The translations under genes and the position numbers were made by a program. Shown here piece after piece: positions 1 to 64,000 of a DNA stretch of 64,000 nt. The stretch lies in assembly GCF_039654945.1 (NCBI RefSeq), contig NW_027361804.1, positions 3,720,001 to 3,784,000 on the forward strand. The letters run 5' to 3'. The notes under the pieces are model-generated. The model saw only the letters and a program-made list of their open reading frames with translations, did not search any database and was not told the origin of the DNA. The stretch comes from Dendrobates tinctorius (Eukaryota). Each line of letters begins with the position of its first letter. The first letter of the stretch is position 1.

Positions 1-273
1 CTCCTCCTGTATATACACACGCTGCACGCCGCCACTCCTCCTGTATATACACACGCTGCACGCCGCCACTCCTCCTGTATATACACACGCAGCACGCCGC
101 CACTCCTCCTGTATATACACACGCTGCACGCCGCCACTCCTCCTGTATATACACACGCAGCACGCCGCCACTCCTCCTGTACATACACACGCAGCACGCC
201 GCCACTCCTCCTGTATATACACACAGCACGCCGCCACTCCTCCTGTATATACACACACACACACACACACACA
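1..273. repeat. 34-bp minisatellite ending in a (CA)n microsatellite, in a DUSP16 intron
   Basis: Unit ctcctcctgtatatacacacgctgcacgccgcca repeats about 7 times; (CA)n at about 251-273. Confidence 0.95.
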
Positions 274-331
274 CTGCATAGTACCACTCCTATCCAAAAT
301 ACTGGGTGTAATTCTCAGTATGGGACTAGTA

Positions 332-984
332 GTAGGTGCCCCTGTCAGGGTGGGACGGGAGCACTGGTAGGCGCCCCTGTCAGGGTGGGACGGGAGCACT
401 GGTAGGCGCCCCTGTCAGGGTGGGACGGGAGCACTGGTAGGCGCCCCTGTCAGGGTGGGACGGGAGCACTGGTAGGCGCCCCTGTCAGGGTGGGACGGGA
501 GCACTGGTAGGCGCCCCTGTCAGGGTGGGACGGGAGCACTGGTAGGCGCCCCTGTCAGGGTGGGACGGGAGCACTGGTAGGCGCCCCTGTCAGGGTGGGA
601 CGGGAGCACTGGTAGGCGCCCCTGTCAGGGTGGGACGGGAGCACTGGTAGGCGCCCCTGTCAGGGTGGGACGGGAGCACTGGTAGGCGCCCCTGTCAGGG
701 TGGGACGGGAGCACTGGTAGGCGCCCCTGTCAGGGTGGGACGGGAGCACTGGTAGGCGCCCCTGTCAGGGTGGGACGGGAGCACTGGTAGGTGCTCCTGT
801 GGGGTGGGACGAGAGCACTGGTAGGCGCTCCTGTGAGGGTGGGACGGGAGCACTGGTAGGCGCCCCTGTGAGGGTGGGACGGGAGCACTGGTAGGCGCCC
901 CTGTGAGGGTGGGACGGGAGCACTGGTAGGCGCCCCTGTGAGGGTGGGACGGGAGCACTGGTAGGTGCCCCTGTGAGGGTGGGA
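332..984. repeat. 35-bp G-rich minisatellite, about 18 copies
   Basis: Unit gtaggcgcccctgtcagggtgggacgggagcactg; it ends about 23 bp from the DUSP16 splice donor. Confidence 0.95.
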
Positions 985-1007
985 TGATAGTAGTAGTTGC
1001 TCCTCAC

Positions 1008-1238
1008 CTTCTGTTTGGCGGAGTGCTGGATGAGCTCGGTGATCTGCACCTTGTCCTGCTGCAGTCGCCTCTTCATCAGTTTGGAGCAGTTGATGTTGAT
1101 GGCGTCCAGAATGTGGGACATGTTATAATCCACGAAGGGGCGGCTGTCAATCAGGAGAACCTTCTCCGCGCCGCTCTCCATCCACGTTACCAGCTTGTCA
1201 ACAGTCAGCAATTGGCAGCGCAGGCCCATGGTATCCAT
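1008..1238 (-). CDS. DUSP16: Dual specificity phosphatase 16 (MKP-7), first coding exon (rhodanese/kinase-binding domain N-terminus)
   Basis: Translates as MDTMGLRCQLLTVDKLVTWMESGAEKVLLIDSRPFVDYNMSHILDAININCSKLMKRRLQQDKVQITELIQHSAKQK, matching DUSP16 rather than DUSP8. Kozak GCCATGG at 1238; donor AAG|GTGAGG at 1008/1007; acceptor tttcctttccag|G puts the exon start at 1419. Synteny with CREBL2 and GPR19. The rest of the gene lies beyond position 1. Confidence 0.95.
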
Positions 1239-1795
1239 GGCCCACCTCCTGCCAGTCACACACAGAGAAGTCAGTAAGCAGCGGTCCTCAGGGCCGAGAG
1301 GACCCCATCCATGACCGAACGTAAAAGCATTGCACAAAGGGCGGGATCTGCTGCCGATGCGATCTCCAATGTGTAGTTACGACATCATCACCTCCAGAGG
1401 TCACAAGAAGTGATGGATCCTGGAAAGGAAACACAGACACGGTTAAATACACTCCGCACGTATGGGGCGTCAATAGCAGCCCCGCAGGGTCACCGGCTCC
1501 CCACATCCTGAGACAAGCCCCCAAAACCATCACCTACATCCACGACTGCTGCAGGAGGAGGCGCAGTCACCTATCTGGATATCTGAAGAGCCGCTCATCC
1601 TCTCCCCCCATCGCCGCTCGAGGAGGTTTTTTTCCCCCCTTTCCCAGTGACGTTTCCAGCAGATGATGGATCCTGTGAACATTACCTGGGTGACATCAGC
1701 AAAAATGAAGCCGCGAGCAGAGAAACTTCCCTCAACGCCTCGATGTCATGTGATCATCAGCGCAGAAGACGCAGAACCCAAATCCCTGCTAATCA

Positions 1796-3407
1796 AGTGG
1801 GTAGGTAGGAGGCATTCTCAGTGATGTCACCGCTGATCTCTGGTGATGGATAGGAGGCATTCTCAGTGATGTCACCTCTGATCTCTGGTGATGGATAGGA
1901 GGCATTCTCAGTGACGTCACCGCTGATCTCTGGTGATGGATAGGAGGCATTCTCAGTGACGTCACCGCTGATCTCTGGTGATGGATAGGAGGCATTCTCA
2001 GTGACGTCACCGCTGATCTCTGGTGATGGATAGGAGGCATTCTCAGTGACGTCACCGCTGATCTCTAGTGATGGATAGGAGGCATTCTCAGTGACGTCAC
2101 CGCTGATCTCTAGTGATGGATAGGAGGCATTCTCAGTGACGTCACCGCTGATCTCTAGTGATGGATAGGAGGCATTCTCAGTGACGTCACCGCTGATCTC
2201 TAGTGATGGATAGGAGGCATTCTCAGTGACGTCACCGCTGATCTCTAGTGATGGATAGGAGGCATTCTCAGTGACGTCACCGCTGATCTCTAGTGATGGA
2301 TAGGAGGCATTCTCAGTGACGTCACCTCTGATCTCTAGTGATGGATAGGAGACATTCTCAGTGACGTCACCGCTGATCTCTAGTGATGGATAGGAGACAT
2401 TCTCAGTGATGTCACCTCTGGTGATGGATAGGAGGCATTCTCAGTGATGTCACCTCTGATCTCTGGTGATGGATAGGAGGCATTCTCAGTGATGTCACCT
2501 CTGATCTCTAGTGATGGATAGGAGGCATTCTCAGTGACGTCACCGCTGATCTCTAGTGATGGATAGGAGGCATTCTCAGTGACGTCACCGCTGATCTCTA
2601 GTGATGGATAGGAGGCATTCTCAGTGACGTCACCGCTGATCTCTAGTGATGGATAGGAGGCATTCTCAGTGACGTCACCGCTGATCTCTAGTGATGGATA
2701 GGAGGCATTCTCAGTGACGTCACCGCTGATCTCTAGTGATGGATAGGAGGCATTCTCAGTGACGTCACCTCTGATCTCTAGTGATGGATAGGAGACATTC
2801 TCAGTGACGTCACCGCTGATCTCTAGTGATGGATAGGAGACATTCTCAGTGATGTCACCTCTGGTGATGGATAGGAGGCATTCTCAGTGATGTCACCTCT
2901 GATCTCTGGTGATGGATAGGAGGCATTCTCAGTGATGTCACCTCTGATCTCTAGTGATGGATAGGAGGCATTCTCAGTGATGTCACTGCTGATCTCTAGT
3001 GATGGATAGGAGACATTCTCAGTGATGTCACCGCTGATCTCTAGTGATGGATAGGAGGCATTCTCAGTGATGTCACCTCTGATCTCTAGTGATGGATAGG
3101 AGACATTCTCAGTGATGTCACCGCTGATCTCTAGTGATGGATAGGAGACATTCTCAGTGATGTCACCGCTGATCTCTAGTGATGGATAGGAGACATTCTC
3201 AGTGATGTCACCGCTGATCTCTGGTGATGGATAGGAGGCATTCTCAGTGATGTCACCGCTGATCTCTAGTGATGGATAGGAGACATTCTCAGTGATGTCA
3301 CCGCTGATCTCTAGTGATGGATAGGAGACATTCTCAGTGATGTCACCGCTGATCTCTAGTGATGGATAGGAGACATTCTCAGTGATGTCACCGCTGATCT
3401 CTGGTGA
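1796..3407. repeat. 45-bp minisatellite (copy A), in a DUSP16 5' intron
   Basis: Unit gatggataggaggcattctcagtga(c/t)gtcaccgctgatctct(a/g)gt, about 36 copies; same family as 39451-43755. Confidence 0.95.
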
Positions 3408-3999
3408 CGCTCTGTTTACCCCGCCTCCGTACTTACCCGCTGGTGACCTATGTTGTATCTTGTGTAACGTTTGTTCCTGCCTCGACTGTAGGGATAAAGT
3501 CCGGAGCTGTAATCAGAGGTCGTCCGGATGAAGTCATGTGATCTTTGGCCTTGTAACAAAATAACCTCATGCACAGATAAGTGGGAGTGGTGATCTCACA
3601 CGGGGTGGTGACATCTGTATACATCACTCCCTGTCAGCCAAAATGGTTGTCAACCAACTTTCCCACAGTCAGATCTGATGAAGTCACTGGTCAGAGACGC
3701 TGAAAACAAGAAACACCTTAGGAGTTTCACATGAATCATGAACACGCCCTTGAAAGAAAATAATCACACCCCTGACACAGCGCCCGTGATTCGATATATC
3801 CAGGTGCAGACTGTTTAACTCCACTCCACAATGCAACAAGGAAGCTCAAGTAGCCATGCAGCTAACAACAATCAGATCACTGAAGGCAGCTCTGGATGTG
3901 ACTGGAGTACAACCCCCCCCCCTTCATCTTTGCCAGCTACTTTCAGAAGAGTACTCCCTTTAAAAAGATCGATCGCAGCCATATGTTGCCTCCCGCCAA

Positions 4000-4752
4000 T
4001 GCCCAATCGCAGCCATGTATCCCCCCCGAGCAGTCATGTGTCCCCCCCGAGCAGCCATGTGTCCCCCCCGAGCAGCGCCCGATAGCAGCCATGTGCCCCC
4101 CCCGGCAGCGCCCGATAGCAGCCATGTGCCCCCCCCGGCAGCGCCCGATAGCAGCCATGTGTCTCCCCCGGCAGCGCCCGATAGCAGCCACGTGTCTCCC
4201 CCGGCAGCGCCCGATAGCAGCCATGTGTTCCCCCCCCGGCAGCGCCCAATAGCAGCCATGTGTTCCCCCCCCCCGGCAGCGCCCAATAGCAGCCATGTGT
4301 TCCCCCCCCCGGCAGCGCCCAATAGCAGCCATGTGTTCCCCCCCCGGCAGCGCCCAATAGCAGCCATGTGTTCCCCCCCCGGCAGCGCCCAATAGCAGCC
4401 ATGTGTTCCCCCCCCGGCAGCGCCCAATAGCAGCCATGTGTTCCCCCCCGGCAGCGCCCAATAGCAGCCATGTGTTCCCCCCGGCAGCGCCCGATAGCAG
4501 CCATGTACCCCCCCCGGCAGCGCCCGATAGCAGCCATGTACCCCCCCGGCAGCGCCCGATAGCCATGTGTCTCCCCCGGCAGCGCCCGATAGCAGTCATG
4601 TGTCCCCCCCCGGCAGTGCCCGATAGCAGCCATGTTTCTCCCCTGGCAGCGCCCGATAACCGCCATGTGTCTCCCCCGGCAGCGCCCGATAGCAGCCATG
4701 TGTCCCCCCCGGCAGCGCCCGATAGCAGCCATGTGTCCCCCCCCCCCCCTCC
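4000..4752. repeat. GC-rich minisatellite, about 33-38 bp unit with a variable C tract
   Basis: Unit cggcagcgcccgatagcagccatgtgt(c)n. Confidence 0.92.
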
Positions 4753-5730
4753 CCCAACAACAGGCATATGTGAAGTTAACAATGACCGCTCTATCAGGAA
4801 CCCACAGATTACGGTGGAATTGGAGAATTTGTGGTGTCGATCCCGTGATCGGTGAGGTTCGGAGCGGTCGATGTACGGGGTGCAGTGGGAGGATTGTTAT
4901 CCGCTCTCCCACTTTCCCTCCATTTCATGTAGCATAGCTCCACCATGACATCAGCCGCTATGATCCCGCCAGTCGGGGTGCGAGCCCCCTCCCTCCTCTG
5001 CAGCTGTGATCACAATGCAGCATGATGTCACCAGGGGCCCCGGGCCTTAACCCTTCACCCTCCGCCTAGAACAACAATCCTGACATTTCCCAGGGTTTTC
5101 ACTGCTTCACATTGATGGTAACTAATTACGAGATAGTAGAGATGGGGACGAGAGGCATCCGGGCAGTAACACAGGAAAATCCGGTTAAGGTGTTCTGGAT
5201 GATTGGATGCCGGATTACTGGACTTCATACACAATGGACCTTTGGTTCTCAGTCCTGTAATAAGTGGATACAACGTTACGGTGTCATTACCTGTTCTGAC
5301 AAAGCTGATGTTTGGAGTCTTAAAGGGACGGTGTATAAATCGTGCGTGATTAGCTCTGACGCCGCTGAGCCTTAAAGGGCCGGTGACCAGACTGATAAAT
5401 AACGATTATCATGTAATAAACCGTTCTGCAGCTTCTTATTCTAAGAGGTTTCATCTCTTCCCCATTTCTAAGATCTCTGCTGAAAGGAACAAAACATTCT
5501 ATGATTTATATTCGGCAAACCATACGTGCCCAGTGTTTCTCGCAGCTGGGGGTTTGTTACACTGTATCAGTGTCTGAGGCGCTAACAGAGGATTGTAGAG
5601 GAAGGATACAACTGTAGCGAACCCTCAGCGTTAACAAGTATCAGGTTGGGGGGGGGGGGGGGGGTCAACTTTAAAAGGATCCTGTAACAAGCGGCTTTCC
5701 ACATAAACCCCAGTCTTTGCTCAATGGTAG

Positions 5731-5745
5731 AGCGCCCCCTGGCTG
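5731..5745 (-). promoter_or_regulatory. Candidate CTCF site
   Basis: AGCGCCCCCTGGCTG is the reverse complement of CAGCCAGGGGGCGCT, close to the CTCF core. Motif match only. Confidence 0.4.
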
Positions 5746-5939
5746 CCCTGTGCTCAGCTCTGGTGTCCCCCCCGCACAAGCCATTCCCTGGCCGCTCGAT
5801 CGCTGGAACACGGGGAGCAGCGACCAAAGCAAATTGGTGATATAATTCTTAAAGGAAATGAGATGGGGGACGGACGCGGGGCCACAACGGAGCAGAACAG
5901 CTGACAGCGTGGTAATGGTGGAAGAATACACCGTGGAGA

Positions 5940-8900
5940 CGGACTGGTCGGGGCTGTGGTCTGGTCGACGCTGTGGTCCGGTCTGGTCGGTGCTGCAGTC
6001 CAGTCGAGGATGAGGTCTGGTCTGCGGGGGCTGTGGTCCGGTCGGGGCCACGGTCCGATCTGCAGGGGCTGTGGTCCGGTCAGGGCCACATTCCGGTCTG
6101 CGGTCAGTGATCCCTGTCGTTCTGTGTCCCGTCCAGCAGTCACTGGCTGGTCGGCGCTGCGTTCCGGTCCGGTCCGTGGTCAGTGATCCCTGTCGCTCTG
6201 TGGCCTGTCCCGCAATCACTGGCTGGTCGGCGCAGCGGTCCGGTCTGCGGTCAGTGATCCCTGTGTCCCGCAGTCCCTGGCTGGTCGGCGCTGCGGTCCG
6301 GTCTGCGGTCAGTGATCCCTGTGTCCCGCAGTCCCTGGCTGGTCAGCGCTGCGGTCCAGTCTGCGGTCAGTGATCCCTGTGTCTCGTCCCGCAGTCCCTG
6401 GCTGGTCGGCGCTGCGGTCCGGTCTGCGGTCAGTGATCCCTGTGTCTCGTCCCGCAGTCCCTGGCTGGTCGGCGCTGTGGTCCGGTCTGCGGTCAGTGAT
6501 CCCTGTGTCCCGTCCCGCAGTCCCTGGCTGGTCGGCGCTGCGGTCCGGTCTGCGGTCAGTGATCCCTGTGTCTCGTCCCGCAGTCCCTGGCTGGTCGGCG
6601 CTGCGGTCCGGTCTGCGGTCAGTAATCCCTGTGTCCCGTCCCGCAGTCCCTGGCTGGTCGGCGCTGCGGTCCGGTCTGCGGTCAGTGATCCCTGTGTCCC
6701 GCAGTCCGGTCTGCGGTCAGTGATCCCTGTGTCCCGTCCGGCAGTCCCTGGCTGGTCGGCTCTGCGGTCCGGTCTGTGGTCAGTGATCCCTGTCCCGTCC
6801 GGCAGTCCCTGGCTGGTCGGCGCTGCGGTCCGGTCTGCGGTCAGTGATCCCTGAGTCCCGTCCCGCAGTCCCTGGCTGGTCGGCGCTGCGGTCCGGTTTG
6901 CGGTCAGTGATCCCTGAGTCCCGTCCCGCAGTCCCTGGCTGGTCGGCGCTGCGGTCCAGTCTGCGGTCAGTGATCCCTGTGTCTCGTCCCGCAGTCCCTG
7001 GCTGGTCGGCACTGCGGTCAGGTCTGCGGTCAGTGATCCCTTTGTCCCGTCCCGCAGTCCCTGGCTGGTCGGCGCTGCGGTCCGGTCTGCGGTCAGTGAT
7101 CCCTGTGTCTCGTCCCGCAGTCCCTGGCTGGTCGGCGCTGCGGTCCGGTCTGCGGTCAGTGATCCCTGTGTCCCGTCCCGCAGTCCCTGGCTGGTCGGCG
7201 CTGCGGTCCGGTCTGCGGTCAGTGATCCCTGTGTCCCGCAGTCCGGTCTGCGGTCAGTGATCCCTGTGTCCCGTCCGGCAGTCCCTGGCTGGTCGGCGCT
7301 GCGGTCCGGTCTGCGGTCAGTGATCCCTGTGTCCCGCAGTCCCTGGCTGGTCGGTGCTGCGGTCCGGTCTGTGGTCAGTGATCCCCGAGTCCCGTCCCGC
7401 AGTCCCTGGCTGGTCGGCGCTGCGGTCAGTGACCTCTGTGTCCCCCAGTCCCTGGCTGGTTGGCGCTGCGGTCCGGTCTGCGGTCAGTGATCCCTGTGTC
7501 CCGCAGTCCCTGGCTGGCCGGCGCTGCGGTCCAGTCTGCGGTCAGTGATCCTTGTGTCCCTGCCTGGTCGGCGCTGCGGTCCAGTCTGCGGTCAGTGATC
7601 CCTGAGTCCCTGGCTGGTCGGCGCTGCGGTCAGTGATCCCTGTGTCCCGCAGTCCCTGGCTGGTCGGCGCTGCGCTCCGGTCTGCGGTCAGTGATCCCTG
7701 TGCCCCTGGCTGGTCGGCGCTGCGGTCAGTGATCCCTGTGTCCCGCAGTCCCTGGCTGGTCGGCGCTGTGGTCCAGTCTGCGGTCAGTGATCCCTGTGTC
7801 CCACAGTCCCTGGCTGGTCGGCGCTGCGGTCCGGTCTGCGGTCAGTGATCCCTGTGTCCCGCAGTCCCTGGCTGGTCGGCGCTGCGGTCCAGTCTGCGGT
7901 CAGTGACCCCTGTGTCCCGCAGTCCCTGGCTGGTCAGCGCTGCGGTCCGGTCTGCGGTCAGTGATCCCTGTGTCCCGCAGTCCCTGGCTGGTCGGCGCTG
8001 CGGTCCGGTCTGCGGTCAGTGATCCCTGTGTCGCGCAGTCCCTGGCTGGTCGGCGCTGCGGTCCGGTCTGCGGTCAGTGATCCCTGTGTCGCGCAGTCCC
8101 TGGCTGGTCGGCGCTGCGGTCAGTGATCCCTGTGTCGCGCAGTCCCTGGCTGGTCGGCGCTGCGGTCCGGTCTGCGGTCAGTGATCCCTGTGTCGCGCAG
8201 TCCCTGGCTGGTCGGCGCTGCGGTCCGGTCTGCGGTCAGTGATCCCTGTGTCGCGCAGTCCCTGGCTGGTCGGCGCTGCGGTCCGGTCTGCGGTCAGTGA
8301 TCCCTGTGTCGCGCAGTCCCTGGCTGGTCGGCGCTGCGGTCCGGTCTGCGGTCAGTGATCCCTGTGTCCCCCAGTCCCTGGCTGGTCGGCGCTGCGATCC
8401 GGTCTGCGGTCAGTGATCCCTGTGTCCCGCAGTCCCTGGCTGGTCGGCGCTGCGGTCCGGTCTGCGGTCAGTGATCCCTGTGTCCCGCAGTCCCTGGCTG
8501 GTCGGCGCTGCGGTCCGGTCTGCGGTCAGTGATCCCTGTGTCCCGCAGTCCCTGGCTGGTCGGCGCTGCGGTCCGGTCTGCGGTCAGTGATCCCTGTGTC
8601 CCGCAGTCCCTGGCTGGTCGGCGCTGCGGTCCGGTCTGCGGTCAGTGATCCCTGTGTCCCGCAGTCCCTGGCTGGTCGGCGCTGCGGTCCGGTCTGCGGT
8701 CAGTGATCCCTGTGTCCCGCAGTCCCTGGCTGGTCGGCGCTGCGGTCCGGTCTGCGGTCAGTGATCCCTGTGTCCCGCAGTCCCTGGCTGGTCGGCGCTG
8801 CGGTCCGGTCTGCGGTCAGTGGTCCCTGTGTCCCGCAGTCCCTGGCTGGTCGGTGCTGCGGTCCGGTCTGCGGTCAGTGATCCCTGTGTCGCGCAGTCCC

Positions 8901-9996
8901 TGGCTGGTTGGTGCTGCGGTCCGGTCTGCGGTCAGTGATCCCTGTGTCGCGCAGTCCCTGGCTGGTCGGCGCTGCGGTCCGGTCTGCGGTCAGTGATCCC
9001 TGTGTCCCGCAGTCCCTGGCTGGTCGGTGCTGCGGTCCGGTCTGCGGTCAGTGATCCCTGTGTCCCGCAGTCCCTGGCTGGTCGGCGCTGCGGTCAGTGA
9101 TCCCTGTGTCCCGCAGTCCCTGGCTGGTCGGTGCTGCGGTCCGGTCTGCGGTCAGTGATCCCTGTGTCGCGCAGTCCCTGGCTGGTCGGTGCTGCGGTCC
9201 GGTCTGCGGTCAGTGATCCCTGTGTCGCGCAGTCCCTGGCTGGTCGGTGCTGCGGTCCGGTCTGCGGTCAGTGATCCCTGTGTCCCGCAGTCCCTGGCTG
9301 GTCGGTGCTGCGGTCCGGTCTGTGGTCAGTGATCCCTGTGTCGCGCAGTCCCTGGCTGGTCGGCGCTGCGGTCCGGTCTGTGGTCAGTGATCCCTGTGTC
9401 GCGCAGTCCCTGGCTGGTCGGCGCTGCGGTCCGGTCTGCGGTCAGTGATCCCTGTGTCCCGCAGTCCCTGGCTGGTCGGTGCTGTGGTCCGGTCTGCGGT
9501 CAGTGGTCCCTGTGTCCCGCAGTCCCTGGCTGGTCGGTGCTGCGGTCCGGTCTGTGGTCAGTGATCCCTGTGTCGCGCAGTCCCTGGCTGGTCGGTGCTG
9601 CGGTCCGGTCTGCGGTCAGTGATCCCTGTGTCGCGCAGTCCCTGGCTGGTCGGTGCTGCGGTCCGGTCTGCGGTCAGTGATCCCTGTGTCCCGCAGTCCC
9701 TGGCTGGTCGGTGCTGTGGTCCGGTCTGCGGTCAGTGGTCCCTGTGTCGCGCAGTCCCTGGCTGGTCGGTGCTGCGGTCCGGTCTGTGGTCAGTGATCCC
9801 TGTGTCCCGCAGTCCCTGGCTGGTCGGTGCTGCGGTCCGGTCTGCGGTCAGTGATCCCTGTGTCCCGCAGTCCCTGGCTGGTCGGCGCTGCGGTCCGGTC
9901 TGCGGTCAGTGATCCCTGTGTCCCGCAGTCCCTGGCTGGTCGGCGCTGCGGTCCGGTCTGCGGTCAGTGATCCCTGTGTCCCGCAGTCCCTGGCCG
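5940..9996. repeat. CpG-rich minisatellite, 58/63-bp units, about 4 kb, abutting the DUSP16 CpG island
   Basis: Unit ggtcagtgatccctgtgtcccgcagtccctggctggtcggcgctgcggtccggtctgc; degenerate at the left end. Confidence 0.95.
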
Positions 9997-10149
9997 GTCA
10001 CAGGGAGCCGTAGCGCACACTCCGGAGGGGCAGTGACCTTGAGCGGAGCCGCTGCTCTCTGCCTCGTCCTCACACCGTGCCCGGCTCCCTCCATCGCCGG
10101 CGGGGCACACACGGGGTCTGTCGGTCGCACACGCAGGGTCTCCGCGGTG

Positions 10150-10450
10150 ACAGGCTGAGGTGATGTCACAGGTGTCAGTGACGCGGCCTGATGACGTCAC
10201 GGGCCTCCCCGCCGTACTCACCGCCGCTCCGGGCCTGCTGTCCGGGCCTCGCCGTAGGGTCAGTGTCCGGGCTCCGGGCGGAGCGGGTGAGAGCGGCTGA
10301 GATGAGGTCACCGGGAAGAGGAGCCGCATGACGTCAGCGCCAGCCAATCACAAGCGGAGGCGGAGACAGCGGCGTGTGCGTCATCAATGGGGGCGGGGAC
10401 ATGACGTCATGTCGGGGAGTCCCAGCAGCTGCAGGCGATCGTCGACGTCA
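10150..10450 (-). promoter_or_regulatory. Putative DUSP16 CpG-island promoter
   Basis: Full CRE TGACGTCA at 10192, 10329 and 10402; CCAAT at 10344; GC box GGGGCGGGG at 10390-10398; CpG-dense. Confidence 0.7.
10222..10320 (-). other. DUSP16: Predicted non-coding first exon of DUSP16 (5' end uncertain)
   Basis: Consensus minus-strand donor GCG|GTGAGT at 10222/10221, inside CpG-rich unique sequence just downstream of a CRE/CCAAT/GC-box cluster. Confidence 0.6.
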
Positions 10451-10473
10451 TCTGTAATAACAGAGAGCAACAG

Positions 10474-11178
10474 TGTGATCTACTGACCACTGCACCGTAA
10501 TAACGATATAATAACCACTGCACCGTAATAACGATATAATAACCACTGCACCGTAATAACGATATAATAACCACTGCACCGTAATAACGATATAATAACC
10601 ACTGCACCGTAATAACGATATAATAACCACTGCACCGTAATAACGATATAATAACCACTGCACCGTAATAATGAGATCTAAAAACCACTGCACCGTAATA
10701 ATGTGATCTACTGACCACTGCACCGTAACAATGAGATCTAATGACCACTGCACCGTAATATTGAGATCTACTGACCACTGCACCGTAATATTGAGAGCTA
10801 ATGACCACTGCACAGTAATAATGTGATCTACTGACCACTGCACCGTAATAACGAGATCTAATGACCACTGCACCGGAAAATTGTAATCTACTGACCACTG
10901 CACCGTAATATTGAGAGCTAATGACCACTGCACAGTAATAACGATATAATAACCACTGCACCGTAATAACGATATAATAACCACTGCACCGTAATAACGA
11001 TATAATAACCACTGCACCGTAATAACGATATAATAACCACTGCACCGTAATAATGAGATCTAAAAACCACTGCACCGTAATAATGTGATCTACTGACCAC
11101 TGCACCGTAACAATGAGATCTAATGACCACTGCACCGTAATATTGAGAGCTAATGACCACTGCACAGTAATAATGTGA
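10474..11178. repeat. 28/30-bp minisatellite, left part
   Basis: Units accactgcaccgtaataacgatataata and accactgcaccgtaataatgtgatctactg. Confidence 0.95.
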
Positions 11179-13026
11179 AACTGGGTCTGAGCAGAAAAAG
11201 TAAATTAATGTGCATGCAAAATGAATTTGCATATGAACACATGACCTTTACACAGAGAAAACCAAAAGCAAAACACAAAACAAATATCCTGGAATAAAAA
11301 AGTAAAAAAATATTGCAAAAATTGCATGAAGGTAGTAATAATAGTAATAATAAGGGTATTTAGTTAACATAATTTTGATCAAAATAATGTAGAAGCCATC
11401 CCGCCACGTCACGGCAACCCTTGTGGGACAGTCCTAACTCTTGTATTTAAAACCTTTCCACTTGTCAAGTGACGTAAATGTGAACAAGGACAGAGGGACT
11501 GAACCACCAGTAATAGTATAGGCCAGACAGGATGGATTTTCCAACTCAGAAACAGGGCGGTCACACCCTTATATGCACAGAATGCACAATGAAACAAATG
11601 AGAAACTGGGTCTGAGCAGAAAAAGTAAATTAATGTGCATGCAAAATGAATTTGCATATGAACACATGACCTTTACACAGAGAAAACCAAAAGCAAAACA
11701 CAAAACAAATATCCTGGAATAAAAAAGTAAAAAAATATTGCAAAAATTGCATGAAGGTAGTAATAATAGTAATAATAAGGGTATTTAGTTAACATAATTT
11801 TGATCAAAATAATGTAGAAGCCATCCCGCCACGTCACGGCAACCCTTGTGGGACAGTCCTAACTCTTGTATTTAAAACCTTTCCACTTGTCAAGTGACGT
11901 AAATGTGAACAAGGACAGAGGGACTGAACCACCAGTAATAGTATAGGCCAGACATTTACGTCACTTGACAAGTGGAAAGGTTTTAAATACAAGAGTTAGG
12001 ACTGTCCCACAAGGGTTGCCGTGACGTGGCGGGATGGCTTCTACATTATTTTGATCAAAATTATGTTAACTAAATACCCTTATTATTACTATTATTACTA
12101 CCTTCATGCAATTTTTGCAATATTTTTTTACTTTTTTATTCCAGGATATTTGTTTTGTGTTTTGCTTTTGGTTTTCTCTGTGTAAAGGTCATGTGTTCAT
12201 ATGCAAATTCATTTTGCATGCACATTAATTTACTTTTTCTGCTCAGACCCAGTTTCTCATTTGTTTCATTGTGCATTCTGTGCATATAAGGGTGTGACCG
12301 CCCTGTTTCTGAGTTGGAAAATCCATCCTGTCTGGCCTATACTATTACTGGTGGTTCAGTCCCTCTGTCCTTGTTCACATTTACGTCACTTGACAAGTGG
12401 AAAGGTTTTAAATACAAGAGTTAGGACTGTCCCACAAGGGTTGCCGTGACGTGGCGGGATGGCTTCTACATTATTTTGATCAAAATTATGTTAACTAAAT
12501 ACCCTTATTATTACTATTATTACTACCTTCATGCAATTTTTGCAATATTTTTTTACTTTTTTATTCCAGGATATTTGTTTTGTGTTTTGCTTTTGGTTTT
12601 CTCTGTGTAAAGGTCATGTGTTCATATGCAAATTCATTTTGCATGCACATTAATTTACTTTTTCTGCTCAGACCCAGTTTCTCATTTGTTTCATTGTGCA
12701 TTCTGTGCATATAAGGGTGTGACCGCCCTGTTTCTGAGTTGGAAAATCCATCCTGTCTGGCCTATACTATTACTGGTGGTTCAGTCCCTCTGTCCTTGTT
12801 CACATTTACGTCACTTGACAAGTGGAAAGGTTTTAAATACAAGAGTTAGGACTGTCCCACAAGGGTTGCCGTGACGTGGCGGGATGGCTTCTACATTATT
12901 TTGATCAAAATTATGTTAACTAAATACCCTTATTATTACTATTATTACTACCTTCATGCAATTTTTGCAATATTTTTTTACTTTTTTATTCCAGGATATT
13001 TGTTTTGTGTTTTGCTTTTGGTTTTC
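11177..13026. repeat. Inverted concatemer of a 425-bp unit (1.8 copies inverted plus 2.5 copies direct) inserted in the minisatellite
   Basis: 425-bp period (11177/11602; 12171/12596/13021). Inversion junction at 11952-11954. Flanked by the direct repeat cacagtaataatgtga (11163-11178 and 13026-13041). Confidence 0.9.
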
Positions 13027-15420
13027 ACAGTAATAATGTGATCTACTGACCACTGCACCGTAATAACGAGATCTAATGACCACTGCACCGGAATAATGTG
13101 ATCTACTGACCACTGCACCGTAATATTGAGAGCTAATGACCACTGCACAGTAATAATGTGATCTACTGACCACTGCACCGTAATATTGAGAGCTAATGAC
13201 CACTGCACAGTAATAATGTGATCTACTGACCACTGCACCGTAATAACGAGATCTAATGACCACTGCACAGTAATAATGTGATCTACTGACCACTGCACCG
13301 TAACAATGAGATCTAATGACCACTGCACCGTAACAATGAGATCTAATGACCACTGCACCGTAACAATGAGATCTAATGACCACTGCACCGTAATATTGAG
13401 ATCTACTGACCACTGCACCGTAATAACGAGATCTAATAACCACTGCACCGTAATATTGAGATCTAATGACCACTGCACCGTAATAATGAGATCTAATAAC
13501 CACTGCACCGTAATAATGTGATCTACTGACCACTGCACCGTAATAACGATATAATAACCACTGCACCGTAATAATGAGATCTAATGACCACTGCACCGTA
13601 ATAACGATATAATAACCACTGCACCGTAATAACGATATAATAACCACTGCACCGTAATAATGAGATCTAATGACCACTGCACCGTAATAATGTGATCTAA
13701 TGACCACTGCACCGTAATAATGTGATCTACTGACCACTGCACCGTAATAATGTGATCTACTGACCACTGCACCGTAATAATGAGAGCTAATGACCACTGC
13801 ACAGTAATAATGTGATCTACTGACCACTGCACCGTAATATTGAGAGCTAATGACCACTGCACAGTAATAATGTGATCTACTGACCACTGCACCGTAATAA
13901 CGAGATCTAATAACCACTGCACCGTAATATTGAGATCTAATGACCACTGCACCGTAATAATGATATCTAATAACCACTGCACCGTAATAATGTGATCTAC
14001 TGACCACTGCACCGTAATAACGATATAATAACCACTGCACCGTAATAATGAGATCTAATGACCACTGCACCGTAATAACGATATAATAACCACTGCACCG
14101 TAATAATGAGATCTAATAACCACTGCACCGTAATAATGTGATCTACTGACCACTGCACCGTAATAATGAGATCTAATGACCACTGCACCGTAATAATGTG
14201 ATCTAATAACCACTGCACCGTAACAATGAGATCTAATGACCACTGCACCGTAATAATGTGATCTAATAACCACTGCACCGTAATAATGAGATCTAATGAC
14301 CACTGCACCGTAATAATGAGATCTAATGACCACTGCACCGTAATAATGTGATCTAATAACCACTGCACCGTAATAATGTCATCTAATAACCACTGCACCG
14401 TAATAATGTCATCTAATGACCACTGCACCGTAATAATTTCATCTAATGACCACTGCACCGTAATAATGTGATCTAATAACCACTGCACCGTAACAATGAG
14501 ATCTAATGACCACTGCACCGTAATAATGTGATCTAATAACCACTGCACCGTAATAATGTGATCTAATAACCACTGCACCGTAATAATGAGATCTAATGAC
14601 CACTGCACCGTAATAATGTCATCTAATGACCACTGCACCGTAATAACGATATAATAACCACTGCACCGTAATAATGTGATCTAATGACCACTGCACCGTA
14701 ATAATGAGATCTAATGACCACTGCACCGTAATAATGTGATCTAATGACCACTGCACCGTAATAATGTGATCTAATGACCACTGCACCGTAATAATGAGAT
14801 CTAATGACCACTGTACCGCAACAACGATGTAATAACCACTGCAACGCAACAACGATGTAATAACCACTGCACCGCAACAACGATGTAATAACCTCTGCAC
14901 CGCAACAAAGATGTAATAACCACTGCACCGCAACAAAGATGTAATAACCTCTGCACCGCAACAACGATGTAATAACCTCTGCACCGCAACAAAGATGTAA
15001 TAACCTCTGCAATGCAACAAAGATGTAATAACCACTGCACCGCAACAAAGATGTAATAACCTCTGCACCGCAACAACGATGTAATAACCTCTGCACCGCA
15101 ACAACGATGTAATAACCACTGCACCGCAACAACGATATAATAACCACTGCACCGCAACAACGATGTAATAACCTCTGCACCGCAACAAAGATGTAATAAC
15201 CTCTGCACCGCAACAACAATATAATAACCACTGCACCGCAACAACGATGTAATAACCACTGCACCGCAACAACGATGTAATAACCACTGCACCGCAACAA
15301 CGATGTAATAACCTCTGCACCGCAACAACAATGTAATAACCACTGCACCGCAATAACAATATAATAACCTCTGCACCGCAACAACGATGTAATAACCACT
15401 GCACCGCAACAAAGATGTAA
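13026..15420. repeat. 28/30-bp minisatellite, right part
   Basis: Same family as 10474-11178; switches to the variant accactgcaccgcaacaacgatgtaata after about 14815. Confidence 0.95.
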
Positions 15421-16889
15421 TATGTCTTATATTCTAGGTTCTTCAGAGTAGCCACCTTTTGCTTTGATTACTGCTTTGCACACTCTTGGCATTCTCTTGA
15501 TGAGCTTCAAGAGGTAGTCACCGGAAATGGTTTTCACTTCACAGGTGTGCCCTGTCAGGTTTAATAAGTGGGATTTCCTGCCTTATAAATGGGGTTGGGA
15601 CCATCAGTTGTGTTGTGCAGAAGTCTGGTGGATACACAGCTGATAGTCCTACTGAATAGACTGTTAGCTGCTTTTTTCTTGCCATAAAACAAATTCTAAG
15701 TAAAGAAAAGCGAGCTGCCATCATTACTTTAAGAAATGAAGGTAAGTTAGTCTGAAAAATTGGGAAAACTTTGAAAGTGTCCCCAAGTGCAGTGACAAAA
15801 ACCATCAAGCGCTACAAAGAAACTGGCTCACATGAGGACCGCCTGAGGAAAGGAAGACCAAGAGTCACCTCCGCTGCGGAGGATAAGTTCATCCGAGTCA
15901 CCAGCCTCAGAAATCGCAGGTTAACAGCAGCTCAGATTAGAGACCAGGTCAATGCCACACAGAGTTCTAGCAGCAGACACATCTCTACAACAACTGTTAA
16001 GAGGAGACTTTGTGCAGCAGGCCTTCATGGTAAAATAGCTGCTAGGAAACCACTGCTAAGGACAGGCCACAAGCAGAAGAGACTTGTTTGGGCTAAAGAA
16101 CACAAGGAATGGACATTAGACCAGTGGAAATCTGTGCTTTGGTCTGATGAGTCCACATGTGAGATCTTTGGTTCCAACCACCGTGCCTTTGTGCGACACA
16201 GAAAAGGTGATCGGATGGACTCTACATGCCTGGTTCCCACCGTGAAGCATGGAGGAGGAGGTGTGATGGTGTGCGGGGGCTTTGCTGGTGACACTGTTGG
16301 GGATTTACTCAAAACTGAAGGCATACTGAACCAGCATGGCTACCACAGCATCTTGCAGCGGCATGCTATTCCATCCGGTTTGTGTTTAGTTGGACCATCA
16401 TTTATTTTTCAACAGGACAATGACCTCAAACCCACCTCCAGGCTGTGTAAGGGCTATCTGACCAAGAAGGAGAGTGATGGGGCGCTACGCCAGATGACCT
16501 GGCCTCCACAGTCACCAGACCTGAACCCAATCGAGATGGTTTGGGGTGAGCTGGACCGCAGAGTGAAGGCAAAAGGGCCAACAAGTGCTAAGCATCTCTG
16601 GGAACTCCTACAAGACTGGTGGAAGACCATTTCCGGTGACTACCTCTTGAAGCTCATCAAGAGAATGCAAAGAGTGTGCAAAGCTCAAAGCAAAAGGTGG
16701 CTACTGTGAAGAACCAAGAATATAAGACATATTTTCAGTTGTTTCACACTTTTTTTGTTAATTATATAATTCCACATGTGGTAATTCATAGTTTTGATGC
16801 CTTCAGAGTGAATCTACAATTTTCATAGTCATGAAAATAAAGAAAACTCTATGAATGAGAAGGTGTGTCCAAACTTTTGGTCTGTACCG
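15420..16889 (+). mobile_element. Tc1/mariner DNA transposon, DD38E (Intruder-type), left terminal inverted repeat (TIR) truncated
   Basis: Right TIR ...gtgtgtccaaacttttggtctgtaccg|TA. The inner-TIR match tatgtcttatattctaggttcttca (15421) pairs with about 16707-16731. Contains a transposase ORF. Confidence 0.92.
15668..16709 (+). pseudogene. Disabled Tc1-family transposase
   Basis: GRPR, WSDE, FQQDND and SPDLNPIE motifs. Start region inverted (15668-15695); in-frame TGA at 15753; apparent C-terminal frameshift after RVCKA. Confidence 0.88.
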
Positions 16890-17289
16890 TATACATGTAC
16901 ACAGTGTATTACATATTTACAATTTATTAGTTTTTTGTTCTAAAGTCGTATTCCAATAGATATTATGTTCTATCTAAATATCTTGATTATTGGATCATAG
17001 AAATGATGAAATGTCGGATGTTCACATTGTACAATATATTTTTCACTTAAATATAAGCAATATATGTGGGAGTCGGAGTCGGTGGAAGGGAAATTGAGGA
17101 GTCGGAGTCGCAGGTTTGGCTTACCGACCCCTCAGCCCTGACCGCAACAACGGTGTAATAATGTGATCTAATCACACTGGAATTACAGCCCCGCACAGTA
17201 TAACGCTGTAGCACCACGCCATGCTGGGACACTGGCTGGTGTGGCTGCTCCTTGTGGTTCCCCTGCTCCAGGCCCATCATAACCTTTAT

Positions 17290-17760
17290 GAAAAGAGATG
17301 GCGGTATAACAGGCTAATGGCGCTGTTGCCCTTAGCAACCAGTTTCCATCTCCAATCTTGATGAAAGGCACGCCCTGATTGGTTGCTATGGGTAACCACT
17401 CGCCCTTTGTCTGTGGGAAGCGCACCAATCACAGGGCGCGTTTTGTTGCCGCCCGCCGCTGGAGTGTAAGGAGTTGGTCTACAACAATATGGCGGCGGCG
17501 GCGGCGACGGCTCTGTCTGAGTAGAGGACATGATTGATAACACCCCGCACTGTCCCCGCCACCAGTCCTGTACTGGAGCCGCTCCGCCCCCTGGTGGCGT
17601 GCTGCCAAACGACTTTTACATAACAGTTCTGACGTAGTTCTACAGACGACGCAGCAGCGCGGGTGTTGATGGGAGATGTAGTCCGCGCTGTTGTATTTTT
17701 CTAACAAGTCTGTTAACTGGAGAACTACAGTTCCCATGAGGTACAGCGCCACTTCCGGAT
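17290..17760 (+). promoter_or_regulatory. Putative CREBL2 housekeeping-type CpG promoter
   Basis: YY1-like AATATGGCGGC (17486); CTCF CCGCCCCCTGGTGGC (17584-17598); two opposed ACTACAnnTCCCA ZNF143/THAP11 motifs (17670-17682 minus, 17724-17736 plus); ETS CACTTCCGG (17750); CCAAT boxes. Confidence 0.7.
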
Positions 17761-17889
17761 TAAAGCTCAGGAGTCAGCTGAGCTATTGTAAACAAACTGA
17801 GCTCTCCCACAAAAGTCTTTGTAGAGCTGGAGCAGGGGCCCCAGGACGAGTCAGGGGCCCGGCCAGGCTTCATACAAGGGATCAGCAAG

Positions 17890-17904
17890 ATGGAGGAAAG
17901 CAAG
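17890..17904 (+). CDS. CREBL2: CREBL2 coding exon 1 (MEESK)
   Basis: ATG GAG GAA AGC AAG|GTAAGA; corresponds to the mammalian N-terminus MDDSK and joins exon 2 in phase 0. Absent from the ORF track. Confidence 0.85.
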
Positions 17905-18084
17905 GTAAGAGCCTGACACCCCCAACCTGTGTAATGTCCATCACACCCAGGAAAGTGGTCACTGGACTCATCTGCGGGGATGGAGGGGCCCCTGAGAGCC
18001 ACACAGGAGGGAGAAGTCCCCCGGGCTGGACACCAAACATGCAGCAGAGTGGTGAGCGCTGCTCGGGATGCGACTGGAGTAATG

Positions 18085-21000
18085 AACGCGCAGGAGGCGT
18101 GAGCGTGCCGGTACTATGGACGCGCAGGAGGCGTGAGCGTACCCGTAATATGGACGCGCAGGAGGCGTGAGCGTGCCGGTACTATGGACGCGCAGGAGGT
18201 GTGAGCGTGCCGGTACTATGGACGCGTAGGAGGCGTGAGCGTGCCCGTACTATGGACGCGCAGGAGGCGTGAGCGTGCCCGTACTATGGACGCGCAGGAG
18301 GCGTGAGCGTGCCCGTACTATGGACGCGCAGGAGGCGTGAGCGTACCCGTAATATGGATGCAGGAGGCGTGAGCGTGCCGGTACTATGGACGCGCAGGAG
18401 GCGTGAGCGTGCCGGTACTATGGACACGCAGGAGGCGTGAGCGTGCCGGTACTATGGACGAGCAGGAGGCGTGAGCGTGCCGGTACTATGGACGCGCAGG
18501 AGACGTGACCGTGCCGGTACTATGGACGCAGGAGGCGTGAGCATGGCGGTACTGTGGACACGCAGGAGACGTGAGCGTGCCCGTAATATGGACGCAGGAG
18601 GCGTGAGCGTGCCAGTACTATAGTTGCGCAGGAGATGTAAGCGTGCCCGTAATATGGACGCAGGAGGCGTGAGCGTGGCGGTACTATGGACGCGCAGGAG
18701 ACGTGAGCGTGCCCATAATATGGACGCAGGAGGCGTGAGCGTGCCGGTACTATGGACGCGAAGGAGACGTGAGCGTGCCTGTACTATGGACTCGCAGGAG
18801 ACGTGAGCGTGTCCGTAATATGGACGCAGGAGGTGTGAGCGTGCCGGTACAATGGACGAGCAGGAGGTGTGAGCGTAACGGTACTATGGACGCGCAGGAG
18901 ACGCGAGTGTGCCGGTACTATGGACGCAGGAGGTGTGAGCGTGTCGGTTCTATGGACGCAGGAGGTGTGAGCGTGCCAGTAATATGGACGCGCATGAGAT
19001 GTGAGCGTGCCAGTACTACGGACGCAGGAGGTATGAGCATGCCGGTAATATGGATGCGCAGGAGGTGTGAGCGTGCCGGTAATATGGACGCGCAGGAGGT
19101 GTGAGCGTGACAGTACTATTGACGCGCAGGAGGCGTGACCGAGCAGGTACTATGGACGTGCAGGAGGCGTGAGCGTGCAGGTACTATGGACGTGCAGGAG
19201 GTGCGAGCGTGACGGTAATATGGATGCGCAGGAAGTGCGAGCGTGACGGTACTATGGACGCGCAGAAGGTGTGAGCGTGCCGGTACTATGGACGTGCAGA
19301 AGGTGTGAGCGTGCCGGTACTATGGACGCGCAGAAGGTGTGAGCGTGCCGGTACTATGGACGTGCAGAAGGTGTGAGCGTGCCCGTACTATGGACGCGCA
19401 GGAGGCGTGAGCGTGCCCGTACTATGGACGCGCAGGAGGCGTGAGCGTGCCCGTACTATGGACGCGCAGGAGGCGTGAGCGTGCCCGTACTATGGACGCG
19501 CAGGAGGCGTGAGCGTGCCCGTACTATGGACGCGCAGGAGGCGTGAGCGTGCCCGTACTATGGACGCGCAGGAGGCGTGAGCGTGCCCGTACTATGGACG
19601 CGCAGGAGGCGTGAGCGTGCCCGTACTATGGACGCGCAGGAGGCGTGAGCGTGCCCGTACTATGGACGCGCAGGAGGCGTGAGCGTGCCCGTACTATGGA
19701 CGCAGGAGGCGTGAGCGTACCGGTACTATGAACGCGCAGGAGGCGTGAGCGTGCCGGTACTATGGACGCGCAGGAGGCGTGAGCGTACCCGTAATATGGA
19801 CGCGCAGGAGGCGTGAGCGTGCCGGTACTATGGACGCGCAGGAGGCGTGAGTGTGCCGGTACTATGGACGCGTAGGAGGCGTGAGCGTGCCCGTACTATG
19901 GACGCGCAGGAGGCGTGAGCGTGCCCGTACTATGGACGCGCAGGAGGCGTGAGCGTACCCGTAATATGGATGCAGGAGGCGTGAGCGTGCCGGTACTATG
20001 GACGCGCAGGAGGCGTGAGCGTGCCGATACTATGGACGAGCAGGAGGCGTGAGCGTGCCGGTACTATGGACGCGCAGGAGACGTGACCGTGCCGGTACTA
20101 TGGACGCAGGAGGCGTGAGCATGGCGGTACTGTGGACACGCAGGAGACGTGAGCGTGCCCGTAATATGGACGCAGGAGGCGTGAGCGTGCCAGTACTATA
20201 GTTGCGCAGGAGATGTAAGCGTGCCCGTAATATGGACGCAGGAGGCGTGAGCGTGCCCATAATATGGACGCAGGAGGCGTGAGCGTGCCGGTACTATGGA
20301 CGCGAAGGAGACGTGAGCGTGCCTGTACTATGGACGCGCAGGAGACGTGAGCGTGTCCGTAATATGGACGCAGGAGGTGTGAGCGTGCCGGTACAATGGA
20401 CGAGCAGGAGGTGTGAGCGTAACGGTACTATGGACGCGCAGGAGACGCGAGTGTGCCGGTACTATGGACGCAGGAGGTGTGAGCGTGTCGGTTCTATGGA
20501 CGCAGGAGGTGTGAGCGTGCCAGTAATATGGACGCGCATGAGATGTGAGCGTGCCAGTACTACGGACGCAGGAGGTATGAGCATGCCGGTAATATGGATG
20601 CGCAGGAGGTGTGAGCGTGCCGGTAATATGGACGCGCAGGAGGTGTGAGCGTGACAGTACTATTGACGCGCAGGAGGCGTGACCGAGCAGGTACTATGGA
20701 CGTGCAGGAGGCGTGAGCGTGCAGGTACTATGACGCGCAGGAGGCGTGACCGAGCAGGTACTATGGACGTGCAGGTACTATGGACGTGCAGGAGGTGCGA
20801 GCGTGACGGTAATATGGATGCGCAGGAAGTGCGAGCGTGACGGTACTATGGACGCGCAGAAGGTGTGAGCGTGCCGGTACTATGGACGCGCAGAAGGTGT
20901 GAGCGTGCCGGTACTATGGACGCGCAGAAGGTGTGAGCGTGCCGGTACTATGGACGCGCAGAAGGTGTGAGCGTGCCGGTACTATGGACGCAGGAGGCGT

Positions 21001-24000
21001 GAGCGTGCCGGTACTATGGACACAGGAGGCGTGAGCGTGCCGGTACTATGGACGCGCAGGAGGCGTGAGCGTGCCCGTACTATGGACGCGCAGGAGGCGT
21101 GAGCGTGCCCGTACTATGGAGGCGCAGGAGGCGTGAGCGTGCCCGTACTATGGAGGCGCAGGAGGCGTGAGCGTGCCCGTACTATGGACGCGCAGGAGGC
21201 GTGAGCGTGCCCGTACTATGGACGCGCAGGAGGCGTGAGCGTGCCGGTACTATGGACGAGCAGGAGGCGTGAGCGTGCCGGTACTATGGACGCGCAGGAG
21301 ACGTGACCGTGCCGGTACTATGGACGCAGGAGGCGTGAGCATGGCGGTACTGTGGACACGCAGGAGACGTGAGCGTGCCCGTAATATGGACGCAGGAGGC
21401 GTGAGCGTGCCAGTACTATAGTTGCGCAGGAGATGTAAGCGTGCCCGTAATATGGACGCAGGAGGCGTGAGCGTGCCCATAATATGGACGCAGGAGGCGT
21501 GAGCGTGCCGGTACTATGGATGCGAAGGAGACGTGAGCGTGCCTGTACTATGGACGCGCAGGAGACGTGAGCGTGTCCGTAATATGGACGCAGGAGGTGT
21601 GAGCGTGCCGGTACAATGGACGAGCAGGAGGTGTGAGCGTAACGGTACTATGGACGCGCAGGAGACGCGAGTGTGCCGGTACTATGGACGCAGGAGGTGT
21701 GAGCGTGTCGGTTCTATGGACGCAGGAGGTGTGAGCGTGCCAGTAATATGGACGCGCATGAGATGTGAGCGTGCCAGTACTACGGACGCAGGAGGTATGA
21801 GCATGCCGGTAATATGGATGCGCAGGAGGTGTGAGCGTGCCGGTAATATGGACGCGCAGGAGGTGTGAGCGTGACAGTACTATTGACGCGCAGGAGGCGT
21901 GACCGAGCAGGTACTATGGACGTGCAGGAGGCGTGAGCGTGCAGGTACTATGACGCGCAGGAGGCGTGACCGAGCAGGTACTATGGACGTGCAGGTACTA
22001 TGGACGTGCAGGAGGTGCGAGCGTGACGGTAATATGGATGCGCAGGAAGTGCGAGCGTGACGGTACTATGGACGCGCAGAAGGTGTGAGCGTGCCGGTAC
22101 TATGGACGCGCAGAAGGTGTGAGCGTGCCGGTACTATGGACGCGCAGAAGGTGTGAGCGTGCCGGTACTATGGACGTGCAGAAGGTGTGAGCATGCCGGT
22201 ACTATGGACGCAGGAGGTGTGAGCGTGCCGGTACTATGGACGCGCAGGAGGCGTGAGCGTGCCGGTACTATGGACGCGCAGGAGGCGTGAGCGTGCCCGT
22301 ACTATGGACGCGCAGGAGGCGTGAGCGTGCCCGTACTATGGACGCGCAGGAGGCGTGAGCGTGCCCGTACTATGGACGCGCAGGAGGCGTGAGCGTGCCC
22401 GTACTATGGACGCGCAGGAGGCGTGAGCGTGCCCGTACTATGGACGCGCAGGAGGCGTGAGCGTGCCCGTACTATGGACGCGCAGGAGGCGTGAGCGTGC
22501 CCGTACTATGGACGCGCAGGAGGCGTGAGCGTGCCCGTACTATGGACGCGCAGGAGGCGTGAGCGTACCCGTAATATGGACGCAGGAGGCGTGAGCGGTG
22601 CCAGTACTATGGACGCGCAGGAGGCGTGAGCGTGCCGGTAGTATGGACGCGCAGGAGGCGTGAGCGTGCCGGTACTATGGACGAGCAGGAGGCGTGAGCG
22701 TGCCGGTACTATGGACGCGCAGGAGGCGTGAGCGTGCCCGTACTATGGACGCGCAGGAGGCGTGAGCGTGCCCGTACTATGGACGCGCAGGAGGCGTGAG
22801 CGTGCCCGTACTATGGACGCGCAGGAGGCGTGAGCGTGCCCGTACTATGGACGCGCAGGAGGCGTGAGCTTGCCCGTACTATGGACGCGCAGGAGGCGTG
22901 AGCGTGCCCGTACTATGGACGCGCAGGAGGCGTGAGCGTGCCCGTACTATGGACGCGCAGGAGGCGTGAGCGTGCCCGTACTATGGACGCGCAGGAGGAG
23001 TGAGCGTGCCCGTACTATGGACGCGCAGGAGGCGTGAGCGTGCCCGTACTATGGACGCGCAGGAGGCGTGAGCGTGCCCGTACTATGGACGCGCAGGAGG
23101 CGTGAGCGTACCCGTAATATGGACGCAGGAGGCGTGAGCGGTGCCAGTACTATGGACGCGCAGGAGGCGTGAGCGTGCCGGTACTATGGACGCGCAGGAG
23201 GCGTGAGCGTGCCGGTACTATGGACGAGCAGGAGGCGTGAGCGTGCCGGTACTATGGACACGCAGGAGACGTGACCGTGCCGGTACTATGGACGCCGGAG
23301 GCGTGAGCATGGCGGTACTGTGGACACGCAGGAGGCGTGAGCGTGCCCGTAATATGGACGCAGGAGGCGTGAGCGTGCCAGTACTATAGACGCGCAGGAG
23401 ATGTAAGCGTGCCCGTAATATGGACGCAGGAGGCGTGAGCATGGCGGTACTATGGACGCTCAGGAGACGTGAGCGTGCCCATAATATGGACGCAGAAGGC
23501 GTGAGCGTGCCGGTACTATGGACGCGCAGGAGACGTGAGCGTACCCGTAATATGGACGCAGGAGGTGTGAGCGTGCCTGTACTATGGACGCGCAGGAGAC
23601 GTGAGCGTGCCCGTAATATGGACGCAGAAGGCGTGAGCGTGCCGGTACTATGGACGCGCAGGAGACGTGAGCGTACCCGTAATATGGACGCAGAAGGCGT
23701 GAGCGTGCCTGTACTATGGACGCGCAGGAGACGTGAGCGTGCCCGTAATATGGACGCAGGAGGTGTGAGCGTGCCGGTACAATGGACGAGCAGGAGGTGT
23801 GAGCGTATCGGTACTATGGACGCGCAGGAGACGCGAGCGTGCCGGTACTATGGACGCAGGAGGTGTGAGCGTGTCGGTTCTATGGACGCAGGAGGTGTGA
23901 GCGTGCCAGTAATATGGACGTGCATGAGATGTGAGCGTGCCAGTACTACGGACGCAGGAGGTATGAGCATGCCGGTAATATGGATGTGCAGGAGGTGTGA

Positions 24001-27000
24001 GCGTGCCCATAATATGGACGCAGGAGGCGTGAGCGTGCCAGTACTATAGTTGCGCAGGAGATGTAAGCGTGCCCGTAATATGGACGCAGGAGGCGTGAGC
24101 GTGGCGGTACTATGGACGCGCAGGAGACGTGAGCGTGCCCATAATATGGACGCTGGAGGCGTGAGCGTGCCGGTACTATGGACGCGCAGGAGGCGTGAGC
24201 GTGCCCGTACTATGGACGTGCAGGAGGCGTGAGCGTGCCCGTACTATGGACGTGCAGGAGGCGTGAGCGTGCCCGTACTATGGACGTGCAGGAGGCGTGA
24301 GCGTGCCCGTACTATGGACGTGCAGGAGGCGTGAGCTTGCCCGTACTATGGACGCGCACGAGGCGTGAGCGTGCCCGTACTATGGACGCGAAGGAGGCGT
24401 GAGCGTGCCCGTACTATGGACGCGCAGGACGCGTGAGCGTGCCTGTACTATGGACGCGCAGGAGGCGTGAGCGTACCCGTAATATGGACGCAGGAGGCGT
24501 GAGCGGTGCCAGTACTATGGACGCGCAGGAGGCGTGAGCGTGCCGGTACTATGGACGCGCAGGAGGCGTGAGCGTGCCGGTACTATGGACGAGCAGGAGG
24601 CGTGAGCGTGCCGGTACTATGGACACGCAGGAGACGTGACCGTGCCGGTACTATGGACGCCGGAGGCGTGAGCATGGCGGTACTGTGGACACGCAGGAGA
24701 CGTGAGCGTGCCCGTAATATGGACGCAGGAGGCGTGAGCGTGCCAGTACTATAGACGCGCAGGAGAGGTAAGCGTGCCCGTAATATGGACGCAGGAGGCG
24801 TGAGCGTGGTGGTACTATGGACGCGCAGGAGACGTGAGCGTGCCCATAATATGGACGCAGAAGGCGTGAGCGTGCCGGTACTATGGACACGCAGGAGACG
24901 TGAGCGTGCCCATAATATGGACGCAGAAGGCGTGAGCGTGCCGGTACTATGGACGCGCAGGAGACGTGAGCGTACCCGTAATATGGACGCAGGAGGTGTG
25001 AGCGTGCTGTACTATGGACGCGCAGGAGACGTGAGCGTGCCCGTAATATGGACGCAGAAGGCGTGAGCGTGCCGGTACTATGGACGCGCAGGAGACGTGA
25101 GCGTACCCGTAATATGGACGCAGAAGGCGTGAGCGTGCCTGTACTATGGACGCGCAGGAGACGTGAGCGTGCCCGTAATATGGACGCAGGAGGTGTGAGC
25201 GTGCCGGTACAATGGACGAGCAGGAGGTGTGAGCGTATCGGTACTATGGACGCGCAGGAGACGCGAGCGTGCCGGTACTATGGACGCAGGAGGTGTGAGC
25301 GTGTCGGTTCTATGGACGCAGGAGGTGTGAGCGTGCCAGTAATATGGACGCGCATGAGATGTGAGCGTGCCAGTACTACGGACGCAGGAGGTATGAGCAT
25401 GCCGGTAATATGGATGCGCAGGAGGTGTAAGCGTGCCCGTAATATGGACGCAGGAGGCGTGAGCGTGCCAGTACTATAGTTGCGCAGGAGATGTAAGCGT
25501 GCCCGTAATATGGACGCAGGAGGCGTGAGCGTGGCGGTACTATGGACGCGCAGGAGACGTGAGCGTGCCCATAATATGGACGCAGGAGGCGTGAGCGTGC
25601 CGGTACTATGGAAGCGAAGGAGACGTGAGCGTGCCTGTACTATGGACGCGCAGGAGACGTGAGCGTGTCCGTAATATGGACGCAGGAGGTGTGAGCGTGC
25701 CGGTACAATGGACGAGCAGGAGGTGTGAGCGTAACGGTACTATGGACGCGCAGGAGACGCGAGCGTGCCGGTACTATGGACGCAGGAGGTGTGAGCGTGT
25801 CGGTTCTATGGACGCAGGAGGTGTGAGCGTGCCAGTAATATGGACGCGCATGAGATGTGAGCGTGCCAGTACTACGGACGCAGGAGGTATGAGCATGCCG
25901 GTAATATGGATGCGCAGGAGGTGTGAGCGTGCCGGTAATATGGACGCGCAGGAGTTGTGAGCGTGACAGTACTATTGACGCGCAGGAGGCGTGACCGAGC
26001 AGGTACTATGGACGTGCAGGAGGCGTGAGCGTGCAGGTGCTATGGACGTGCAGGAGGTGCGAGCGTGACGGTAATATGGATGCGCAGGAAGTGCGAGCGT
26101 GACGGTACTATGGACGCGCAGAAGGTGTGAGCGTGCCGGTACTATGGACGCGCAGAAGGTGTGAGCGTGCCGGTACTATGGACGCGCAGAAGGTGTGAGC
26201 GTGCCGGTACTATGGACGTGCAGAAGGTGTGAGCGTGCCGGTACTATGGACGCAGGAGGCGTGAGCGTGCCGGTACTATGGACGCAGGAGGCGTGAGCGT
26301 GCCGGTACTATGGACGCGCAGGAGGCGTGAGCGTGCCCGTACTATGGACGCGCAGGAGGCGTGAGCGTGCCCGTACTATGGACGCGCAGGAGGCGTGAGC
26401 GTGCCCGTACTATGGAGGCGCAGGAGGTGTGAGCGTGCCCGTACTATGGACGCGCAGGAGGCGTGAGCGTGCCCGTACTATGGACGCGCAGGAGGCGTGA
26501 GCGTGCCCGTACTATGGACGCGCAGGAGGCGTGAGCGTACCCGTAATATGGACGCAGGAGGCGTGAGCGGTGCCAGTACTATGGACGCGCAGGAGGCGTG
26601 AGCGTGCCGGTACTATGGACGCGCAGGAGGCGTGAGCGTGCCGGTACTATGGACGAGCAGGAGGCGTGAGCGTGCCGGTACTATGGACGCGCAGGAGACG
26701 TGACCGTGCCGGTACTATGGACGCCGGAGGCGTGAGCATGGCGGTACTGTGGACACGCAGGAGACGTGAGCGTGACCGTAATATGGACGCAGGAGGCGTG
26801 AGCGTGCCAGTACTATAGACGCGCAGGAGATGTAAGCGTGCCCGTAATATGGACGCAGGAGGCGTGAGCGTGGCGGTACTATGGACGCGCAGGAGACGTG
26901 AGCGTGCCCATAATATGGACGCAGAAGGCGTGAGCGTGCCGGTACTATGGACGCGCAGGAGACGTGAGCGTACCCGTAATATGGACGCAGGAGGTGTGAG

Positions 27001-29215
27001 CGTGCCTGTACTATGGACGCGCAGGAGACGTGAGCGTGCCTGTACTATAGACGCGCAGGAGACGTGAGCGTGCCCGTAATATGGACGCAGAAGGCGTGAG
27101 CGTGCCTGTACTATGGACGCGCAGGAGACGTGAGCGTGCCCGTAATATGGACGCAGGAGGTGTGAGCGTGCCGGTACAATGGACGAGCAGGAGGTGTGAG
27201 CGTATCGGTACTATGGACGCGCAGGAGACGCGAGCGTGCCGGTACTATGGACGCAGGAGGTGTGAGCGTGTCGGTTCTATGGACGCAGGAGGTGTGAGCG
27301 TGCCAGTAATATGGACGCACATGAGATGTGAGCGTGCCAGTACTACGGACGCAGGAGGTATGAGCATGCCGGTATGGACGCGCAGGAGGTGTGAGCGTGA
27401 CAGTACTATTGACGCGCAGGAGGCGTGACCGAGCAGGTACTATGGACGTGCAGGAGGCGTGAGCGTGCAGGTACTATGGACGCGCAGGAGGTGCGAGCGT
27501 GACGGTAATATGGATGCGCAGGAAGTGCGAGCGTGACGGTACTATGGACGCGCAGAAGGTGTGAGCGTGCCGGTACTATGGACGTGCAGAAGGTGTGAGC
27601 GTGCCGGTACTATGGACGCGCAGAAGGTGTGAGCGTGCCGGTACTATGGACGTGCAGAAGGTTTGAGCGTGCCGGTACTATGGACGCAGGAGGTGTGAGC
27701 GTGCCGGTACTATGGACGCAGGAGGTGTGAGCGTGCCGGTACTATGGACGCAGGAGGTGTGAGCGTGCCGGTACTATGGACGCGCAGGAGGCGTGAGCGT
27801 GCCCGTACTATGGACGCGCAGGAGGCGTGAGCGTGCCCGTAATATGGACGCAGAAGGCGTAAGCGTGCCGGTACTATGGACGCGCAGGAGACGTGAGCGT
27901 ACCCGTAATATGGACGCAGGAGGTGTGAGCGTGCCTGTACTATGGACGCGCAGGAGACGTGAGCGTGCCCGTAATATGGACGCAGGAGGTGTGAGCGTGC
28001 CCGTACTATGGACGCGCAGGAGACGTGAGCGTGCCGGTAATATGGACGCGCAGGAGGTGTGAGCGTGACAGTACTATTGACGCACAGGAGGCGTGACCGT
28101 GCAGGTACTATGGACGCACAGGAGGCGTGACCGTGCAGGTACTATGGACGCACAGGAGGCGTGACCGTGCAGGTACTATGGACGCAGGAGGTGTGAGCGT
28201 GCCGGTACTATGGACGCAGGAGGTGTGAGCGTGCCGGTACTATGGACGCAGGAGGTGTGAGCGTGCCGGTACTATGGACGCAGGAGGTGTGAGCGTGCCG
28301 GTACTATGGACGCAGGAGGTGTGAGCGTGCCAATACTATGGATGCAGGAGGTGTGAGCGTGCCGGTACTATGGACGCAGGAGGTGTGAGCGTGCCGGTAC
28401 TATGGACGCAGGAGGTGTGAGCTTGCCGGTACTATGGACGCAGGAGGTGTGAGCTTGCCGGTACTATGGACGCAGGAGGTGTGAGCGTGCCGGTACTATG
28501 GACGCAGGAGGTGTGAGCGTGCCGGTACTATGGACGCAGGAGGTGTGAGCGTGCCGGTACTATGGACGCAGGAGGCGTGAGCTTGCCGGTACTATGGACG
28601 CAGGAGGCGTGAGCGTACCCGTAATATGGACGCAGGAGGCGTGAGCGTGCCGGTACTATGGACGCAGGAGGTGTGAGCGTGCCCGTACTATGGACGCAGG
28701 AGGTGTGAGCGTGCCGGTACCATGGACGCAGGAGGTGTGAGCGTGCCGGTACTATGGACGCAGGAGGTGTGAGCGTGCCGGTACTATGGACGCAGGAGGT
28801 GTGAGCGTGCCGGTACTATGGACGCAGGAGGTGTGAGCTTGCCGGTACTATGGACGCAGGAGGTGTGAGCTTGCCGGTACTATGGACGCAGGAGGTGTGA
28901 GCTTGCCGGTACTATGGACGCAGGAGGTGTGAGCTTGCCGGTACTATGGACGCAGGAGGTGTGAGCTTGCCGGTACTATGGACGCAGGAGGTGTGAGCGT
29001 GCCGGTACTATGGACGCAGGAGGTGTGAGCGTGCCAGTAATACGGACGTGCAGGAGCTGTGCCAGTAATATGGATGCGCAGGAAATGTGAGCGTGCCAGT
29101 AATATGGACGCACAGGAGGTGAGTGTGCCAGTACTATGGACCTGCAGCAAGCATGAGTGTGCACTTATTATGGATGTGCAGGAGGTGTGAGCGTGTCAGT
29201 AATCTGAGCGTGCGG
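18085..29215. repeat. 32/34-bp CpG-rich minisatellite, about 11.1 kb, with higher-order blocks, in CREBL2 intron 1
   Basis: Unit ggacgcgcaggaggcgtgagcgtgccggtactat; near-identical variant blocks recur at 18769, 20313, 21533 and 25625. Confidence 0.97.
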
Positions 29216-29276
29216 GAGCTAGGAGCATGCAGGATTTCTCACATCCAGTATTTCTGTTCCATCCCTCACTTTACAG

Positions 29277-29474
29277 GTCTGTGGCGGAAAGGTGAAGAAG
29301 CCAGGAAAGAGAGGGAGGAAACCGGCCAAGATTGATCTGAAGGCCAAGCTAGAGCGGAGCAGGCAGAGCGCACGGGAGTGTCGAGCCCGGAAGAAACAGC
29401 GCTACCAGTACCTGGAGGAATTGGTGTCCAGCCGGGAGCGGGCCATCTGTGCTCTGCGGGAGGAGCTGGAGATG
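29277..29474 (+). CDS. CREBL2: CREBL2 coding exon 2 (bZIP basic region and zipper)
   Basis: ttacag|GTC... translates as VCGGKVKKPGKRGRKPAKIDLKAKLERSRQSARECRARKKQRYQYLEELVSSRERAICALREELEM|gtaact; 198 nt. Confidence 0.97.
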
Positions 29475-29869
29475 GTAACTGCCCCCGTCCTCCTTTGGGT
29501 TACCAGTATGTGAGCGAATCTCCCCAGACTCCAGCCAGATCAATCTCACTGAGCCATCATCGCCCCCAGGGGAACTAATAATGGAAGGAATATGAATACT
29601 TCCTGACCTCTCCAATACTTCTGTACACCCGCACCCCAGTCTATATACCACATCATGTATCCTATGTGTGTGGGAGGACAAAGATGGCCGCTATCAGGTG
29701 GACCCCTGACCGAAAGTTTCAATCCCCCCCCCTTTCAAATTTAAGAAAAAAAAAGTTTGGGGTCAGCGCGTCCGAAAAAGTCCACTTTCAGAATCTAGAG
29801 CAACTTGACCCTTATGGTTGTATAATGTCGCCCCATTATAATGTGTCCCCCCTGTTCTGCTCCCTCCAG

Positions 29870-30010
29870 TACAAGCAGTGGTGTAAAGCCATGGATCAAG
29901 GGAAAATCCCTTCCGAAATCCGGGCTCTTCTCTCCGGGGAGGAACTGAACAGATCTCCGAACTCCAGCAAACAGCAAAGATCTATAAAGGCCGAACCCAC
30001 CGAGAAATGA
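29870..30010 (+). CDS. CREBL2: CREBL2 coding exon 3, to the stop codon
   Basis: ctccag|TAC... translates as YKQWCKAMDQGKIPSEIRALLSGEELNRSPNSSKQQRSIKAEPTEK*. Confidence 0.95.
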   Translation, partial: YKQWCKAMDQGKIPSEIRALLSGEELNRSPNSSKQQRSIKAEPTEK

Positions 30011-30902
30011 GCGTGTAAGTAGCTGCCTATCTGACCTAGTGTCATCCCCATTCCCCCCCAAAAAAACAGTACTTTAACCCTTATTTCACCATCTCTACGT
30101 TTGGACTGTCTCTCACCTGGTGGTCCGGGGGTCTGAGGACATGCCAAAAATATCTGGTCCATATGCTCCATTAGGGGATCTCCAGAAGATGCCTCCAAAA
30201 CCAGATTGCTGGGAGGTTTAGTGTAACTTATTTTCAGCTTTCCTTCCTCTTCTTCCAAGATCTTTTCTATTTTCCCAGTTGTGAAAGACACCGTTCATTT
30301 TTACCATATAATAGACTGAAAAAAAAAAAAAACAGAATAAAAAAAATCCAAGCGGGACGACATGTTGTGGAGGGGAATAAACACAGTTCCAACATTGTTT
30401 TTGGGGGTTTTGTTTTTACCGCATCCATTGTTGGTCACGTGACTCTCCCGGTTAGATCGATCGTGGCGATCCCAACATGAGGTTTTGATTTATGTTTTAG
30501 TAATTTAAAAAAAAGTGATTTTTTTTTTTTTTGTTTAAAATAAAAAAAAAACAAAAAACTGCACATTGAGATATAGTTTTTATACCATTTTGGGGTAATG
30601 ATCATGTTTAGATTTATTTTATTGAATTTTTTTATGTAAATGAGGCAAAATCTGGAGTTCTGTTATTCTTTGCAGCATTTTACATTTTTTGATAGATCGG
30701 ACAACAAATTTAATTTTTTTTTAACATTTTAAAAGAAAAAAAAATGGGTTGATTTTAAAACTGTAATTTTTGCAATTTTTTTAGTCCCCACTTGAACCTG
30801 CAGTGGGCGCCACGTGGCAGATCGGTCCTAAAATATGTCTGCAACTGGGAAATGAAATAATTGTGACCATTAATTTGCTCTTTTTTTTTTTTTCCTTTAA
30901 AG

Positions 30903-31860
30903 GAGCCGCTCACTGTTTTATTTTGTTGAAGACGTCTGTGCACAGACGGCTACGTGGAAGAATGAGGGTCTGGCAGCTAAGATTTCCCACCCACTTCCCC
31001 AGAGCCGAGCCCTCCCCGATCATAACATCAGACAGAAATGGAAGTCACGTCGGCTCCGCCGTCCTCCTCTTGTGTTTGTGACCGCTCGTCACCGCCCCGT
31101 CCGCAGCCGGCAGGAGACAGAGGACGCTCCCTCATAGGTTCTAAGGGTTAAATACTCGGTGTTCCGCTTCCAATGCCGCAGTTTCCTCACTGTTCTGTGC
31201 CAGCGCACTACACGCTCCAGAATGCCGCACGGTGCAAGTCACTTTATGGAGGAGTCCCGGGGGTGATGGAAATGTGCATTAAATGGGTTCGTCTGCTGCT
31301 CCCAGCATCCGTTTCGCTTGATGTTGTCAGTCCAGCTGCCTGTAGCTTTCCAGCTCTGCTACATCGCAGTCATGCACATACATAGTGCCTTGTAAGGCGG
31401 GTGGTTACCGACTCATCTGCCCCATCCAGAAAACGAACAGCATGGCCCAAATTTTTTATGAAAAATAATTTGATCACTACGCACACCGCAACATTAACGC
31501 TTTCTGTCTTAAAGGGTAACTCCACCTTAAATAGATCCCCTTACCTTATACGTTATTTTCAGTTTAGCGGGGCATAGAGTAGAAGAGTTTTGTTCTCGAC
31601 AACCCGCCTCTAAGAATTGATGAGTGGTTGTCGTCGCAGCTTGCAGTGATTAGCATCATGTAATGCAATGAAGAAGTTAAAGGGAAACTCCAGAAGAGTT
31701 CATATTGTAAGGGGGGGGAGGGGTGTCTGTCTGGTCTTCATAGCACAGAACTGAATGTGACGTTTAATTAAAGGGACAGTACAATGGAATTTTTGTACAG
31801 GAAAAAGTGCAATAAACTGATAAACTCTAAAAGGTGACGTGTGCTTTTATTAAATAATCA
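30903..31860 (+). other. CREBL2: Predicted terminal 3'UTR exon of CREBL2
   Basis: Donor GTAAGT at 30015; strong polypyrimidine acceptor ending AG at 30901-30902; AATAAA at 31811 and ATTAAA at 31849. Confidence 0.55.
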
Positions 31861-32079
31861 CAACCCTCAAGAACTGGAACAAAAGGGTCTTAGTGACTTA
31901 GAAAAGAAGAACCTGGTCTCCGGTTCTAGACAGGCCAGGACCAGGATCACAGAAACTGCCAACCTTGTGGCGTTTTCTGATGCCGCTGTGTAGAGCGTAT
32001 ACTAAGCATGGTGCAATCGAAGAAAAATAAAAAGGCCAATTAAAAGGGAACCAATAGACAAACAATTACTATAGTAAAA

Positions 32080-34110
32080 GAATCAGCGGAAGATAAGAAA
32101 AAATCATTTTGATGAAAGGGATCAAAGGAGGATGCAAATACTTGTTCCAATGAATTAGGCAGAGGAGGATGTGAGGCATCATTCTGATAAAAAGGATAAG
32201 AGGACGAAAAGGATAGTTCTATTGAAAGGAGCAGAGGATGTTGTGAAGAATAGTTATGAAAAAAGGGTCAGAGGAGGATGTGAAGCATCGTTCTGCTGAA
32301 AGGAGCCGAGGAGGATGTGAAGCGTCATTCTGCTGAAAGGAGCCGAGGAGGATGTGAAGCGTCGTTCTGCTGAAAGGAGCCGAGGAGGATGTGAAGCATC
32401 GTTCTGCTGAAAGGAGCCGAGGAGGATGTGAAGCATCGTTCTGCTGAAAGGAGCCGAGGAGGATGTGAAGCATCGTTCTGCTGAAAGGAGCCGAGGAGGA
32501 TGTGAAGCATCGTTCTGCTGAAAGGAGCCGAGGAGGATGTGAAGCATCGTTCTGCTGAAAGGAGCCGAGGAGGATGTGAAGCATTGTTCTGCTGAAAGGA
32601 GCCGAGGAGGATGTGAAGCATCGTTCTGCTGAAAGGAGCCAAGGAGGATGTGAAGCATCGTTCTGCTGAAAAGAGCCGAGGAGGATGTGAAGCATCGTTC
32701 TGCTGAAAGGAGCCGAGGAGGATGTGAAGCATCGTTCTGCTGAAAGGAGCCGAGGAGGATGTGAAGCATCGTTCTGCTGAAAAGAGCCGAGGAGGATGTG
32801 AAGCATCGTTCTGCTGAAAGGAGCCGAGGAGGATGTGAAGCATCGTTCTGCTGAAAGGAGCCGAGGAGGATGTGAAGCATCGTTCTGATGAAGGGATCAA
32901 AGGAGAATGAAATTATCAGAGGAATGTAACGCATCATTCTGAGGAAGGAATCAGAGCAGAATGTGAAGCATCGTTCTGATGACGGGATCAGAAGAGAATG
33001 TCACGCATCTTTTGATAAAAGGGTCAGAGGAAGTGAAGGATTCTAGTGAAAACAGCAGAGGATGTGAAGGCTCATTCTATTCTATCAGAAGCAACAGATT
33101 ATGATGTGAAGAATCATTCTGATGAAGGAATCAGAGGACGTTAGGCATCAAACTGATGTAAATTATGGATGTCAAACTCAAATACACAGTGGGCCAAAAT
33201 GAAAAAACTTAAATTCGAAGGTCAACCTTGCTATTTATTGAAAAAAAATTCTATGATGGTAAAGTATTATTCTGATGAAAGGAGCCGAGGAGGATGTGAG
33301 GCATCGTTCTGCTGAAAGGAGCCGAGGAGGATGTGAGGCATCGTTCTGATGAAAGGAGCCGAGGAGGATGTGAGGCATGGTTCTGCTGGAAGGAGCCGAG
33401 GAGGATGTGAAGCATCATTCTGCTGAAAGGAGCCGAGGAGGATGTGAAGCATCGTTCTGCTGAAAGGAGCCGAGGAGGATGTGAGGCATGGTTCTGCTGA
33501 AAGGAGCCGAGGAGGATGTGAAGCATCGTTCTGCTGAAAGGAGCCGAGGAGGATGTGAGGCATGGTTCTGCTGAAAGGAGCCGAGGAGGATGTGAAGCAT
33601 CGTTCTGCTGAAAGGAGCCGAGGAGGATGTGAAGCATGGTTCTGCTGAAACAATCGGAAGCATCGTTCTGCTGAGATGATCTAAGTAAGAGGGGAAGAAT
33701 CTTTGTGATGAAAGGAGCAGAGAAAGATGTGCATCATAGTTCTGATGAAAGGGTCAGAGGAAGATGTCAAGCATCGTTCTGATGATAGAAGCAAGGGAAG
33801 AAGTGAATAATGGGCCTAAAAGGAGCAGATGAGGATATGAAGAATAAATCTGAAGAAAAGACAAGAGGATTTAAAGCATCATTCTGAAGAAATGATAAGA
33901 GGATGTGAAGCTTCGTTCAGATGAATGAAGCAGAGGATTATTTGAAGAATCCTTCTGATAAAAAGAGCAGCAGAAGTTGTGAATTATCCTTTATAAATAT
34001 ACGATCAGAGAAGGAAGTCAACAATCGTTCTGATGAAGGGTGCAGAGAAGAATATGCAGCATTGTTCTGATGTAAGGATCAGAGGAGGATTTAAAGAATC
34101 ATTCCAATGG
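32080..34110. repeat. 37-bp purine-rich minisatellite: two homogeneous blocks inside a degenerate older array
   Basis: Unit gaggaggatgtgaagcatcgttctgctgaaaggagcc; homogeneous at about 32270-32890 and 33270-33650. Confidence 0.9.
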
Positions 34111-34244
34111 AAAGTGTGGTACAACTAAGAAAACTAGCCAAATACAACGGTAGTGTCTATGAACACACAAATCATCCTTTGTACATATAAGTTTTTCAGC
34201 TGAGGTGAAATTGCGAAGTCACAAGTCAGAGTGAACAGCATGGA

Positions 34245-34865
34245 TGTCACAGCGCCGCCCTACTCACTGCAGTCATTGCACTGCTTCTCTTCGAGTCAGG
34301 CCGTCTCGCAGAGCTCGCCTCTTGCAGTACTTCTCAGCACTGTAGCATCTCTTGCTGTTTCCACCGGTGTAACGGGGTGCGGCCAGTTTCTGCAGGAATT
34401 TTACTCTGCCGTGCACTGCAGAGATTAGATTTCCTGGCCTATCACTTGTGAGGAGGCCATATTTGAGGAAGCTTCTTCTACCACTCCTTGCCTGAACTTG
34501 GTTCCTGGTTCAGTAATATGATAATGTCCTGCACTTGTTTGTATTGTTATTCCAGTTAACGACCCGGCTAGTTTACATGTCCTGTCTGACCTCTCTGCTA
34601 CTGACCTCCGCTACGTGTATCGAACCTGTGCTGACCTCGGATTTTCTGACCACGTTTTTGCCTTCATCCTCCTATACCTCTTACCTGTGTCTGATCCTCC
34701 GGTCAGCTGCTGCTGTGGCGAGGACTGCTCTGGAGTGGTACCTGATGTTTAACGGCGGTCAAGCTTATCCTCACCATCAGAGGCTCTAGTGAATACCTGG
34801 TAGTCATGCCCCTCTAGAATTAGCCCAGCCCAAGGCATAGTGGGTCCACATCCACCAGCGTTACA
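34245..34865. mobile_element. Solo LTR, 621 bp
   Basis: TGTCAC...GTTACA termini with 5-bp TSD ATGGA (34240-34244 and 34866-34870). Confidence 0.8.
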
Positions 34866-35076
34866 ATGGACATTCATGCTGGACGGCGCATTGAACAGCT
34901 GGGGGCAGAAGATACAGATAACCTGGCGAAACTTAGAGGGTATGATTTTAGCAAACCAGGGGATTTAAGACATATGTGAAAAGCATAGTCCAATGTGCGG
35001 ACAGCACCTCTGAAATATAGGGACGAGTATACTAACTGGTACCTCGATGCAAAGTCGAGTGTGTGTGTCACTGCTA

Positions 35077-36277
35077 TCATCAGTATCCGGTGATCACCCG
35101 TCCCCTCCATCATCAGTATCTGGTGACCACCCATCACCTCCATCAGTATCTGGTGACCGCCCCTCGCCTCCATCATCAGTATCTGGTGACCGCCCGTTGC
35201 GTCCTTCATCAGTAACTGTGACCGCCTGTCACCTCCATCATCAGTATCTGGTGACCGCCCATCATCTCCATCAGTATCTGGTGACCGCCCGTCAACTCCA
35301 TCATCAGTATCTGGTGACCGCCCATCCCCTCCATCATCAGTATCTGGTGACCGCCCGTCGCCTCCATCATCAGTATCTGGTGACCGCCCGTCGCCTCCAT
35401 CATCAGTATCTGGTGACCGCCCGTCCCCTCCATCATCAGTATCTGGTGACCGCCAGTCCCCTCCATCATCAGTATCTGGTGACCGCCCCTCGCCTCCATC
35501 ATCAGTACCTGGTGACCGCCCGTCACCTCCATCATCAGTACCTGGTGACCGCCCGTTGTCTCCATTATCAGTATCTGGTGACCGCCCGTCGCTTCCATCA
35601 TCAGTATCTGGTGACCGCCTGTCAACTCCATCATCAGTATCTGGTGCCCACCTGTCGCCTCCATCATCAGTATCTGGTGCCCACCTGTCGCCTCCATCAT
35701 CAGTATCTGGTGCCCACCTGTAGCCTCCATCATCAGTATCTGGTGCCGACCTGTCGCCTCCATCATCAGAATCTGGTGACCTCCCATCTCCTCCTGCATC
35801 AGTATCTGATGCCCACCTGTCGCCTCCAATTTCAGAATCTGGTGACCGCCTGTCACCTCCTTCATCAGTATCTGGTGCCCACCTGTCGCCTCCATCATCA
35901 GTATCGGGTGCCGACCTGTCGCCTCCATCATCAGAATCTGGTGACCTCCCATCTCCTCCTGCATCAGTATCTGATGCCCACCTGTCGCCTCCAATTTCAG
36001 AATCTGGTGACCGCCTGTCACCTCCTTCATCAGTATCTGGTGCCCACCTGTCGCCTCCATCATCAGTATCGGGTGCCGACCTGTCGCCTCCATCATCAGA
36101 ATCTGGTGACCTCCCATCTCCTCCTGCATCAGTATCTGATGCCCACCTGTCGCCTCCAATTTCAGAATCTGGTGACCGCCTGTCACCTCCTTCATCAGTA
36201 TCTGGTGCCCACCTGTCGCCTCCATCATCAGTATCGGGTGCCCACCTGTCGACTCCATCAGAATCTGGTGACCGCCC
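35077..36277. repeat. 33-bp minisatellite with a 165-bp higher-order repeat in the right half
   Basis: Unit catcatcagtatctggtgaccgcccgtcgcctc; a 5-unit block repeats about 3 times from about 35730. Confidence 0.92.
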
Positions 36278-36299
36278 TTTGCCTCTATCACTTATTTGT

Positions 36300-36980
36300 C
36301 ACTTGTACACAGGTTATGAAGGATCTCAGCTGGAGATTGTGCTAAACATCTTGGAGAACTGCCCCCAGATCTTCTGTGTATGAGGCTTGTGTGGATCCTT
36401 CCATCACTTCAAATTCCAGACAGACTATATGATGTGAGATCAGGGCTCTGAAATGCAGCCCCAAACTTGCCATACTCCACACCATGCGTCACTGTTCAAG
36501 CAGACCCTCATTGTTGTGCCACCCTCCAGTCCTTCAGGAACAAACTGTTACAGCCATATATTTCACACTGACTCCTCAGTCCAGAGCTGCTGCCTTTTTT
36601 CTGCACCCCAGCTCCTTTGCCTTTGAGCATAGTTAACTCACTTGATCTTGTTTCTAAATCTCAGGTCTCATTTTTGGACACAATTCTTCCATGAAGACAA
36701 TTTATCGCCATGCTTGAAGCAGTAGAAGTGTGTAGCTGGGTTCCTCTGCTTGCTGACAGTTTTGAGCTGATGGCACTGCTGGACTTCTGCCAAAGTCGAA
36801 CAAGAGAAAGCATGATGTGTCTTATCTGCTGCACCAAGTTTTCTTGGCCGACCACTGTGTCTACGGTCCTCAACTTTTACATTTCTTGATGCATCTTCCG
36901 AAGAGCTTGTGGAGAACATCTGCAAAACCCAATCTGCTGTAATATCTTTGCTTGGTAAATACCTTTTTGATGCAATATAA
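36300..36980 (-). mobile_element. Degraded, internally deleted Tc1-like transposon remnant
   Basis: Minus-strand translation gives VEDRRHSGRPRKL, and CAGAGCCCTGATCTC (QSPDL) occurs near 36450. Confidence 0.6.
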
Positions 36981-36995
36981 CTACCTTGTATGTTC

Positions 36996-38319
36996 TGTTA
37001 TGAGCTCATTTTCTCCTTCACCTTTGATGTCCGATGAACTCCCTCTGCTGGTGAAGGGAGGTAGTGAAATTGATTTGGATGGGAAAAACCTGTCATCTGA
37101 ACAGGTGGAGTGTGATTGGACATCCGGAATCTCTGAGTGGATATAAGGCCGCTGACGCCCTGCTGGGTTGCTGGTGACCCTCTCTGCTCTGAGCTCTTGC
37201 ATCCAGTTTAGTTCCTGTCTACTAAGGCCGGTTTCACATTAGCGCTTTTTCAGCGCACGCACGGCCGGGGGTAGCTCCGCCCCCGAGCCGGCTCTCTGCC
37301 CGGCGTGCCCGCCCCTTGCTTGTAGCGCCGCCTACTAGCAGACAGCGGCGCCTGCGATCGGCGCACCCTATCTTTAGCATAGGGTGCGCAGATCGTGCGC
37401 AGGCCGTGCGCTAGTTGCGCTTTGACCTGCGCTGCGCACTTTTGACGGTGCGCCGTGCGCGCCAAAATCCGAAAAGTTTGATTTTGGCGCGCACGGCGCA
37501 CCGTCAAAAGTGCGCAGCGCAGGTCAAAGCGCAACTAGCGCACGGCCTGCGCACGATCTGCGCACCCTATGCTAAAGATAGGGTGCGCCGATCGCAGGCG
37601 CCGCTGTCCGCTAGTAGGCGGCGCTACAAGCAAGGGGCGGGCACGCCGGGCAGAGAGCCGGCTCGGGGGCGGAGCTACCCCCGGCCGTGCATGCGCTTAA
37701 AAAGCGCTAGTGTGAAACCGGCCTTAAGCTAAGTTTTTGCCCTGCTATTATTCCATGAGATTTTGTCTGGTTTCCTTAGTGTTTGTATTCAGCCTGCCCT
37801 TGTTGGGACTGGCTGAACTCCATTTTTGTCTCTGATCAGTTGATCTCTTTGCTCTGTTTTCAGAATATACCTGAGTGCTGATATAGTGATTTTGAAGTCT
37901 AGTGACTTCAGGGCCTTTTCTATCAGACGTGTTGGACATTATTTTTGGCAGGGTTTTTGCGTGATTGCAGACAGTTGCTTTTCTTTCCTGTCCTATCTAG
38001 TTAGTGAGGGCCCCATCGTTTTCTCAGCCTGTCTGTCTGTGTTTTCATCTGTTTTCACCGTCAATACATGTTGGATCCTGTCTATTGCTTTGGGGTATGC
38101 TCTGGGGCAGTTTCGATTTCCCCTTTCTTTCTTTAGGTTTATTTAGTTCTCCGGCTGTGAACGAGGTGTCTAGGACCACCGTAGGAACACCCCACGGCTA
38201 CTGTTAGTTATTGTGAATAGGATCAGGGGTCTGCAATCCACTAGCTACCAACCTCTCCGGTTTTCTGGACTTAGCTTGTATTTTTGTTTTTTTCCTCCTC
38301 CGGTGACTCATTCATAACA
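36996..38319. mobile_element. Solo LTR (TGTT...AACA, possibly BEL/Pao-like) carrying a MITE insertion
   Basis: Termini tgttatga/tcataaca with 6-bp TSD ATGTTC; homologous to 53377-54154. Confidence 0.82.
37226..37723. mobile_element. Palindromic MITE, PIF/Harbinger-like
   Basis: About 243-bp near-perfect arms ggccggtttcaca.../...tgtgaaaccggcc; TAA/TTA flanks; absent from the sister LTR. Confidence 0.88.
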
Positions 38320-39450
38320 ATGTTCTTTCTGTGTGCATAATTGTCATGGTGTATGACTTGAGACAGGAAACTGTCTAACAACCTCACCTTTGAAGAAGAG
38401 AGTTCCTCACCCATATATAAGCCTCTTGCATCTACAGTTTGGTATAATTGGTTACTGATACACCTGACAATAATCCTACAAAATCCATGACTTTGTGACA
38501 AGTGTCTCTAAAAGTGGTGAAAGAATAGGGCGCTCAAAAATACTGATAGGCTTTACAGTTATCTTTTGTTCATTCACTTTGCATTTTGATAAAAAATGAA
38601 CTATTATCACAAATTTTGAGTACATGGTCACCCAAACCTTTTGAATACGAAAACGCAAAAAAAATTGGTGTAGGACTTTAAAGTTAAATGATGAAAATAC
38701 AGATTCAGGATCTTCTCATATGGAAGAGCCATTTTCAAGCATTACATAATGTGAAGTGAATACATATATATGGAGCCATATATAAATATATGTGTATAGC
38801 GTGAGTAGAACGTCAGGGATAACCCCAGGGGTGCTCATTGTGAGACATCCTGCAAGCTGCAGCTCCGTGCGCATAGTTGTCGCTCTCCGGCGGGGATTGG
38901 CTGCACCCACAACACAGACTAATTGGCAATTATAGAGAAATGACTATCAATAAGCCAACTCTGGATTTAATTAAATAAGAGCGTCAGGCATAGCGCAGAC
39001 GGGAAGGAATTAGCAGCCCCCGGAGAAATGTGATCGCTTCTCACTGCTGCAGGAGGAGACACTTATTACACGGAATCATTGGAGATAGATTCGCTCATCT
39101 GGGAAGTCTTCAGAACCAGGGACCTTATAGGAAGAGAAAGAGTCCAAATAACATGACACAGGAAAGGAATGGAGTCCACTATTGCTTCATGTTGCGATAA
39201 CAAGATGTCATTCACTAGAGATCAGCGGTGACATCACTGAGTATGCCACCTATCCATCAGTACAGATCAGTTTACACACACACATGCAAAAACACTGTTA
39301 TTGTCCTCTGCACTGTGAGAATCATGTTGTTTCATCAGGTTTAATCATTGACTGGTGTTTGTCCGGTTTCCCAGCAGCTGTAAATGGATGACACGTGATT
39401 GTCTCCAGGATACTAGACTATCTGGATTCAGACCTTTATATTTACTGCAA

Positions 39451-42400
39451 GTGGATAAGCGGCATTCTCAGTGATGTCACCTCTGATCTCTGGTGATGGA
39501 TAGGAGGCTTTCTCAGTGATGTCACCTCTGATCTCTAGTGATGGATAGGAGGCATTCTCAGTGATGTCACCGCTGATCTCTGGTGATGGATAGGAGACAT
39601 TCTCAGTGATGTCACCGCTGATCTCTGGTGATGGATAGGAGACATTCTCAGTGATGTCACCGCTGATCTCTGGTGATGGATAGGAGGCATTCTCAGTGAT
39701 GTCACCGCTGATCTCTGGTGATGGATAGGAGACATTCTCAGTGATGTCACCGCTGATCTCTGGTGATGGATAGGAGGCATTCTCAGTGATGTCACCGCTG
39801 ATCTCTAGTGATGGATAGGAGGCATTCTCAGTGATGTCACCACTGATCTCTAGTGATGGATAGGAGACATTCTCAGTGATGTCACCTCTGATCTCTGGTG
39901 ATGGATAGGAGGCATTCTCAGTGATGTCACCTCTGATCTCTAGTGATGGATAGGAGGCATTCTCAGTGATGTCACCGCTGATCTCTGGTGATGGATAGGA
40001 GACATTCTCAGTGATGTCACCGCTGATCTCTGGTGATGGATAGGAGGCATTCTCAGTGATGTCACCGCTGATCTCTAGTGATGGATAGGAGGCATTCTCA
40101 GTGATGTCACCACTGATCTCTAGTGATGGATAGGAGACATTCTCAGTGATGTCACCTCTGATCTCTGGTGATGGATAGGAGGCATTCTCAGTGATGTCAC
40201 CTCTGATCTCTAGTGATGGATAGGAGGCATTCTCAGTGATGTCACCTCTGATCTCTGGTGATGGATAGGAGGCATTCTCAGTGATGTCACCTCTGATCTC
40301 TGGTGATGGATAGGAGGCATTCTCAGTGATGTCACCGCTGATCTCTGGTGATGGATAGGAGGCATTCTCAGTGATGTCACCTCTGATCTCTGGTGATGGA
40401 TAGGAGACATTCTCAGTGATATCACCGCTGATCTCTAGTGATGGATAGGAGACATTCTCAGTGATGTCACCGCTGATCTCTAGTGATGGATAGGAGACAT
40501 TCTCAGTGATGTCACCGCTGATCTCTGGTGATGGATAGGAGGCATTCTCAGTGATGTCACCTCTGATCTCTAGTGATGGATAGGAGGCATTCTCAGTGAT
40601 GTCACCTCTGATCTCTAGCGATGGATAGGAGGCATTCTCAGCGATGTCACCGCTGATCTCTAGTGATGGATAGGAGGCATTCTCAGCAATGTCACCTCTG
40701 ATCTCTAGTGATGGATAGGAGGCATTCTCAGTGATGTCACCTCTGATCTCTGGTGATGGATAGGAGACATTCTCAGTGATGTCACCTCTGATCTCTGGTG
40801 ATGGATAGGAGACATTCTCAGTGATGTCACCTCTGATCTCTGATGATGGATAGGAGGCATTCTCAGTGATGTCACCTCTGATCTCTAGTGATGGATAGGA
40901 GGCATTCTCAGTGATGTCACCTCTGATCTCTAGTGATGGATAGGAGGCATTCTCAGTGATGTCACCTCTGATCTCTAGTGATGGATAGGAGACATTCTCA
41001 GTGATGTCACCTCTGATCTCTGGTGATGGATAGGAGACATTCTCAGTGATGTCACCTCTGATCTCTGGTGATGGATAGGAGACATTCTCAGTGATGTCAC
41101 CTCTGATCTCTGGTGATGGATAGGAGGCATTCTCAGTGATGTCACCTCTGATCTCTGGTGATGGATAGGAGACATTCTCAGTGATGTCACCTCTGATCTC
41201 TAGTGATGGATAGGAGGCATTCTCAGTGATGTCATCTCTGATCTCTAGTGATGGATAGGAAGCATTCTCAGTGATGTCACTGCTGATCTCTAGTGACGGA
41301 TAGGAGGCATTCTCAGTGATGTCACCTCTGATCTCTGGTGACGGATAGGAGACATTCTCAGTGATGTCACCGCTGATCTCTGGTGATGGATAGGAGACAT
41401 TCTCAGTGATGTCACCGCTGATCTCTAGTGATGGATAGGAGGCATTCTCAGTGATGTCACCACTGATCTCTAGTGATGGATAGGAGACATTCTCAGTGAT
41501 GTCACCACTGATCTCTAGTGATGGATAGGAGACATTCTCAGTGATGTCACCTCTGATCTCTAGTGATGGATAGGAGGCATTCTCAGTGATGTCACCACTG
41601 ATCTCTAGTGATGGATAGGAGACATTCTCAGTGATGTCACCTCTGATCTCTGGTGATGGATAGGAGACATTCTCAGTGATGTCACCTCTGATCTCTGGTG
41701 ATGGATAGGAGACATTCTCAGTGATGTCACCTCTGATCTCTAGTGATGGATAGGAGGCAGTCTCAGTGATATCACCTCTGATCTCTAGTGATGGATAGGA
41801 GGCAGTCTCAGTGATATCACCTCTGATCTCTAGTGATGGATAGGAGGCATTCTCAGTGATGTCACCTCTGATCTCTAGTGATGGATAGGAGGCATTCTCA
41901 GTGATGTCACCTCTGATCTCTAGTGATGGATAGGAGACAGTCTCAGTGATGTCACCGCTGATCTCTGGTGATGGATAGGAGGCATTCTCAGTGATGTCAC
42001 CTCTGATCTCTGGTGATGGATAGGAGGCATTCTCAGTGATGTCACCGCTGATCTCTGGTGATGGATAGGAGGCATTCTCAGTGATGTCACCTCTGATCTC
42101 TGGTGATGGATAGGAGACATTCTCAGTGATATCACCGCTGATCTCTAGTGATGGATAGGAGACATTCTCAGTGATGTCACCGCTGATCTCTAGTGTTGGA
42201 TAGGAGACATTCTCAGTGATGTCACCGCTGATCTCTGGTGATGGATAGGAGGCATTCTCAGTGATGTCACCTCTGATCTCTGGTGATGGATAGGAGACAT
42301 TCTCAGTGATGTCACCTCTGATCTCTGATGATGGATAGGAGGCATTCTCAGTGATGTCACCTCTGATCTCTAGTGATGGATAGGAGGCATTCTCAGTGAT

Positions 42401-43755
42401 GTCACCTCTGATCTCTAGTGATGGATAGGAGGCATTCTCAGTGATGTCACCTCTGATCTCTAGTGATGGATAGGAGACATTCTCAGTGATGTCACCTCTG
42501 ATCTCTGGTGATGGATAGGAGACATTCTCAGTGATGTCACCTCTGATCTCTGGTGATGGATAGGAGACATTCTCAGTGATGTCACCTCTGATCTCTGGTG
42601 ATGGATAGGAGGCATTCTCAGTGATGTCACCTCTGATCTCTGGTGATGGATAGGAGACATTCTCAGTGATGTCACCTCTGATCTCTAGTGATGGATAGGA
42701 GGCATTCTCAGTGATGTCATCTCTGATCTCTAGTGATGGATAGGAAGCATTCTCAGTGATGTCACTGCTGATCTCTAGTGACGGATAGGAGGCATTCTCA
42801 GTGATGTCACCTCTGATCTCTGGTGACGGATAGGAGACATTCTCAGTGATGTCACCGCTGATCTCTGGTGATGGATAGGAGACATTCTCAGTGATGTCAC
42901 CGCTGATCTCTAGTGATGGATAGGAGGCATTCTCAGTGATGTCACCACTGATCTCTAGTGATGGATAGGAGACATTCTCAGTGATGTCACCTCTGATCTC
43001 TGGTGATGGATAGGAGACATTCTCAGTGATGTCACCACTGATCTCTAGTGATGGATAGGAGACATTCTCAGTGATGTCACCTCTGATCTCTAGTGATGGA
43101 TAGGAGGCATTCTCAGTGATGTCACCACTGATCTCTAGTGATGGATAGGAGACATTCTCAGTGATGTCACCTCTGATCTCTGGTGATGGATAGGAGACAT
43201 TCTCAGTGATGTCACCTCTGATCTCTGGTGATGGATAGGAGACATTCTCAGTGATGTCACCTCTGATCTCTAGTGATGGATAGGAGGCAGTCTCAGTGAT
43301 ATCACCTCTGATCTCTAGTGATGGATAGGAGGCAGTCTCAGTGATATCACCTCTGATCTCTAGTGATGGATAGGAGGCATTCTCAGTGATGTCACCTCTG
43401 ATCTCTAGTGATGGATAGGAGGCATTCTCAGTGATGTCACCTCTGATCTCTAGTGATGGATAGGAGACATTCTCAGTGATGTCACCTCTGATCTCTGGTG
43501 ATGGATAGGAGACATTCTCAGTGATGTCACCTCTGATCTCTAGTGATGGATAGGAGACATTCTCAGTGATGTCACCTCTGATCTCTGGTGATGGATAGGA
43601 GACATTCTCAGTGATGTCACCTCTGATCTCTAGTGATGGATAGGAGGCATTCTCAGTGATGTCACCGCTGATCTCTAGTGATGGGTAGGAGGCATTTTCA
43701 GTGATGTCACCTCTGATCTCTGGTGATGGATAGGAGGCATTCTCAGTGATATCAC
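39451..43755. repeat. 45-bp minisatellite (copy B), about 95 units
   Basis: Same unit as 1796-3407 but with a TGATGTCA core. Confidence 0.97.
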
Positions 43756-44438
43756 AGCTTGTTACCTTTTCCCATGAGAAGTTATATGCTCAATTGGAGA
43801 ATATATACACATTATTGTTTTGGACATTATTGATGCTGATATCACAATTTATACCGCACTCTTTAATATTTCTTATGGCTTTTTCTCTGAGGCACATGAT
43901 ATTAATACTTCAGTTCATTCTCTCTTATTTGTCATTTAGATTCAGCTAAAGGTAATAATAGTCTTGTGCTATAGATTCCCATAGACCTCCACCCACACAC
44001 TCCAGCTGCCACCACGGGGTCTGTACCAGAGACACTGCGCGATCATATACCAGACAAGACCCTCCCCCCTCAGCAAAAAATGATGATCTCTATATGTTCT
44101 ATTCATACAGTGAATATCACTGGATACAAACATAACAGGGGTTCTTTAAGGCTAAGTTCCCACTATGAGTATTTGATGCAGAAAAGTGGATGGGATATAT
44201 AGGAATCTCACACCCACTGTGATTTTTTATATGCTGCGTAGCCTGACCTGCGGGGCGTTTTTTTAAGATCTGCAACATGTTCATGTTTTTCCTGCGGTTA
44301 ATATGCATTTTGTTTGCAATTTTCTCCATAGACTTGAAAGAGATAACAAAAATGTGAGGAAAAAGCACTAAAGTTTCTTGCAATCAAAAAGTTATCAAAG
44401 TCATCAGGACATATTCAGAACATAGTAGTTTCAGTTAA

Positions 44439-46182
44439 CCCCTTAGTGACGGAGCTAAATTTTTTAAATCTGACCAGTGTCACTTTATGTGGTAATAACT
44501 CTGGAACGCTTCAACAAATCTCAGTGATTTTGAGATTGTTTTTTCGTGACACATTGTACTTTATGATAATGGTAAATTTCGGTCAGTACGTTTTGTTTTT
44601 ATTTATAAAAAATATCAGAAATTTGAGAAAAATGTTAAAAAAAAAATTAGCAATTTTCAAACTTTGAATGATTATCCCTTTAATCCAGATAGTCATACCA
44701 CAGCAAAACATTAAGGCTGAGTTCACACGTGGCGTTTTTTTCGCGTTTCCGCGGCGGTTTTAATCGCGCGATTTTGCCGCGAAAACGCGAAAAATAAGCA
44801 TCCCATGCATTCCTATGGGATTCCGCAATGCTGTGCTAATGCTGCGGTTTTTACCGCGGCGGAATCGCTTTGCGGTAAAAACCGCAGCATGCTCATTAAT
44901 TTGCGGAATCGCGGCGATCCCGCACCCATAGGAATGCATTGTTCCGCTTACTTCCCGCATGTGGCTGTGCACAACATGCGGAAAGTAAGCAGAACATTTG
45001 CGGATGGTACCCACGGTCCGGAGGAGAGGAGACTGTCCTCCGGGCTTTGGGTACCATATCCCTGTAAAAAAAAAGAATTTAAAAATAAAAAATATTGTTA
45101 TTCTCACCTTCCGGCGTCCCGCGCAGCCTTCCCGCCTCCCTCCACGCTTCCGTTCCCAGTAATCCTTTGCGAAAATGCCCGCGATGGCGTCCGTTCTCAC
45201 GGGATTGCGAAGTCTCGCGGTCATTCGCGCGACGTCATCGCGAATTACCGCGATCCCGCGAGAACGGACGTCATCGCGGGCATCGCGGGCATTTTCGCAA
45301 AGGATTACTGGGAACGGATGCGCGGGACGTCGGAGGGTAAGAATAACACTATTTTTTATTTTTTTTTGCATTTTTTCTTTTACTATTGATGCTGCATAGG
45401 CGGCCTCAGTAGTAAAAAGTTGGTCACACTCGTCAAACACTGTGTTTGACGAGTGTGACCAACCTGTCAATCAGTTCTCCAAGCGATGCTACAGATCGCT
45501 TGAAAAACGCTAGCATTTTGCAAGCTAAATACGCCTGTAAAATGCTAGTTTTTCCGCGGGAAAATCGCGGGAATTTAAAATGCGATTTTCCCGCGGACTG
45601 GAATTCCGGAATTCTCGCGGTAATTTCCGCGAGAGTTCCGGTACGTGTGCACTTAGCCTAATAAATAACATTTCCCTCATTCTGCCTTACATCAGCACCA
45701 TTTTTAAAACGTTAATTTATTTTGTTAGGATTTTAGGTGGTTTAAAAATGTAGCAGTAATTTTTCATTTTTTCAAGGAAATTTACAAAATTTATTTTTTT
45801 GAGGGACCTTTCCAGGTTTGAAGTGACTTTGGGGGTGTTTTATATTGGAAAACCCCAAACGTGATAGCATTTTAAAAATAGCACCCCCCTGAAAACTTCT
45901 GTCAGGTAGTTTATTAACCCTTCAGATAATTTTCAGGAATTAATGCAAAGTGGCATGACAGAAATGAAAATGTGTATTTTTACCACCTAAATGTCGTTGA
46001 CTTCTGAACAGGTGACAACAGCCGTCAGACTCTAAGGCCACTATTTGGTCGTGAATTGCCATGGCAAACATCACGACCACATAATCATGATCTTAGGGTG
46101 TGGATGGGGATAAAGAGGAAGCCCCCACACTCTGTTAACCATTTATATGATATTGTCACTATTGACAGCAGCATCTAAGGGG
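44439..46182. mobile_element. Non-autonomous TTAA-type (piggyBac-like) DNA transposon; right boundary uncertain
   Basis: TTAA|CCCCTT start and AAGGGG|TTAA at 46182; the 5' part is homologous to 54633 onward. Confidence 0.55.
44715..45658. mobile_element. PIF/Harbinger-like MITE with internal palindromes
   Basis: TAA|GGCTGAGTTCACACGT...ACGTGTGCACTTAGCC|TAA; internal inverted repeat at about 45095-45350. Confidence 0.85.
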
Positions 46183-46341
46183 TTAAAAAGATTTGGACGG
46201 TGCAAACACTGATTGTGGCTGCACCGTGCATCTGCTTAGTACGTTACCCTATGCATGGATCAAATGAAGCAATGAAACTGTGCCAATGTAAAGACATAGC
46301 CGTAGTGAATGGTTGCTGAAATGATCAGGGCACAGGGACAG

Positions 46342-46378
46342 CCCCACGCGTATCGCTGCTGCTCAGCTTATTCAGGGG
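46342..46378 (-). ncRNA. Variant or degenerate minimal type I hammerhead ribozyme motif
   Basis: Minus strand reads CCC CTGAATA A GCTG-AGCAG-CAGC GATA CGCG TG GGG. Helices and the ACGCGT palindrome are retained; the core differs from CUGANGA/GAAA/UH. Confidence 0.5.
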
Positions 46379-48564
46379 AGCTCTTTCCATTGGCACATTT
46401 TTTTTATTTTTTTAAATCGGGTGTATTTTTTCCCTGTATTGTTACCCACTCTTCTACGTCCATGAGATCAGGCACAGTTTCTAGGATTGTGGTATCTTGA
46501 CACACACCGCAAGCAGCCTCCCTGTGGTGTTCCCATGATCCTTCATTGCTTCATTCGATCCTTGCATAGGGTAATGTACTAAGTAGACTGAGCCACAATC
46601 TCTGAGACTTATTGTATGATGTGCACATTTTGTATTGTTTTGGTGACGCAGTACCATGGATTTTATTCCTAGCTCGGGTGGCTATTAGCCATATGGGAGC
46701 TGGCCATAAGCCATATTTCAGTGCCAGATTAATTCACCAACTATTGGCTTTATTCCCCTTTTCCCAGATTCTCATCATGGGTCACACATGTACTTTGATT
46801 ACATATTGAACTGACTTTGTCAACATCATTTATTCTATTGGCACCGGTAGCTAATATCATCTACTGTACTTACACATAGTGTATCACCATCTACGTATGG
46901 TTGTTTTATTATTGGGCATTCAGGGGCGAATTTGCACTTTTTGTGGATTTAGATTGCCTTGTTCTGTCCATTAATGAAGCATACTTTCATTGATTATCCA
47001 GTGTGAGGGGTTGACTCGCTCCGCTGATTCACAAAGGTAGCAACAGGAACAGTTCTGGTAGTAATTCAGCTGCTGGTTTATTTTAGACAACATAAATCTT
47101 TGCAGGGTTCAGGAAAAACAAACAAAGCCTTTCTGGCAAAAAGGTAAATCAAAGAAAGTCTCTCAGATCCTTGTGCTGCAGGTAAAGCACACAGTGTCCT
47201 TAGCTCCTATGGGAGCCACGTGGGAGTTCTACCTCTCTCCCAACACACCCGACAGAACTACAGGTCCAGGTATACAGTATATCACATGTACTAGTCATGT
47301 GATCATGACATCACTGCAGGTCCTGCAGGGAAAATGGGTACGGTGAGCACTTCCCGCCCGCACTGCAGATGCTCACATAAAACCAGCCCATTAAACTCTT
47401 TACGTGGCCTCTCAGCACCTAGTGCGCTGGAAGCACAAAAACATTCCGGTTTCAAATCACTGATCGCTGCATGCGCAGTGACACATACCTCTCTTCCTCC
47501 ACAAAGCCAGTGACTGTCACACCAGGTATGCACATCTTATATGTATCGGCCTTTTCTTCCCTCTCTTTGAAAATCTGCACCAAACACTCATTGTGGAAAC
47601 TTAGCCTTAGTGTCATGGGGTTCTGCTTTGTGTGTCTCTCATTATTTTCAGGACTTTATGAACAGAACTCTAGCTGATCCCATAAAGCAGAAGTGGGCAA
47701 CTAATCTTCCCAAGGGGCCATCTGAGAAGCTGGCACTGGTATGGAGGGCCAAGCCAATCGGCTGAACTTAAAGGGGCGATCCAAAACCAAAGATGAATTT
47801 CATACTTAATGTCTATTTAATGTAATAATCTAATCCCTTTTCTAATATAATTCAATTAAAAATTATCTTCTATTTAAATTACCTAACTTCCATTGACTTT
47901 TGTTTGAGAATCCCCAGTGCATGCTGGGCTATACTAAAATGAGCAGTCATCAGGGGGTCAGAGGCTGGGGTCACTGTCACAGCCCCTGCCCACTGCCTGA
48001 AACAAAACGGCATCAGTGATGTCTGTTTCAGGGGATGGGCTAGTCCCTGCTCCACAGATAATGTGAGGGTTGTAAATTCTGAGTGACAGTGTACTTCCTC
48101 GCCAGCAAGAGAGCGCACTGTCAGTGGAAATTTTAAGACAACGCGACAATCAGGGACTAGCCCAGACCCTGAAAAAGAGGTCACTGATGACACTTCATAT
48201 AAAAGGTGGGGAAAGCAGCTGTGGCTGTGATCGCAGCCTCTCCCCCTGAAAACGTCCCATGTGACTATCCCAAAATGCCCTGGAATTCTGAAACAAAGCG
48301 TCATTGGAAGTAAAAAAAACCAAAAAAAACATAAGACAGGAAGAGAGAGTAGAGTCAGAGTAGAGACAAAACAGTAGGAGATTTTTAATTGCAGTGTATT
48401 AGAAAAGCGTGTGAACATATAATCCCTTAAAAGGTGAATTCTATTTGGATACTGAGGTTAAAGCACAGCCAAACAAAACCCACTGTATAGTGAACAAAAA
48501 AGTGTAGAAATGTGTCTACATAAAAAGATAAAAGACCAGACACAGCCAAAAAAAAAAACATGTA

Positions 48565-50010
48565 CAGTGGGGAAAATAAGTATTTGATCCCTTGCTGATT
48601 TTGTAAGTTTACCCACTGACAAAGACATGAACAGTCTATAATCTTAAGGGTAGGTTAATAATGTTAACATTGAGAGAGAGAATATCAAAATAAAATCCAG
48701 AAAATCACATTGTATAAATTATATACATTTATTTGCACTTTGCAGTGAGAAATAAGTATTTGATCCCCTACCAACCATTAAGAGTTCTGGCTCGTACAGA
48801 CCAATTAGATGCTCCTAATCAACTCATTACCTGCATTAAAGACAGCTGTCTTACATAGTTATCTTTATAAAAGACTCCAGTCAGACTAACCTCTACAACT
48901 TGGGCAAGATCAAAGAGCTTTATAAAGATGTTAGGGACAAGATCATAGACCTGCATAAAGCTGGAATGGGCTACAAAACCATAAGTAAGATGCTGGGTGC
49001 GAAGGAGACAACTGTTGGTGCAATAGGAAGAAATACAAAATGACTGTCAATCGACATCAGTCTGGGGCACCATGCAACATCTCAACTATTGGGGTATCCT
49101 TGATCATGAGGAAGACAAGAGATCAGCCTAAAACTACACGGGGGAACTTGTTAATGATCTCAAGGCAGCTGGGACCACAGTCACCAAGAAAACCATTGCT
49201 AACACTGTGATGGTGTGATATGCTATGTGGATATCATTTTGTGTATATTTCTATTTCACTTATTATCATAGTGTTTTTCTTGTTGCCTTGTAAGTCTACA
49301 GCCTGACTGTATCTGTCTCTTGATGACCCCCTGTAGTTCCTTACTCCCCAAGGCTCCTTTGTTCTCCTCTGGGAGGCCTGCAAACCGCCCCAACTTGTTT
49401 GACTACCTCTGGACACAAGGAAGGGGGTGGGGAGGACAGGAGCTGGTCAAGTCAGTTTCTGTGTGGAGAGCATCGTGTAAAGACTATCACAGAAAGAAGG
49501 AAGCGTTTGGACCCATTTTATCCTCTGGATGCTAGAGTTTTGGTATCTTATCTTCCTGGACATTTTATCCTGTTACTGGACTGCATTCTTGTTCTGGACT
49601 ATTGCATCCTCAGTGTGGTGGATTGTTTATGGACCTTCTAATTTTGCCTTTTATAAAGGTCTTGGGATTGTTCACACTTCCCTCGCTCTGTTGATTGTGT
49701 GGTATCGGAGGACCCCGTGACAAACACATTACGCCGTAAAGGTTTACAATCCTGCAGTGCCCGCAAGGTCCCCCTGCTCAAGAAGTGACATGTGCAAGCC
49801 CGTCTGAAGTTTGCCAATGAACACCTGGATGATTCTGTGGGTGATCGGGAGAAGGTGCTGTGGACAGATGGAACAAAAAATTGAGGTCTTTGACATTAAC
49901 TCAACTCGCCGTGTTCGGAGGAAGAGAAGTGCTGCCTACGATCCAAAGAACACCATCACCACTGTCAAGCATGGAGGTGGAAACATTGTTTTGGGGGTGT
50001 TTCTCTGCTA
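48565..50010 (+). mobile_element. Degraded Tc1-like transposon, 3'-truncated and interrupted by a solo LTR
   Basis: TA|CAGTGGGGAAAATAAGTATTTGATCCC TIR, with an inner direct repeat at about 48750; transposase remnants [14 protein letters not shown] and TVKHGGGNI. Confidence 0.85.
49206..49722. mobile_element. Solo LTR, 517 bp, inside the Tc1 element
   Basis: TGTGA...GTGACA termini with 5-bp TSD AACAC; Tc1 coding sequence resumes after it. Confidence 0.82.
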
Positions 50011-50718
50011 AGAACTAATTAGCAGTGAAAGGGAGGAAGGGAGAGCCGCAGTCTAGCAAGGGTGCCACTATCATATCTTAGTGTGCCAACCTCCTCTGGT
50101 AGGTAGCTACGATGATAGGTGGAGAATAGGGTAATAGGTTTTTTTTGGCTGTGTCTGGTCCCTTATCTTTTTATGGAGACACACATTTTTACATACTATT
50201 TCACTAAACACGGGGTTTTGTTTTGATGTGTTTTAACTTCAGTACATAAATAAAATTTACCTTTTACGAGATTATATGTTCACATGGTTATTGTCTCCCT
50301 TTGGACAGATGTCTGTCCAGCCTCTGTTTGAAGACTTCCATTGAAGGAGAACTCACCACTTCTCGTGGCAGCCTGTTCCAATCATTGATTACCTTCAATG
50401 TCAAAAAGTTTTTTCTAATATAATAATAATAATCTTTATTTATATAGTGCCAACATATTCCGCAGCGCTTTACAGTTTAACAGTTTCAAAACACAAGTCA
50501 TAAGTAACAACGTTAACAATACAATAATTAAAGTAAAATAAGCCGCCCCTGCTCGTGAGAGCTTACAATCTACAATGAGGTGGGGGAGAGAGTACAGGTG
50601 TGTATTTACAATGATCTATTTACATTGATGGTCCAACCATCTTGAGAAGGTGGTGGACAGAGATAGTGAATGAGCTACACACGCACACTTACACAGAGAA
50701 TGACTGTGATTAGTGAAC

Positions 50719-51055
50719 TTCATATTCTTTGGAGTAAATTCATGGACTTTATATATGTCATCCCCTGATGAAGAAGTGGTATACACTTTGAAACGCGTTG
50801 GGAAACAAACAGTTAATCTTTCTCATAACCTGGATAAGTGAATTTGTCTAGCAGCGCACTGAAGTCCATGAATTTACTCCAAAGAATCTGAAGTTTTACG
50901 GTCACAGAGTTGACCTTTGGACGTGCAGCAAGCTGACTGCGGATCTTATATGCCTGAACCTCTCCTGAAAAGGGTGAGTAGATTCTAATTTATTCTTCTA
51001 ACAATAACCCGGATAAGACCCTATTGCGCTTTTTGTTCCTTTAGTTTGATTGCAT
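50719..51055 (+). mobile_element. Short non-autonomous Penelope/retrozyme-like insertion with a hammerhead ribozyme
   Basis: 14-bp TSD tgtgattagtgaac (50705-50718 and 51056-51069); about 32-bp 5' inverted segment; hammerhead motif; T-rich 3' end. Confidence 0.72.
50761..50803 (+). ncRNA. Minimal type I hammerhead ribozyme
   Basis: TCCC CTGATGA A GAAGTG-GTATA-CACTTT GAAA CGCG TT GGGA: stem I TCCC/GGGA, 6-bp stem II, intact core, palindromic ACGCGT stem III, GUU cleavage triplet. Confidence 0.8.
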
Positions 51056-53376
51056 TGTGATTAGTGAACGTGATAGGCCGCTCTGAATATGTGTTTTGAG
51101 AGAGCACCTAAAACTGTGCAAATTGTGGATAGTCCTAATTTCTTGGGGTAGAGCATTCCAGAGGATTGGCGCAGTGCGAGAAAAGTCTTGGAGTCGGGAG
51201 TGGGAGGTACGGATTAGTGCAGAGGTTAGTCGAAAGTCTTTTGCAGAGCGCAGCGGTCGGCTAGGCCGGTAGACAGAAATGAGGGAGGAGATGTAGGGGG
51301 TGCCGCACCGTGGAGAGCTTTGTGGGTGAGAACAAGTACTTTGAATTGGACCCTACAATGAACGGGCAGCCAATGTAAGGACTGGCGAAGAGTGGACGCA
51401 TCCGAGTACCGATTAGCCAGGTAGATGACCCTGGCTGCTGCATTAAGTATGGACTGGAGAGGGCATAGTCGAGTAATGGGGAGGCCAATTAATAGAGCGT
51501 TGCAGTAATCCAGGCGGGAGTGGATCAATGCTACAGTGAGGGTTTTGTTGTTTCCATGGTGAGAAAAGGACGGATTCTAGAGATATTCTTTAGGTGTAGG
51601 CGGCAAGAGCGGGCAAGACATTGTATATGGGATGTGACGGAGAGGTTGGTGTTAAACATAACACCCAGACAGCGTGCCTGCTGCCAGGGTGTTATTATGG
51701 TGCCACCCACGGAGAGGGAAATGTCAGATTTAGGGAGGTTAGTAGATGGCGGGAGCAGAAGTTCAGTTTTTCAGAGGTTAAGTTTTAGATAGAGAGCGGA
51801 CATGACGTTGGAGACTGCGGACAGACAGTCACTGGCATTCTGTAGTACAGCGGGGGTAAGGTCGGGGAATGACGTATATAGTTGTGTATCATCAGCATAA
51901 AGATGGTACCGAAAGCCAAATCTGCTGATGGTCTGTCCAATTGGGGCTGTGTAGAGAGAGAAGAGAAGGGGGCCAAGGACTGAGCCCTGAGGCACCCCGA
52001 CAGTGAGAGGAAGAGGAGATGACGTGGAGCCAGCGAACAAAACACTGAAGGAGCGGTCAGAGAGATAGGAAGAGAACCAGGGGAGAGCAGTGTCCTTAAT
52101 GCCTTGTGACTGGAGCCTAAGGAGTAGGAGACGGTGGTCAACAGTGTCGAAAGCTGCAGAAAGGTCGAGAAGAATGAGCAGAGAGTGTTCACCGTTACAT
52201 TTAATATCTAATCTGTGTCTCCTCCCATTCAGTTTCATCCCATTGCTTCTAGTCTTTCCTTGTGCAAATGAGAATAAAGTTGATCCTTCTACAATGTGAC
52301 AGCCCTTTAGATATTTGTAGACAGCTATTAAGTCTCCTCTCAGTCTTCTCTTTTGCAGCTAAACATTCCCAAATCTGCAACCTTTCCTCATAAGACAGGG
52401 TTTGCAGACCGGTCACCATTCTGGTCGCTCTTTTCTGAACTTGCTCCAATTTGTTGATGTTTTTTTTAAAATGTGGTGCCCAAAACTGGACACAGTATTC
52501 CAGATGAGGTCTGACCAAAGAGGAGTAGAGGGCAATAATGACTTCACGTTATCTAGACTGTATGCTTCTGTTAATACATCCTAGAATTGCATTTGCCTTT
52601 TTTGCTGCTGCATCACACTGTTGACTCATGTGCAGTCTGTGATCTATTAGGATACACAAGTCTTTTTCACATGTGCTGTTGCTTAGCCCTATTCCTCCCA
52701 TTCTGTATATGCTTTTTTCATTTTTATTGCCCAGATGTAGTACTTTGCATTTTTCCCTGTTAAAAAGCATTGTTAGTTGCTGCCCACTTCTCCAGTTTAT
52801 TTATATCTTTTTGAATCCTCTCTCTCTTCTCTAGTATTAGCTATCCCTCCTAGCTTTGTCATCAGCAAATTTAATCAGTTTACCCTCAATTCCTTCATCT
52901 AAATCGTTGATAAAGATGTTGAACAATACAGGGCCCAGGACAGAGCCCTGTGGTACCCCACTTGAGACATTCTTCTAACTGCATGTGCAGCCATTTTCGA
53001 CCACTCTTTGGGTCCGATCACTAAGCCAGTTATGAATCCACCTAACAGTTGCCTTGTCCATTCCATACCTAGTCATTTTTTCAATAAGGATCGTGTGAAA
53101 TACTTTGTCGAATGCTTTGCTTAAGTCAAGATATACTATATCTACAGCATTTCCCTGATCCACCCAGTCAGTGATTCTGTCATGGAAGGAAATTAAGTTA
53201 GTCTGACATGACTTATTAGTTACAAACCCATGCTGACTCTGTTTAATCACTTCATTCTTATCCAGGTACTGACATACATGTTGTACAAAGATCTTTCCTG
53301 GTATAGAAGTCAGACTCACCGGCCTATAGTTCCCTTAGTCCACCTTCTTCCCCTTTTTGAAGATAGGAACATTTGC

Positions 53377-54154
53377 TGTTATGAGTTCATTTTCCCCTTC
53401 ACCATTGAGGTCTGATGAACCCCCTCTTCTGGTGAAGGAAGGTAGTGAGGCTGATTACCAAGCACCTGAGCTGGGAGAGGATGACTGGGCGACGGAGATC
53501 TGACTGGATATAAGGCAGCCGACGCCCTTCTGCCTCGCTGGTGATTTCTCTGTGGGATTCTAGGAGACCAGTCTGATTCCTGCTCCTCAAAAGCTAAGTT
53601 TTCTGCTTTGCCTTTTTGCATTTGTGTTTTGGTTTTAGTTTGCCTTGTTTTTCTGGATTCTGCCATTCCCTGCTGGGGTGAGCTGAATTCCTTTTTTGTC
53701 TGTCTGCTCTGTCTTCAGAAAATACCTGAGTACTGACATAGTCTTTTTGAAGCCTAGCGTCTTCAGGGCCTTTTTCCCTGTCAGTCTGTTGGCTCTTATT
53801 TTGATAGGGTTTTTCCTTTCCTGTCCTATCTAGTTAGCTTGGGCCCCATCATTTGCTCAGTCTATCTTTCTATCTGTGTTAGTGTTTTTTCTTCTTGCTT
53901 CACCGTCATTATATGTTGGGGGCTGCCTATTGCTTTGGGGTCTGCTCTGGGGCAGTTTAGATTTCCCTTTGTCTTTAGGCTAGGCAGTTCTCCAGCTGTG
54001 ATCGAGGGGTCTAGGGCATCGTAGGAACCCCCCACGGCTACTGCTAGTTGTTGATAGGTTCAGGGGTCTGCAATCCGATAGCTGCCAACTTCTCTGGTTT
54101 TCTGGACTTAGCTAGCATTCTGTTTTTGCCTCTTACGGTGACTCATTCATAACA
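53377..54154. mobile_element. Solo LTR, same family as 36996-38319, inserted in the CR1
   Basis: tgttatga...tcataaca termini; 6-bp TSD atttgc/attttc with one mismatch. Confidence 0.8.
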
Positions 54155-54632
54155 ATTTTCTCTTCTCCAGTCTTCTCGGACTTCTCCTATTCTCCAAGAC
54201 TTTTCATGGAGAGTGGTTCAAAATTTCTTCTGCTATCTCATTCAGTACTCTGGGGTGTAATTCAACTGGACCTGGAAACTTGAATTCATTTAGGTTAGCT
54301 AAGTGTTTCCTCACTATCTTTCTGTTTATAGATATCCTGGATTCTTCTATTCCTTTAATAGGACAGTGAAGATCAGTTGATGTTACATTTCCTTTCTGAG
54401 AGAAAACAGATGCAAAATAGGAATTTAAAAGTTCGGCCTTCTCAACAGCCTGTCTTACCATTTCATCATTTCATCCTGCAAAAATCCTATAACACATCTT
54501 TGACTTTTCTTTTGACATATCCCCAAAATTCTTTTTATTGATGATTGGAGATGCTACAGGTCTCGGAAAATGGTGACTTTTTTATTTATTTATTTTTTTA
54601 AACAAATTTTGTATCTTTTTTTCAACACTTAA

Positions 54633-57600
54633 CCGCTTCACCCAGAAGCCTGTTTTCACCTTTCTGACCAGGCCAATGCTTTTATTTCTGACCAGTGTCA
54701 CTTTGTGAGGTCATAACTCTACAACGCTTCAATGGATCCCGGTGATTCTGAAATTGTTTTCTCATGACATATTGTAATTTATGACAGTGGTAAAATTTCT
54801 TCCATATGACTTGACGCAAGTCATATGGAAGAAATTTTACCACTGTCATAAATTACAATATGTCATGAGAAAACAATTTCAGAATCACCTGTATTTGTTA
54901 AAAAATGGAAATTTGGCGAAAATTTTGAAAATTTTGCAATTTTCAAACTTTTAAATTTTGTTTGCCCTTAGAGTCATATAGCATAAAATAGCTAATAAAT
55001 AACATTTCCCTCACGTATACTTTACATCAGTACAATTTTGGAAAAAAAATGATTTTGTTACAAAGTTATAAGTGTTAAAAATTGACCAGCGATTTCTCAT
55101 TTTTACAACAAAATTTGCAAAACCATTTTTTTAGGGACCACCTCACACTTGAACTAACTTTGAGGGGCCTATATGACAGAAAATACCCAAAAATGACCCC
55201 ATTCTATAAACTGCACCCGTCGAGGTGCTCAAAACTGTGTTCAAGAAGTTTATTAACCCTTCAGGTGCTTCACAGGAATTTCTGGAATGTGGAAGGAAAA
55301 ATATTTACTTTTTTCACAAAAAATTTCCTTTAGACCTAATTTTTTTTTTCTTTTGCAAGGGTAACAGGAGAAAATGGACAATCCATCTTGTTGTGCAATT
55401 TCTCCTGAGCACGTCGATATCCCATATGTGCGGGAAATCTACTGTTTGGGCGCACGGCAGAGCTCAGAAAGGAAGGAGTGCCATTTCACTTTTTGAATGT
55501 AAAATTTGCTGGCATAATTAGCAGCCGCCATGTCATGTTTGGAGAGCCCCTGATGTGCCTACAGTGGAAACCCCCAACAAGTGACACCATTTTTTAAACT
55601 AGACCCCTTAGGGAACTTATCTACATGTGTATTGAGCACCTTGAAACTCCAGGAGCTTCACAGAAGTTTATAACGTTAAGCCGCGAAAATTTAAAAAAAA
55701 AAAGTAAATCACATTTTTCCCAGATAAAACTTTTTTTAGCTCCAAATTATGTGCCATTTCTCCCGAGTGCGCAGATACCCAATATGTTGGGGAGTACTAT
55801 TGTTTGGGCGCACGTCAAGGCTTGGAAGGGAAGGAGCGCCATTTGACTTTTGGAACGTAAAATTTACTGGAATAATTAGCAGACGTCATGTCTCTTTAAA
55901 ACCCCCCACAAGTCACACCATTTTAGAAACTAGACCCCTTTGGGACCTTATCTAGATGTGCATTGAGCACCTTGAACCCCCCCCCCGCTGCTTCACAGAA
56001 GTTTATAACATTAAGCCGCGAGAATTTAAAAAAAAAAAATCATTTTTCCCATAAAAATCTTATTTAGCAACAAATTTAGTTTTTTTCACAAGGGCAAAAG
56101 GAGAAAATGGACCCCAAAGTTTGTTATGCAATTTCTCCAGAGTTCACTGATACCCCATATGTGGTCGAAAACTACTTTTGAGGCCCAGTTCAAAGCTCAG
56201 AAGGGAACTAGCGGCCATATTACAGTGCAGATTTTGTTGCACTTGTTTGAGGTTGCCATGTTACATTGACAGAACCCCTGAGGTGCCAGAACAGCAGAAA
56301 CCCCAATAAGTGACCTCATTTTACCAATTAAACCTCTCAATGAATTCATCCACAGATGCAGTGATTATATTGACACCACAGGTGTGTCACAAACTTTTAT
56401 ACCATTGGGCAGTGAAGAAAAAATAATTTACATTTTTACCACCAAGATTGTGTGTTAGCCCCAAGTTTTACATTTTCACACTAGGAAATGGGTAAAAATG
56501 GCACCAGAATTTGTCGCACAATTTCTGCTGACTGTACAAATACCCCATATGTGGCTGTACAGTACTACGTTGCCATACGGAGAGACTCGGGAGGGACAGA
56601 GTGCTATTGCCTCCTGGAGCGCAGATTTTCCTAAACTAGTTTGCGGACTCCATATTAAAAAAGCCCCTAAGTGCTAGAAAAGCAGAATCCCCCTTCGAGT
56701 GACCCCCATTTTGGAAATTATAACCCTTTGGGAATTTATCTACAGATGTAGTGACCATTTTGACTCCATGGGTGTTTACCAGAAACAAGCAGGAGTGGAT
56801 GTTGCGGAGTGAAAATTTCAAACTGCCGTTGTAGTGACCAGTACGCTGTAGTGACCAGTACGTTGCAGTCACCAGTGCATTATGCCCAGCCCGTGCTTCT
56901 GGAGACACGCACCTGTAAATTAGGCAGGCGCTCATCACAACAGAAATGCCAAACATTTGGGCGTTAAATGTGGTTTAGGCACACTGGGGATCAGAAGGGA
57001 GGGGGGCATTTGGATTTGGGAGCGGAGAATTTGCTGAATTTCTTTGGGGGGGGGCGAGGAGCCATTTCGCTTTTCCAGAGCCTTTGTACTACCAGTAACG
57101 TTGAAGCCTATATTTCCGTTAACAGATGGCGGACCTGAGTGGGGACTTGCTTTTTTTTGTAGGATTGAGTTGAAGCTTTCATTGGGAACATTTTACATAA
57201 TGTTTGGGATCACACTTACAAGGCACCCTACGCTGAGCACTTACTTTGCGATTTCCTTCTAAATCTCTGAGTGACGTGATTCAGATGAAACCCCCGAGGG
57301 ATCCATTCACTATAATGAGGTAGCAGAGTTACTCTGGACTCCATTGACCTTTGTTCAGTGGTGTCCTTTTCAGAAGTACACAAAACTGTGGCCGATGGCA
57401 CTTTTATGCAATCCTAAAAATACCTACCCCGCCGGATCACAGGTGAGACAGTGTCCACAGTGCCTCCCCATCTGCCTTATTATAGAGTATCTTCCGCTGG
57501 CGCTGGGGGTTCTGTCTGAATCACATATTTCAGAGATTTACATGGAAACCTCGGTGTAAGCGCTCAGGTTAGAGCGCAGGATAAATGGGCGCCGAGCCTT

Positions 57601-59397
57601 ACTGCGATCTTTGGGAAGCAGAATGAAAAAAAATCAACAACATGTGAAGAATTGTTTTCATTTCTTACGCCGTTCCTCGTGCGGTATAAGTTATTAGGCG
57701 ACTTTATTCTTCAGTTCGGTGCGATTACAGCGATACCAGATTTATATCGGGTTTTCATGTCCGGCTGCTGTTACACACAAAAAAGACGCTTTTTACTGCA
57801 AAAAAAAGTTTTCGTATCACCATATTTTGAGAGCTATAATTTTTTTTCATATTTCAGCCGACAGAGTCATTTGAGGTCTTGTTTTCTGCGGGACGAGCTG
57901 ATGCTTTATTGGTACCATTTTCGGGCACATGACATTTTTTTGATCGCTTTCTATTCTGATTTTTGGGAGACAGAATTAACAAAAACCAGAAATTTAGCAT
58001 TTGCTTTTTGTTTTTTATACCGTTACGCGTGTGGTACAATTGATAAGGCAGCTTTATTCTTGGGGTCAGTACTATTACAGTGATGCCTCATTTATATCTT
58101 TTTTATGTTTTGGTCTCTTACACAATAAAAACTGTGTTATAGAAAAATAATTATTTTTGCATCGCTTTATTCTGAGAACTATAACTTTTTTTTTCGCTGA
58201 TGATGCTGTTTGGCGGCTTGTTTTTTGCGGGACAAGATAATGTTTTCAGCTGTACCATTTTCATTTACATCCGCTTTTTTATCGCATTTTATTGCACTTT
58301 TTGTTTGGCGGTATGATGATAAAGCATTGCTTTTTATCTCATTTTTAATTTTTTTTATAGTGTTCACTGAAGGGGTTAACTAGTGGGAGTTTTATAGATC
58401 GGGTCGTTACAGACACCGTGATACCAACTATGCGTACTTCTATAGTTTATTTACATAAATGTATTTATTGTAAAAAATATTTTTTCTTTATTTAGGGATG
58501 TTAAAAAATATTTTTACACTTTCTAATATATTTTTTTTTTTTTGCGTTATGACATTGTCCCATGCTGGGACATCACTATATAATGTCAGATCGCTGATCT
58601 GACACTGCACTGTATCAGATCAGCAATCTGATAGGCAGCGAAGGAGGTATGCCGGCACCTGCTCTCAGCAGGCACTCGCAAGCCACCTTCCCTGTGGGAC
58701 CCGGAAGGACCCCGCGGCCATCTTGGTGCCGGGGGTCTCCATGGAGGCCATCAGGCCATCGCAATCGCATTGCAATGTCCTGATGGAAGCACGCAGGGAG
58801 CCTCCTCCCTACATGATGCTTCTCTATGCCGCTGTCACTACTGACAGTGGCATCAGAGGGGGTTAAATGCCCGCGATCGGTGCTTGCACAATTGTGGGCA
58901 TTGCTGCGGGGTGTCAGCTGTTACACTGGCACCCGATCACCGTGGCACTCAGCATGAGGCCGCGCGATCGTGCCGCAGTACATATACTGCTCTTTGCGGG
59001 AATGCACCCACATATGTATATGTACGGCACATGTCGGGAAGGGGTTAAATAAAAAAGAACCTAGACATGTTTGGTATCTACAAACTCATAATGACCTGGA
59101 GAACCATAATGGCAGGTCAGGTTTAGCATTTAGTGCACATGGTAAAACAAAAACAAAAAGCAATTGTGCAATTGCACTTTTTTTGTAATTTCACCGCACT
59201 TTGAATTTGTTTCCCGCTTTCCAGTACACGATATGGTAAAACCAATGGTGTCGTTCAAAAGTACAACTCGTCCTGCAAAATACTAGCCCTCATATGGCCA
59301 TACTGATGGAAAAATAAAAAAAAGTTATGGCTCTGGGAAGAAGGGGAGCAAAAAACGAAAACTCAAAAAAGGGAAAAAATCCAAGGTGGTGAAAAGG
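54633..59397. mobile_element. Large non-autonomous TTAA-type (piggyBac-like) element or nest, with internal tandem subrepeats
   Basis: TTAA|CCGCTTCACC ... GGTGAAAAGG|TTAA; diverged 330-410-bp subrepeats at about 55180-56800; no transposase seen. Confidence 0.65.
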
Positions 59398-59814
59398 TTA
59401 AAGAAAAATCATATGATTTTCATCCCCACAGACTGAGTATTTTTTCGTCTGTATTGCTCATCCATTTTTATGCATTAAAAGTGAATAAAATTTCCAAGAA
59501 CGAAGAGTTTCTTATGTTAGTAACGGAAATGTATCTGTTAAAACCAGATGCTATACGGTGATTTGTATGGGATCCAATTACTTTTGCACACTCAGAAATC
59601 AATGCAAGTGTCATCTGAAATACAGAAGAGAGCGGTGCGTGCCGAGATCTTTTTCACACGGATATTTGGTCTGTATTAAACTGCCCTGTTGCATATTGTT
59701 CCTAGTACTGTCTGAGTGATGTCAGGGTTATTTACTTTCACTGACAGGACTAGGACCGAAGATACACTTGTGTGGACGTGGCCTGATAATTACGGCATTA
59801 AAGGGCTGCCTTAA

Positions 59815-60226
59815 AGGGTTTCTGTCAGCAGGTTTTTGCAGTGTAATCTGACAGCAGCATGAGGTAGGGTCAGAGACCCCGATTCCAGCGATGTATCACT
59901 TACTTTAGTGGGTGCAGCAGTTGTGATGGAATCACAGTTTTCTCTGATACAGATCTTGCAGAGCTCAGAATGTTGAGCTGTGTATAACCCCGCCCTCACC
60001 TCTGATTGGCAGCTTTCTGTGTACAATGTATATGTTTAGGGGGCATGGTTGAGCCAGGAGGCACAAGACATCTGGTCCTGCAGTGATAATTTTCTGCTAG
60101 TAAACCACTGATTTTATTGAAACAGCAAAACAAATCCCAGCAAGTGACTCATCGCTGAAATCAGAGTCGCTGCCACTAGATCATGCTGCTCTCAGAATAC
60201 AACACAAACCTGCTGATGGATTCCCT
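59815..60226. mobile_element. T2/Kolobok-type MITE
   Basis: TTAA|AGGGTTTCTGTCAGCAGG...CCTGCTGATGGATTCCCT|TTAA; imperfectly palindromic body. Confidence 0.7.
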
Positions 60227-60869
60227 TTAAATGTTACATAGCCGTAGTCAGAAAGAGTCTTGTTAATTCTGTTCATCTGCAAAAAAAAAAAGTCCAAAAA
60301 TTATTTAAAAAAAAAAAAAACAATGCCAAAATGAAAACAGGGCAGGCATCAGTCGAGCAGTTCAGGGACATTTTATCTAAATTTAGCCCTTTTTATAAAC
60401 AAGTGATGATCGAATGAGACAAGGAACAAGAGGGTCTGAGCATGGTGATGGAGTCCCTCGCTGATGCTCAGGTCATATAGACAAGACACCTATACATTGG
60501 GGCCTCCAATCTGAATTCATGGGTCAAAAAAAGATAAAAATAATGTTACAGTGAAATCAGACTACGAAGTGACACAGACCATACTTGACATGGAAATTTA
60601 GGGGATTCTTATTTTATGAACTTGCGGATATATTTTATTTACAAAACCATTTTCTTAGCTTTTAATTTTTTTTTTTCATTTTTACTTATTTTTATGTTTT
60701 ATATTTCAGTTTCACAAAATAAATATTGCTTCAATTAAAATACTTTTTTTTTTTTTTACAAAATAAAACTCAGCATGTCTTGTAGATGATGATCCGCCAG
60801 GAGGATCTTGTTTTTGGACCGGCGAGCCATGTATTGGTATCATGATGGGTGCATGTCTTTAATGGATGA

Positions 60870-62117
60870 TCACACAAATGTGTTCGGAGGGTTGGAATCG
60901 ATGGGCCAAGCCAGTTTTTTCTCTTTAGCTTCCCGGTCAAATGAGTCATAAACGGACTCCTTCACAGCCGTTTTGCCCGGGATTGGCATTTCACAAATGC
61001 CAACGTAGTTCCTTTTAGCCATACGGGAGCTGGTGGTGATGGTGTACGCGTTGCTCCGATAGCACTTCATGGATGACATACAGAAGGTCTCTTTCATGCC
61101 ACGTCGGAAGTTGGCATTGTATACCGAGTACAATGTTGGCTTGGCTGCCGAGGATCCAAAGGAAAGCCAAGAGACTGCCAGGTAAGCGAGGCAGCACTGA
61201 CGCTGGTCATTCTCATCTGGGTGCCACAGCTGCACCACGTAGAAGGGCATCCATGATACCAGGAATATTGTATTTAACATCAAGAACATCTTGATGGTTT
61301 TCACTTTGGTTCTGGGCACAATGTTCATGGTGCGTCTGACGCTCAGTCTGTCAGTGCCAATGCGCCAAATATATTTCACTACTTTCTGGTAAAAAAGGAG
61401 GATGAGAGCAGATGGCACCAGGAAGCCCACAAGAAGATGGGCCACCCCATACACCGCCCCATCCCAAGAAGGAGGCGGGAAAAAGTTGCAGTGCCCGTCC
61501 ACGACATCGAAAAAGAAGAACGCTGGAGAAACAAAGGCGGCATCAAAGAGCCACGATGCCACGATCATCCTTTTGGCTTTTTCTCTGGAGACCTTAAAGC
61601 TCAGAGGGTACAAGATGGTGTAAAAACGATCAAGGCAGATGGATAAAAGCACGTAAATTTGTACTCCAGGGGTCAGGTAGTGAAAATAACGTGCCAATTT
61701 ACACATGGCGCTGCCCAGTGCCCAGCGGCCAGAGGTGATTTGTAACAAAGTGAACGGGGCACTACCAAGGCTGAGCAACAAGTCCGCACATGCCAAAGAG
61801 ACCACAAAGTAATTTGTTGTTGACTGAGTCCGACGGCTCCGATGAATGACCAAACAAACCAAAGCGTTGCCGAACACCGAGAGGATCCAGATAAACCCGA
61901 AGATCAACCCAGCTGCAGCAATCTCCCCCGAAAACAGAAACGGGTCCAGGCCAGTGCTGTTCCTCTGCTCCGCAGGGTTGTGTCTGTAAAGTCCTGGCAT
62001 CCATGGTTCTCCAGCTGACATCGGACAGGTAGTCAAACTGTTATTTGGCATGGGGTAAAGGACGGTGGGTGGGATGAGACGAGGCCTCTGGGCATCCATA
62101 CCATGGGCAAACACCAT
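60870..62117 (-). CDS. GPR19: G protein-coupled receptor 19, 415 aa, single coding exon
   Basis: Starts MVFAHGMD and ends KKLAWPIDSNPPNTFV; seven transmembrane segments with GN, DRF and KPTLY motifs; acceptor ttttctcag|G at 62139/62138, 21 nt upstream of the ATG. Confidence 0.98.
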   Translation of the reverse strand: MVFAHGMDAQRPRLIPPTVLYPMPNNSLTTCPMSAGEPWMPGLYRHNPAEQRNSTGLDPFLFSGEIAAAGLIFGFIWILSVFGNALVCLVIHRSRRTQSTTNYFVVSLACADLLLSLGSAPFTLLQITSGRWALGSAMCKLARYFHYLTPGVQIYVLLSICLDRFYTILYPLSFKVSREKAKRMIVASWLFDAAFVSPAFFFFDVVDGHCNFFPPPSWDGAVYGVAHLLVGFLVPSALILLFYQKVVKYIWRIGTDRLSVRRTMNIVPRTKVKTIKMFLMLNTIFLVSWMPFYVVQLWHPDENDQRQCCLAYLAVSWLSFGSSAAKPTLYSVYNANFRRGMKETFCMSSMKCYRSNAYTITTSSRMAKRNYVGICEMPIPGKTAVKESVYDSFDREAKEKKLAWPIDSNPPNTFV

Positions 62118-63425
62118 CTTTGTTGCAGTTGAAGAGTCCTGAGAAAATCCAGAAGGAGAGGAGGTGGATGGGACCAAGATGGGGATAGGGAGGTGAGAGA
62201 TGAATGGAACGATAAGGACAATGGACAGGTGTTAGCGAGAGGGTCAAGGGGACATGGGTGGGAGGAATATTCACAGGAGGCAGACATGTGCCGTGGCGTA
62301 ATAAAGCGTTAGAAAAATGTATGATTGACAGAGATGGGTAGTCAGGAGGTGGACAGAGGAAATGACGAGGGTTTATAATATTGAGGTTCAGGGTGAAAAA
62401 AAAAGAAGAAAACAGAAAAAGTAAAAGGGTCAGTGTAATGTAACACCAGAGCGACAAGCTGAACCAGGACACTAAAGGGTTATTCCCATATATCGCTAGC
62501 ATATACCATCACTATGATCGGCGGGGGTCTGAACTCTGTGAGAAGTATTCTATATCTACAGGTTTCAGACAGCAAGCAGAGAAAAGTCTATTAGAAAGTT
62601 GCAGAACTTTTCCCTACCCAGAGACTCAGCTTCACTTAAATAGAATCCCTAAAATCCAGAAGCCCCAGTGAACAGTCCCCGAGTCACATGTCAGACTAAA
62701 ACATGTAATCACATGTAATGGAGCATGAGACCACACTGGAGGATACACAGACCAGACGTGCGGAGAAGACAGGAATAAAGCATGGACAAGTATTCACCAG
62801 GGAAGCGACAGGAGCCGTCAGGGACACAATCAGATGCTGATCGGCCACTTTTCGCCCCATGTAGCACTCTGCACGATGCAGGGAGGAGACGTCCTGGTCT
62901 CTGGCCGTACAATCGGCATCTCTGATGTCCCAGTTACCATGGAGCAGCCTGAATGCTGCGGAGAGCCATGGTCACTATGCAACCTTGGAGACTGTATAGA
63001 TGGTGAGGAGGGAGCAGGAAGGATAGGGAGGCTGAATTTGTTAAACTACCATAATCTCCATCTTACAAATTAACCCCTTTAATGTCACTAGCATGACCCT
63101 ACAAACTGGAGCGGACACAGACAGAAGAGGGCCCCTGTGTGGTTTAATAGCTCATCGCCTGCTCTGAAGGTGGTAGCGATCCCTTGCCTTTGGGGCTCCT
63201 CTTTGGCTACACCAATATGTCAGCCCCTGTGCTACAAACTACATGACTCCTTAAAGACCTCAAGTTCATTACTAATATTATCCCTTATACGCCCATGAAA
63301 TGACCGGTGTGACCAGACAGCCACATATGAATCAATATAAAAACGGATAGCTCTACCTCCTCCTAATAGCCCATCAAAGGCCATATAAAGTCAAAGTCTG
63401 AAGTCGAAGAAAAATGAGGCAACTA

Positions 63426-64000
63426 CAGTTGTGCCCAAAAGTATTGACACCCCTGCAATTCTGTCAGATAATACTCAGTTTCTTCCTGAAAATGATTGCA
63501 ATCACAAATTATTTGGTATTATTATCTTCATTTAATTTGTCTTAAGTGAAAAAACACAAAAAGAATTGTCCTAAAGCCAAATTGGATATAATTCCACACC
63601 AAACATAAAGAGGGTGGACAAAAGTATTGGCACTGTTCGAAAAATCATGTGATCCTTCTCTAATTTGTGTAATTAACAGCACCTGTAACTTACCTGTGGC
63701 ACCTAACAGGTGTTGGTAATAACTAAATCACACTTGCAGCCAGGTGACATGGATTAAAGTTGACTCAACCTCTGTCCTGTGTCCTTGTGTGCACCACATT
63801 GAGCATGGAGAAAAGAAAGAAGACCAAAGAACTGTCTGAGGACTTGAGAAACCAAATTGTGAGGAAGCATGAGCAATCTCAAGGCTACAAGTCCATCTCC
63901 AAAGACCTGAATGTTCCTGTGTCTACCGTGCGCAGTGCCATCAAGAAGTGTAAAGCCCATGGCACTGTGGCTAACCTCCCTAGATGTGGACGGAAAAGAA
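63426..64000 (+). mobile_element. Tc1-like transposon: left end and transposase N-terminus, running off the window
   Basis: TA|CAGTTGTGCCCAAAAGTATTG TIR; ATG at 63805 gives MEKRKKTKELSEDLRNQIVRKHEQSQGYKSISKDLNVPVSTVRSAIKKCKAHGTVANLPRCGRKR, open to the window end. Confidence 0.9.

Follow-up and report, generated by a model that had tools for sequence, protein, structure and literature searches.

How did a block of short, perfectly identical units, part of them inverted, come to lie within a minisatellite of Dendrobates tinctorius? The block occupies positions 11177-13026 (1.85 kb) of the window, by which we mean the whole 64-kb stretch of DNA analysed here, and comprises 4.36 copies of a 425-bp unit with 0 mismatches, i.e. 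with 100% identity throughout. Segment 11952-12376 was taken as the reference unit U (425 bp, 36.5% GC). Copies follow each other head to tail in two arms, of which the left one is in reverse complement orientation relative to the right one, and both ends of the insert fall mid-unit:

11177-11954, minus strand: left arm, 778 bp, 1.83 copies, with the outer end at U305 after TTTC and the inner end at U378
11952-13026, plus strand: right arm, 1075 bp, 2.53 copies, from U1 (inner) to U225 (outer, after TTTC)
11952-11954, no strand: inner junction, where the arms overlap by 3 nt, ACA

Judged by the proposed template polarity, the sense strand would be the minus strand in the left arm and the plus strand in the right arm. 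The first-pass annotation had described identical head-to-tail 425-bp units that start and end mid-unit, with 1.8 copies inverted against 2.5 and joined at ACA, and closer measurement confirms this description. The inner junction is asymmetric and forms no perfect palindrome, the nearest complementary register leaving 45 nt between the arms. Such a structure is far beyond chance. Further copies of the unit are absent elsewhere in the 64-kb window, and no sequence similar to it, such as the pseudo-LTR of an autonomous element, was found there. The whole block is most likely one very recent insertion.

The insertion site was characterized by comparing the flanks with related segments of the same minisatellite. 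Features relevant for this comparison are:

10477-11176, no strand: left flank, 24 copies of the 30-bp host minisatellite (period 30 in Tandem Repeats Finder)
13042-15406, no strand: host 30-bp minisatellite, right flank (tandem-repeat analysis; the array is read from 13026)
11163-11178, plus strand: left copy of the target-site duplication, CACAGTAATAATGTGA, the last GA of which is also readable as unit
13026-13041, plus strand: right copy of the target-site duplication, CACAGTAATAATGTGA, the first C of which is also readable as unit
10772-10878, plus strand: empty-site proxy, an uninterrupted paralogous minisatellite block equal to 11124-11178 joined to 13042-13093, with 0 mismatches

Because the first C and the last GA are ambiguous with the unit, the duplication is read as 15-16 bp long, with 1-2 nt of microhomology at the junctions. 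The flanks are collinear, not inverted, and they resume in register. When one copy of CACAGTAATAATGTGA is removed, they match the paralogous block perfectly over 107 nt across the junction, and this match supports a genuine target-site duplication of 15-16 bp. Removal of one 15-bp copy also allows the flanks to be aligned to the paralog at 10589-10940 with a single clean gap of one 30-nt monomer and 3 mismatches before divergence; if both copies are kept, the alignment requires a 15-nt gap and 5 clustered mismatches. The satellite has a 60-bp higher-order organization, in which a 15-bp duplication shares its register with a 45-bp deletion. By the register test alone, a 15-bp duplication is indistinguishable from deletions of 15 or 45 bp, and it was the gapped paralog alignment that helped. 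If a 45-bp deletion is assumed, the flanks agree with another paralog at all but 1 of 120 positions, and such a deletion could still be an alternative to target duplication. The 16-bp TSD-like duplication noted in the first-pass annotation is thus sustained by its presence on both sides and by the empty-site proxy, with the reservation that the deletion is equally in register.

Formation of one arm by snap-back copying of the other is excluded, as the template is too short both ways. The left arm continues for 775 nt beyond ACA, while the strand of the right arm offers a template of only 695 nt before the flank is reached; in the reverse case 1072 nt are required and 727 are available. Therefore, each arm had its own template. 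The outer ends of both arms are placed in the same context, TTTC/TC (the slash marks the junction), with the sense strand reading ...GGTTTTC and ...CAGTTTC. The hexamer TTTCTC has just two occurrences in the unit, U222-227 and U302-307, both on the U strand:

12173-12178, plus strand: internal TTTCTC (U222-227), a motif whose TTTC also closes the right arm
starting at 12598 (U222) and at 12253 and 12678 (U302), plus strand: other TTTCTC copies found by motif search

The probability that two random junctions share the TTTC/TC context is 0.003. The left primer end AATGTGA can pair with UCUCAUU at the start site in 6 of 7 positions, and the common context could stem from similar primer 3' ends and not from enzyme specificity. 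It could also be mimicked by microhomology-guided end joining.

The unit is an abundant and diverged repeat family in D. tinctorius. In one DNA run it is matched by 2376 contigs, including 782 at at least 99%, 726 at 95-99%, and 750 at 90-95%. Its conserved core extends roughly from U313 through U425 to U130, and the core is kept in a relative at about 90-95%. A one-off or undescribed origin is not supported in the light of this abundance and of the presence in a relative. A 443-nt contig of another run covers more than one unit, from which it follows that the unit-to-unit joint exists elsewhere. All inversion joints among those listed (15/15) have antisense-then-sense polarity. Five of the 15 are near fold-backs with short sides of 21-31 nt, and these may be artefacts or may result from mapping at short palindromes. 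In one contig, the match to the unit stops at U306, adjoining the U305 start site. The unit was not found in metagenome scans, and strings of its sequence had no match in papers. A vector or transgene concatemer was rejected, since no plasmid matched and the family is both native and abundant.

The unit has no coding capacity: no ORF exceeds 82 aa, and an exact look-up found neither of the two longest ones in the protein collection. A tRNA-derived SINE was rejected as well, as ARAGORN detected nothing. A B-box-like GGTTCAGTCCC was noticed by eye. In being a short non-coding tandem unit of low GC content and of 150-450 bp, the 425-bp unit resembles the units of retrozymes. Rfam gave 0 ribozyme matches to the unit at E up to 10 in searches with 2.4 kb, 569 nt and 101 nt, and no ribozyme at the gathering score in the whole window. 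Because the minimal hammerhead at about 50760-50812, used as a positive control, escaped Rfam as well, it is the direct motif search that carries weight. In this search, the hammerhead core (CTGANGA or C.GA.GA) was not found on either strand of the circular unit. The absence of a canonical ribozyme, already remarked on in the first-pass annotation, is in this way supported, mainly by the motif search.

Ribozymes of the HDV type are described by a nested double pseudoknot of P1, P1.1, P2, P3, and P4, with the catalytic C adjoining P4. Two unvalidated HDV-like descriptors were applied to the unit. The strict one gave 0 matches, and the relaxed one gave a single drawing on the sense strand:

12002-12081, plus strand: weak HDV-like drawing (U51-130) obtained with the relaxed descriptor, recurring in every unit

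In this drawing, position +1 is C, P1.1 is missing, the C lies 4 nt from P4, and there is no Rfam match. Its predicted cut between U50 and U51 coincides with neither inner end (U1, U378), and 9% of shuffles score too. By these descriptors, the drawing appears no better than chance and is not supported as a ribozyme. The conserved core of the unit includes it. The circular fold is mildly more stable than shuffles, with z-scores of -1.85 for the sense and -0.74 for the antisense strand; on these values the unit RNA is predicted not to be rod-like. Substitutions in contigs of the relative are few, too few for covariation to be examined on the fold.

Taken together, we consider it probable (about 0.6) that the insert was built by Penelope-type reverse transcription, with both target strands serving as primers and a non-coding RNA, multimeric or circular, as the template. 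Most likely, it represents a family of non-autonomous retroelements whose unit is non-coding and 425 bp long. The enzyme at work on the two strands of a staggered cut would most likely be the reverse transcriptase with GIY-YIG endonuclease that belongs to a Penelope-like element. We infer the RNA template, its polarity, the type of enzyme and the choice between circle and multimer. A staggered cut of 15-16 bp in the minisatellite would leave the 3' ends ...AATGTGA (top) and ...TACTGT(G) (bottom). Each of them would prime a cDNA inside an RNA, multimeric or circular, that has the same polarity as the plus strand of the right arm. Both cDNAs would begin at a UUUC/UC site (U305 and U225) and would extend for 1.83 and 2.53 unit lengths, respectively. 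Their 3' ends, ACA-3' and TGT-3', would anneal at 11952-11954, each would be extended on the other, and filling in of the stagger would give rise to the target duplication. The target-primed type of insertion by reverse transcription, as put forward in the first-pass annotation, is favoured by the empty-site proxy, the independent arm templates, the common TTTC/TC, and the Penelope-like architecture.

This architecture is evident in comparison with described insertions. Penelope-like elements form partial tandems, often with an adjoining inverted 5'-truncated copy (Craig et al. 2021, PMC8557442), and a purified Penelope-like protein cuts both strands and extends them from starts internal to the RNA, with a preference for AT-rich targets (Frangieh et al. 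2024, PMC11167929). The insert resembles them in its partial tandem of the pseudo-LTR type (2.53 and 1.83 head-to-tail copies), in its left arm as an inverted 5'-truncated copy at the 5' end, with the polarity common to all 15 listed family joints, and in its 15-16 bp duplication, where variable duplications longer than 10 bp are characteristic. It also resembles them in the repetitive AT-rich target, in priming that would involve both strands, and in starts inside the template (PMC8557442, PMC11167929). It differs in that it carries no RT/GIY-YIG gene, no hammerhead, and no separate tail of 30-40 bp that could be recognised, and in that the starts of its arms (U225 and U305) are 80 nt apart.

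Furthermore, a 337-bp insert lies at 50719-51055 of the same window. It shows a 14-bp duplication and an inverted 5' piece of 34 nt, and a minimal type I hammerhead was recognised in it by eye. Because of this insert, Penelope/retrozyme-type insertion is considered to operate in this genome. Non-LTR retrozymes are likewise non-coding low-GC units of a few hundred bp arranged head to tail (Cervera and de la Pena 2020, PMC7229834; Li, Clavereau and Pollet 2026, bioRxiv 10.64898/2026.07.22.740005). They share with the insert target duplications of more than 4 bp, abundance in amphibians and a proposed dependence on Penelope-like elements for their movement (PMC7229834; bioRxiv 10.64898/2026.07.22.740005), and retrozyme families of Xenopus are related to Penelope pseudo-LTRs (bioRxiv 10.64898/2026.07.22.740005). 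However, what defines a retrozyme is the type I hammerhead in each unit, and the unit studied here is without the CUGANGA core on either strand. Hammerheads are also missing from some Penelope-like clades, whose non-autonomous relatives insert as multiple copies arranged head to tail (PMC8557442). Non-autonomous elements of the Chlamys type, e.g. MRC1 of Chlamydomonas, are comparable as passengers of such a clade without canonical hammerheads, with pseudo-LTRs and multicopy head-to-tail insertions (PMC8557442). They differ in belonging to a lineage of green algae whose endonuclease is N-terminal and in being unrelated by sequence, whereas the host here is a vertebrate.

The first-pass annotation proposed a 425-nt circle as the template, but a linear multimer of the RNA, or jumping between templates, would account for the insert just as well. 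In its stricter form, the template would be a closed 425-nt RNA circle, or a unit-length RNA freed by an unrecognised self-cleaving motif in the core, copied in a rolling-circle manner by both target strands. We regard this form as rather unlikely; if true, it would mean a vertebrate 'retrozyme' lineage working without a hammerhead.

An origin at the DNA level is unlikely. It would start from a satellite monomer that forms an extrachromosomal circle, and would proceed through rolling-circle replication with one strand switch and end joining into a staggered break. Perfect identity of the copies and mid-unit position of both ends are as expected under this scheme, all three junctions have microhomology of only 1-3 nt, none of the runs that contain the unit is recorded as RNA, and the unit is partly satellite-like, as the contig longer than one unit indicates. 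A 15-16-bp duplication is, however, not normal for end joining, and the empty-site proxy supports duplication. This scheme also gives no reason for the same hexamer in the same strand polarity at both ends, and leaves unexplained both the inversion joints of a single polarity and the same architecture in the hammerhead-bearing insert at 50719-51055. Rolling-circle copying of extrachromosomal DNA, also raised in the first-pass annotation, is retained as a minority rival.

In L1 twin priming, two target 3' ends prime one RNA and the cDNAs join at a short microhomology, with a duplication of 7-20 bp. The process, as Ostertag and Kazazian reportedly described it in 2001, is marked by the length of the TSD, the 5' inversion, and microhomology at the inner junction. 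A LINE-type enzyme that copied the multimeric transcript of some satellite-like repeat by classical twin priming would leave the same marks, and priming of two target 3' ends on one RNA (as we propose here), the short inner microhomology and the flanking duplication are common to both. Reverse-transcriptase fragments, attributed to no RT type, are present at 51774-52238 and 52978-53319. On the other hand, neither outer end (...GGTTTTC, ...CAGTTTC) has a poly(A) tail or a 3' microsatellite at the priming junction, both arms are longer than one template unit, and the second primer would not lie simply upstream on one linear RNA. Multi-unit head-to-tail insertions with an inverted copy are the norm for Penelope-like elements and not for LINE-driven SINEs (PMC8557442), and extension on two strands was demonstrated for Penelope-like protein, not for R2 or L1 (PMC11167929). 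All this makes a LINE-type enzyme improbable, to the same degree as the DNA-level origin.

It is very unlikely that a monomer or dimer was inserted first and that tandem and inverted copies arose later, by unequal exchange or by template switching in replication. The host is a recombination-prone minisatellite with a segmental duplication of its own (10589-10796 and 10971-11178, 98% identical). Nevertheless, there are 0 differences among the 4.36 copies, while the flanking paralogous blocks are already apart by about 1% and one monomer; in addition, the outer partial units end at the same motif, and no single simple fold-back relates the arms. An assembly or read artefact, in the form of a chimeric fold-back read or a mis-join in a repeat-rich region, is the least probable explanation: no contig among the assembled contigs of public runs shown bridges the junctions of the insert, and tandem and inverted Penelope-type structures are known to cause trouble in assemblies (PMC8557442), but the flanks are collinear and in register, the duplication agrees with the paralogous empty site, the inner junction has the asymmetry noted above, and the same architecture recurs in the window at 50719-51055.

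Under Penelope-type reverse transcription, the insert is most likely a clean example of a known process and not a new class of elements. How Penelope-like elements build tandem and inverted insertions has so far been deduced largely from a single in vitro system. The locus would add an unusually clean in vivo record of it, with no decay of the copies, independent arms, the same start hexamer on the same strand, and a paralogous empty site nearby. Hammerhead cleavage is dispensable for insertion by Penelope-like protein in vitro (PMC11167929), and a hammerhead-less passenger that can be inserted as multimers is in agreement with this. It also suggests that censuses of retrozymes based on hammerheads may miss a part of this class in amphibians.

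Between 11177 and 13026 the window contains only sequence of a 425-bp unit (36.5% GC; reference copy 11952-12376, in which positions are given as U-numbers), arranged in two arms of opposite orientation. The insert is organized as follows:

11952-13026, plus strand: right arm, 1075 bp, 2.53 copies, from U1 to U225
11177-11954, reverse complement: left arm, 778 bp, 1.83 copies, outer end U305, inner end U378
11163-11178 and 13026-13041: flanking repeat CACAGTAATAATGTGA on both sides of the insert
10477-11175 and 13026-15406: host 30-bp minisatellite, with 60-bp higher order

No mismatch separates any two unit copies in the insert, and 3 nt (ACA, 11952-11954) are common to both arms. The structure is real, and the first-pass annotation was correct in every detail of it (units, inversion, ACA joint and flanking repeat). 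The insert is very young. No further copies of the unit were found in the 64-kb window, and the unit itself has neither a long ORF (maximum 82 aa) nor a detectable tRNA-like part.

Formation of one arm as a snap-back copy of the other is ruled out by the length of available template. A right-arm strand snapping back at the ACA/TGT match (in the register that separates the arms by 374 nt) would find 695 nt of template before the flank, while the left arm extends 775 nt beyond the overlap; the reverse case needs 1072 nt and has 727 nt. Each arm therefore had a separate template. On the sense strand, taken as the plus strand of the right arm, the outer ends read ...GGTTTTC|TCTG (U225) and ...CAGTTTC|TCAT (U305). 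The motif TTTCTC occurs in the circular unit only at these two sites and only on this strand; the probability of a six-letter context common to two random junctions is 0.003, as a post hoc figure. Target 3' ends are similar as well (...AATGTGA on the left and ...TACTGTG on the other side), and the left one pairs with UCUCAUU of its start site at 6 of 7 positions, so that enzyme preference and primer annealing are indistinguishable. Under either cause, the templates were single-stranded and shared one polarity, and two 3' ends of the target annealed to them. The inner ends, top-strand ACA-3' and bottom-strand TGT-3', are complementary, as predicted by mutual annealing between two cDNA ends.

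We have also addressed the target duplication suggested by the first-pass annotation. Register alone does not decide the question, because in the 60-bp periodic array some paralog fits each of three events: duplication of 15 bp, deletion of 15 bp or deletion of 45 bp. An empty-site proxy is provided by a segmental duplication inside the minisatellite (10589-10796 and 10971-11178, 98% identical), which together with the right flank continues over the insertion site, except for one 30-bp monomer. In this longer non-periodic block, with one 15-bp copy removed, 10589-10940 aligns to 10971-11178 plus 13042-13190. Up to the point of paralog divergence this alignment shows 3 mismatches and one clean gap, which corresponds to a 30-nt monomer and is situated 54 nt to the left of the site. 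Across the junction, 55 + 52 = 107 nt match the paralog 10772-10878 perfectly, again with one copy removed, whereas an alignment that keeps both copies has to open a gap of 15 nt and accept a cluster of five mismatches. This comparison supports a real duplication of 15-16 bp, although the higher-order repeat may instead have lost a 45-bp phase.

Minisatellite arrays (periods 30-58 bp) make up about two thirds of 1-43755, a segment that looks subtelomere-like. These arrays and other features of the window include:

18082-29195: 11-kb array of a 34-bp unit
1806-3407: 45-bp unit, with TGACGTCA
39452-43755: the 45-bp unit again, with TGATGTCA
15771-16706, plus strand: 312-aa ORF directly after the 30-bp minisatellite, with matches to HTH_Tnp_Tc3_2 and HTH_32 and a short one to DDE_3, a Tc1/mariner-type transposase remnant
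60873-62177, minus strand: uninterrupted 435-aa ORF encoding a complete 7TM domain of the rhodopsin family (7tm_1, E 1e-41), probably a single-exon receptor gene

The unit belongs to an abundant repeat family, as observed in assembled contigs from several runs, none recorded as RNA. In one DNA run, 2376 contigs match the insert unit (782 at ≥ 99%, 726 at 95-99% and 750 at 90-95%), and summed word depths of matching contigs reach ~10^5, versus 5-17 for single joints. Most sampled words of the unit are present even in runs of just 8-90 million letters from nine studies. Contigs under a second species label match at ~90-95% and span ~U313 to U425 and onward to U167, with the densest coverage up to ~U130, leaving the T-rich remainder uncovered. 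A 443-nt contig from another run is collinear over more than one unit, and in one contig the match stops at U306, adjoining the start site of the left arm (U305), and continues into unrelated sequence. All 15 listed antisense-to-sense arm joints, at varied unit positions, have the polarity of this locus; since the sides are short in all of them and five come close to being fold-backs, they count as weak support. None of the contigs shown crosses this locus's own junctions. A recurrent subfamily variant departs from this copy just below U313 (window 11594) in contigs of three runs and under both species labels; its antisense reading is TGAATAAAAAACAAATCTGAACTGAGAAA, and its sense strand includes TTTCTC.

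Elsewhere in the window, another insertion is accompanied by reverse transcriptase fragments:

50719-51055 (50705-51069 with duplication): 337-bp insert with 14-bp duplication TGTGATTAGTGAAC
50716-50749 against 50862-50895: 34-nt inverted 5' piece of this insert
~50760-50812: minimal type I hammerhead, by eye (TCCC, CTGATGA, helix II, GAAA, palindromic ACGCGT, GGGA)
51774-52238 and 52978-53319, minus strand: two Pfam RVT_1 ORF fragments (E 3e-19 and 4e-11)

The RVT_1 fragments, just right of the hammerhead insert, are a candidate LINE or Penelope; no GIY-YIG domain was found in neighbouring ORFs.

Rfam searches for the unit (E up to 10, on 2.4 kb, 569 nt and 101 nt) gave no matches. Such negatives are unreliable for minimal Penelope-type hammerheads, since the one at ~50760-50812 escaped a 121-nt search with E up to 10, and the unit was therefore searched directly for the core; neither CTGANGA nor C.GA.GA occurs on either strand. 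Both searches agree with the earlier remark that no canonical ribozyme was found in the unit. With unvalidated descriptors, a strict HDV-like search of the unit gave 0 matches, and a relaxed one drew one structure, which occupies U51-130 of the sense strand (12002-12081 in the window): P1 51-57/80-86 with two G-U pairs, P2 60-65/125-130, P3 67-69/77-79, L3 GTGACGT and P4 92-115. An HDV-like ribozyme there is unsupported: the relaxed descriptor also matches 9% of dinucleotide shuffles, +1 is C, P1.1 is lacking, J4/2 has a sole C, which is four bases away from P4, and the predicted cut U50|U51 coincides with neither inner arm end. The circular fold is mildly stable (z -1.85 sense, -0.74 antisense), and substitutions in second-species contigs are too few to probe it.

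The best explanation, to which we assign a probability of about 0.6, is that both strands of the target primed reverse transcription of a non-coding RNA, multimeric or circular, from this abundant family. The RNA circle proposed in the first-pass annotation as the template of rolling reverse transcription is possible, and dispensable to this explanation. Integration of a rolling-circle DNA concatemer appears unlikely, and production of the insert by a LINE-type enzyme equally so. Local amplification of the copies after insertion is improbable, and an artefact slightly more so.

Penelope-like elements form partial tandems, often beside an inverted 5'-truncated copy, are biased to microsatellite insertion and lack hammerheads in some clades, while their non-autonomous passengers produce multicopy head-to-tail insertions (PMC8557442). 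In purified form, a Poseidon protein cuts an AT-rich target on both strands, extends each of them and initiates at internal positions of the RNA; hammerhead cleavage is dispensable, and the protein is presumed to use a multi-copy transcript (PMC11167929). The insert fits the architecture of Penelope-like elements but has no hammerhead core, unlike animal non-LTR retrozymes, whose 150-450 bp units are arranged in tandem and carry hammerheads (PMC7229834); Xenopus retrozymes are kin to Penelope pseudo-LTRs (bioRxiv 10.64898/2026.07.22.740005). The 337-bp insert, with its duplication, inverted piece and hammerhead, indicates that insertion of Penelope/retrozyme type acts in this genome. On its architecture and the missing hammerhead core, we file the two-armed insert as one that would behave like a Penelope-mobilised passenger rather than a strict retrozyme.
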